A stretch of 63,432 nt of DNA, counting the filler, from Sluysia triapertura (lineage: Eukaryota): the NCBI GenBank assembly GCA_046118255.1. It is 5 parts of 5 records of this genome, joined end to end, with 100 filler letters (N's around TTAATTAATTAA, not from the genome) between each part and the next. Parts side by side here need not be neighbours in the genome. Positions count along the whole stretch, not along the records: positions 11,775 to 25,195 come from JBJNIA010040911.1; positions 25,296 to 36,607 come from JBJNIA010186112.1; 3 more parts are not named here. One strand, 5' to 3'. Under the pieces are notes generated by a model. That model searched no databases. It saw only the letters and a list, made by a program, of their open reading frames with translations, and was not told the DNA's origin. This document shows positions 1 to 63,432 of this stretch, piece after piece. Position 1 is the stretch's first letter, and every line of letters begins with the position of its first letter. The translations under genes and the position numbers were made by a program.

Positions 1-2796
1 CTAGTGAGTAAGAAAATTGTTGATAATTAATATTTGAATATAGTGAATACATAAATAATTGATTTATTTTTGTAGTTAATTAAATTAACATCTACTTAAT
101 TTAAATAATATTTTGAAAGACTTCCCAACGTCTATAAGCATTTGAGATCCTTTAGTAATCTTATAAAGTTGTGGTGGTTAAGCCCACGACTACGTACACA
201 TGACATAAATCATAACAATCAATTACACACAAAATTCATCACAAAATACATTACCACATGTCTTGCTTACATCCTCTCATAACAGGCATTATTCATCGCT
301 CCTCCAACATTATAAATTCACATATGTCTAATAAGATTTGTTTCAGTAACATTCTAAATTAGAACAGTAAACATGATAGCCACTGTCATCCCGGTGTCAT
401 TGTAACACAACACTTTATTGTGTCTAAAATTTTCCATTGTTATATTTTATATTTTTTACAATTTTATAATTGTATTGTGAATATTATGTTACATAATATA
501 ATTATAGATATTTGTACATTTTTATTTTTCTTTTATGCGTATATATTAAAAAACATTTTTAGAATTCAGAAATTATTTTTAGAAAATTAATAATTATGAA
601 ATTTAATTAAAGAAAAGAAATTCAATTTTACTAAATGAATGTTTATTTTGAAATTTAATTGTAAAATTCAATTACAAAAACATAAATGAATCACCTGTCT
701 ATTAATCTTAATATTTGAAAATAAATGAATATTTACAAAATAATATTCTTGATTATTTTGTAAAATATTATTAACGTTCTTAATACGCTCTTAATACGAC
801 TATTTATTTTGTGAGAATAAATGAACAATAAAAAAAATATAAAAATCACATGCTTGATGAATAATCATTAAAACTGACGTCGAAAAAATTAATATATAAA
901 TAACGTTTTTACAAGCAAAGCAGTTAATTGGTGAAATATTCGTTCTTCGTGTTTGGAAAAATTACTCTTTGCCTAAAGACCATTATCATTACAGGAGCTA
1001 TAATTATTTAAATTATCTGTCAGATATTTCTCGTTGGAAGCGACATTTACTGAGGATCATATTGCGGAGATCATTCTTTGAGGAATCTATTTTCATCAGT
1101 CAACATTTAAACATAAGTAAGCTAATTTGTTTAGGTGCATTTTTAATATTTGCGTCAAACTTGTTACTTAAAATCCGTTTCATTTATAACCCAAGATTAA
1201 TCCTGGGTCAAAATCATAATTAAAATTTTATTAAATTATTTATTTATTTATTATAACTATTTATTATTAGTTTCTTTTTATTTTAATGTTAAACACGATC
1301 TGTACATTTATTTAATCATTTTTGTTAATTAATAAAAGATTTTCTGTTTGTTAAATTCTTTGAAAAGGAAAGAGTATATAAAGAAAGATTGTTAGATTTT
1401 GAAAGTAACATTATCGTTATTAGATAAAATATAGCAACTTTTACTAAAGTTGAATTAGATAGCATTTAAATCGTTTATTAAAGTTGTATTCAATAAAAGT
1501 TAAGTTGCTTAAAGTCGTATTAAATAGAAGTTTAAGTTGATAACGGAACACGTTTATAGGATTAAGCAATTGACTATAAAAGATATAAATAACAGTAATT
1601 AATAAATTATAAGAGAATAATTTCAAAGTTATTCTATTAATAGCAGATATTTTAGGAATTTGATCCTCTTATTCGTCAGGTTTTCACGTTGTAGAAATTA
1701 AACCCTATGAACACGTCCTTCTTAAGATAAACCGTGTTACACAAGCGAACCCATTTCAAAGTAATTTTTTATAATTGTTCCTCTTAAGAAAGCGAACAGT
1801 ATAATTTTATAATTTTATATTTTTACAATGTATAATTACATAATTATATTATTTTATATTTATATATCTTGTAATTTCGTATTTTTATAATTTTTAATTT
1901 TATGCTGCATATTTATTGAAAAATAATTGTTGTAAAAGAATCCTTAAAAATATTATTTTTTGTTTAAATCCGAAAATACAGGTCCAAGCAATGACCTATG
2001 AATAAATTATCATTATTTTAAAAGTTTTTAAAAATTTTCAAAACCAAGTAGAAAATTTCAAGCTCCTAAACAAGTAGTCAATTGTCTTGTATTTCGATAA
2101 AGTAGTCGATAAAGTATTTCGAAATATTCCAATCTTTGAAAGACCATACCACAGTTGAGCAGTTTCACAAGGTCGAGTTACTACAATGCGATACATAATA
2201 CGCAAAACCTCTTTTCAAAATTCCCAAGATAATTCGATAACTGCTTACTCTACTCCTAACATAAATGAATTTGAAATTTATAAATATATGAATGATGGAT
2301 CCATCGTTTTAAATGCTATCGATAGCACGATGAAGAAGGCAAATTGAGTGGATTTAATGAAGAGTATGTTTCTGGTGATAGTTCGTACACGATCCTAATA
2401 GCATTTCGAAAATTTGAAAAATCAGATGAAATAGACCTAATTCAAATGTTTAAAACTGAAAATATTTTTACATTACGAATATATTTTCTGAAAATTAGCA
2501 GTACAGGTACGGTGATGAAACGATTAATTAAAAATGCTGTTACCTTTGTGATCAACTCTATTAAGTTTATGATTGTCTATAAAGTATCACCTATTGGTTC
2601 AGACCCAGATATGCTATTGAGATATTCGTTTAAAACAAGTTTACACGACGCATGGTCTACCGGTTCACAGCTAGTTACGGTCCGGGACCAGATTGATTAT
2701 GCAGTTTCCGATTATGTGACAAAACCGAGTTTTTATCTCCACTGGTCCACATTCAAACTTATTTCGGCAACTATTGTCGTGGTCCTGCTGGAACTC

Positions 2797-3048
2797 GTCC
2801 TAATTTTTAAAAACTCTAGGAACTTTTCTTCGTTACCGTGAAATGAATCTAGATTCTATTAATTCGCGAAATTATTCCAGTGGTCGGTGTCACATTTTCA
2901 ATGGCCATATTAACAGATATCATTAACACTTTTACTATTATGACGATGATATATACCGAATGATCCTGATCTATATTATCCTCGAACTTATCTAGAATTT
3001 CCTTACGCAAATCAAAGAATGAAGCAAAATTTTATCACGGATTTTAGT
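2797..3048 (+). repeat. Diverged inverted copy of the 5' end of the adjacent non-LTR element (homologous to 6840-7111)
   Basis: gtcctaatttttaaaaactctaggaacttttcttcgttaccgtgaaatgaatctagattctattaattcgcgaaattattccagtggtcggtgtcacattttcaatggccatattaacag aligns to the reverse complement of ~6990-7111. It translates MNLDSINSRNYSSGRCHIFNGHIN versus MNQDSINSRNYFSGRRHIFNGHIN, and similarity continues through NDPDLYY...NQRMK...DFS. Confidence 0.9.
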
Positions 3049-3069
3049 AACAATGTCAACATTGCAGCT

Positions 3070-6000
3070 TCAAAGGAGTCATAACGTGGTCGCATGGACA
3101 AATGGACCCATTCTTCTAATTTTGGATATAATACGAAAACCCTGATGATAGGCTTAATTATACTGGTCGTTTTCAAGGTAATTGTTGCCGTCCACAGCGA
3201 ATGGATGTCCATCGAAAGTATTCAAGAAAAATGGAGACGAATAATCCTGATGAAATTGCTTCAAATGATCCAGATATGAGTGATCCAAAGCATGTGAATT
3301 ATCATCAAAGATATGCGAAAAATAAGGATGTTTCAAAATTTAGATCCTTGACCAGAATTTAACCATTCAAGTTGATCTGGATTTTCAGAATTATATAGTA
3401 AATGAGAGTGTCGTGATGAAGTATTTAAAAGTTCTTGAAAGGCAAGTTTGGCAATTTTTTCGTCATCACAATCTAACATTCTGAATGCAAAAATGATTAA
3501 ATTTACTGCAAAATCATCCCCGGCTGAGATTAGGCCAACTCCACCTTTAGATATTGGAGAATAAAGGTAACGATTCGTTGCATAATGTTATAGCTTACGT
3601 ATTTTTGCATCATATCCTGGTTGTCTGATATATTGACCAGTAGGATTTTTGAATCCATGACTAGGTGGCGTGTCAATGTGGAACCATGATGTTCTCATTG
3701 TAAATTGTAGTCGTGAGTGTATAAATGTATTATGTACATCTTGCATTTGCCATGGTTTTAGTCCACTTTTAGAAATTTTATCAAAATCCTGAATAGCTTT
3801 TTCCAGTAACTCTTTTGGATCCTGCTTTTCGAAATGACAAAAATGTACTCCCAAGTATTTGTATGAATTCTTAGATATCATATGGAATGGGGTTTTCATA
3901 AATAGTAGGTTCCTTTCTATTTTCTGGAAAGAATAAATAGCCGCATTTTTCGAGTTTAAATTTTAATTGTGTCCAGTCTGAAATTTCCACAGCTTTATAT
4001 ATCATTTTCTGTAACACAAAATTTGATGGTTCTAATAATGCCAAGTCATCTGCATAAGCTAAAACAGATATTTTTATATTATTTAAATTAATTCCACTGT
4101 GTTCCACTTTGGATATTTCTGTTATAACTGGGTTTATTCCAATATTGAATAGCAACACAGATAAGGGGCATCCTTGGCAAACACCTCTTCGTGATTCAAT
4201 TTTAGATGTCACTGTTGATCCACATACATAGCTTGAACTGCAACCCATGTAGAGATTTTCAATAAGTTTGATTGAATCTCTATAACACCCGTGTGTTCCA
4301 GTAAACTATTAATATGTTCAATTGGTATAGATGGAAACGCTTCAGCAATATCAAGAAAGGCAATGTGTATTGGTCAAATGGAGTGACACCGTTGATGTTT
4401 CTCAATTAGAGATGTTAAAGTAAAGATATGCTCTGAGCAGCCCTCAAAATTTCCAGCTGATTTTTGGAAGGAGTTTAACAAACCATTATCCGTTATCCAT
4501 GACATTAATTGATTTGTTAGACAACTGGTAAATATTTTATACATCGTTTGTAAGAGTGCAATTGGTCTCCACGATGATATTGATTTATAATCTGATTTAT
4601 CTGGCTTCGGCATCATTAGAGTTTGGTACGATTTCCAGGAATTTGGGATCTGTTTCTTAGTTAATATTTTATTGAATAGACAAGTGAGTATTTCGGCTTT
4701 CGGATCGCAATATTTTAAATCCTTATAGGAAATATTATCAAAACCAGGAGCAGAATTTGAGGAGTTTTTCAGTATTTGTATTACCTCTATTGTGGAAATT
4801 GAATCGAAATTAAATTCTGGACCAGATTTAATTTCTGGAATATTTGACCAATTAATTTGATTTGGAGAAATACTTTTGCCTTTGAAGTAATTCTCTATTG
4901 TTTCGCGGCTAGGATATTCTTCTCTTATCGTATTATTGGTAATTTTCTCGAATACATATTTCTTATTCACCCTGTATTTCGATCAAAATTGTTCCGAATC
5001 AAAGTAAGATGATTCGCTTCGTATTGGTAAATATAATGATTTGGATTTTACTTTTCTAGTTATGTAGATATATCTTGTGATTTCATTGCACATTTCTTCT
5101 GGTATCATACTTTCAAATAACTGCTGACACGAAATTATCCGATTATTAATACTTAATTTCGGTTGCTGTTTCTCCTCTGGAATTCTTCTTTGTTTAAATT
5201 GTAGGTTCATGATTTCCGTATTTTATAGTTTCTTGGTAAAATTACGTATATCTATGTAGTCAAATTGTAATGAAAATGCAGCTTTTACTGCAATCCCACA
5301 AATTATTGGAGCCGAATGCGTTTTATTTCTATTTTTCATATAATTTATGCTTGGAACCAAGTTCACAGATACATTATTAATTCTACAAAAACTCTACAAA
5401 TTTGATGAAAGCTTTTCGTGTAGACTGCTTACCTCGTATTGTACTGGATTAAAAATGGTTGACGTTCTTTCTAAAACGTTGAAAATAATTAATATCAAGA
5501 CGGATTTGGCAAATAATCAACAATAAATTTATTGTCATCTTCAGCTATAAGTTTCGAGTGAAGTGGAGAGAAGATTAAAATTTTACTATTGCTGATACTT
5601 TTCCTAATAAGGATTTAGAGAAATACTTCGCATTTGTAACATTATTAGCACCATTTGCGTGAACTACCTGGGTATTTTCATTGTGCGGTGAAAGTCAGAA
5701 GTTGGAATTAGATGAAGCAGTTTCTGATGCATCTTGTAGGTTGTGAGTCTCATTCATATGTTGCGTAATCTCCCGTAATGGCATTAAAGAATTGCAGCAG
5801 CATTTTAATATGAGTTGATTAGAATCAAAGTTCCTATGATGATTTTGATAATGCTTCTCCATATTTTTGATATTGTTTTTCATTATCATGTAATAATTGG
5901 AGCAGTTTCCTTGCGCACATTTGATTTTACCTCCGTCATTTACGAAGTGGTAATTTGTATTGGATTCCTCGTGGTCAAGATCTACTGGGCTTAGGTTTAT

Positions 6001-7111
6001 TTCAGTTGTTGGCATGTTTTGTATGACATTGTCTTGATTACTAAAGTCTACTTCATTATTTATATTTTCTGGTTTATTTATTGTTATATTGTTAATGTAA
6101 TTTAGTGAGGGTATAATAATTACCTCTTTTGTCAATTTGACGAGTTTATGGGAACCTGACTTTGAAACAGTAATATTTTCTAACTCCATTTTGTTGTCTT
6201 GGGATTCTGGGAATTTGACAAAATTAGTTTCAAAGTTTTCGATAATTAATTTCTCAAAGGCTTCCCGCTCTTGTCTTTTGTGAGCCTTTTTATTTAGTTT
6301 CTCAAAATTTTTCTTATTTTTGCGCATATTTTTAATAAGAGATTTTCGGTTATTGCACTCGCAGTTTGAGAACGACATTTTACAAAATGAGCAGAATTTC
6401 TGCTTATGGAGTATGTGAAAAAGATTGTCTAGAGTTTTCCTGTAGGAGAGTAGTCATAAAATAGTTCTGGGAGCGAGCTGCATCTACCCTTACCATTTTT
6501 ATATTTTATAGTGGGAGGGTTAGTGTCGGGAGCAGGCAATTTCTTAGTTTTATTTATATTATTAATTTCAGTAGAAATAAAATTTGTATTAGAAATATTG
6601 TAGAGTTTATTATTTTTATCCTAAGCTTTATCTGAAGTATTAGGGTTGGGAGCAGGAAATTTCTTACTTTTAATTTTATTTTTATTAAAATTAGTTTTAG
6701 AAGTAAATGAATTATTTTTCGAATTTTTAGAAGATTTATTAATTATTATTTATTAATACTTTTGTTCCTCATATTTGTTAGTTTGACCACCCAAATGTGA
6801 TTGAATTGTGTTCGGAGCATTTGAGGCTTCAGCATAATAACTAAAATCCTTGATAAACTTTGCCTTCATTCTTTGATTTGAGGAAGGAAAATCTTTATAA
6901 ACACGAAGATAGTATAAATCAGGATCATTCCGGTATTCATAATAATAATAATAATAAAAGTGTTTCCGACGCATATTTGGACCATGATAACTGTTAATAT
7001 GGCCATTGAAAATGTGACGCCGACCACTAAAATAATTTCGCGAATTGATAGAATCTTGGTTCATTTCAAGATAACGAAGAAAAGTTCCTAGAATTTTTTA
7101 AAAATTAGGAC
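3070..7111 (-). mobile_element. Decayed single-ORF non-LTR retrotransposon, R2 superfamily (NeSL/Utopia-like), 3'-truncated
   Basis: The N-terminal region has C2H2-like fingers (CAQGNC...EKHYQNHH; CCCNS...TQHMNETH). RT motifs include SAPGFDNISY, WRPIALLQTMYKIF, FEGCSEH, RRGVCQGCPLSVLLFN, LAYADDL and YKYLGV. Post-RT motifs include YLYSPISKGGVGL and AFRMLDCDDEKIAKLA (~3440-3570). There are many stops and frameshifts, and no C-terminal CCHC/PD-(D/E)xK endonuclease is visible. Confidence 0.85.
3588..4970 (-). pseudogene. Reverse transcriptase domain, frameshifted (ORFs 4374-4970, 3871-4248, 3588-3899)
   Basis: Consecutive ORF fragments carry non-LTR RT motifs in the correct order, including QGCPLS and YADD. 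Confidence 0.92.
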
Positions 7112-7487
7112 TCGATTCGCTGCTTTTGGTTGTTTTGGTTTTTCGCTATTGCCCACTGTGCCATGTCATCGATTTATTGTTAATAAACGTTCTTTGACTA
7201 TTGTAAAACGTATTTACTGGTTTTTGAGATTACCAATAAAGTGTAAGTTTTTAAGTTACTTAAATAAGATTTGAATTTAATTGTTTAAATTTTAAGCTGA
7301 GTTATTGTTTTATTGAATGTATTACTTAATTTTGTACTAAGTTACGAATATTTTGTTTTAAGTTTACTATAACCAACCCTAGCTAAGATTTAAGAATAGA
7401 TAAAAATAATAATAAAGATAAAACTAAGAAGAAAATTAAAAGAACATTAAGAAGTAATTCATTAGAAAGATTTACAATCACAGTAGC

Positions 7488-8757
7488 ATGTCTCAATTAA
7501 CCCAGAATATTAAACCAATGGTAATACTTCTTCAATTACGTAAGTTTAATAGCAATGAGGAAGATCTTTGTAACTTTTTGTTAGAATTCGATAGTATAGC
7601 TGAGGCGAATGGCTGGATAGGACTAGAGAAAATTAAGAGAATACAATACTATCTAACCGGAGTAGCGATACAAACATATAAGGAAATAGATAACGAATAT
7701 AAGAAAGACTGTAATATATTTGTTGACCACTTTACTGAGGAAATAGCGTTAGAATATATAGGAAAATATTAAGCAAAAATGCTAAAACAAAAATCTGATG
7801 AAATGGTTTATGAATTCGCTTGTGCACTTAAGAGTTTGGCATCAAGAGCCCAAAGTTCCAGAAGATAAAAAAGAGGCAACTTTAATAGACAAATTTAAAA
7901 ATGGGCTACGTCCCGAATTAGGAATTTACGTAAATTTAACTGATAATCTACAATTTAGAGATATAATTAAGAAATTAAGAAGTATTGAACTAACTGGAAA
8001 TAAATAAAGGAATAATGTAAGTTACATAGATGATAATACTAAAGGTGCAAGAAATAACGCTAATGAATTTTCTAAACAAAAATATAAGAATTCTTTTGAG
8101 GATAATAGTTATAATAATAACAGTGCTAATAATTTTAGAGGAGATAATAGAAGGAAAACAAATAATTTTCCACCGAGAAGCAGCACAAGCAGAAACTATA
8201 TTAATACGGATAGAAATATGAGAGGATTCGGGAGAGGACAGCCAAACAGTTTGGGTTCGAGAGAGTATGAACAGCGCCCATCACCAAGATAGCCTGACAA
8301 TAATAACGGTTTCTCTGCAAGAAATAAGAGTCTTGTAAGGTCTAATTATAACAACGAAGGTAATTACAAAATACGATCAAACATAGAAGGAAATATAGTC
8401 TGTCATAATTGTGGTAGGCAATGGACATTATGCTCGAAATAGTAATAAATTAAGATCAAATACTTTTAAACAAGACTTAAGATGCCAGAGTCTAGACAAG
8501 CTTCACCTAGGAGAGTAAGATTCGATAAGAATAAAAATGAGGGACAAATAAATTATAATTACGACGAGGAGTACGATGGCTATGTGTATGATGGACACCA
8601 ACGAAGACTAACAGACGAAGAAGAAGAGATGTTAAGGAAGTTCTGTAGGGCAAAGATGGATAGCGCTGAGAATAAGGAAGAAAGAAAACAACCAAAAGTA
8701 AACACGACGACGAAGACATGCTTATTAATTACTTACAAGAGTGTTTTATGCAACTAG
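7488..8757 (+). pseudogene. Ty3/gypsy-type gag (capsid plus CCHC knuckle), disrupted
   Basis: FDSIAEANGW...YYLTGVA, QKSDEMVYEFACALKSLA and LIDKFKNGLRPEL, then an RG/N-rich linker. A frameshifted zinc knuckle CHNCGRQ/GHYARNS lies at ~8401-8443. Confidence 0.8.
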
Positions 8758-10145
8758 TAAAGGATAAGGAAAAGGCAGACATAAGAAAAATGGAAACACA
8801 ACTGAGGGAAGAACGACAAAAATCTAAGATAATTAAAAGTGCTAAATAACTCGAAGAAGAGAGCAAGTATGCCGACAATAATATAACAAATGACTAGGAA
8901 GAAGAGTATAAGAGATCAACATTAGATGATATTGACTATTTGCTTGAAGAGGAAGGTAATGATACATTCTCAGATTCGGAACCAATAATCATTCTGGGAA
9001 ATGAAGAAGAGAGTAAAGAAGAAAGCAAGGAGCGCATTACACAAAAACCTACATGTAGCGGTTTATGTAAGGAAATAGACATATTTCTTTCAAATTTGGC
9101 TAAAGATAATGATATTGACAAAAATTTAGACATAATTTATAAATTAATTTAGATATGTTCAATAGGCAGAGCATTAGACCAAGTTTACTTTACTTAAGTC
9201 AACCAGATAAAGCGAGACAATTATTGAGAAAAATAGGTTTAGTCGATAGGATAAAACAGCCTGATACTTTAATGAAAATTAATATGTTAATTGATGAATT
9301 AATGGATTTCTTTCTAGAATTACCAGTCACTACATTAGTAGAAAACATAATAGACATAATCAGAAATTTAGAGCCTAGAGAGTTCTTAATTGATTATGGT
9401 TATCCGTTAGGCGACCATGAAGAAATAATAAAAGCAGTAATTATACATGAGATTCCTAAAAGTAATGAAAGAGAAATAAATGATTCTCCATGCACATTTT
9501 TAAGACAGTTAATGGAAGAGGATGATATAGAAATTAATGATAATAATGATGATTATATAAAAATTGAAAATGATAAAAATGATGAGCAACCTGATTATAT
9601 AGTAGATTTCAATAAGAATCCACATATAGAAACTTCAGATAAGGAAACAAATACATTAAAAAGGAGGCCTGGTCGGCCAAGAAAAGACGAAAACGAGATG
9701 AAAGTAATACCTATGACTAGAAATACTATTAATACTATTGATGAAATTGATGATGGAATTAAAATAGATACTAAAGGAATATTTTACGATTTCTTATCTG
9801 ATAAGTTCATTCATTTTAATAAGTATAAGAAATTACTAGTAGAAATTAAAAAGGATTATAGAAAAGGATTATAAATAAATTAGTAAGACACTTTGAAGAA
9901 AAGCATAAAAATAAAGATATCAGCGATTTCTTTATAAGTTAATAATAAATAAACAAATTAGTAAAGGAATAGATAAGGAAAAGTTTAAAATAATTTTGGC
10001 TCACATTATATACCAATGTAATCAGGAGAAGGTAATTACGAGAAATAAAATAGATAAAGTTATAGATTTTGTTAACAAGAAAACTAAATTATGGGTTGAA
10101 GAATAAGAATGTTGGAGAAATATAATAAAAAGAAGAGAATCAAAA

Positions 10146-11674
10146 ATGGAAGATCCGACTAATCCGATTACGCAATTATTCGGAAATAACGACAATTTGT
10201 TAAATACTGCAATACCACGAATGGGAAATTCATCAAACAATATATTATTTATTATAATATTGTTAGCTATGTTCGGCTTAAATAGAACTAATGCGATTAA
10301 GGCATTAGATTGCAGCCAACCAGAGATAGGTAGAAAATTTTCATTGTTAGATACAGAAGATTATCCGGAATCAATACCTAATCGATTACAAATAAAGGAA
10401 ACTAAAATAATTAGTGTTTACCAAAAAGGTAATCTAGTAACAACTATGATAAGGGAATGTTGGTAAAACGGGTATTAGCAATTTGGTATTGTGGTCATCA
10501 TAGTTATTCATCTATAATTGAATTATCAACTGTACTAAAACCATTTAAAATACTCTTCAAGCAATGTAGAGACACATTTGAGACAGGGTATATAAGCTTA
10601 ACAATGAAAAGATAATCTATAATATAAGAACTGCAGGTAATGCATTAATAGATGGAACATGTGAGCAAGGAACAATAGAATACAAAGAAAAAATTTATCA
10701 CAATGTGGTCGCAGAAGAAACATATGTTGTTAGTTTAAAATCATTTAACGAAAGTTTTGACATGGAGAAAGCACAATGATGTCTCAATCATATTGTAGAA
10801 GTGATCAAACTAGTTGCGACACAGGAGAATCAATATTAATCTATGAATTGGATAAATTTCAGTGTCCACTAATAAAATTTAAAATTTAAAAGAAATAAAA
10901 TTTAAAGTAATATCGGGATTCATTTATCAAGATAAAGATGAATATCCGATAGAAGAAATAAATAAAAATATTAACAGAATGCAGAGAAAAAGACTGGATG
11001 GAGTAGAAACGCCAACAATATTAATGGCCATTAGTGAAGAAGACGGTTCAATTTTTATTTCTGAAGGGACAATAATTCGGTGTGGAAAAGAAATAACCGA
11101 AACTAATTATTGTATCGGAAGAAACAATACAAATCGACTTTTACTATAATTTAGGTTTAATATCTTTGGAAAAGATTTACCAGATTATGGTTACTGGCGA
11201 TTGCTAATTGAATAAGGAGATTTTACGTAAGAAATTTAGTCGCATCATTACTACCGCTAGAAGAAGGATTTTTTGATCGATTAATAGGAGAAGTGTTATA
11301 TACATACAACTACCGAATGTACAAACGAATTACCTATATTGTACGATAAAATAGAAACATATCTAGAACCGGTAACCAGAGTGATTTTTCCAAACAAAAA
11401 GGTTAATGCATTGCTCCAACGTTATGGCTCCGGAAAATAGAATAGACGATAATTTGTGGATACCACTACCACACAGGAGCCAAGGGTAAGTAGTTTTCAC
11501 CTAACTTACGATGAAAATAGAAATCCGGAGAGAGTTCAACTAACAGAAACGGCTTAAGTCTGAACGACGGCAGTCTATTAGAATTTTAAAAGAAAGTTCA
11601 ACTTCGGAAGAGTCACCTAAAGATTATCAACTTAAGGTAAGGAGTACGTACGAGGAATATGAAGTTATTTTAAC
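10146..11674 (+). pseudogene. Envelope glycoprotein, chuvirus glycoprotein / gB-type family, disrupted
   Basis: A signal peptide (ILFIIILLAMFGLNRTNA) is followed by ALDCSQP...FSLLDTED, VYQ, AIWYCGHHSYSS, DGTCEQG, IDFYYNLG...DC*LNKEILR, GEVLYTY, TECTNELPILY and YLEPVTRVIF. This matches the motif order of chuvirus-derived glycoproteins captured by LTR elements. Confidence 0.8.
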
Positions 11675-11774
11675 NNNNNNNNNNNNNNNNNNNNNNNNNN
11701 NNNNNNNNNNNNNNNNNNTTAATTAATTAANNNNNNNNNNNNNNNNNNNNNNNNNNNNNNNNNNNNNNNNNNNN
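11675..11774. other. Artificial spacer N44-TTAATTAATTAA-N44
   Basis: The same 100-nt linker with six-frame stops recurs at 25196, 36608 and 47867. Confidence 0.97.
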
Positions 11775-11902
11775 TCATTTGTGTATCCATTAATAAATTA
11801 CTTGCAGTTTTTAAGATTTTTATCGATATTTCTAAGCGGAGTCCATTGGACGCCCCCTCTACCAAAAGTGTCGCAAAAAAAGCCCTACCGTGCGACTGTT
11901 AA

Positions 11903-13190
11903 TTATTGTGCTTCTTTTGTTTGCCGCATTTTTATCCTTTCTTTATACACTGGTGACGTAATTTCGACTGACGAGGTAGAGCATTTGCTTTGGTTTATTA
12001 TTGGAATCGGAGCTAAAATATTTAATTGAAGTTTTATATGCTCTATATTCGTGTGCATTTCTGTCTCATGAATTTCTTTACTTTCTTGAGTAATCACTGC
12101 AGAAAGCTCTTCTTGATTATTGATGTCAAATGGAGTTGTGCGTAAAAACTCTTTTGTAGGAGCGCAAATGTCATCTTCAAATTTATCCTTGTTGCATGGC
12201 CAACCATTTAAAGCAATATCCATACGAACTGATTTTGAATATGCAGTTCCAAGTAGTTCTGACACAGTAGTTTGTTTAATTGTGTTTCCAGGATTTGTTC
12301 TTAACCAGAAAGATGAGGCTTCGTTATAATTTGTTTTTAAAGATTTAAAAAAAGATCTATCCAACGGTTGGAGACGGTGAGTTATATGAGCAGGAAAGGA
12401 TAATATTATAATGCCATACTCGAACGCTAATTCTACAGCTTCAATATTTTTGGTATGGGTTGTGTGTCCATCCAAAAGGAGAAGTACTTGCTTATTGTTA
12501 CTCTTCTCCAACTTTGTGTACTTGATGAAATGTTCCAACCATTGCACAAAAAGTTCTGACGTTATCCATCCAAATACAGTACCCGGTGGTGCTTCTTTCT
12601 TTAAACAATCATTCATCCGCATGCTTTAAATGTTAACATAGGAGGTATGTATTTACCTGCATGCATTCATACAACACACACATGTAGTGGTCAAACTTCT
12701 TTCACCACTTCTAACTGCATCAACTTGTTGTTTGCCTTTCTGAGTAATTATTTTGGATTGCTTGTGAACAGTGGGTAATCCTGTTTCATCAACATTATAA
12801 ATCTGGTTAGCAGTGAAGTTAATACGGTACGACTTAAGACACAGCACACTAAAATTTCAAACTAAACATAACTTAATATTGAATAAAATTAATAGAATTT
12901 CGTTTCGACCAAGTGATTAGGTAAATTCTACTGAACTTATGTTTAATATGAAACATAATTTTATCAATAACTTACTTGCATGATTAACTACCAAATATAT
13001 CCAGAAAATTATAAGAAAATTGAAATAAACTTACTTGATGATAAAATTTACAACATGGCTTGCTTACGGTAAATAGCAATATGTCACGCAACTTAGCTCA
13101 CTCAGATGTATATTTGATTGCCGACGTATATGCTGTTGTCGCCGTAGTTTGTGCAAAATATATGTGGTACGACTTGAGCAACCTTACCCT
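11903..13190 (-). mobile_element. pogo/Tigger-family (DDE_1) DNA transposon relic
   Basis: IYNVDETGL...SGERSLTTTCVCC (12653-12847), then GWITSELFVQWLEHF, LLLLDGHTTH and FPAHITHRLQPLDRSFFKSLK (11903-12622). A probable terminus TA-GGGTAAGGTTGCTCAAGTCGTACC lies at ~13166-13191. The N-terminal HTH region appears deleted. Confidence 0.88.
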
Positions 13191-13551
13191 AACCTTTAAT
13201 AGAAATAAAGTATTCCTATTTTTATTCCATTAATAGGCTGACTAAATAAATGTACCATGTAGATATGCAAGACTAGAAAATTTTGTGAGTTAATATTTAA
13301 TTTGTTGTATTCATTCAAATGTAAATTTATAAAAATGTAATTTTTTGTGATTGATTAATGATTCACGTATTAATTAGGTATAAATAGAAAAGTAGATTTC
13401 AATTATTGAGCGAAAATGCACAAGGGTGATCTTATGTTCAGAGGATTAAACAATTAAGTTTCATTGTACAAACGATAATTTTATTTTAGTTTTAGTACTA
13501 AAAAGCAGCATTAAATAATAATGAATCGAGTGTTTATTTTTATATTTTCAG

Positions 13552-13754
13552 GAATGAGCATTGCATTGTGTGGATCACTTGGAACAAATAATAAACATAC
13601 GGTGGGCTTATCTCTTGATGCTCATTTAGAGTGAATAAGTTGCATATATTTTATATTTTAGTACGGCTAATTTTTCAATCTTTAATAATATTTTTGATTT
13701 TTACAGTTTCTTAAAATCAAATGCAGCGGATGCCAATATTTTAATGCTTCATAA
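13552..13754 (+). CDS. Two putative terminal exons of an unidentified gene (13552-13601, 13707-13754): GMSIALCGSLGTNNKHT/FLKIKCSGCQYFNAS*
   Basis: Polypyrimidine-CAG acceptors at 13551 and 13706 and a GT donor at 13602. Phases are compatible, the frame ends in TAA, and there is a CxxC near the C-terminus. No family recognised. Confidence 0.4.
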
Positions 13755-13954
13755 AGTTTACTTATTTAAGAAAATAATGTATTTTAATACATTTGGTAGT
13801 TTGTTATTTCGTGTATTTAAAAATTTTTATGAATGAATATAAAAAGCAACTCAAAATTATCAATTTCGATTACCAATACTAACCAGTAGGTAGTTGTTAC
13901 AGTGTAAAAGTATAATCTTGTTCAGTCATTTTTATTCTGAATTAGTGTGCCCTT

Positions 13955-14900
13955 TGTGGTGGCCAATTTTTCACTTAGAATTTAAACCATTAAATATCAC
14001 ATTTTCTTACATCTTATATTCCACCTTTTGCATTCCAAAACATTTTAAAGTCACAATTTTACATCAAGACCATACATCCAAAATCATTAATACACATTTA
14101 AATTTCATTTAGGACATCAGAACATCAAACTATCAAATATGCACTTTAAAAATTTATTAAAAACATTCTTACACAGTTTCATACCAACATAAAATCATAT
14201 TTTTCAACATCGCACATTTACTTTTTAGAATGTACCAAAATCTAGACTATCATGTATCTTCTTCACATCCACTAAACCACTCTTTTCGATACATTTTCAA
14301 GTCGTAATCTTCTAATATTCAAACTTTACCCTATTCAAAACCATCAAATATGCATTTTAAACTAATCCAAAACATTTCAATTCCATAATTTCTCAACACT
14401 CAATCTTGTAGATCATTGAAAAATATTAAAGTCACATAAAATCAATCTAAGACATAGTAATCAAAAAATCACTAGCATTACAGTAAATAAAGATATTTCA
14501 AATGTGTTAAGAACTTTAAATATGTCTAGATATAAAAGAAATTTAAGAAAATTCGTGTTTATTAGAACATTTTGCAAGGTTTATGTATTTATAACAATAA
14601 TAATAATACTGTTATTATTATCATCATTTTAATTTTATTTTGGCGTACATGTTTATTAAATTAACAATTTGGTAGCTACCACTATCAATATTCATATGTA
14701 CAGTTTATTATCACTATTGACAGTGGTAGTGATGACAATTCATACATGTAGCAATTTTCGATGTTAATGAATATTTTGTTGACTGCCCAATTAAAAAGTG
14801 TTATTTATCTGACAATCGTGATTCACATATCTCATTTACGAACCAACAACATGTTTTCATTATGTTGGTAATAAAAAACGAATCCAACATAATTTATTAT
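13955..14900 (+). repeat. TGTGGTGG-headed hairpin module, full copy 1
   Basis: Starts TGTGGTGGCCAA, then ~550 nt C-rich/G-poor tract and the motif aatgtgttaag...agaaaattcgtgt. Inverted repeats at 14676-14690/14715-14729 and 14842-14848/14863-14869. Confidence 0.7.
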
Positions 14901-14962
14901 ATATAAGTCAATTCGAATTATGGTAATAGTTAATAAGATCAGAAATAATTGGGGGACTGATA

Positions 14963-15286
14963 ATGTCGAGTACTCCAGAGATTCCGTTCAGCAGCAATAT
15001 AACTACTAAAAAACTGTCTTTGAACGAGAGAGTCGTTCAATTTGATACTTTTGCTAATGAAATTCAAAGGACAAGACCGGGTCTAGATGATAAGTCAAGA
15101 TGCTTCAAGTCTGGTTGGTGTATCTATACCGTAACTCCAGGTGGACAATGCGCAAAGTATGGTCGTAATTGTATTTACGTGCATTCTCCAAGTGAACTCA
15201 AGGACAATCCCTCTTGGACCTCAAGTTTGACAAATCACGATAATCGAATTCGGCAACTTCTTTCAACAACAAATACCATAAACTAG
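14963..15286 (+). CDS. Small single-CCCH zinc-finger protein (107 aa)
   Basis: FKSGWCIYTVTPGGQCAKYGRNCIYVHSPSEL gives C-x9-C-x6-C-x3-H with a TIS11-like lead-in and H..SEL tail. ATG start, raised GC, and a TATA-like TATATATAAG at ~14898. Confidence 0.65.
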   Translation: MSSTPEIPFSSNITTKKLSLNERVVQFDTFANEIQRTRPGLDDKSRCFKSGWCIYTVTPGGQCAKYGRNCIYVHSPSELKDNPSWTSSLTNHDNRIRQLLSTTNTIN

Positions 15287-16859
15287 AAGTATTCATATTT
15301 TTTTATTATAACTCTCATTTTATTATTATAACCACGTTTTATTATTATTTAATATTTTTTAGGCATGTAAAAAACCAGATTTTTACAAAAGACTTTTAAA
15401 TTTATCTTGTAATAAAATTTTCAATTTGATTCGAATAGATGTCAAATGTGCTTTATATTATTTTATGAAAATTATTGTTGTGTCTTAATTGAATTAAAGA
15501 AAAAATTTCATAATTTTAATCATGGCCTTAAGAGTAAACAAAAAAATGTAACTTCTTATTTTTACTTAAAATCCCTACAATTTAAACTACAACACCCTCA
15601 TTAATTAAAACGTTGATGGTAAACGTATTTGCATTCAATCCGCCTAATTCATATGAATAAGCAACAATGGCAATAGTAATCATTTCATGTAACCATTAAT
15701 AAAAATAGAATGAGAACCTTAAACAATTTACATTAGAAAATTGGGTTTGAACAAGTGAAAATCACTTAAATTCTAAAAACTAATTTAAATTCACTGTTAT
15801 TGTATAGTGACAATATCAATTTTTATGAATGTTATTTTAATTTGAGAAGCAATTTAAATAAAAGTAGATCGAGTAAAGTAAAATAAAGTAATGGTTAACC
15901 ATTAATCAGTTTTCTGCGCTTTCTGACTAATAAAATTTGACAAGCCATGCCAAGTAATTATCGAACTTTTATGGTCGGTCTAATAGTCGAATGAGTTTCT
16001 AATTATTTGTGTAAGAGAATATTTGTAAAACTCAAGCATTATTAAATAATGAGAAAGTGTGAAAGGAATATTTAAAAATTTTGAAATAATTACAGATATT
16101 TTATTACACACTAAAATATTTATAAAATTAATTTTAATATTGAGTTGACGGTATAAATGTATGAGTGTGAAGATGATAAAATACTAAGAAATCGAATGCG
16201 AATTATTGGTTTTGTTAAAAACTTGAAAATTATATTGTTACATATTAAATAGTGTGAGGATTTTGAATCACCATAATCGACTTTAGGCGGAAAAGTATAA
16301 AGTAGATTCATTGTTTATGTCCCTCTGAAGAAAGAGTCAAAACATATATTTAATAAGATTAATAAGACTTTTCAACCACCCACATGGTTTGCAGAAGACA
16401 TCAATCAAATCGGGTGGAGAGAAACATGGAATTATGATGGAAACAGCTTAGCCAGTATTAATACATATCATCAATGTCTTTATCCTCAAACAACTACTGA
16501 TTACATAATCAGTGAGTATTCATGTGAAAATTCCTAATATATACTGGAAGATTGATCTTAACTTCGCAGTGAAATTTTTGATGATGTGGAATATAAGCAA
16601 ACTGTATAATTTACCGTTTAATATGAAAGTACATTGCATGCTTGAAGGCAACGAAAATAAGTCACGAGTAAAATTATCGGATTTTACGTGTATTTTGATA
16701 TAGTTTAACACTATATAAACTTATTAAAAATAGCTTACAATATCTTCCAAAGAAAATTAGTTTTCTTTTCTGAATGATTTTCTGTAATTGACGAATCAAA
16801 TGTAACGTTCCACTTAGAATAATTCTTTCGCGATTCCAAAAAATTCCTTCTTTAATTAA

Positions 16860-17030
16860 GATTTCTCCGTCCCAAATTAATTTTTCCAATCCAAATAAAT
16901 TCTCGAACAGTAACAATAAGTTTTCTCCTTCAGTTAATTTCGACCAAATCGATTTTCCAATTCCAAATATAAATTCTCGAACAAATTTCGACCAAATCGA
17001 TTATCCAATCTAAAATTCTCAACAAGGAGT
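16860..17030 (+). repeat. Degenerate tandem repeat (about three units)
   Basis: Recurrent ttcgaccaaatcgatt(t/a)tccaat...aaattctcgaaca. Confidence 0.7.
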
Positions 17031-17499
17031 CTCCGTCAAAGATTTTTAACAAAGTTTTTTATGTTTGAAAGATTTTGTAAGCTTATTTATATTACTTTTT
17101 TGAATGATAATTTAAAGATAAATTAAAGATTTTATTAGGTTAAATTTTTCAAAAAATTATTATCTTTAACTAAAAATTGTATTTTTGTAAATTTATTGAT
17201 TAAAGATTTTTTATCTAATATTCATTTGGTTTTATCAAGTTTTTAATTAGTTAGATTTTTCATTTTTCAATTAAAGTTTTTAATTAACTGATAAAGTTTT
17301 AATTAACTGAAATAATAAATTATTATTTTATATAAATTACAATTTTTTAATACCATTTTTAATATTTAATACGATTTTTAATATCTACAATACGATGCTG
17401 AAAAGAAATTATAGACACAAATTATCACGGTAGTTATTTATCGGAAAATATAAATAAAGACGTATATAAATAAAGATAAGTAAAAGATAAATAAACAAG

Positions 17500-18300
17500 C
17501 TAAGAAAGGAGCAGATTCGAAAAATTTAATACTTATTTTAACAATAAAATAGACTTTTATTATCATCTCGGATTGCTCAAGATTGTCAGTTGAACAAAGA
17601 AATATTACGAACAAAATTGTCAGTAGCTACAACAAATCCAGATTTAGTTGCTCCATTACTACCTTTAGAAGTAAGAGATTTTGTAGATTAATGGGAGAAG
17701 TGTTGTACAGGTACAAGTGTAAAAGGTTAGAGTACAATTAAACCCAGCTACCGAATGTACAAATGAGTTGCCTATATTATAGGGGAAAACCGAAACAAGA
17801 ATAATATTTCCGAGTAATAAAATCAAACCAAAATTAATGCACTGCTCAAGTGTTATGGCTCTAGAATATAGAATTGATGAAAACCTGTAGATTTCACTAC
17901 CTCACAGAACTCGAGGAAAGGAAAATTGAAATTTTTAACTACTATGAAGATATACAAGCAGACTGGCAAGAAATACTATTCCCAAGAAAAGCTCAAAAGT
18001 ACTAAGAGACATAGTAGACAAAGAAACACTTGAAAAATATGGAAGAATAAACTTCGAACTGCTATTAGGGCCAGATCATTTCAAGAAGGCCGCTTAAGGC
18101 AAATTTCGAGTAGTTTTTAGATTTAATGTCAAGCCTTCGGATGAGTTGGCATTTACATAATAATCAAGGTAATTGCATTAGTTATATCTCAGGTCTTTTC
18201 TGTTTTAGAAATTTCCAGAATCTCAGGATTTACCTGGAAATTGTTAATTGGTTGTTAATTTCTAACGCTTTTATCCAGCTAGTCCAACTTTAATGTTTTC
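17500..18300 (+). pseudogene. Second relic of the same chuvirus-like env (C-terminal half)
   Basis: YFNNKIDFYYHLG, QDCQLNKEILRTKLSVATTNPDLVAPLLPLE, LMGEVLYRYKC and TECTNELPIL. Nucleotide similarity to ~11130-11480. Confidence 0.8.
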
Positions 18301-18593
18301 GAATTTAATGTTTTTATATTTAGAACTTTATTAATTAGGATACAAAAGGTTAGTAGTTTATTAATTTGATTGAAATACATTAATTTATGAAAGAATTATT
18401 AAATTTATAAACATTAAAACACTTATAAAAGTGGACTTAGGGTCCTTAATCATATAAATTGAACAAGAACAATACAAAAAGTCCTTATATATTATACGAA
18501 TTGTCAAAATAACAATAATAAAACGAAAATAATAGATAAAATAATAAACAATGTTAATTTAATTATGTAAGAGACCATGTCCAACATAGAAAG

Positions 18594-18845
18594 TCAAGCT
18601 TCGGCAATCAGTGGCGTTTCCGACAACACAACATATAGGTTTTGATATATTTTCCGAGCGATTTCTTGCCTCACGAACAACCTAGTTACCAATTCTTCGA
18701 TACGATGAAACGCATCTGTACTAAAGCTCAAAAATTTAAATGGCTCTGAATAAAACGTGACCGTATGGTGTTCTCTAACCGACACCATGAACCTTCCAAA
18801 AGTTTGTTTCATTAAAATACTACTCTTGTCTTGCAAAACACTCAA
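18594..18845 (-). CDS. Orphan ORF or pseudogene (83 aa), function unknown
   Basis: Locally GC-richer open frame. The nearest upstream ATG is out of frame, and the first in-frame ATG is internal. Confidence 0.25.
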   Translation of the reverse strand: MSVLQDKSSILMKQTFGRFMVSVREHHTVTFYSEPFKFLSFSTDAFHRIEELVTRLFVRQEIARKIYQNLYVVLSETPLIAEA

Positions 18846-19227
18846 GAATATACTCTTTTAGTCATTAATTCACATGAATTCAAATTTAAAATTCTATGTA
18901 GTCTTTTTTTTTCATTTTTTTAAAGTCAGTACTGGTATCGACATAGGAATCCTATTAAGATTAATTAATTTAATGTTACGCGATGTGATTACACGTTTCA
19001 CAATTGTCAATGGACTTTAAATATCTGAAAATTTCGAAAAAAGAAACATGGAAATTCAGTATGTAATGCACTTTAAGAACGTTCATTATAATGTTTTAAA
19101 TAATCTTTCAAATTAAGCAATTTGCTGCATTTAACTTGATTATTTAACGTACAACAAATACAATCAACAGTTGTGCAAAACACTCCTCTGTCTGATTGAG
19201 AACAATTTTCAAAATTACTGATATCTC

Positions 19228-20400
19228 TGTAGTGGACGACCTTTATAACTATTAAAAATTAAAAAATTTTAAAAAGAAAAACTAATTAAACCCTCAACAC
19301 CTCAATATTTACACATTCACAAAACAGTTCTTTTCCTTAATCTAAGCTATATTCACAAACTTATAATAATTAAACCACAATTACATTTAATACCAACAAA
19401 TTTATCTGAAACATGTAAATTATCTACTTTACACCTTCGAATCAATTATAACATTTTAAATTAACTATTCGTCTATGAATAATCACCAACAACACAATAC
19501 AACACCATCAAAAACATCAAATAAACAAATCACATAAAACATTGTACAATAATATTTTAAATATACCAAGAGTTGTATTGTAGTTGCCCTTTTACATTCA
19601 CCAAACCATAATTTTCTCAATAGGTCTTTTATCCACGATCTTCCAATACTTACATGTTGTTCTCAATTATGAACTTTAATCACCATCTAAGAACTTATTC
19701 TAACATTCTCTATTTCATTTCACTACTTAAATCATTACTTAACTACACTTATCAATTCACTTAAAGCAATTAAACTCAGAAACTTTACTTCCGAACACAT
19801 TTTAAATTTATTGCATTTAATTTTATCATTTTCTATTTCAATTCATTTTAAAATATGTTAAGAGATTTAAGGAAAACGATAGGAAGATCGTGCACGGTTT
19901 TAAAGAATTCAAGTTCATGCAATGCAATAACAACAATAACTCTAACATCGTGAATCTTATTATTGTTGTTATTGCATTCAATCTCATCAATTTTTATTTC
20001 ATTTTAATTTATAATATGTTGAGAAGAAAGTACTAAAAGAAAGAAAGCTCATGTAAAATTATTATAAGAAACTTATTCATTTTTCTTTTCCTTGTTAATA
20101 ATAATAATAACAATATTGTTATTTTTAATATTATTATTATCAAATTATCATTTTATTTTTATAAAAATTTATTAACTAAATTTATGTATTATAATTTGTT
20201 ACTAACATCACCAGTGTTGCAATTGCTCATCACAATCATCTTTATTATTGTGTCAACACTGATGATGGTCAATTATTATCCTTTACCAATTCATCAAAAT
20301 TCCACTTACATAACTGTCATCCAATCAGGTCTAATTTCATTAAACAATACTCTAGAGAATCCTGATTGGATGACCAACCACGGTCATAATCTAAAAAGTA
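19228..20400 (+). repeat. TGTGGTGG-headed hairpin module, full copy 2 (TGTAGTGG variant)
   Basis: C-rich tract ~19280-19830. The motif aatatgttaag...ggaagatcgtg occurs twice (~19853, ~20013). Inverted repeats at 19921-19939/19960-19978 (19/19), 20206-20219/20254-20267 (13/14) and 20316-20329/20361-20374 (14/14). Confidence 0.75.
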
Positions 20401-20545
20401 AATTGCTAAAAATAAAACATTACAATTATTCAATAAAACTTTTAATTGTTGGAGTGTTTATTGATCAGAATTTCGTACATTGTTGTTGATATTATAGTAT
20501 TTTACGTTTTATATTATATTAATTGTAAGAATTTTTTTAATTAAA

Positions 20546-21760
20546 ATGTTTCAATCCAAATATGGAGATCAATTATTGGAATCTAAGTTACAAGTACTAT
20601 TTACAAATTATCCATATCCAACTAATGATGAAGTACTATCTTATGCTCCTAGTTCATTTCAATGAAATGATTGCGATATTTTTTATGAAAAACTGCCATT
20701 GTTAGGAGATTTAGGATTTAAATTTTCTCATATTAGGAAAAAGACAATCCTGATGACAATCAAAATTGCTCTATGATCAATCTCAAATCATTATTCCTAT
20801 CACAGTAATCTCTCTTTATGTCGTTTCTAAAGATTATATAACATTAAAGTTATTAATATCTTATCCGGATAAAATTGATGAAATTAAGATCGAGCCGACA
20901 TTAATAAATCAACATCGACGACAACCGAAGATTATCTATGAAAACATTGCTGTTAATTCTTCATATTTACTATTAGATGTTATTTTAGAGTTATGCAAAA
21001 ATTTGGTATCTACTTTAAGCTTAAAGATATGTGATTCAACTCTATGGTTTAGATCACGACCTATAAAAGGATTGAACGGAACCAAATCAATAAATGCTAT
21101 CAATTCTAAATTGCAAAATTATTTAATAATTTATATAGTACAAACAAAATGCTTAGCAGATTTCATCGTTTTGTCTATAATTTCTAAAGAGTCCGATTTC
21201 GTATTATCGTTAATTTTAGTAAATCAGGATGATAAATTCAATAAATTAAAGTTTATTTTGGTTCGAAACATATAATATTCAGAAGATTGTCGTTTGTAAT
21301 AGTTTATATGCTTTGATTCATTTAGTTAAATTCACCAGAAAGATTCAACAAATTAAAGTTGTTAGTATAACTGATATTCGAAGTAGTATAAATGAAGAAT
21401 ATATTCCTGATCTCTTAGTTAATCTTACTCTTAATTTTATGTCAAATATTAATCCTCAAGATCCTTCATTCGATTTAACCATTTTACAACCAAATTTCAG
21501 ATTTCAAATACTTTGTATTGTTCCAATTGAACTCACTGATACAGAAACGTTTCACATCTATATGAGAAAGTACAATGATGTCGAGCTTCCTCAAAGTAAA
21601 TACGACCACGACTATGGCGAAATTACATTTGTAGTAAATTTTTATTTTTTCCATTCTTTTATTTAAATATTTTATTTAAAAAATCTTTTATTTAAATATT
21701 TTACCTTTTTAGACTGTAAATGCGGCACAAGATCTCATGAGTTGGATGCAGTCATGAAAA
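20546..21760 (+). pseudogene. Disrupted orphan gene, possibly with a degenerate RRM-like C-terminus and a short terminal intron
   Basis: ATG at 20546, then co-oriented ORF pieces 20766-21275 and 21313-21666. A GT..AG at ~21631-21712 could join HDYGEITF to TVNAAQDLMSWMQS*. Confidence 0.35.
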
Positions 21761-22499
21761 TAATACACTTGAACATATTATTGAACAAAAATTTAAAAAT
21801 TACTTATTGTTATTTTAATTTTTTTTATAAAATAATAAAATTTTGTTTTTGTGTATTTTTTAAACACGTTTAGACAATGAAATATTAAGAAATAATTGTA
21901 ATTTTAAAAAAGAATCTTACAAAATAAAAGATAGTATTAAGAATTACGAACATGCTAGTTCAAAAGCACTCAATAATAACTTTAATAACAATAAATTCAT
22001 CAAATTTCACTACTGCAATTTTATATCGTGTAGTAGACCATCATCAAACAGATGTAAAGACCTTATCATAATTTCATTAATTTTTTATAGAGCAAAACCA
22101 CCTAATCATTTTCAGGCCATACAACTCATTTTTCCCAAAAAACTTAATTATAAAGATTACAATAGTAACCATATAAATTATTATCATATTTTATATATCA
22201 TTTTTATTTTAATATACTTACAATTTATTGAATTTTTTGTTTATTGTATATAAAGTAAGGGCCACTCGGTTGAAAAATATGTGCAAATTTCAGTTTAATT
22301 GTAAAGGCTTATTAAGGATACCGTTTTTTCAATACAGTAGTAAAATACCACTTAATATATAATTGTTAATTTTATAAAAGAAAAGAAAAAATACAAAATT
22401 TATATATTGTCCAGAGCTTCTACGCAAAAGATACGATTACATTCATTTTTACTTTAATATTTGTAAATACCTCCGATTAATTTCTTCTTGATTGCTACT

Positions 22500-23010
22500 T
22501 ACAACTTAGCCCTTAAGTGAATAAGACTAACATTGTAAGGGACTAGAAAAAAACATTAAACTTAAAGACAAAAATCTTGCATAACCAATAAATAATTTAA
22601 TAATTAATTTAATTATTTATTATTTCTAAATAATTCATTATAAAAATGCGATATTTTATTTTTAACAACTCGAGTCTAAGAAAATTATTAGAGGTACAAC
22701 CCACTCATATGCAGTTTCCGATTTTGAAATTAAATTATATTGTTCATAGCATTAAGTAATTAAGTAAATATCTTCAGATTTAAAATAATACAAAGTCCAC
22801 GAGTAGTTAATATGTTTCTTAATATCTTCCTTCTGGACATAAATTGTTGATTATTGATGGACTAAGACAATTTATTATTTTGTAAGTTAATTTAGAAATA
22901 GAAAACACTTGCAAAAACTATCTATTCCATATGAAACAACTACAATTTTTTAAAAATATTTCGTTTTTATGTATCTAGTTTTAGAGAATTTTTGTTCTGC
23001 AACATTTGAT
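22500..23010 (-). mobile_element. Possible highly decayed LTR-retrotransposon integrase fragment
   Basis: Faint ordered motifs: DSFCK, NNQQFMS, KHILTT, LNAMNN...SETAYE. Confidence 0.25.
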
Positions 23011-23232
23011 AAACAAATTTAGTATTCTAAAAATAAAATACATTTTCAAAATTGAAGAGAAATAATTAGATATTTTTAAATAAAATTTAATTTAAAATTA
23101 TAATTTTAATTTATATTTTTTAATTGCACATTTGTAATGTGAATTAAAACATGCATTTTCCCAACATTTTATTTTGAAATGAATTATGAAATTACGTCGA
23201 AACCTTTGGTTTCAGTAATTAATGTTTTATAT

Positions 23233-23302
<70 letters not shown>

Positions 23303-23317
23303 GTAATAATAATAATA
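23233..23317 (+). repeat. Compound microsatellite (AAC)n(AAT)n
   Basis: Directly visible. Confidence 0.95.
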
Positions 23318-25108
23318 AATCAATTTAATATCTACTCAAAATAGCTTAGTGATTGTTATATTATAAATTTACATCCAATTCTGTAGTTAGTTTAACTTAT
23401 TTATGTATTTCAAAAATGGAGTCCATGTTTTACATAATATTATTTGAAGTAAGTTCTGATTTAAGTCATTACTTTTCGAATAGCACTTTATCTCTTTCAA
23501 AATGAATTAGATCAAATTCTGACTATTTGAATATCATTATCAAAAATAGCATATTTAAAATATATTTATTTTAAATATATTTTATAAATCAAAAATAAAA
23601 TGATGTATATCTTAAGTAAATTGATTTAACTTATTGATTACTGAAATTTAATATCTAATATCTATTATGAAGTTAAATTTCAATATTTAATTTGACACAC
23701 CTTGATAAACATATTTAACACAATTAATAGTACTAATTCATCTTATGAAATATTCTGGATAAATGAACAGTTCATGTATATTAATCAAAATGATTTATGT
23801 AAAATAATATATTTATTTATACTTGCAAGTTTTTTATCTTTATACTTGCAAGTTTTTTACCTTTTCTTACCTAACTCGCAAAATAATACAATTCAATATT
23901 ATGGTTCACATATAGTCAAAGCTTTATAAAACGTCGCTTGAGAATTTTCTAATAATATTAATCTTGGTGAGGGTCTTTGCTTCACATTCTATACTTTATT
24001 ATATCTTGATGCTATAATTTGTTTAAATATTTTTTTCTTTCTTATATTTAATCCTTATGAATGAAAAAGAACTCCACATTTGTAATTGTCTGTACCAATA
24101 TGTAAATGATTCTTCTACTGTCCTCGAAATAATAAATCTTAATCACCCAATAATATTAATAACAGTTTAGCTAAAAACAAAATTTATCTATTGAGATTTA
24201 GTTCTGATTGTAAAACTTTTGATTTTAAGATTATTTTCTAACTAGATTTAATATATCTCAAAAATAAAATGTCAGTTTATATCTAATTTCATCCCTTAAC
24301 TTAATTAAGGGTACAACTTATCAAATATAACTCACGATATCAAATGATTTAATTAAAACTGGAACACAACGATAATTTTAATTTAAACCGGAACGTCTTT
24401 AATCAGAGTCAGAACATTTTTGATTCAAGCAATAATTATCCCAAATCAACAAAATATCGTAAATCATACTTATTTTCTGTTTTTTATTGTACCTGCTTTA
24501 GACGTTTTCGCTACTTACACACTACTGTGTATTTAGCTTTCCTTTTAAAGATAAATTTAAATTCCTGAATTCAATTTAAATTCAAATGATTTTTTATTTC
24601 ATTTCGACAATCACTTATTTACAATTTTAATTTTATTTTCAAGATTTAAATGAATTTTATTTAATTAATTTAATTTTCATTTTCACAATAAATAAATTAT
24701 TTATTCTATGCAATAATATACTTAGATATTTAAAATTTCGATAATATTGTAAAGTTATTTATTATTTTATTGCTTAAAATTTAGTTATATGCTTTAATAT
24801 TTAATTATTTTTAATTGTTTGATTTTAATTTGCGCAGTTAAGTTGATTTGATATTTGATACTGGAATTATAATCTGGTTCTCTATTAAATGCTAAATTTA
24901 ATATGAGGTCGAATTCACATAGATATGATAACAAGTTATAATCTAAACTTTATTTATCAAAATTACATAAAATTACTAAACGAATTTAAATTTGTCACAT
25001 AAAAATTTCGCTAGATTTGACCGGAAATTTAAAATATTTTATAATGTAAAATACTGCACTGACTCTAAAATCCAAAATTAATGTCTTACAAACATTTATA
25101 AACTAATA

Positions 25109-25195
25109 CTCCCTCTGCCCGAAAATAAGAGTCCCATTTCTAAATATTAGGTTTTTTTATTGATTTAAATGGTATGAAGGGATCAAGTTTTCATT
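25109..25195 (+). mobile_element. Terminus of a Stowaway-like (Tc1/mariner-group) MITE, cut by the spacer
   Basis: TA-CTCCCTCTGCCCGAAAATAAGAGTCCCATTT resembles the CTCCCTCCGT-type TIR after a TA target. Confidence 0.5.
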
Positions 25196-25295
25196 NNNNN
25201 NNNNNNNNNNNNNNNNNNNNNNNNNNNNNNNNNNNNNNNTTAATTAATTAANNNNNNNNNNNNNNNNNNNNNNNNNNNNNNNNNNNNNNNNNNNN
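25196..25295. other. Artificial spacer
   Basis: N44-TTAATTAATTAA-N44. Confidence 0.97.
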
Positions 25296-25629
25296 AGTAA
25301 AAAGTATGACTGTTGGGAAGATTGCATTTTAATGAAATTTGATTTATAGATATTAGGTTTAGTAGTTTGATTAGGTTTGAATTATGAATGTTGACCACTA
25401 CAAATGCGTATACTTTTCGACTATCATTCGTTTTTAATTGAAGTAAAGTTGGCAAACATATATATGAATTAACAGTTGTCTGAAGCTAATTTTTACAAAA
25501 GATAATACTAATATGCCAAATATTCACTTATAAAAATCAATATTCCAATTTCTATTATTAAAAAGGTGGATCACACAATAAAAATTAAATTCTTTTATAA
25601 AATTATGTTTTGCACACCAACTGTGTATT

Positions 25630-26660
25630 TAGTAACAATTATTGGTTGTCCAACCAAAACTACCGTTTACATTATTGTCATCTTTATTGATTGGACAACC
25701 AATAAAAGTATAGACTATTTTAGTTAAATGATTATCAGTAATGATAGTAAATGGTATATAAAAATTGATAGTTCATTCCTGATAGTGATATCTATTAAAT
25801 ACGATTAACGAACTTAAAATAATTGATTTGTAAATTAAAATAAGCTGAAAATTAAAATAAACTAATAATGAGAATAAATGATAATAATAACAAATTATAG
25901 AAAATATAAAAACGCATAAATATTTTCCTTTTTATACACGAACTTTCTGTTGAATTAACATCCTTTCTTTACATATTAATCTTTTGCTTATAAGTGTGAA
26001 TGTTATTGTGAAATGTGATAAAAATATGGCTTTGAAATGTTTTGAGTGAAAATAAGATTGAATGTTGAAATCGTGGATTAAAATGTTCTGAATAAACTTA
26101 AAACTGAAATTACGGTTTGAATGTTGAAAACTTATGAATTAAAATGTTTTAAGATATTAAAAATGATTTTGGAGAATCTGAAAGAATTGAAATATATCAA
26201 TGGTCTTGTTACTTTCTAAAAGTAGTTGTGAGATGTAAACAAATGTGATTATGGTTATGCTGTTATAGAACTATGAGTAAAATGTTTGAATTTTTTTAGA
26301 TGTCTGTTATTACTCTGAAAGTTTATGTACTTTTAATGTTATGAAGTACGAAATAGAGATGTTTTGAGAAGGTTAGGATAAGATTTTAGTGGAAGTAAAG
26401 GAAATAAAATGTAAAAAGGTTTAGATGTAAGAATAGTTAAAATATTATGGAATGTGATTTTATGTAAAGTGTGTTGAATTAATTTTGCAGTATTTTGGAT
26501 TAACGTTTTTTAGTAAATCTTTGATGATTTTCGGTATTGAATGTGAATCTGATGTTATGAAATTTTATGTTTAGAAGTATTGAGAATTATGAAATGTTTT
26601 GAATAGAAATTTTTGTGTGTTATTGGAATAAAATTTCAAATCATTGAGTTGGCCACCACA
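25630..26660 (-). repeat. TGTGGTGG-headed hairpin module, full copy 3 (reverse orientation)
   Basis: TGTGGTGGCCAA starts at 26660 on the minus strand, followed by a tract that is G-rich on + (~25990-26650). The minus-strand motif aatatgtaaag...agaaagttcgtgt lies at ~25935-25978. Inverted repeats at 25733-25744/25773-25784 (11/12) and 25639-25653/25691-25705 (15/15). Confidence 0.75.
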
Positions 26661-29600
26661 GTGTGAACGTAATAATGCAAAGATAAATGTTGATTTCAAA
26701 TGTTTTATTTTGGTCATTATTGTTTATTGCAAAGCAAAACTGATTTTCGTGAGATTATTTGGTAATCTTAATATTTTTAGTTATCATTGATTTTACTATA
26801 TCATTTTTATAATGTTTGTTTAAATTATTCTTTATGGTTTCATTAATAATTGGTACAATAAAATTAAATTGTCGTGAGTGACCATTTATCTACATTTATT
26901 GTTTCGTTGGTAGTAAGTATCCATACGTTTATAGTTGGTAATGTTAATTTAGTTTGAAAACTTAATCTAATTGTTTGCTTAATTCAGAAATGTTTTCTTT
27001 ATTAGTATCATTTTATAATAATCGAATTGTTCAATATTGTTTTGGTTATTCTAAGTTAAGTTCAACAATTATTGCTGTTAAAGAACAATTCATCCATTGT
27101 TTACTAAAATTACCGAAAAATAGGTAGGGTTTGGTTTTTATCCAATAATGTTGCATAAATATTAATCTATTGGTTAGTTCTATGATTATCTTAACTTTAT
27201 ATAATTGAAACTCAAATAGTTCTTCAGAAGTTATTATCCAATACTTTATGGTTTTATATAGACCAATTATTTAAACAACATTTTATAGATAGACTAATTA
27301 ATTTCTTATCTATTTCTTTGGCAACAACTAAAATCTCATCTTCTTTGGCTTAGATAGATAAATGTATGTCGTTATAATACATAGTGGTTATACAGGTTGG
27401 AAAAATGCATAGCAATACTGATGATATTTGTATTCCATTATAGTGTGTTGGTAATCTTAAGTCTGTATTATATTCATATAATGGAGATGGCATTATATGG
27501 CTGTCCTGGAGGAGCAGAAAAATTATTAATTCTTGGAATTGAATAGTGATTATGAGCGTCGTCATTAGAGGATGAATTCGTATATTTGCATTTATTCATA
27601 ATGAACATCATAATCATAATGCAATAGTAAATAATGTTGCGGCAATTATTAAAATTCTTAATGATAGACCTTTTCGTAATGAATCTAAAATTGTTGAATC
27701 TTTCTTATCCCATTGAATTGCAAAATGGAGTTTAATAATTTTAGCATGACTTTATAAAAATTATTATGTCTTCAGAAAGCAAACAATCCTTACAAATCGT
27801 TACATGACATTCCGTATTAGGTATTGTATGTTTGTGTATTTCCCATTTACTAAAATTAAGTCTCGCTGGACTGATACATATGTAGTGTGCTTTAATATCG
27901 GTTTTTGTCATTTTAATTTGTACTTCTGTATCATAATTGTAAAAGTCAAAGTATTTTGATCTATAAACTCTGATGCATTTGTAATTGTTAAAGTAAGTAG
28001 TACATTATTAACTTTCATGATTTTATTGCAGATAAGTATGAAATAAATAGTAAATAACATATATCAACAGTGATGTTATGAAAGCATTTTTTATGTCCAG
28101 CTTTCCTTTCTTAAAACTCTCTAATGTATCGTTACTCAGTTTATTAGTGACATTGGTTTTTTACTTACTACCGTTGTTGATGATGTATGGTAATTTCTTA
28201 CTTGTTAAAACATGTTTTCTATTAAATATATATCTGTTAAATTTAAGATTGTTGATTTATTACAGTATGAAAACCCTATTATTGTAGTGAAATAAATTGA
28301 ATGTTCACATTGAAAAATATTATCTATTATTGAAGGTTTCTTTATCGATAATAGTTTGAAGTATATGCAATATATGTCCAAGTTATAATTAGGAACTTCG
28401 TTTCTACTATAAATTTCTACTGTCCAATATCGATTAAAAATATTTGTCAAGAAGATTTCTTGTTTAGTATCGATATATTTTGTTAAATTTGAAGGGTAAG
28501 ATGTTACTATTATTATTAATTGAATAAGTAATAATATACAAGTTATTATATAGAGAAATTTTTACTTTGAATTCCTCTTATACATATTATGCTACTGCTT
28601 TTGCTACTATATTATTACCATTGTATGTTTCTACACCGATGTATTTGATTGAGAGGTTGAAGAAATAGTAGTATTCCACCAGTCGAGATTTTCTTAATTT
28701 GGAGTTGGCGTTCGTGGTCTTGATGGATTTAATAACAGGTGCAATATCTTCACTTTACATTAACGGGGTATGATCTACCTTAATTATAACAAAGGAATAA
28801 TAAACAAGATCATGAATTATAATATATTGTTGTGCACCAAAATGGTACACTTTATAACAAGGATAAAATAGAAAATACTTAATAAAAGGTTTACACAAAA
28901 TTTTACTTGATAGATACAGAATGTTAATGACTTTGTAGTATTGCCAGATTTTTTGAGCTTAAGACACCCGTACTTATTGAATGTTTGTAACATTTTATGA
29001 TAATATCTCTTTTAATAACAGTTGTAATAAACTTTTTTGTAGTTAGGAGATATATATATATATATATTTCAGGGTTGTATCAATTATTTCTAGAAACCAT
29101 TCCCATAGGAATTTTTGTATAATTCACGTAAGGAGAATCATTATCTGTTCCAAAATTGCCAGAATGACCTTGTTTCATTTTCGACATGACACCAGTTTCA
29201 CACTTACCAAGTCAATCATAAATTCAAACAATGTTAATTGACCATTTTCTGCATTATCGAACGAATCAAAAACTACTCCTAATTGTTCTTTTACAATTTC
29301 GATAAATCGTTTCAATAAATCAGCATTCAGATGTCTGATTAAATTTAAAATAAGGTCTGACTAATTTTATCATTCCAATAACGTACAAATTTTATAAGTT
29401 TCCTTTTTAAGGCTACCGTAATTTAAAATAATTTTTTAAGATCTTGAATAGTTCTGATACTTTACGCAACACTAAAATGATATCTTTCACGTTAACTTTC
29501 ACCATGTTTATCTTTTATTGATGGTAAAATAAGATCTCGACTTGGAAACTGATACCGCCGAATCAGCGCAAAAATAATGATAAACTTTGGATAACTCTTG

Positions 29601-29836
29601 CTATTAAATGTATGGAATAATTTTCATTGATCTAAATTCACTCTCAAATAATGACAAACGACTTTTACATTGATTTTCTTTTAGTTTCTTCATAATTTGA
29701 AACATGATCCTTTGAAGTATTGACAAATACATTTACAGTAGTACTACTTTCATAATTTATCACACTTTAAAAATTAAATAATGAATTAAGCCACCACAAT
29801 CCAATTTTTAAAATGTTAATATTATTAATTGTTTAG

Positions 29837-29986
29837 TCTGAAGATGACAAAAGTACAATCGATAATTTAATGAGAGAACGAGATTTTTATTTCAACAAGT
29901 TACGTGATATTGAAGTGCTTTGTCAAGAAGAAGGTGAAAATAATCAAATTGTTGCAAAAGTATTAGAAATATTGTATGCCACTGAG
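29837..29986 (+). CDS. EB1: Microtubule end-binding protein EB1 (RP/EB family), penultimate exon
   Basis: SEDDKSTIDNLMRERDFYFNKLRDIEVLCQE...KVLEILYATE is the EBH domain. TAG acceptor, GTAAG donor, 150 nt, phase 0. Confidence 0.95.
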
Positions 29987-31566
29987 GTAAGTTTTTGTTA
30001 TAATTAATTTTAACTGTCTACTAGTTATTAAATTAAGTGACTAATGTAATTTTTAATTGCTCCCGAATGATTCATGCTGTAATGGTAATGGTAATTATAA
30101 TAAAAATAAATTTTCATCATTTAAAGTATTACTACGAAAACATTTTTTCGTTGGCTTAATCATCGTGGTTTAATTTATATTTATAAATATTCGCCATAGC
30201 ATTGCCGTCCAGCCGTTTTAATTTTGGTTACTAAAATTGAATGGATCCTATTGTGTTTTAATATTCTGCAAGTCGATTAAAATATATAAATATATAAGAT
30301 TTAATAACTGCATCTGTAAGAAATTTATTATGTAGGCGATTTTAATGTATTACAAGCGATGAAAGAAAATTTATCTAACGTATGTAAATTTATGATTGAT
30401 AAGAGCTACTTCGATCTGCATCTATTACAAATTCTAATATCTAACAGCATTTTTTACTTACTGAATAGGTCTTCCTCTTGGATTGGTTTCCAAATTTCAA
30501 CCAATTATTATGAAGGTTTTTTCAGATTTGTGCACTGAGCTTGTAACAATTATGCTATCATCAGAATTTTTATCAATTCATCTTTCCATTTTAAATATTT
30601 TTAATGCAGTTAGTAATGTTTTTTAGAATAATAGAAACATTAAACATTAAATAAATAACTACATATAATGTATTGAAGTATAATAATAACTACAAGAAAA
30701 GCCAGATTCTCAAGCATATACGAAATGTGAACTTAATTTTATTTAACTTATTATATTTGATATTCCTTGCCTCATACGCGATTTTCAACATATTTTATGT
30801 ACATTTTTAGAGGTAAATCTGAATAATCTACTTTCATAATTTTCTTTGGTTTTGATTTCAATGCGATTGGAACATTTTAAGGAATTTCAAGATCCTTTTA
30901 ACTTTAGAAACTTGCAAAAGCAAACAATTGCAAATTTCTATCAACTAGGCTTTAATGCCATTCATATTAAATCTGAAAAGAAGTTTTTTCAAAATACTGA
31001 AACACTATATAATTTAGTAGCAATATTCTAAAATATAAATTAAAACAATTTTTGTTTCTACATTGTATGATTGGTTTAACTTATTATTAAAATGTTTAAG
31101 GCTTTACCTATTTTAGGTAGAAAAAAAATAATGGTATACAGTTTTTATATAACAAACAATTAAAAATGCAACCATTAAATTCAGTTTGTATATAGTAAAT
31201 TACATCAATTGAAATTTTAAATAACAGAAATCGTCTTAAATTAAATAAATAAATAATAGAATATTTATAGTAGTAAATTTTGTGTTATTTAATAATTTGA
31301 ATATTTATATTAAAAATAAAAGTGATCATTCTTTATCATTAATATTGTTTACGCTTTTCTTAATAAATAAAAGTGTTGTGAGTGTTTGTTAAATTATTTA
31401 TAATTTTGTTTAAAATTTTGATTTTGTTATTTCTAGTTTAATTCTCTAAGGGCCGAATTTTTTTTCCTAAATATAAAAAAATATTTATTTCGACATTTCA
31501 GGTTGATGGTGCTGTCAACCGTCATCAATATTCTTATTGGTTACTTCAGAGGCATAATATAATGAA

Positions 31567-33613
31567 CACTATTTCTACCACAATTTTGGATATACCTATT
31601 TCGACCAAAAAGTTTGAAAGAAAATAACAGGAAATAATATATATATATATTGTATGTGTGTATGTATGCATTTTAGTTACAAAATAACAAAACTATACAT
31701 TGTAACATTAACTTAACAAATTTTCGGTCTTCACACAAATTTAATATTCATTAGAAAAAATGATAATCACAATTAAACGCTGTAAAAGTAATTTCTTTAT
31801 TCAATACCACACTTTTTACATATGCATCTATATTTCTTGCACTGGAGTAAATTCTAATTGATCTATTACATGAGCATTGCTTTACTTAGCACTTTTTTTC
31901 CTTTTTTGAAAAGAAAATGATTTCACAAGGCCGTATTTGTTCTATCTTTACACTCAGCTGCGAGTTCTAACTGAAATAAAAAATTTCTCCGTGAAATGTT
32001 TTCACTTGTCACGTCTTTGTACAGAACCCATGCGTTTATTCCCATCAAATCGAGGATATTGTAACATACGTGCATGTGACATCTAAGATACTTGCCTTAG
32101 ACCCCAAATTTTGTGCTATTACAAAATTTAATTGTCTCTGTAAGACTTTTATTGCTATTTTCTATTTGTACAGATTTATCTTGAACTTAGTTAAAGTACT
32201 TTTTTGTTAGGCTTTTAAAAATTGTTAAAGTTGAACAATTAGATACGTAAAGTTGCACTGAGAAGCGTTTCATTTTATCCTTTCGTATTTTTACAGATTT
32301 TAGGAGTTCTCTTATTTTGGTGGATGGTTCCAACTAAATAAGTTTTTTTCTGTAAAAGCTTAGTTGATTGAGAACTAGTGAAAAAATTGTTTAATAGAAT
32401 TTCTGTCGCAACCAGTAAATGTTCAATGAGCTTCAAACCACATACATCCAGCGAAACTGATGCAGGTCTCGTTTCGTCTTTTCCAAAATATGGAAGCCCG
32501 TTACATCTGATGCTAGTCAAAATTTTATGCCAAATTTATCCGGTTTATTCTGCATGTATTGGGTGGGAAGAGTTGTTAGTCAACTGCTGGCTTATAATAG
32601 TTTTGACTGTTTTCAATGAATGAATACCATACTTTTGATACCAAATTTATCTTCTCCTAAACGTTGTCTTCGCTTGTCTTTTATCAAAGCGCAAGAATTT
32701 TAGTATTTCCATAAAGGAATTTCGACTCATGGTATTCGAAAAAATGAAGAACCCATTTCTTATTCCATAAAAACGATGTGTTGACATTTTTTTGCTCATA
32801 TGCACTATGAATATACAAAATAGCTTCTAATTTATCTCTAAGTAAACTGCATTCTTTTCCCAAAACTCTTTGTGCTTCCAATTCTGCATATGTGCTGTAA
32901 CATGGTTGTCAAATAGTAAATAATATGTTGTGCTTACCTTACCATTCATAATATTTCTTTTGGCATGTCCAGTTGAACCAGGTGGTCTCCCGGAAGAGGA
33001 ACATATTTCGATTTTCTTCGAAACTGTACCATCTATAGCAATTTCATTATTCTCCTGTTCATTATTTTCTTTACTGTCGTCTTCAGAATCTGTCAGCAAC
33101 GTAATTCTATTTTGTCTTCTACTTGCACTCAAATTATCTTCCTCTTTTTCAGTGTTTGACGACATTTTCACATTCGCTATTCTTGATTTTATAGTCACTT
33201 TCGGAAAATTCAGATTGTGAATCTTCGTCAATCTGAGAGTGTTTTTCACTTACATTATTTGTTTTGTGCAATACCTCTTTCATTTTTGAAATTATAGACA
33301 ACCTTAGAACTAGATATAAACTAACCAATATTATAAACACTCTTATTTACACACCTGAAATAGCAATTTCAACAAATTTTACACGACTGTACATTTTATT
33401 TGACGTCAATGCGAAGGAAATACCAAAACTCCAAAACTACCAGGTACGCATATTTAGATTTAGGATGAGCAGTAGGGAAATTAAACCGCTAAATAAATTT
33501 AACAATTATATGAAAAGTCAAAACATGTATTGAGAAAAATGGTTAAACTTAGAAAATAATTTCAAATTAAAATGTTAAAAAGGTGTCTTTTGGCACCTTT
33601 GATAGAAATAGTG
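31567..33613 (-). mobile_element. piggyBac-family (PGBD4-like) transposon relic inside the last EB1 intron
   Basis: TIRs CACTATTTCTA / TAGAAATAGTG are flanked by TGAA (mutated) and TTAA. Decayed transposase motifs include acidic N-terminus, KPDKFGIKF, NGLPYFGKDE, NNFFTS, YLVGTI and YNILDL.GINAWVLYK. Confidence 0.88.
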
Positions 33614-34334
33614 TTAAGACGTACTCATATTGTGAAAAACTAAAGCTTCTTAGTAAAATATGGATGTATTAATTTGTGATCTGAAAGTTACATGGACGCG
33701 TATAGGTTTAAATGGTATTAGATTAATTTTTATTGTTTATTATTTGTAAGTTTTTTAAAAGTATTTTGTAAGCTTAATTCATTTTCGTCTCTATTATAAA
33801 GGAATTAAAAATGAAAATTATATGAAAAAAAGAATAATATTCAAATATTTATATCTTTATTTATAAAATGTATTATTTTTCCGTAAACTGCAATGCGAAT
33901 ATAAAAAAATATTTTAAAAAAATGAATTATTTTAAATATTTTAAGTATACAATTTTTAGAATAAAATTAGATTTTTATTTTTAAAGCATGTTTATAATTT
34001 ATATTTATGATTGTAATCCTAGTTATAATTAAATTATGTAATTAGTTATATCAGCTTCAATTTACAATAAGTATAAATTTTCATTGAAATTATATAAATC
34101 TTTGTAACTTTCTTGTGCTAGTTTGGGTATGTTGGTTTATTTTCATTTTAAACAATATTAATAAATTTTAATAATATTAGTCATAATAATAATAAAATAA
34201 AGCGAAAATAATTTTTAAAATACAGCTAATATAAAACCAAACTATTTTAGTAATCTCAGTAACTTCAAATAAACAGCATAAAAGCATAAAGATATTTTTC
34301 ATATTTGGAATTATAATTAAAGTTATATTTTCAG

Positions 34335-34376
34335 GAAGGATTTGCTCCACCGGAAGAAGAAAATGAAGAATTTTAA
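34335..34376 (+). CDS. EB1: EB1 terminal exon (EGFAPPEEENEEF*)
   Basis: TTTTCAG acceptor. Continues ILYATE-EGF and ends in the canonical EEY/F C-terminal motif with TAA. Confidence 0.93.
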   Translation, partial: EGFAPPEEENEEF

Positions 34377-34957
34377 ATGCATTGCTGCTGAAATTTAAAT
34401 GACCATAACATAAATATTAACAAAAAATTGACATTTCAAATCCTTTATGAGTATTTCTAATAAAATTCTAAATTTAGTGTATAACAACAACTTGTTTTAT
34501 GCTAACTTTGTACTGATTGATAATGATGGTAATGGTGATAATGATATGATAATAATCGATTGTGGGTGTCTGTTTAAAAAGTTGCTCTTTCTGTCTGTTC
34601 AATACCATGATGCTTTTAATTTTTACCAAATCATCATTAGCCACTCATTTACCATAGTAACTGACTTCATTTTAGAGTATGTATTATTTCATTTAAAATA
34701 TAAAATTACTTCTAGGTTTAACACTAAAATTTATTGATTTTAAAAAAATTAATTTATGTTATTATTACTTTATTATTTTTATTCTGATTAATTTTATTAT
34801 CTCTATTATTATTTTAATATTTTTATTAATTTTTTGTTTGTTTTAAAAATATGCAATTCGAACAATGTATATGTTTCAATTTTTAGTTCACTTTGATATT
34901 TTTTGATCTACATAGTTCTGAAATCTAATTTAACAAAGACATTTTAATTTTGAATTA

Positions 34958-35941
34958 ATGGATGTTTACGATAATTCTAATTCTGTGAGTCAATTGAACG
35001 ACTTGTGTAAAGCTGCCAGAGTGCAAGTTTACCGGATTGGAGCTGATCAAACGACATTCAAAAATCAAGAATTACCACTGGCTCTTAATTTTGCAACGGT
35101 TCAAAATAGTGAATATTTAAATAATGGTAAGTTATTGGAAAAGATATTGAACAATTTAGAAAATAAAGAATTAAACGAGTTACTGTTTTTTTGTTTATGC
35201 ACAGAAGATGCACGATGGCGTTGCTTTGGTTGTTACAAAGTTTTTCGTAGAGTAACAGAAATGTATCATTTCTACCTGCGATGTAATACTGTTCATAACA
35301 TTGATGGTAAGACAATTACGATCTAATTATCTTTTATCAATTTAGGTGTTAGTATCGTGTCCAGAACTACTCTCAAAGCTAACTATTTTGAATCCATATG
35401 CGATTCCACAATTAACACTCATGCCTCTGACTTTTATCTAGATGAATCTAGATCGTATATTTACAAGATAACTAAAGTGAGATCATGCATTGTAAAGATA
35501 ACTAAAGTGAGATCATGCATTGTAAAGATGACTAAAGTGAGATCATGCATTGTAAAGATGACTAAAGTGAGATCATGCATTGTAAAGATAACTAAAGTGA
35601 GATCATGCGTTGTAAAGATAATTAAAGTGAGATCATGCATTGTAAAGATAATTAAAGTGAGATCATGCGCCGTGACGATTAATAAGTCAAAAACGTATGT
35701 TCAAATGATAATTAAAGTAGGAGCATACGTTGTAAAGATAATTAAAGTGAGATCATACGTAGTAACGACTAATAAGCTAAAAACGTATGATCAAATTATA
35801 AATAATGCACGATCATACGTCGTAAAGATAATTAAAGTGAGATCATACGTCGTAACGACTAATAAGCCAAAAACGTATGTTCAAATGATAATTAAAGTAA
35901 GAGCATACGTCGTAAAGATAATTAAAGAGCACACGTCGTAA
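34958..35941 (+). CDS. Orphan gene: exon 34958-35306, short intron from 35307, second exon possibly reading into a 10-aa repeat
   Basis: ATG-initiated ORF with a degenerate finger RCFGCYKVFRRVTEMYHFYLRC and a GTAAG donor at 35307. An acceptor at 35345 removes the in-frame stop and joins ORF 35357-35941. An alternative acceptor at 35352 gives the short tail VSCPELLSKLTILNPYAIPQLTLMPLTFI*. Confidence 0.45.
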
Positions 35942-36030
35942 AGATAAATGAAGTGAGATCATGCGTCGTAATGACTAGTAAGCCAAAAATGTATGTTCTA
36001 ATGATAATTAAAGCAAGACCATATGTATCA
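35450..36030 (+). repeat. 30-nt minisatellite with a 90-nt higher-order structure
   Basis: Seven units of agatcatgcattgtaaagataactaaagtg type, then about four cycles of three distinct 30-mers. A 4-nt deletion lies near 35928. Confidence 0.95.
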
Positions 36031-36607
36031 ATTAGTTACTTGGCCGAACGGAAGTATATCCTCGCGCGGATTTGGAAGGATGTTGGTACATTTCCTTGGT
36101 ATGTTGGCTCCGTATTTCTTCCAATCAAGGAAGATAATCAGTTGGCGTTTCCTGTTTTCAATTCGTTAGGATATTCACATTTTTTATTTATTCTACATAA
36201 TTTCAAAAACTTTCGTGTTATTCTATTTCTAACATTTAGTAAAAGGAACATTATTCTTATATATGATGCCTCGCTTATAACCTCCTATATTTTTAGTAAA
36301 TAAGTAACTAAATATATATTTGTTGTCCGTTATATTAGATTAATTTTACTTAATAATAGAATCAATTTCAAATATTGTATATTTTAAAAGACCTTAAGTC
36401 TTATTTTCCCATAAAAATGATTACAAGTTTAAACTTTAAATACATCATTGATATAACTCGGCCATTACACTTTTGAACCTTTAAACGTTCTCGAAGTCTT
36501 GATAAGCATTTAAGATCTTCGAACAATAATGTAAAGTGTATAATATCTTTAAAATGATTGAGAAATTTAATCTTTGTTCAAAATATGAATATAAGTTCAT
36601 TGTAGTA

Positions 36608-36707
36608 NNNNNNNNNNNNNNNNNNNNNNNNNNNNNNNNNNNNNNNNNNNNTTAATTAATTAANNNNNNNNNNNNNNNNNNNNNNNNNNNNNNNNNNNNN
36701 NNNNNNN
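36608..36707. other. Artificial spacer
   Basis: N44-TTAATTAATTAA-N44. Confidence 0.97.
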
Positions 36708-39583
36708 TCAACGTTGTCTAATCTTTCACACTCTTTTGTTTTGTCATTTCTGTTTTGATTGTTATTGTTTATCTCATTTTAATTGTTTCAAGATAAACAA
36801 ATGGTTAAAATGATTTATTGTACTTCTTTATTCAAGTATATTTATGTTCGTTGCCACAAAAAGGTATGCAAGCTCCACAAGTTATAAGTGTATACTTTGT
36901 GATTAACAATGTTTTTTATTGATTATACGAAAATTGTTTTGTATTTGTTTTTTATTATTGATATGTTATTTTTGCATATTGTATCAAAGTACAAATTCTT
37001 AATGAACTGATTTGTGATAATATATAATCAAGTATAACTTCAATATTAATTCAGAAACAATATATATGTCTACTTAAGTTTACTTTACATAAATCTATGA
37101 ATTCTCTGAAACTTTTTTTTGTATATTTTGTTTTATTTTCAAAGAATATTTGGTAATAAATCGATTAATTTCATTTTAATTTAATATATATAAATACTTA
37201 AACAAAACTTCATGAATGGCCTTTCAAAGAAACCAATATACATTGCCGTAATAGTTCAACTGTTACAGAAACTTCAGAAAATTTCTCTATAAAAATCATT
37301 ATGTTGAAAGTTCAGCCAAAAAATAATAAAACATAATAAAACATTTCAGATATAAAAATTTACACATAGAAAAAGGATAGTGTGTCACAATGATAATAAA
37401 AATGACAATGAACATTGAGTTTAATATTTTGATTAAAAATTATTAATAAAAGAAATTTTACTAAGTATTTGTGATATTATAATGATCAGTGATTTAATGT
37501 TATTGATGATATGTGTAAAACCTGCTACGTTGTAATTTTTTGTGTTGAGGTTCATGCAGATGGTTCATGTGATATGTAGATAGGTGTGGAATGGGCCACC
37601 GCATTAACATCTGAAGTATACCTTGGAGTTAGTATGTGGAAGTTTGAGGTATGTTTGGAAAATCTTTAGAATCACTGAGCTACCTTTGACCTTGTGAAAC
37701 TTTAGGTAATATTGAAACTTTGATAAATATTTCAGATCTTTGAGAAACCTTATAAAGTAGTTGAAACCTTTAAAATATTTGAAGAATAAAATCATTGTTA
37801 CCAAAATTAAAATAAATTTGATACGTAGATAATTAACATAAAGAAGTATAAAAAGGAATAAGAAAGGTGAAGGTGAAAGCATCTAAAGCGCGTGAATGCC
37901 TTACAGAATGCTGGATAATTTTTGAAGCTTCGTAAAAGCTTTAATCCAAAAGTAGATTAATTAATTAAAACATTAATTAAGAAAAGTACGTTTTTGTGAA
38001 TAACTTTTGAATGCGGAATATTATGTTAAATTTGAAACTCCGTATGTTTTTGTTTTGAAAAGACCTTTCTATGAAGGTATGGTTTGACCAAGTTCATGAA
38101 AGGAAAACCTTAATATTGAGCAAAGTCAAATTTGAATTAATTTTTAATTACGGAACGCTCAACTTTTTATACTTAGAGTGAAGCAAATGTAATGAATTGA
38201 GTATGAGATGATTTCCACTAAAGAGGAGAATCTGCAGGTGAGTTTGAAATGTTTGTAGAATGGTTTGTTTGAGAATAATAATCTTAAACATTTTTCATTA
38301 GAAAACTGGGTGTAAAAAATGGAAAATCAATTAAATTCTGAAAAGTGAAATTAAATTCATTATTTTTATGTATTTTAAGAATATTGTTGATTGTTATTTT
38401 AATGTGAGAAGTAATTTAAGTAAAAATAGATTGAGTAGAGTAAAAGAAAATGATGGTTGATAATAAGTCAAATTTTTGTGTTTTTTACGTAATGAAGTTT
38501 GACAGACCGTACCACGTAATTGTCAAAGTTATTACTGTCGGTATAATTCTCAAAGAGGTTTTGATGATTTGTGAGACAGTGTTTGATTGTGAGACTTTGG
38601 AATTGATTGAATAATGAAAGAGTATAAAATGAAAAACTAAAAATTTTAACGCACAACACAAAGAACAAAGCCACGATTAATGCCGCTCATTTCTATTAAT
38701 TTTTAATTTTTATTAATTTCATTTAATTTATTTTGATTTTTATTGCTAATTTTGTACAAGGGGACCATTGTAGATATTTTAAATTAACTTTGTGAGAGAC
38801 ATTCTGTCTAATTTATTTTTAAAATATTTGATTTTGATTTTTGTTTTCCATAATTTGTCAAATCTTAATTTTTATTGCGTCAATTCTGGTTTTCTTTTTG
38901 CACGAGTTATAGTTATTGTTAACTTTCTTTTAAGTGTTTATTATTTTTAGTTGTTTATTATTTATTATTATTTTTACATTATTGTTAAAGCGGAGATTTA
39001 CTGTAGTAAATTTTTTGTAATCATTAGATTATTGAGTTTTTGTTACTAATTTGATTTAAAAACTTAATTTTTAGGTTGAATAGATATTATTATCAAAATA
39101 AGAAAATTTGGGATAATTTTATATTGGATTTAGTGATTATCGAAAATTTTGAGATTTTCTTAAATAAATTATTCGATATTGATTTGTTAGTATTATTAAG
39201 TATTAAGGCGAAACATTAAAATACAATTAAATTTAATTTTTAAAATAAGAGTTAAGTTTTCGCCGATATATTGAGGGATAATATAGAGGCAAATTAAATT
39301 ATTAATAAAAAGTTAAATACTTTAACGGTTTTAACTATAATATTTACAAACAATTTTATGCTTTATTTCATTCTTATTTTAAAATTCCACAATTTTTGTA
39401 AACTATTGTATTTGTAATTAATAAAGTTTTGGATTTAAGGTTTTATTTCATTGTTAATTATGTGAGAGTAATAGACAATAATAACAACTAATAACTTTTA
39501 TGTATTTAATTTACATTATTTAATAATATATAAACAATTGTGATCGTTGAAAAACAGATTATTATTTATTTTATTTTATACCA

Positions 39584-39584
<1 letters not shown>

Positions 39585-39639
<55 letters not shown>

Positions 39640-39640
39640 T
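39585..39640 (+). repeat. (TAT)n microsatellite
   Basis: Directly visible. Confidence 0.9.
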
Positions 39641-41798
39641 TATTTTAATACCAATAATTATTATTTCTATTTTTATTTTTTAATTTTATTCTAGAAAAAA
39701 TATTATCATTATTATAAAGACAAAAGTTATAAACAAAAATTAAAAATTAAACAAAGTTAAATGTGAAACCAAATTGTTTAAATTAAATAAATTAATAATT
39801 GTTTAAACCTAAGAAAATTCTAGTAAATGGCGGATTTAAAATTAATATAAATATAGCAAATTTTATAACGTTAGGCTCCATAAATATTTTATAATGATGG
39901 AACAAAATTTTGGGATGATACAAGTAATTCGCTTTTTGATAAGATATTTGAACTTTACCTTACATAGGAAAGTTTAACTTTTGACGTAAAAAGGCTTGCT
40001 TAAATTAACTTTAAATTTATTTTTAAAAATGCTAAGATAAAAGAATTTATCTTAAGCAATTTATTAAAATCATTATTGTTATTACATTTTATTCTTGTTT
40101 CAAATTTTTATTATTGATTGAAAGTTTTGTTAAATAAATTTTTAGACTGTTTCAGAAGTTCTTATATTTGTCATATTAGTATTTAAAATCATTAGAAAGA
40201 TTTACTAGGCCTTACTAAGGCTAGTTCAACATTTAAACTATATAAAATCTTTTATTATATACGCTAGACCATATCAGTCTAGATCATAATTTGGCTAGTT
40301 TAACGATAATTTGAATTAAGTTTAACTGAGTAAATATAACTCACAGGGTGTGAATTTAGGAGAATGCTATAGCATATTAGTTGTTAAGGTAAGAGTCGAA
40401 TTACTTCTTAGTTTAGTTCATTAAGCATATTAAAAAATCCTAATAGACCACCTTCGGTCAGATATAAGGCGTACCTATTAGGCGGACTTGTCTCCAGATT
40501 CATATTTGCGTGTCATAAGATAGTTAAAATCCTCTCAATTATATTAAGATAAGTATTGTTTATAAAAATTATTGTGTAAAAAGACCCTTAGGTATTAAAT
40601 AAGTATCAAATTGATAAGCAGTTTTGATGCTTTTCGATTAAGACTAAAGTATTTAGTAACTTATTAAGTTACAGGAACGTCCACTATGTTGTAAGACGTT
40701 TACTGTAACCGGACCCTGCTAAAAAATATTTTACCCTAGGTTAAGTGTTAGAAAAACCGCAACGATTTTTAATTTATTATTATAATTTGTTTTAATTTTA
40801 CTTCGTTTTTAGATCTATCTGACAAATATTTATTGTTGTTAGTAAGTTAAGTTTCGAGTAAAACTACAAAAAATCAATGAAAACAATGACGAAAGGATGG
40901 TGAAATATATAAAAAGTTTTACAATATATGTGAAAAGTTTGACTATTGTTAAATGTTGTTTCGTGACAGGTGAATATGTTCATTTTTTAGTGATTGAGAA
41001 TACTTAAGGAGTTGGCTCACTACAATCTTTTTACAAGCTTTATAGTAATATGAAATTTAGTTTCTTTAGTTTCATATTAAACTCATTTTAAAAAAAATTT
41101 TGAAATAGAGATTTCCTTTTTAATTATATTTTTAATTTTCATGATAGAAATAACACTTATTATGTATCTAAATTAATTATCACGTCAAAAAATTTATGAA
41201 ATGAAAATGTTAAATAAGTATTCGAGACCACATAAATGATTAAGACTTATTGAGAACTGATTTGTTTAACTTAACATAAACACAACCAAACGTTATGCAA
41301 GAAATTATTTTTCTTATTTCCAAGTGGATATTATCACATTTGAGATTAGGCCTAATCTCATTTTGTTTCAAATAAATTTGTTCAATAAGTTTCTTTCTAT
41401 AGTTAAATGTCATTAATGCGTAACTCAAAAAGGATAAAAGTTCTACCTTTAACTTCAAAAAAAGTGAAATCAAAATAGAATCAATCAATTTGAAATAATT
41501 AGTTTTCATGTTCAAATTTTGTTTTTATATTTATATTCAATACTATTTAAAACATGCAATAAGATAAATATTTTCGAATTATATTTATGTATCGCATGTT
41601 AATAGCGATATCTATTTAGCATCTGACCACACTTGATAAGAATAAATCATAAAGCCTATTTGTTAAGTTACCATTAACTACATACTAAAAGGCTTGTAAT
41701 CATTTATAAAATTTTTAAATACCGTTTTTGAGTTAGTCAATACACATTTAACAATAATTTTGCAGAATTATCACAAATCACAAAATGTGTATTAAATT

Positions 41799-42050
41799 TT
41801 AAGGCATTCTATATTCAAAACCAGCTGCAGCATAAACAGCATCACTAAATGCCAAATAATTAACATCATCGCGTATACCAACGGGATGACGAAATCGTTT
41901 GTAAAGGCACGCCCAATCAGATTCTGATAAAGGACTGGCCAAATCTAATTCGACTAATACTCGGCGGAATTGATTTTGTGATACCGTCATACGGTGACAG
42001 TCATCAAAATCATCAAATAATGGTTGTAATTGGATTCTTCGTTGACGTAC
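41799..42050 (-). CDS. Uncharacterised multi-EF-hand protein, terminal exon
   Basis: CAG acceptor; VRQRRIQLQPLFDDFDDCHRMTVSQNQFRRVLVEL...DDVNYLAFSDAV...RMP*. EF-hand pair pattern, phase 0. Confidence 0.85.
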   Translation of the reverse strand, partial: VRQRRIQLQPLFDDFDDCHRMTVSQNQFRRVLVELDLASPLSESDWACLYKRFRHPVGIRDDVNYLAFSDAVYAAAGFEYRMP

Positions 42051-42689
42051 CTGAATAATTTAAGTATAGAGTAATGAAATTTGTCATAAAATTGTCTAAT
42101 TCACTAGAAGTTTAATTAATTTAAGTAAAAATTAATATGGACTAGTGGAAATGTATTAATTTTCGCGTCTTATATTCGAAAAAAGTCATTATTATTGTTA
42201 AAATGTTTTTACTGAGAAAACATTTTAAGTAATTGTGCTCTTTAAATTTATCACAACAATTTATATATGTGATGAGCCAGAAACGTCGCATTTCCTAAAA
42301 ATTACATTTTATATCATAAAATGTCATAAGTTAGATTAAACATTTATATCACATATTATCGAGAACTTTGTTAATATTGTATAGATTATTTATTAATAGT
42401 AAAGTTTATTTGTGAAATTATTTAAAATTTAATTCTATTAAAAAACTGTATTAAAAAAATAAAATGTAAATTAAAAAGTAAGTCAAAAAGTAATAATATA
42501 ATACTAAACAATAAAGTGAATAAAATAATAGTAATTAAAATTAAGAGAATAATAATAACATATACACTATAAAATAATAACAAACTATAGTGTAAATGAA
42601 ATAAAATCTATAAAAGTCATTTTACTATATATTACTCTATTACAAAAGTTAAAAAATGTCGTTATTATGGAAGAATCAAGTTTAAATAG

Positions 42690-42865
42690 ATAGGTTCCAG
42701 TCAACGATTTCAGTTATTTATTGAAGGTATTTGGTATTCGATATCAATTATTTATTGAAGAAGCTATCTGACATTTGGTATTCGACTGCTGTTCCAGTTA
42801 AAGGCATTTGATATATAATTACTGTTCGAGTCAAGTATTTGGTATTTGAATAACTGACATTTTAT
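42690..42865 (+). repeat. Degenerate intronic minisatellite
   Basis: Recurrent (g/c)atttggtatt(c/t)ga and gttccagt units. Confidence 0.6.
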
Positions 42866-43433
42866 AATTTAAAATACATTAATATATAACTCTTGTATAA
42901 ACTCTCGTATAAATTGTTTTAATAACGCTTTAATGAAATTTTCAGAGAAATTTGACAACTAGTAGCCATTTAATTTTTTACTTTAATAAAACAAAGCTTT
43001 ATTTAAAATATAATTTGAGTTTTCTTTTAATGTATTTTTTATTATTGAATGTTTTAATTAACAAAAATATATTTAATTTAATGAATTTAAACCATTAATA
43101 TTAATGAATTTAAACGATTAATAATATTTATAACTTTTAAATAAATAATAATAATTAAAAATAAAAAATAATAATAAATAAAAAGATGTCGCGCTAGTGT
43201 TGTCAAAAGATGTCGCTTTAAGCTTGAAGTTCAAGGTGGACATTTTGAACATTTGTAAATATTAAATTTGTCTTTTTTGATATATAATTTTTATTTAAGT
43301 TTCCGGCTCGGTTACTTTTGGGACATTCTTTATGTATAATTAGTCACAATTTATTTTCTTACTAAAGTAAACCGCAATTTATAAATATTACATAAAAATA
43401 TTACAATACATACAAAAATATTATATTACTAAC

Positions 43434-43635
43434 CAGATTCGCTATTTTCTTTATAGCATCATCTACAGCTTGAGTTTCTTCAATACTTAATCTATCTTGA
43501 CTGTATTCAGGATCTGGTTTATATACATATGGTTCGATCAATGGATCTTTTTCCAGATGTTTTTGTGCAAATATAGATTCAATATCCTCACAAAAACTAA
43601 CATAATCTATGGTATGTATATCAGGACTTTTATAT
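43434..43635 (-). CDS. Multi-EF-hand protein, penultimate exon
   Basis: TTTTCCAG acceptor and GTTAGT donor; YKSPDIHTIDYVSFCEDIESIFAQKHLEKDP. Phases match both neighbouring exons (2 in, 0 out). Confidence 0.85.
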
Positions 43636-43741
43636 CTGGAAAACAAAAATACACTCATTCAAGTTTGATGTCAAAATTTACATGAATTTGCAATATATGT
43701 TTATGAAATAAAGTTAAACATAAAAACAAACTAATAAAAAT

Positions 43742-44464
43742 TGTTAGGTTGTTATCACAACCCTTTACAATAAGTCATAATAACACGTTAAAATTATTTA
43801 AAATCATTTTAAAATCTTATTTTCCAAGAAAGAAATTTATTTTCCTAAAAAGAAAATATATTCTCCAAAAAAATTAATTATTTTTCGAAAAAATAAAATT
43901 CGCTTCTAAAAATACAACAGAAGCTTCTAGAATGTTCTAGAACATTCCATCTAGTATATAAACTAGCATCGGTTTAATGAGAATCACCATTTTGTAAATC
44001 CGTCATTTTGAATTAGTTTGGTACAATTTTGCAGCATCTTTGTTGGAAGAATTGTGAAATTTTAGTAACTGTTCACAATTCACAGTTAATTCGAAATTTG
44101 GAAAATATTCACAGGACTACAGCTATTCAAATTCAATTCATTCATTGGAAATTCAATTTCTATTTTAGAAATATACTTAAATTTCTAATTATTTGTAAAC
44201 TATTTAAGCCCCGATATATTGATGGATAATATTTACTTAAAATATTTTAGTTATTAGATTAAACGCTCTCTGAGCTTTAATTCGTAAAATAATTATTTTT
44301 ATCTTCTTTTCTTTTATTACTATTATTATTAGAATTTTGTGATTAATAAATAAAGTTAATATTCTTAGGTTTACTTAATTATTAAAATTTAAAGAATAAA
44401 TTATTAAAGTTTTTTTGAGGAAATTATACTTTTGAGCACTTGTTAAGACCCTAACTACATAACA
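43742..44464 (+). mobile_element. Solo-LTR-like element in an intron of the EF-hand gene
   Basis: TG...CA ends with an imperfect terminal inverted repeat TGTTAGGTTGTTA / TAACTACATAACA. Internal TATA box and downstream AATAAA. No clear target-site duplication. Confidence 0.65.
43919..43962 (+). promoter_or_regulatory. Perfect six-unit heat-shock element plus TATA box
   Basis: aGAAgcTTCtaGAAtgTTCtaGAAcaTTCc (43919-43948) gives six alternating nGAAn pentamers. TATATAAA lies at 43955-43962. Confidence 0.75.
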
Positions 44465-44874
44465 CTTATATTTAGACAAACTATTAGGTTATTTTGTTAC
44501 AGAAACGCCTTCTTCAAGCCATAAGACGTTTACTGTAACCGAAACCTGCTCAAAAAATATTTTGTCTAGGTTAAGTGTTAGAAAAACCATAGTAAAACCG
44601 ATGAAACTATATTTAAGTAAATCTTAACTGCTCGTACATATCAGTAGCTAGATCTTATATTCTAAACAGTACTAAATTCGGAGAACCAAGTTTGTTAAGA
44701 AATATTCCGACAGATATATTCAATGTATTGATTATTTTAGACATTTTTTATTAAATACAATGTTTAAATTAAGTGACCATTGATTAAAATGATAAATTGC
44801 ATTAACTCTTCAATTTAACAAATGTTATTTTAAAATTTAAAAGAACAATATTAATTTGAAAAATATAAACGAAC

Positions 44875-45023
44875 CTATCTTCTAAAAGACTAAGTTCAGT
44901 TTCAGGTAAATGAATGGTAGCAAGATCAAGAGCCCTTCTAAAAGTAATATTGTTAATTTTACCGTGTCGTAAATTATCATGATCTCTAAAAAAGTCCAGT
45001 AATCTAACGCGTCTTCGATATAT
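44875..45023 (-). CDS. Multi-EF-hand protein, internal exon
   Basis: IYRRRVRLLDFFRDHDNLRHGKINNITFRRALDLATIHLPETELSLLEDR; TAG acceptor, GT donor, phase 2. Internally homologous to the terminal exon. Confidence 0.85.
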
Positions 45024-45716
45024 CTAAAAATAAAAATGGATATTTGATAAAATTATTAATTTTTTAAACAATAACTTTGAGTCGATTTGTATTTTCATTA
45101 ATCAAAAATTTAAACTAAATTCTGTTAACTGACATTTGCTGAATTAGAACTTATTTGGATGAAAGTTAATTTATATTTCATTGATTTCAAGTAGTCAATA
45201 GATATAACAGTCGATAATAACATAAATCAGAAAATAAAAAATACCCTTTAAATTTTTAATAAATATTATTTAGATAAAATAATAACTATAAATAATGTAA
45301 AATTATTTATTATACTTTATATAAATTATATATAAATATTTTATATGTATAAATTGATTTTGTTATTTTGTTTATATTATTTAATATTAAAAATAGTGTT
45401 AAAGTAAAAAAAAAGACTTAATTTAATATGAAAAATGTTTAGTTTTGATAGAAAATCTTCAAGAACAATACTAAATGATAGAAAAATAAATTTACAAGAT
45501 TATGAAAGTAATTGTAAAATAAAAGTAATGGTTATATGTAGCATTTATAATATCGTTAGTAGATAGAGAAACATAAGTAACATAACTACCAAAATTATCA
45601 ACACAAGTAAAATATGCAAATATTAGAATTAAGAAGCGAAACATTTTAAGTAGAGTGAAAAAAATTTATTTTCGTAATTCATAACAGAAAGAAACGAATT
45701 TTTTATTTATTATTTT

Positions 45717-45868
45717 NNNNNNNNNNNNNNNNNNNNNNNNNNNNNNNNNNNNNNNNNNNNNNNNNNNNNNNNNNNNNNNNNNNNNNNNNNNNNNNNNNNN
45801 NNNNNNNNNNNNNNNNNNNNNNNNNNNNNNNNNNNNNNNNNNNNNNNNNNNNNNNNNNNNNNNNNNNN
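45717..45868. other. Ordinary assembly gap
   Basis: N run without linker. Confidence 0.97.
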
Positions 45869-47069
45869 ATAACACCGGATTTGAAAATTTAGTTTTTTTA
45901 TATTAATTTATATTTGTAGATCTAATTTATGTTTTACTTAAATTGTACAATGCTAATTTGTATAATAATTCATTGTCTTTGAATATAATAGAATTTAGGA
46001 TAATTTAGAAATAGTTAATATTAGTGAATAAATAAAAATTAATTACACTTAGATATTGGTGTGACTAATGATGAATGGAAACCATAAAATATTAATTTAC
46101 CGAAGACTTGTTTCAAATTGATGTTTGACTGGTTTAATAAACCTAAATGGCTTTAAACTATGTCAGATTTTTTAACGATTAAAACATGTCTTATTTTCAA
46201 TTTGTCTAATGTGCAATTGTAATATTTTATTTTCATGTCGGATGAGAAAAGTAAACATTATGTAGACGATTTTTAAATAATGATCTTAATTTATGATTTA
46301 AAAGATGTCTAACGGTTTATTTATGTAATGTCTTATTTTCTTGTCGATACATAAATAAATTGGGCTACTACGTGTTTCTGTAAAAACAAACCAAGAAGAT
46401 TCGAATTTAAGGATTGCCAAAAAGTATTTGGAGAATTGGACAAAGAATTTTTCATATTTGAATTCTGTAGTTCTAAATAAGATTTTGATTAGTTAGTCAT
46501 TTTTGTGCAGGGAATTTGTTTGTATTAAAAATTGCTTTTATATTATATTGCTTCTAGGAATATTATTAGTCATGAGTTATTTTATATGTTTACAACTTCA
46601 AATTTTAAAAATATCGAAATTAGAAAATAATAAGTTTATTTTCAATGTCCATATAGAAACATTCAAATGATGAAATCTTAAAAAATTAAGTACTGTTATC
46701 TCAAGAATAATTATAATTTAGAATTTAATTGATTATTATACTAATAACAATTTATCATGAGCCTATGTTTACAACAACAATAGCAGTAATAATAATAACA
46801 ATAATAACAATAATAATCTATTAATCATACATTTTATATATATTCAACCATTTCGCTATGGGTATATGTTTTATAGGCAAGCCAAAAAATAAAAACGCAA
46901 TTTTTTAGCAAGGATAAAATTTAAAAATCACATTCTTCTTGCATTTAGAACGAAATACATTATCCTTCTGTAAGTTGGATCTTCTTACTATTTTAAGCTT
47001 TCTATGTCTGTTTTTAGCGTAAAATGAAAATTTTGCTTACCAAAATTGAAATTTCAATTGGAGTTTTAC

Positions 47070-47183
47070 GCAAAATGTTTCATTTTAACCTCCTAATAGA
47101 AATTGTACAGTAAAACTTTCATAAAATGAACTCCTAAAATGTAATATTTTATCTAACTTGATTATTCGACTTATGTAGATGTG
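47070..47183 (+). repeat. Dispersed repeat; inverted copy at ~50379-50509
   Basis: gcaaaatgtttcattttaacctcctaatagaaattgtacagtaaaactttcataaaatgaactcctaaaatgtaatatttt...tcgacttatgtagatgt matches the reverse complement of the second locus. Confidence 0.85.
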
Positions 47184-47866
47184 TTAACAATACACACAAT
47201 TGAACACAATTGAATATTGATGATACATTAATTAATTGTTAACTAACTGAATTTGTAACTAATTTTAAAAACATTGATTATTATTATTTTATTTTGAAAT
47301 ACTATTTGGAACATTATAAAATTCAAAAGTACGTTGTTATTTTTGTTGCTTTTAATTTTTATTACTTTTAATTAATTTTAATAATTATTTTAGTATTATT
47401 TTAACGTGACTATTTTAAAAAACATTTTAATAAAAACATTTTATTTTTAAATATTTTTTGAAAATATTTTTGTTTTAATCTAACACCTCAAGGTCAGATT
47501 AAAACCAATATATAAGCAACATAAAATCTGACAAATACACACAATTTTAATAATTAAACTTTGTTTATAAATTTTACGTTTATCAATTTTTTCGAGAATA
47601 TCTACTCTCTGGTGTAAACATTTAAAGAAATTAGCCACGTTAGGTTAATTAATTTTGAGAATTGATATTTTATATCTTGGTAATATCCACTTAAATTTAT
47701 TTGATAAATCTGGACCATATAAAGGTCTGAAGTAAAATTATTTTGTAAATTTTTAAAACGTTATAACTAGTTTTATTTAGTTATTGAAAAATGAAAGTAA
47801 AATACTTACAATTTCGTAAGTAAAGCATGACCTCTGTGGTATCCCCGCAGAGAGCAATGTTGCCCT

Positions 47867-47966
47867 NNNNNNNNNNNNNNNNNNNNNNNNNNNNNNNNNN
47901 NNNNNNNNNNTTAATTAATTAANNNNNNNNNNNNNNNNNNNNNNNNNNNNNNNNNNNNNNNNNNNN
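47867..47966. other. Artificial spacer
   Basis: N44-TTAATTAATTAA-N44. Confidence 0.97.
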
Positions 47967-48122
47967 TAATAATTAAATCTGATTTGGATACGTTAACATA
48001 ATTATAATTAAATATTAAGAATGTGTTATTTATTACTACTTTTTAAACGCAGTAATAAACAAAGTATTAATGCAATAAGTTGAATTTTTGATCTTTCTAA
48101 ATCATTAAATTATAAATTTCAG

Positions 48123-48290
48123 GTACTTTATAACAATTTGAAAGGAATGTTAGCTTGTTCTGAAGAAGAACTGGAAAATATTTACATGCAAAATTTTGAA
48201 ATTCTGCTTAAAGATAGTTTTGGTAATGTTGTAAATCAGGAATTGAAACCCAATGGAAAATCTATATCTGTTAATGTAGAAAATAGAGAA
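48123..48290 (+). CDS. UBE3A: HECT E3 ubiquitin ligase UBE3A/E6AP-like, internal exon
   Basis: VLYNNLKGML...NFEILLKDSFGNVVNQELKPNGKSISVNVENRE matches the HECT N-lobe. CAG acceptor, GTTAGT donor, 168 nt, phase 0. Confidence 0.85.
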
Positions 48291-50519
48291 GTTAGTTTTG
48301 CTAGAGTTATTAAAAATTTATTAATGAATACGTTGAATTTTGACTATTTTAAAATAGTGATGCAATAAATATTTTATTACTTTTATAAATTTAAAATTTA
48401 ATATGATCTTTTTGACGTTATAACTTGTGGTGGTCTAGAACATCATTCATCAAAAATGCATTTCAAAGCACATCCAAGATATGCTATCACACAGCACCAA
48501 CTGCATTTCTCAGAACAATATAACATGATATATTAATGTAACTCATCAATATAACATTCTGCACAATCCTATATCTCATCGCTTTAATTCCAATCTAAAA
48601 GTTTGTAATTTAATTATTATTACCATTGTTATCATTGTTGTCGTCACTAGTACGATTATTGCTATTGCTGCTATTGCTATTCATTATATTAAAGATAAAT
48701 TAACTGTTTACTATGATAATGATACATATTTATGCTGGGTGTTTTTCTTAATCTAAAAACCTTACCTACAGTAAAATAATTAATTATTCTGAGTCAGTTT
48801 GCAGTATACGACTTACTAATGGCGTACCTGTAAAATTACGTGAAAACAATTATCAAAATTAATCGGACAAGATATTCTTTGCCTTAACAATAATGGGCAA
48901 ATCGTCGTTTATGTGAATTAACAATAAATAACTTAAAAACTAATTAAGACCAACGCTAGCTTATGGAATATATAAAATAATATAAAAATCAAGTAAATAA
49001 TGATGGTATAAAAGCGTGCTCTTTATTATATCTATAAATTCTAATTTAATGAGTTAATACTGCAACCAATATATTCTAGATTAAAGTTGTATTTAATCGT
49101 AAATTATTCGAAAAATAGAGCAACTCTAAACTCAATTTAAGTAATAAAAAGATTCAAAAGTCTTAATATTTTTTATTACACCAAAAAATATAAAATTAAT
49201 ATAAGTTTATAAAAATTCAACAAAAATGAATATTAATAATGAAGAAATATTATAAATGATAAATTGATAATAACAATAGTTGAATTATAATAAGGGTCTA
49301 GCTAAATTTGGATTGAATTTGGATTGAACGATCGAATTGCTGCTGCTTAGGAAATGCTACCCTTTAATCGAATACTCGGGGATCGCACAATAAATGTAAG
49401 GAATTGAAATAGAAAATTTAATAATGAATTTGTTGATGATGAGCTGGATGGTGTTGCGAATAATCTCTTTGTGATGGCTTTGCCTGTCGATGAATTTCAA
49501 AATAGCGTAAATTTTTAATGGCTTTATTTGTTTATGGTTTTTTATTTGTGAATGTCTTTATATATGTACAAAGACATCTTTTAACATTTGATTTGCTTAA
49601 ACAAATTTGTTTCTCGAAATTTCTTGACCTATTTTTTGATATATAATAATAATAATTTTAATTTTATTATAATTAAAATAATAATTTTTTAAATAATATA
49701 ATTTTTTTTAAATTTTTATAATATTTTAATAATTTTATTTCTACATAAAACCATAAAAACGAAAATATAAAATTAAGATTTTTTATACCTTTACATTTAT
49801 GAAATGTTTGTATTATTTTTATTAATGCTCATCTTGTCGTATTTCGTAACGTTTATTTGTAATTAGTTACAGACTTTGCATTATTATGTACTGCATAATA
49901 TCTTAATATTTCAATAAAGATTCATCAAATTTATTTTAACATTTAAACTAAAACCTCTATATATTATGATGAACTTTGTTTAGCATGCACGTTTACCTGT
50001 AAAACCACTATTTTAGAAATTTTCATTGTCATATACAATAATGTCCTATTAATGTGTTACAAGCTTCTTAATCCTTTAACTGCGGCTCTCGTCAATAGAC
50101 GAAGCAGCGAAACTTTTGTGAGGTGCCACTGATGTATTTAAGCTACCTGATGAATTGCTTCGGGAAAGAGTTTTGTTTATCTAATGTTATGCATATCTAA
50201 TTTCATTTAGACGCACAGGACAGAAACTCATAATTTATTACTATTTGGTCTAATTATAAATAATAAATTATAATTATAAAGAATTATTTCTATTTTATAC
50301 CTAAAATAAGTATTTCGAAAATTCCAAATTTGAAGAAGTTCAACTTATTTTAGAGACAAAATTGAGTTAAAAAATATACATCTACATAAGTCGAATTTCT
50401 CTTCCGTACCAAAAATAATCAAGTTAGAGAAAATATTACATTTTAGGAGTTCGTTTTATGGAAGTTTTACTGTACATTTTCTACCAGGAGGTTAAATGAA
50501 ACATTTTGCGCATCTAACC

Positions 50520-51000
50520 TTCAACCTCTTTGCATCAATCACACCTTCCACTAATACCAAATCAAAATAACGTCGGTTACAGCATTCCTTACGTGGCGGT
50601 AGCGAGAACCCTACAAACATTAACTTAGGGTATAAACCAGATAAAACACAATCTGAAATTAACGCCACTACATTTTACCCTTACCTTTCTTCCTTGATGA
50701 TAGTGACACCCTCAACACTTGGTTTATCGTCGTCGAGGCGGATTTACCTTATTTACTTTATCTTACCAAGACTAGATAATAAAAATAAGTTCTAAACTGC
50801 CGGCATGCCTAACATCTCTTACCAGTACGAAGCATTAAAAGAGTTATTCCTCCAACAGTACGTTAGTCCTTGAAGTCCTGACAGTCCGAATTTCTTAAAG
50901 TGAAAAACGATCTTGGTTTCCTTCGATTACTTTTGTAAACTTCCTATAATCCCGTTTAGACTGTGATTCCCAAAATATTCTTCAAACGGTGTCTCTACGA
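50520..51000 (+). mobile_element. Possible decayed gypsy gag fragment in the 9-kb UBE3A intron
   Basis: LPFFLDDSDTLNTWFIVVEAD and YEALKELFLQQY resemble the LPPFW...WF..VEA.F gag N-terminus. Locally GC-richer. Confidence 0.35.
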
Positions 51001-53578
51001 TGTCCCTACAGCAATCATTGAGACTTCTGTACCTTGTTACAGTACACAACATTAAGTTTTTTTTCAAATGAGACTTTTTCATCGCTGCAGTCCCTCAACC
51101 AACACTAGGAACGGATTTTCTAAAACATTACGACCTCCTAGTATACTGCAAGCACAGACATTGGTATTTTCTTCAGGTTAAGTAGCTTTCATAAATATCA
51201 AATATTAATGCACAAAACATTCTTCCTTATGCAGAGCATATATATATATCCTAGTTTGTTAAGGGAACAATTTAACACAGGCAATTAAGATATTACCTAT
51301 CTTACCATGTAAGTTAAGGTGTCGGGAATTGTCTCAACAATGAGCTTAATATTTTTGATATGGAAAAACAAGTAATTGTGCGGCGTGTTTACCCTTGGTT
51401 TTATGCGGTGACTACTGAATGCGTGCTAACAGTATGCACTATTGAAGTCATTCTGATCGTATTCTTAATTCTAAAAGAAATTAAATGTATCATAATACTT
51501 ATGTGACATATTCATGGTTGGGGTAAATTTTCAAAAGATTTAGCAGTTGCATATCGTCATAAAAATCTATTAGGACAGTGGCTACCCATCGCATAAGCAC
51601 CTATTATAACAGTAATGTTATGCATTCATTCAACTCCAAATATTGTGTCAAGTACAAACCGATCTTTAATTTATACTAATTGTTTCACTATCTCAAGTTG
51701 TAACCGATTTTTGTCTGACAGCCAAAATAATACTCGTCAACATTATGTTCTTGAGAAAGACAATATCATAAATAGTAATATGCATTCCGCGGATTCAAGA
51801 ATCTTAAAATCGGAAAGCCCAGTAGTTCTACAACGAATACCCAAAGAACCAAGCGCAATGCAAAATATTAGAGAATACGTTTTAGTCTTTGCTAAATAAG
51901 ATATTTTAGTTTACAAGGAAATTATAATATCATACGTCTAAAACTATCGCTGGCAAAAATCAATTTAAAATCGGAGTTTCCCAAAATAATCAAAAATATT
52001 TAATGTAAAAATGTTTTGCTAGTGTTTTCTTAAAGTGAGTTCTCCTGTAATAAGCGTTTTATATCCTATCTATGGCAATTTTATTTTACAAGATTTTATT
52101 TTTAAATTCAAACGTGACCACTGTGAGGGTTTCTCAAAGACTTAAACGTTAAAAAAATTCTAATTCTAGTTAAATGGTATTTATACCATATTAAAAAATT
52201 TCTGTTTAATATCGTTATAAAGCGTATTTCTTAATGGTAATTCTACAGGAACAAGTCGAGTTTATTACTAAATAATAAACGTAATAATTGTCATTTAAGA
52301 CGAATTGATAAAGGGATTCACTCATTTAAATCCGAAACAATTATAAGTAGTTAAAACTGTAATGAGAATCCATAGTAATCTTGCCTATTCTTAAGGTTCA
52401 GATTATCGATTCTTTACTTATTATCTTATAAAATCGTTTAATAATAAGACTCAAAACTTTATAATTAAATTTAAAGTTGATGTTATTACTCAAAAGGAAT
52501 AACAAATGATAAATTTTATTACAAAAGTAAAAAATAACTAAAAATTGATTGTAACAATAAAACTTCAACTATATAAAATTATTTTATAAATATATGACAA
52601 GTTTAATAATTAAGCTTGCTCTTAATTAAAAATATAATTTTAAACTGATTTTAAGGCTGGAATTGTTCAAGTCAAAATATAAAAAAATTTTACGTCTACT
52701 TTTATCCTTATTTTATATAAGGAAAAAACTTACAAATAATTAATTTTCGATTTATTCAAGGAATACTCAGAAGGGTTAAGATGAATTAATTGAATGAAAT
52801 CAAAATGAATAAACGTTATCGGGACAGTTTGAGTTTGTGGAAACTTTGAGTACTCAAAAAGATGAGATAGATCATCTGATAAAACCGGAACCTTTGATGA
52901 ATTAATGAACTTATGTGTCAAATATATGTACCGGTAACCAGTAAAAATCATTCATTTTTACTTTTCTTTCTCTATCAGTTGATTTCTGATTTTATTTTAA
53001 AATTTTACTTTTATATTAATTTTTCTTATTAAAATGTCATATAAGACTTTGAAAACCCGTTAATTTTATAATTTAATAAAATGTCATTAGATAAATAACT
53101 AATTAATTTTCTGTTATTAATTAAGAAATATTCATAATAATAGTTATTATTATTATTTTATTATTATTTACATAATATTTGCGTGTTTGCGCAACATTTT
53201 TCTCACAGTTTCAATAAGTTAAATTATTAATTGAAACTTTACCTATCCTGATTTAAATTAGTTAACAATTATTCTTTATAATTATTTTATTAGCTCAAAA
53301 CTAAACTTTTCTTGTTTTTCAGTAATTTTTATTACTTATTATTTTTGAAAGAAATGGTTGTGCAAGAAATTTAATTTTTAAAATAAGTTTTATAATTTTT
53401 AAATCTTCTCTATCCAGGTCTCGAAACAAATAAATATTCAAATAAGTTTTATTTATAAGACAAAGATGCACAAAGGTGTCTTAACAAAAAATAATGTTAT
53501 ACCACATGTAATATCAATTATTAAATGAATTATGCATAATATTTTATTAAAGAAGAATATTATATCAATGTTTTATGT

Positions 53579-54790
53579 TAAATTCGATATAATGGCTAAT
53601 AATTCGGGAACACCACAATAGATGAAACTAAAGTCATATAATTATTTTGGAACATTGCGATAGCTGAGATCAAAATTGTGCTTAATTATTAATTTTAATT
53701 ATACAAAATATTTAACAAAATTTGTATCACGTGTACGAATTTAATCGTGGAGGAATTAGATTTTATGTTATCACGAAGTAACCGTCTATGAATTAAATTT
53801 TATGTTAAATTAAATGTTAGCTTCTCTGTGAAATTTTGGTGCAAAAAGTTTACTATTTAGTTATACATTATAATTTATAGTTGTTTACACAATTTATATT
53901 TCTACCTGTTACAGTTTATTAATTTATACCTATATTAGACTATTTTACATACCTTTTATTGGTAGACTATATACAATATTGGTAGAAGGCAAAAATTAAA
54001 TTCAAATGGGTTTTTTTCCAAAATGTAGTAAAATAATTAAAATCAAAAGTCGTCGCTGTTATTTTTCTAAACATTTTTACAACTTCTCCCTGTTATACTT
54101 TTTCATTATCCAATCACTAGACTCTATCCTATTTTATGCTTAAAAATTTTATTAAGTTGTTTGGTAGAATGCACTCAGGGATTTTGGTTGCTTTCACATT
54201 CACCACTGTTTCTTTTTGCTATTTCTCCATGTTAACTAATGTATTCAATTTATCTTTAATATTAGTAACAATGATTTTATTTCTCATATTTTAAAGAATT
54301 CAAATACTTTACAAGGTTATTCAAAGGTCTTAAACACTTACCAAAGGATAACTCCTTTCAAGTTCTTTTTAATTTCTGATTCACTATTTTAATAAATTAA
54401 ATAAAGTGAACATGCTAAGTTTTATTCTTAAAATATATAAGCTAAACGAATAATGTAGCACGTAACACGATAAATGAAAAATAATCAATAAGGAATATTA
54501 TTACATTAGAGTTTATTAATAATTTATTTTAAAAAATGAAATTATTCCTGACCTAAACCAACGTAGAATTAAAATACGTAAAGTACATATATTGTCCTTC
54601 ACGTAAATGAGGTTTAAAACCTATTTATGAAAAACTTACGGATAATTAAATTCGATATAGTGGTTAATAATTCGGGATATAATTCAAAGTTATATAATTA
54701 TTCTGGAACATTGCGATAGTTGAGATCAAAATTGTGCTTAATTATTCAGGAGTACCACGATAGTTGAAAATCAAAGTTGTATGTTACCGG
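53579..54790 (+). repeat. Direct repeat pair (~53579-53690 and ~54647-54790) built of ~40-nt units
   Basis: taaattcgatata(a/g)tgg(c/t)taataattcggga...ggaacattgcgatag(c/t)tgagatcaaaattgtgcttaattatt occurs twice. Confidence 0.85.
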
Positions 54791-55189
54791 ATTATCGAAG
54801 CGGAATTAATTTTTGTGTTTTGTTTGTCGAGCAATTAAAAATTTTTTTTTAAGTATTGAGGTTTTATATTAAATTCGCTGCATTATTTATTAAATCGAAA
54901 TAATTAAAATACATTAAATATATTCCAATGCAAATATTAAAAATCCATTAAAGTAAAAATCTATTGAAATAATTAAAAATCCATTAATTCTTAAAAATAA
55001 AAACTTTGCGAAAAAAATTGTCATTGAATATTTTCCATTAAAAATAATCCATTTATTAATATTACAATAAAAACCATCAATCTTTCATTAAATTAATTGA
55101 AAATATCTATTAGTTAAATGGATTTTTTTAGTTTTATTTCTTTTATGTTCATTAATTTTAATTATTGTAAAAAATATTGGATTAGTTGT

Positions 55190-55199
55190 TATTATTTTA

Positions 55200-55258
<59 letters not shown>
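55190..55258 (+). repeat. (TAT)n microsatellite
   Basis: Directly visible. Confidence 0.9.
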
Positions 55259-57451
55259 TCAATATAAAAATACAACCTAACATATTTATAAATGTTTAAA
55301 ATATCTTAAGTTATAAAAAAATTCACAAGTTCAACGGTATTTTGATATTTCAAAAGGTTTCCAAACCAATCTCAAGCTTCTTCAAGGGTCTCAAAATTAC
55401 TATAGATATTTAATCTTCATCATTCTTACTCTGTTTTATTATATATCATTCTGTATCACATTTTCCTGCATTTTTCAATTTCATATCTTACCTACTCATT
55501 TCTTATACCACACATGGGCAATCTTAACAGTGACAACCAAACAATACAGTTATGTTATGACTTTAATCTTAAGCAGTATTTGGATATCTTCAAGGATAAA
55601 AAATTAATATATTATATCGTGAGTTCTTTTAATTTGTCTTTTGTTTAATAGAGACGGAAATGCATTCGAGTTTGTTCCTTTTTTAAATCTCTAAAGAGTA
55701 TCTTTTAAAAAATTTAATCTATTTACTACTAAATTAAGGTGCATTAGGCTATGCAAATAAAATATAATGTAAAATATAGTGTTAGACGACATTTAAAGTA
55801 CTTAAATAATTAATTTAAGGATTTTAAATTACCAAAAATTGTTGACTTTATTTTAATCAGCTTCCATCCATATAATAATTGTACTACCTAACTAATTTGT
55901 TTCGAAAGTAATTTGCCTATATTTCATCATAAATTATGATCCATATTATAGTTTTGACCCTGTATTTTTGTTTAATTATATTTATCTACGCTTGTTAGGA
56001 GTATTTACATTTCATTTGTCTTTACGTTAATCTGTGGATGCTTTAGACGCTAATTTCTTATGTTTGTTTTTAATTTGTTATTTTTATCTTATTGTTTGAA
56101 GATGCTTCGAAGTGCTCCTTGGTGTTTAAAAAATATTTTTGAATTTTTCTAAAAATTCTTTCATATACTAACTTTCAAATTTTTATGGTTTTTTAAAGTA
56201 TATGCAATAGAGTTTCAATTTAATTTAATAAATATTTAGATTTTTACGACGTTATTTTTATGTGTATTAAGTATTATGTTTTTGGAGTCTTACAGTATTA
56301 AAGCACAATATTATTCGTGAGATATTATTTAGAATACAATTAATTTCGGGAACTACTGTCTTCAATTGGGAAGTGACATCTGCCTAAGATTTTAATATAT
56401 GAAATTTAAGTAAACAACAAAGTACGATAATAGCAAAACTGTAAGATAATTGTACGATTCAGATTCTGTAACTAATAATAATAATGCCATCACGTAAAAC
56501 TCTACTCATCACTATAGAAAAATAAAAACTGTAATTACATTCTCAAATCTGCGAAAAGATAAAAACTAGCATTATCTGATTCGCTCTATTCGAAGATGTT
56601 ATGCAACCATCATATTGAAATAAATCTATTGTTAACGAAAAAAGAAAATTTATTGAATTATTTACAGTGTTAGGATTTTTATAATGGATAATTCATGTGG
56701 AATAGTTGTCTGTTCAGCATAGTAATATTATGTAACTAATTATTATGTTTTCATTATAGTTTCAAACAAATTTGAAAAATATGTTTGCAATTAAAAATAA
56801 TTTCATTTAAATTTTATTTAATGTAAAATTAATAACATAAAAATAATGCAATAAATAATAGTTTCTTAATTACTTTCTTTATGATTTAATTTCATTTAAA
56901 CTCTAGATACATTATTTGTAAATGTATGCATTTTAGTCTGTGTTATTTAGTATATTTACTAAATGAAAACGCGAAAATTTCTTCAAAAACATTCTTGCGG
57001 TATGGATCATCAATGTTGTTAACTTTGAATAGTTATTGTTAGCTTTTACTATAATGTAATAAATAAAATTTCAACTTATTTTTTAAATAACACATTTGGT
57101 TGGTTTATCTGTGATTTTAGTTATAAAATTGACAAAAAAATTATTCTTTTAATTTCTAAACGTGAGATGTTCGACTGATAGAATTTTGAATGAAATAATT
57201 CAAGTAATTAGTAAAAATATGTAAGAAGTACAAATGTTTTATTTTTATAATTGACGTTCTTGTTGATAAATAATTTTTCTTTATGACCTAAAACTTACTT
57301 GTAAGGTGTTTCGGATACGCCTGTTTAGCATCAGAGTTTTCGGTCTTTTGCAGTTTTTATAATTGCCCGCCTACTCTTCTAATAAGTTAATGATATAACA
57401 AATTCGTATGTAAACACTAGTATACTTTACGTTTTATTATCTTTATTTCAG

Positions 57452-57607
57452 GAATTTGTTTCTCTATATGCTGATTACTTGTTAAATAAATCAATCGAGA
57501 ACAATTTCAGCGCGTTTTACAAAGGATTCTATATGGTAGTAAATGTTTTACCATTGAAATTATTATTCAGGCCAGATGAAATAGAATTAATTGTTTGTGG
57601 TTCAAAG
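57452..57607 (+). CDS. UBE3A: UBE3A-like HECT ligase, penultimate exon
   Basis: [52 protein letters not shown] closely parallels E6AP. CAG acceptor, GT donor, 156 nt. Confidence 0.92.
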
Positions 57608-57705
57608 GTATTTTTATAGTTTATAAATTAAAAAAACGAACTATAATTTTAATTCACTTAAATTATTATATTTTTGATTATTATATTATATTATAACATT
57701 ATTAG

Positions 57706-58047
57706 AGTTTTGATTTCAAAGAATTAGAAAAAGTAACACAATACGATGGTGGTTATAGTAGCACTTCGGAATTAATAGTACAATTCTGGTATATCATACA
57801 TCATGAAATGAATACTGATGAACATTCAAAATTACTCAAATTCACAACTGGTTCAGATCGAATTCCAGTTGGTGGTATGAAAAATATGAATTTCGTAGTT
57901 ATGCGCAACGGTCCAGATTCTGACCAATTACCAACCGCACATGTTTGTTACAATACATTACTCCTACCGGAATATAAAAGCCCTGTAAAATTAAAACAAT
58001 CATTACTTAAAGCAATTACGTATTCAACTGGATTTGGCTTGCGTTGA
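57706..58047 (+). CDS. UBE3A: UBE3A-like HECT ligase, terminal exon (catalytic C-lobe)
   Basis: FDFKELEKVTQYDGGY...FTTGSDRIPVGG...NGPDSDQLPTAHVCYNTLLLPEY...LLKAITYSTGFGLR*. Catalytic Cys present. Confidence 0.93.
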   Translation, partial: SFDFKELEKVTQYDGGYSSTSELIVQFWYIIHHEMNTDEHSKLLKFTTGSDRIPVGGMKNMNFVVMRNGPDSDQLPTAHVCYNTLLLPEYKSPVKLKQSLLKAITYSTGFGLR

Positions 58048-58227
58048 TAGTTGCATTCCAGCTTTGATACGATACTGTGTTTAGTATATAAGTACATTGT
58101 TGCTTCTTGCATAACTACTACATTAATAAGATTTATATATTTAATTATAATGCATTTATATCATTATATCATTTTCTAAGATGTTTATAAAACTCATCAA
58201 ATGTAGTGCTGTTCTGCAAGACACGAC

Positions 58228-58307
<80 letters not shown>
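58228..58307. repeat. Head-to-head (AAT)n(TAT)n palindromic microsatellite
   Basis: About 13 AAT units immediately followed by about 13 TAT units. Confidence 0.95.
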
Positions 58308-58310
<3 letters not shown>

Positions 58311-58370
58311 TTATTATTGGTTTATTTAACCAAATAATTTTTTCCTTTTTCTTATTAATTCTATCTAATA

Positions 58371-59171
58371 TTAGGTTGTCCCATAAAAAATGTACCTCTG
58401 TAGCACAATTTTCAAATTGATATATCACGATAAATATTCACATTTTAAAGCTGGAGTTATGTACTTTTCAGTTACTTATTTAATTTATTTAAATTTTTAA
58501 AAAAGTTCTATAAAATAGAGATTGAAAAAATTATATGTGAAACAGAAAGCTCAGACGTAACTATTGTTTTAAATTGTGTAATGGTTGTACAAATATTTAA
58601 TGATGGATGTGTGCAGTTTAAAAACAAACAATGAACTAATCTTCATAAAGGACCTTCATTGAAATAAACTCAGTTAAATTACCGAATTTAAAATTGCTGT
58701 GAAGTACTAATAAGTTTTGCATTTGATTTGGAAATATTTGAGGGAAGTCCCAGATGAAAAGTGAACAAGGTATCGTAAAACAAAAAAGTGGAAAAGAAGG
58801 ATTAGGTAAATACGAGTTTGGCCACCCGGACTTAAAGAAGGTGTGAAAAGTCATGAAGTGTATTGATGGAATTCCATATGGTCAATCTATCAACTATTGC
58901 TTTTATTATAATCAGATAGAATGAGTTTTACTTCGGTAAACTTCAAATGATGGATGATTTAATTTTCCATCTATCCTTAAGTTTATTACTTCTTATGGTC
59001 AATTGCTCACTTTTCAAGAATAGAATATTCAGTACTGAAGATAACATTAAATTGTATTAAGTAGTTAAGTAGTCCTTGACAAAAACATGATATTTTGAAT
59101 AAATATGTAGTTTGAATAAAGTGATATTTTATCATTTCGAAAATAGTACATTATTTTTGGAACAAACCTAG
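58371..59171 (+). mobile_element. Internally deleted mariner transposon
   Basis: TA-flanked TIRs TTAGGTTGTCCCATAAAAAATGTAC / GTACATTATTTTTGGAACAAACCTAG. Residual transposase-like pieces (GIPYGQSINYCFYYNQI; FKNRIFSTEDNIK). Confidence 0.8.
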
Positions 59172-61439
59172 TATGCTTTTGGTTTATATTTAAAATTTTA
59201 CCGAAATTGTTAAAAATGTATTGTAAATATAATAATTGCTAAACAATTTTTAATTAAATTGTTATTCAGAATGCAAAATTTTTTGTTTGAAAATATAAAT
59301 ATAAATATAAAAAATAAAATTGATATCAAATATATGTAAATAGAAATAATCATAACATATTAATCTTCAAATACGTAAGGTAAGAGATGGTCAAAGTGAA
59401 CTAGACAATGTCATTTGTTATTTTTAACAAATTTTTGTTATCGAATACTATTCATTCAGGAGAAAATGGGAATCAAAAATTTTTGTATAATTAACAGAAT
59501 ATTATTTACATTATTATGTAGTTCTTTTCTTTTTTTAGCTTTACTATTTCTACTATAAAAATTGGCTGAACATTCTAGATCTTAATGTCGGTATATTTTA
59601 ATGACTTGAATGTTTAATTTCATATGTAAAGATGTCGAAAATTGTTGACAATAAGTTAGTTTTCAATAATAAGCATACTTTTCCTTTTGTTTTTTTTCGA
59701 AACCAAAACTCGGTTAAACACTGTAAAGGGATTCGAATTAAAATTTAGGCCTCGTTGAAGCATAAATTATAGAATACTAAATTATTTTACTATTTAAATT
59801 TAAATTCGTTAAGATTCGCTTGTTTATGCAACCTATAAAATAAGATAAAATCTTATTAATATGTTTTGGATTGATTCCATTAATATTTGTTTTAATATCT
59901 TCATTTTTCATCCATGAAGTTGACAAAATCTTTTTTATTCAATCATCGTTGATGAATCCTATTCTTTGGAAATCGTTAATATATTCTTCCCCTTCAGTCA
60001 TAATTTTGTATTATATGCAAATGTTTTCTGGAGGTGAATTCACCTAATAGCTACGACTTATATCTGATCGAAAGCGGTTTATTAGAATTTTTCATCAAAA
60101 AACTTAAATGTCTCTTAAAAATGTTTTTATATTTTGTCTTTGTCTAAGATAAATTTCGTGAAATAGTGTGTCTCGGATTATATCTAATATATTAAAACTC
60201 TAAATTAAACGAGCAGAATTATGGTCTAGTTTTATGAAGTATATTGAGCTAGCCGGTTATGATCTAGCTTGTAAATCAAAAGTATATTTTAAGATTTTTT
60301 TTAGAAAAATAAGTATCATCGCTCATGATAACAAAACAAAATAAACGTTGAAGAATTAAGATGTATTATGATGAATTGCAATAACAAGGTAAGCATATAA
60401 AATACTTGTATCAAAAAATGCGAAATATGAATAAATAATTATTTATATGGTTTTATACGGTTAATTAATTTAATAAAAATTTGTTTTCTCATGATAAAAT
60501 AATATTAGATTGAGTCCAGAGTGATGAGTTTTAATGTTTTTTTAATGATGAAGTTCCATGAATAATGTCGGCGGAGATAACGTAAAAATTAGTTATTTTG
60601 ATTAGTGTTTATATTAAAGTTAAATTTGTTCCGGTGTTTCAGTATAGTTAGAATGTATATTACATTAATGATAATGAATATACCAATTCAAATATGTTAT
60701 AGAAATTTACGCATAACGTATTACATAAAAATTTCTATGAAAAATAACTTCATTATTTCATTAATTTTATCCTAAATTTAAATTAATAAATTGCATTGAT
60801 AGAATAATGCGTAAGGGGATTGTTAATAACAAGTCCTATTATCTTTAGATAATTGAAAAGATATTGAAAATGGACACAGGCGGAAATTACTGTCGAAATG
60901 TAATCAGTAAAATTAGTGGGGTTATCACCGACTTTGAAGAATGGACAGTTTTAATTTCGTCTTGATCAATTTTCCAAGTGAGTGTAGATACAACTTACTT
61001 CAAACCCATGCGTAAACAATTTATCTATATTATAACATCACATAAAATTCACTTAATTAAATCATTAACATAAAAGTTTTATTATTAATAAATTAATTTC
61101 AGTTCTTGCTGATATCACTTTCTTTGTCTTCCTTGGTAGCACGTCTAAAATTTTAATTTATTATGTAAATATTTATATTTTAAAAATGTAAAAGCCTTTT
61201 TAAAGATAATGTATATCAGAAAATTTTATGTGATTTATATTTTGTAAAAATAAGTTTTGATTTTAAAGTTTTTTGTTTAAATATCTCACTGTTTCGCGAA
61301 TATTTCAAAAAGTTTGAAAATTTTTAAAATTTACTTTATGTATACGAATTTCAAAATCATTGAGAAATTTTTATCAAGCGAGTTTTCTTATACAAAACTT
61401 TCATAGTATGTTACACTTTATACAACCTTTTTTAGAACT

Positions 61440-62260
61440 ATGCAAGATGTCATATTTTGCTGCGAGGTGTCACACTTTCAACTTGTATTAATGTTATGCG
61501 GTAATTGTAGTAGTGTCCATTGTCAATCAGGACTTCTCACGAGTCGAATTAAATATTTAATTAAATTAAAATGGCGTAAAACTCAATATGACAAAAAGAA
61601 TATTTCTTATCAAGTTAAACCAGCTGATGCATTTCATAAAAAATTGAAAGGTCTTAATGTATGCACAAGCGCACCTATAAAGAAAGCAGTAGAAGGATCA
61701 CAGTATCTAAGTTGTAATGATAATTTGAGGGAAAGCGTTGATACTACAATAAATTATTTAAATACAGAAAATGATAAATATGGAAGAAATTTTAAAAATT
61801 CAAAGTACGATCAATGAAAATTTTGTAAATCAAATCGATCCTATCGAAAATGTCGTCACACAATCGATTTGATCAAAGAAACATGTGTTCGTGATCCTTA
61901 TTTTAGAAAACTGCGAACTATATCTGTTCAAGATCTTAATGAACATTTACATGCCAGTGCCAGAACTGGATCTCTCGAAGCTAGTCGTTGCTTATTAACT
62001 CTAGTGTTCGGCCGAACGTTATCTATCCAATTCGACAGACGACGCTAACAATCAACCATTACAAGTCAAATTTTGCAAACGTATGATAGAGATTTACTTT
62101 AAATGGATGGAAACAACGATTTCCCGCTACAAATTGCTTGCAATACATCTCAAGCCAGTCAAGAACCTTTTAAATGGAAAGTTTTTATTAGTAGTCAGTT
62201 CGAAACTCGATTCGAGTTGACTGGTTTTAGTTTCTTATACCTTTTGATCCGACTTGGCAC
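61440..62260 (+). pseudogene. Decayed GIT1/2-like ArfGAP-ankyrin pseudogene fragment
   Basis: Ordered matches to the GIT N-terminus: LCGNCSSVH (second CxxC of ArfGAP), FKNSKY (FIRAKY), DLNEHLHASARTGSLEASRCLLTL (DLSKQLHSSVRTGNLETCLRLLSL), PLQIACNTSQASQ (ankyrin) and FELTG (YELTD). Several stops and frameshifts. Confidence 0.7.

Positions 62261-63432: not shown

Follow-up and report, generated by a model that had tools for sequence, protein, structure and literature searches.

The window analyzed here is a 63,432-nt stretch of the Sluysia triapertura genome, made up of five assembly parts joined end to end with spacers. It contains three long modules, each extending over 0.8 to 1.3 kb, with heads at 13955 (+), 19228 (+) and 26660 (-). 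Inspection of the sequence bore out these three heads, as well as the distribution of the copies over two segments (copies 1 and 2 on one, copy 3 on the next); in copy 2, the head is seen in an A and an AC variant. In all three cases the head is followed by the C-rich, G-poor tract of ca. 550 to 650 nt described in an earlier sequence-only reading, with 20 to 21% C and 4 to 5% G over 530 to 660 nt. No other 500-nt region of the window is as strongly skewed as these three tracts, and their CA dinucleotides reach 100 to 177 per kb, versus 52 in the window. Beyond the tract, all three copies carry the expected motif, AATATGT..TCRTG. With a spacing of 34 to 36 nt, this pattern, which was picked after inspecting the copies, was found at 5 of the 31 AATATGT sites of the window, 4 of the 5 being inside the modules (twice in copy 2).

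The three long copies are homologous, and the relationship is real but deep. Compared with shuffles of 30-nt blocks, which keep the local composition (40 shuffles per pair), pairwise scores gave z values of 9.6 for copies 1 and 3, 4.8 for copies 2 and 3, and 2.8 for copies 1 and 2 (0/40 shuffles in each case), and 120 random regions of the window all scored lower than each of the three pairs. The TG of the head is the point from which the copies are homologous; the flanks upstream of it are unrelated (z of -1.1 to 1.2), and such a sharp terminus next to unrelated flanks marks an insertion. Profiles built from the copies in a leave-one-out fashion, along the lines proposed earlier, recovered copy 1 well (E value of 1.4e-4, 14516-14755), but copies 2 and 3 only weakly (E values of 0.022 and 0.026), and the profile scan of the window added no long copy to these three. 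Regions 15707-16082 and 38272-38647, considered as extra copies, are unrelated to the module. A hidden coding sequence was also discarded, as the copies have no reading frame in common.

Copy 1 opens with what appears to be the 5' terminus of an element (13955..13964, +), carrying the TGTGGYG of the CsRN1 LTR attachment motif, followed by a putatively U3-like tract with degenerate internal repeats (13965..14495) and by the AATATGT..TCRTG motif with a TATA-like box in between (14519..14558), which resembles a core promoter. An AAT/ATT stem (14589..14632; z of -1.2, no stronger than shuffles) and a CAT/GAT-type stem (14676..14729; z of -2.3) come next. Demonstrable homology to copies 2 and 3 stops at ca. 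14755, and none could be demonstrated over the last 200 nt before the ATG, where a late 10-bp stem (14859..14893) is located.

Downstream of these stems lies an intact 107-codon open reading frame (ORF) (14963..15286, +) with one Unkempt-type CCCH finger at residues 46 to 81, recognized with Pfam and PDB. The match to Pfam PF25427 (E value of 2.7e-7, 30.9 bits) was just under the cutoff of 31.1, and the finger aligned with Unkempt in PDB 5ELH (E value of 0.0012). A protein scan provided 14 matches with an E value of ≤0.001 and 30 to 40% identity, all of them to multi-stretch proteins, 13 having their best stretch in or adjoining the finger. Among proteins of similar length there was a single candidate relative, which was not significant, and the exact sequence was absent from the protein collection searched. 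The frame is uninterrupted over its 107 codons while the neighboring sequences have decayed. A Saci-2-type CCCH gag, an idea taken from excerpts of PMC2582038, was not adopted, given the alignment of the finger with Unkempt.

The head of copy 2 (19228..19237, +) has one mismatch to TGTGGYG. Its C/A-rich tract (19238..19840) leads into a duplicated motif unit (19808..20055, 161-nt spacing, 82% identity over 56 nt) that includes a 19-bp perfect stem (19921-19978). An AAT/ATT stem (20092..20143; z of -4.3), a CAT/GAT-type stem (20206..20267; z of -3.1) and a perfect 14-bp CCAA stem (20316..20374) precede a broken orphan coding region (20546..21666), which runs for 39 codons before a stop and continues as open stretches in other frames at 20757-21275 (172 codons) and 21250-21666 (138 codons). 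These pieces had no significant match among 838 longer candidates, their first Atlas matches (0.86 and 0.89) were both under the lead threshold, and none of seven proteins matched NCBIfam. A single-sequence fold had a pLDDT of 34, too poor for a structure search. Farther downstream, the frame at 21864-22253 shows endonuclease-like words by eye.

Copy 3, on the minus strand, consists of a head (26651..26660) adjoining decayed coding-like DNA, a C/A-rich tract (25990..26650), the AATATGT..TCRTG motif with a TATA-like box directly after it (25936..25977), a weak CAT/GAT-type stem (25733..25784; z of -1.05) and a perfect 15-bp CCAA stem (25639..25705; z of -5.8). The ORF supposed to follow was not recovered. 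The ATG at 25459 opens only 11 codons, and an 81-codon open frame nearby has no ATG, takes in the spacer and runs across another head, the fourth, at 25402, which sits with its C-rich tract (25296..25402, -) in the very place of the supposed ORF and is cut by the assembly spacer. Thus, of three different downstream ORFs claimed originally, those of copies 1 and 2 stand and that of copy 3 does not. The placement of the ATG ca. 95 to 180 nt past the last hairpin was not confirmed as stated, the measured distances being 70, 172 and 180 nt.

Upstream of copy 3 (26661-29900, -), reverse transcriptase (RT), RNase H and integrase words can be read by eye in the right order, and the DNA adjoining the head reads like the end of a gypsy integrase. 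Four of five hand-made pol patterns matched there, a number that none of 1,000 shuffles reached, although this test is circular, the region having been read before the patterns were drawn up. No match was found for it in Pfam, PDB or 3,837 database candidates.

Folding potential is concentrated in the modules. The window has nine perfect stems that are 10 bp or longer and include three or more G/C, and four of them fall within the modules, which make up 5.6% of it (P of ca. 0.001). Homology of the CCAA stem is limited to copies 2 and 3, with 13/13 pairs kept and three changed on both sides; with two sequences, a shuffle control of the covariation (68 of 500) is uninformative. In copy 1, the matching place does not fold (z of +0.5), a model of the stem scanned over this copy found no counterpart, and the late stem at 14859-14893 is a different one. 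The common ordered architecture that had been proposed holds for the head, the tract, the motif and the underlying homology, but not for every hairpin: the CCAA stem is restricted to copies 2 and 3; the AAT stem has a z of -4.3 in copy 2, does not exceed shuffles in copy 1 and is absent from copy 3; and the CAT/GAT stem folds in copies 1 and 2 but weakly in copy 3, and the sequence there is homologous to that of copy 1 (z of 5.1). Searching Rfam, another of the suggested checks, returned no structured RNA at the gathering score in the window and one subthreshold microRNA hairpin (29.7 bits versus 67). Hammerhead or IRES readings lack Rfam support.

The same head opens four more elements, giving seven heads in the window. 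All of them begin with TG, preceded by variable bases (T, T, C, T, C, A and T). The 5' integrase motif of CsRN1 Ty3/gypsy elements, TGTGGYG (PMC3601003, Table 3), is exact in four of the seven and nearly so in the other three, and no head matched any other of the eight terminus motifs compared. With TGYRGTGG, a pattern defined after the heads were seen, 7 of 10 sites were followed by a C-rich tract, against a background of 2.3% (P of 3e-10), and leaving out the given copies the figure was 4 of 7 (P of 9e-6). The heads at 12683, 29798 and 50672, devoid of the tract, were treated as chance.

Three of the additional elements are short and similar to solo LTRs. The one at 170..493 (+, 324 nt) has TGT..ACA ends, a TATA-like box, a poly(A)-signal variant and a T-rich 3' part; the one at 37302..37603 (-, 302 nt) is colinear with it (z of 11.1 for the bodies, -1.6 and 0.0 for the flanks), and that at 48426..48726 (+, 301 nt) is related to it (z of 4.6). 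An ACA was located near the end of homology in the three of them, a modest support because the ends were chosen by eye within ca. 10 nt. The TATA-like box lies at offset 123 to 142 in all three, and poly(A)-signal variants are aligned in two. Both ends are visible in these elements, with only TG..CA common to them. Beyond the head, homology between long and short elements is weak (one of nine pairs with a z of >4), and none of the short relatives has an ATG-started ORF of >29 codons in the next 300 nt.

Taken together, we consider that the long modules, each made up of an LTR and a structured leader, are probably (roughly 0.6) the 5' ends of Ty3/gypsy-type LTR retrotransposons belonging to several families that separated long ago and have one integrase end signal in common. 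The idea of a mobile element with a promoter-like 5' module was supported, as homology starts at the TG head and the same head opens four more elements. The sequence-only reading had regarded an origin in the LTR or UTR of an ordinary retrotransposon as an argument against its own proposal. Since the head matches a published LTR terminus, this is now the likeliest outcome, if not a proven one. In such elements, the 8-nt head would be the integrase attachment site, the C/A-rich tract the U3 enhancer region, the AATATGT..TCRTG zone the core promoter and the T-rich stretch the R/U5, while the stems would act as RNA leader structures, for example, packaging or dimerization signals. The ORF after the leader, transcribed from the LTR, would be either native to the element, as its first ORF or an accessory one, or a piece of host mRNA acquired by template switching, and the short elements would represent sister families in the form of solo LTRs. 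By now, the copies have decayed and lie nested and truncated within the remains of other transposons.

Other marks of LTR elements were sought with variable results. The alignment of flanks gave a sharp 5' end at the TG head, but no credible target site duplication (TSD): no exact duplication of 4 to 6 bp was found in the three short elements, nor a credible one at the long copies; decay could have erased them. A polypurine tract precedes none of the seven heads and is not expected of 5' or solo LTRs. Among the TGG sites that follow the core, none is common to the three long copies and none equals the CsRn1 tRNA-Trp primer site; copy 1 shows a likeness of only 6 to 7 nt to tRNA ends. In the short contigs available, no direct partner LTR above shuffle level was detected for five of six heads, and the head at 37603 was marginal (score of 41 versus a shuffle maximum of 34). 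Several CA end candidates exist in the long copies, none backed by a TSD or primer site, and their TATA-like boxes do not fall at one aligned place. Neither gag nor pol turned up downstream of any long copy, the sequence of copy 3 being interrupted by the spacer. Considered as the two LTRs of one element, copies 1 and 2 are too diverged (z of 2.8), as are copy 3 and the 25402 head as a TRIM pair (z of 1.0). Copy 2 or 3 as a 3' LTR lacks a polypurine tract, and would be conceivable if the join had been deleted.

Only 1.8% of 100-nt stretches contain the ATG of an open frame of 100 or more codons, yet coding DNA follows two of the three long copies. Overall, there is close to an even chance that the modules are LTR ends whose downstream ORFs belong to the elements. 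That they are native accessory ORFs is doubtful, captured cargo is unlikely, and long solo LTRs beside unrelated genes are quite unlikely. Most likely, this is an ordinary find in an AT-rich animal genome, with the exception that copies 1 and 2 are followed by different uncharacterized genes that they may have carried; for these two copies, cargo capture is possible.

TG-terminated DNA transposon ends (Ginger-like or Mutator-like) carrying pieces of host genes would account for the unrelated coding DNA after copies 1 and 2, and the Ginger1/Ginger2 rule for termini, TGTNR (PMC2836005), fits six of the seven heads. Nevertheless, this origin is improbable: Ginger elements have terminal inverted repeats of 40 to 270 nt, while for none of six heads did the remainder of the contig contain its initial 200 nt in inverted form; between 14000 and 25195, no head followed by a C-rich tract lies on the minus strand; the short elements, with both ends seen, have only TG..CA in common; and the flanks are not CCGG/CCGT as in Ginger1. 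The Pack-MULE or Helitron behavior suggested before was likewise not supported, as the contigs lack an inverted partner end and the heads are preceded by different bases. Pack-MULEs have long terminal inverted repeats and TSDs of 8 to 11 bp, and Helitrons start with TC at the 5' end and insert between A and T; here, the heads begin with TG after T, C or A. Pack-TIR elements in animals are reportedly the subject of a published paper (PMC8277862).

Just as improbable is a non-LTR or tyrosine-recombinase retroelement with a different ORF1 in each family, the modules being its 5' UTR with an internal promoter. Such an origin would explain why the first ORFs are unrelated and why no TSD, primer site, polypurine tract or partner repeat was found, and the words seen by eye at 21864-22253 would suit it. 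However, Pfam, NCBIfam and PDB gave no endonuclease match for that frame, RT and recombinase were not detected after copy 1 or in the ORFs after copy 2, and the 300-nt TG..CA relatives with TATA-like boxes are left unexplained. A dispersed regulatory cassette owned by the host, be it the promoter/5' UTR of a fast-evolving family or an exapted element launching new genes, could invoke the intact copy 1 ORF amid decay and the double-sided changes in the CCAA stem. Yet the gene of copy 2 is broken, copy 3 has none, no short relative has an ORF of >29 codons, and the sharp terminus between unrelated flanks points to insertion, making this cassette highly improbable and without support in this window. 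Convergent composition is scarcely credible and largely refuted already: AT-rich DNA aligns easily (shuffle-level pairs still reach ca. 66% identity under loose scoring) and many single segments are nonsignificant, but the z of 9.6 with local composition kept, the 0/120 random regions, the common head, the fixed motif spacing and the aligned stem with compensatory changes speak against it.

If the modules are LTR ends, their value lies in annotation, as undescribed, deeply diverged families would be recognizable only by an 8-nt end, a strand-skewed composition and folded stems. One stem was kept as structure in copies 2 and 3 while its sequence changed, and hairpins are enriched. We regard as unlikely, though worth stating, a clade of nonautonomous LTR elements of an AT-rich invertebrate, with a fixed integrase end, a promoter and a packaging leader kept as structure, that swaps its single ORF for unrelated host-derived pieces, in this case a lone Unkempt-type RNA-binding finger and an orphan gene, and expresses them, which would amount to a modular, self-spreading gene-launching cassette. 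In such a clade, the intact CCCH ORF could encode a small, functional RNA-binding protein that acts either on transcripts of the host or on the silencing of the elements. Were cargo carried, the modules would exemplify, in an animal, LTR elements that routinely transport and express unrelated pieces of host sequence after a single conserved leader, and the CCAA stem, with its compensatory changes, would lend itself to consideration as a packaging signal. No published LTR element with a lone Unkempt-type finger emerged from a targeted literature search, a weak indication that the combination is undescribed.

Among known systems, the LTRs of the CsRN1 clade (CsRn1, PwRn1 and AgCR; PMC3601003 and excerpts of PMC2582038) resemble the elements described here in the TGTGGYG of four of seven heads, in the TGT..ACA ends and in the size of the short relatives (301 to 324 nt), which falls within the 146 to 407 nt given for mosquito CsRn1-like LTRs in those excerpts of PMC2582038. 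CA/CAA stretches have been noted in the U3 of some retroviral and gypsy LTRs (PMC3601003). The short-element ends fit the CsRN1 3' motif, MSYYAMA, only in part. Differences are the 0.8- to 1.3-kb length of the long copies and the absence of a polypurine tract, a 4-bp TSD and, after every long copy, the clade marks of a CHCC gag and a tRNA-Trp primer site. Giant planarian gypsy elements (Burro) have upstream accessory ORFs with host-like domains, and both Burro and Ogre, in the excerpts of PMC6431247, show a 5' region followed by family-specific ORFs of this kind. Unlike here, the Burro domains listed in those excerpts do not include a CCCH finger, and no polyprotein follows our modules. Remnants with a fusion match of the mononegavirus type are likewise present in the window, as published for Burro in the same excerpts. 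LTR-mediated retrocopies, which need both LTRs and microsimilarity at the joins (PMC5131818), and maize Bs1 are comparable in the partial, host-like intronless piece (the Unkempt-type finger) behind an LTR-like end, while neither a 3' LTR nor a parent gene is in view here. The ta-TRIM elements of taeniid tapeworms (PMC4558846) differ in displaying two 198-nt LTRs, a primer site, a polypurine tract and TSDs, none shown here. However, their packaging signals are kept only as structure and eight terminal LTR bases are common to the element and its helper, just as eight terminal bases are common here across dissimilar elements with an interior kept as structure, and we count as a further likeness that taeniid solo LTRs drive transcripts into neighboring DNA (PMC4558846).

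The three long copies of the module (heads at 13955 [+], 19228 [+] and 26660 [−]; copies 1, 2 and 3) run from a TG head through a C/A-rich tract, an AATATGT..TCRTG motif and hairpins to an ATG. The heads were present where the sequence-only reading had placed them, and the C-rich, G-poor tracts behind them (ca. 20% C and 4 to 5% G) were the most skewed regions in the window. Under loose scoring, the copy-to-copy alignments exceeded shuffles that kept local composition (z of 9.6, 4.8, and 2.8; 0 of 40 shuffles for each pair), and none of 120 random window regions reached the score of any pair. From head to ATG, support was patchy, with z of at least 2.9 in 6 of 18 segment tests; the upstream-flank and post-ATG tests (n = 3 each) gave z values of at most 1.2. 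At each of the four module sites, AATATGT and TCRTG lay a fixed 34 to 36 nt apart; the pair occurred once outside the modules, among 31 AATATGT sites in the window. Long perfect stems were also enriched, four of nine falling within modules that make up 5.6% of the window. Given these alignments, the fixed spacing and the enriched stems, the three-copy family is real. The demonstrable homology of copy 1 to the others stops near 14755.

A CCAA hairpin had been described in all three copies, but only copies 2 and 3 share the stem. In those two, each of the 13 pairs is kept, with three two-sided changes and one G-U change; slid controls paired at 8 to 50%, and the shuffle control (68/500) cannot discriminate with two sequences. 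Copy 1 showed no fold at the matching place, and the stem that comes later in this copy is unrelated. Across the hairpins of copy 2 runs a 150-codon stop-free frame (20037 to 20489, +; 101 codons from its ATG, with a hydrophobic stretch), a length reached in 0 of 1,000 local shuffles of a region rich in triplet repeats, with no counterpart in copies 1 and 3.

Unrelated ORFs had likewise been proposed downstream of all three copies. Coding DNA was indeed found behind copies 1 and 2, but not behind copy 3, whose ATG at 25459 opens just 11 codons; the open frame near it runs across a fourth head (25402, −) with its own C-rich tract. As a whole, the original observation stands for heads, tracts and homology and fails for the copy 3 ORF and the universal CCAA stem. 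Behind copy 1 lies an intact 107-codon ORF with a single CCCH finger that aligns with Unkempt; a search for relatives of similar length found none. Behind copy 2 lies ca. 1.1 kb of broken coding DNA, for which no relative was found. The share of 100-nt stretches in which an ATG-started frame of at least 100 codons opens is 1.8%, and the real window holds 15 such ORFs versus 0.5 in shuffled windows. Therefore, this coding DNA is real, and chance is an unlikely reason for finding it behind two of the three long copies, in a test that was made after the fact with n = 3. Directly upstream, two short pieces that look like exons, splice-like edges included (13550 to 13770, +; no Pfam match), suggest that copy 1 lies in or beside a host gene.

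TGYRGTGG, a pattern fixed only after the heads were seen, has 10 sites in the window versus 1.2 expected from composition. Seven have a C-rich tract behind them: the three long copies, the head at 25402, and three short elements (170 to 493, 37302 to 37603, and 48426 to 48726). The first two short elements are colinear over their full length (z of 11), and their flanks are unrelated; the first is also related to the third (z of 4.6), and the second and third show no significant relation (z of 0.9). All three have an ACA end and a TATA-like box at offset 123 to 142; in two, poly(A)-signal variants align and are followed by a G/T-rich tail. No ORF of >29 codons was found behind any of them. One of nine long-short pairs had a z value above 4, and the link between short and long forms depends mainly on head and tract. 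The third short element closely follows an exon-like frame (48084 to 48368) and is probably intronic, since this frame and the last exon at 57706 to 58047 appear to belong to the same HECT gene.

The window has a G+C content of ca. 25%, spacers divide it into short segments, and decayed mobile DNA is abundant between host-gene exons, for example, those of the HECT ligase. Pfam matched a DDE_1 (pogo/Tigger-like) transposase at 11903 to 12625 (−) (E, 1e-17) and, weakly, an RT at 3333 to 6453 (−) (E, 0.047; a decayed non-LTR retrotransposon-like region, R2/NeSL-like by eye). Mononegavirus-type fusion-protein remnants were weakly matched in the 3′ part of a decayed retroelement at 7458 to 11674 (+) (E, 6e-4) and at 17561 to 18121 (+) (E, 0.0011), ca. 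1.1 kb upstream of copy 2; the latter is 66% identical to 11234 to 11476. By-eye readings relied on pol, gag, and endonuclease motifs. Thus read, the element at 7458 to 11674 has a gag-like start and a broken zinc knuckle, then a long acidic region; no pol was detected between the gag-like stretch and the fusion-like remnant, which recalls the layout described for Burro. The window has the look of animal DNA, and its composition together with this layout would make a triclad flatworm a plausible source. Also by eye only, a second decayed transposase piece lies just upstream of copy 2 (18560 to 18900, −). The head of copy 3 breaks into a decayed RT-RNase H-integrase region (26661 to 29900, −), a by-eye reading that no search made supported. 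The stretch at 50560 to 51180 (+) resembles, by eye, a CsRn1-type element start, with a possible LTR end, a possible primer site, and gag and protease words, and has no Pfam support; its LTR-like end is C-rich, and the short elements are unlike it. Segments 15707 to 16082 and 38272 to 38647 are 73% identical and read as decayed minus-strand coding DNA, with no Pfam match. A small orphan ORF family has two copies (2797 to 3103, +; 6773 to 7111, −; ca. 80% identical), and a long frame of 10-residue repeats stays open through a 30/90-nt tandem repeat (35465 to 36026, +). Small two-copy repeats (47069 to 47166/50414 to 50510, 37718 to 37887/54183 to 54346, 40661 to 40758/44489 to 44588, and 53578 to 53690/54646 to 54746), with 77 to 93% identity within pairs, are probably miniature transposons.

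The best-supported model, with a probability of ca. 0.62, is that the long copies are 5′ ends of LTR retrotransposons. The head would be the integrase end signal and the C/A-rich tract U3, with a putative core promoter next; the T-rich stretch may be R/U5, the stems a folded leader, and the coding DNA after it the first ORF. The earlier interpretation, a mobile element with a promoter-like module, is supported in part, with LTR-type ends favored and the core promoter putative. We found neither a TSD nor a polypurine tract, and no primer site (against tRNA primer sequences, including that of CsRn1) was conserved. None of the copies had gag or pol behind it, and there was no partner LTR for five of six heads tested, the sixth being marginal. 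Because these marks are missing, the module does not count as an established member of an LTR family. Decay, nesting, and truncation of copies on short segments would fit this absence, which is not proof of them. There is also a tension in that the copy 1 ORF is intact, yet the element would be so old that its TSD and interior are gone; either copy 1 is more recent than its neighbors, with a far end beyond the segment, or the ORF has been maintained. It is doubtful that these are nonautonomous LTR elements exchanging unrelated, host-derived ORFs behind a fixed end, promoter, and leader.

The Pack-MULE- or Helitron-like behavior proposed before, on the usual definitions of both groups, would make the heads DNA-transposon ends, which is improbable. 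Such ends require inverted partners (Ginger definition, PMC2836005), and none is present in the contigs of the six heads tested. A 5′ untranslated region of a non-LTR or recombinase-type element would account for the missing LTR marks, but it leaves the short TG..CA elements unaccounted for, and neither endonuclease nor RT was detected; we give it little credence. A host cassette agrees with the intact CCCH ORF of copy 1, but this is the only fact that it fits, and it is very improbable. Chance resemblance is largely excluded, and other readings carry scarcely any weight.

The modules are most likely new LTR retrotransposon ends, a known class. No published description of them was found in the portions of the literature available, such elements being usually recorded in repeat libraries, and the accessible parts of PMC12471100, PMC8532177, and PMC11410931 hold no LTR sequence for comparison. 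Tapeworm elements have eight terminal bases in common and keep their packaging signal as structure only, and tapeworm solo LTRs drive transcripts of neighboring DNA (PMC4558846); Burro has accessory ORFs and host-like domains (PMC6431247), and partial host mRNAs have been captured between LTRs across animals (PMC5131818). Among the terminus motifs in PMC3601003, seven others tested were matched by none of the seven heads, while the CsRN1 5′ motif was matched exactly by four. The short elements, two of them with box, signal, and tail in that order, resemble the U3-R-U5 layout described there for animal gypsy LTRs, and their lengths agree with those of CsRn1-like LTRs in PMC2582038.
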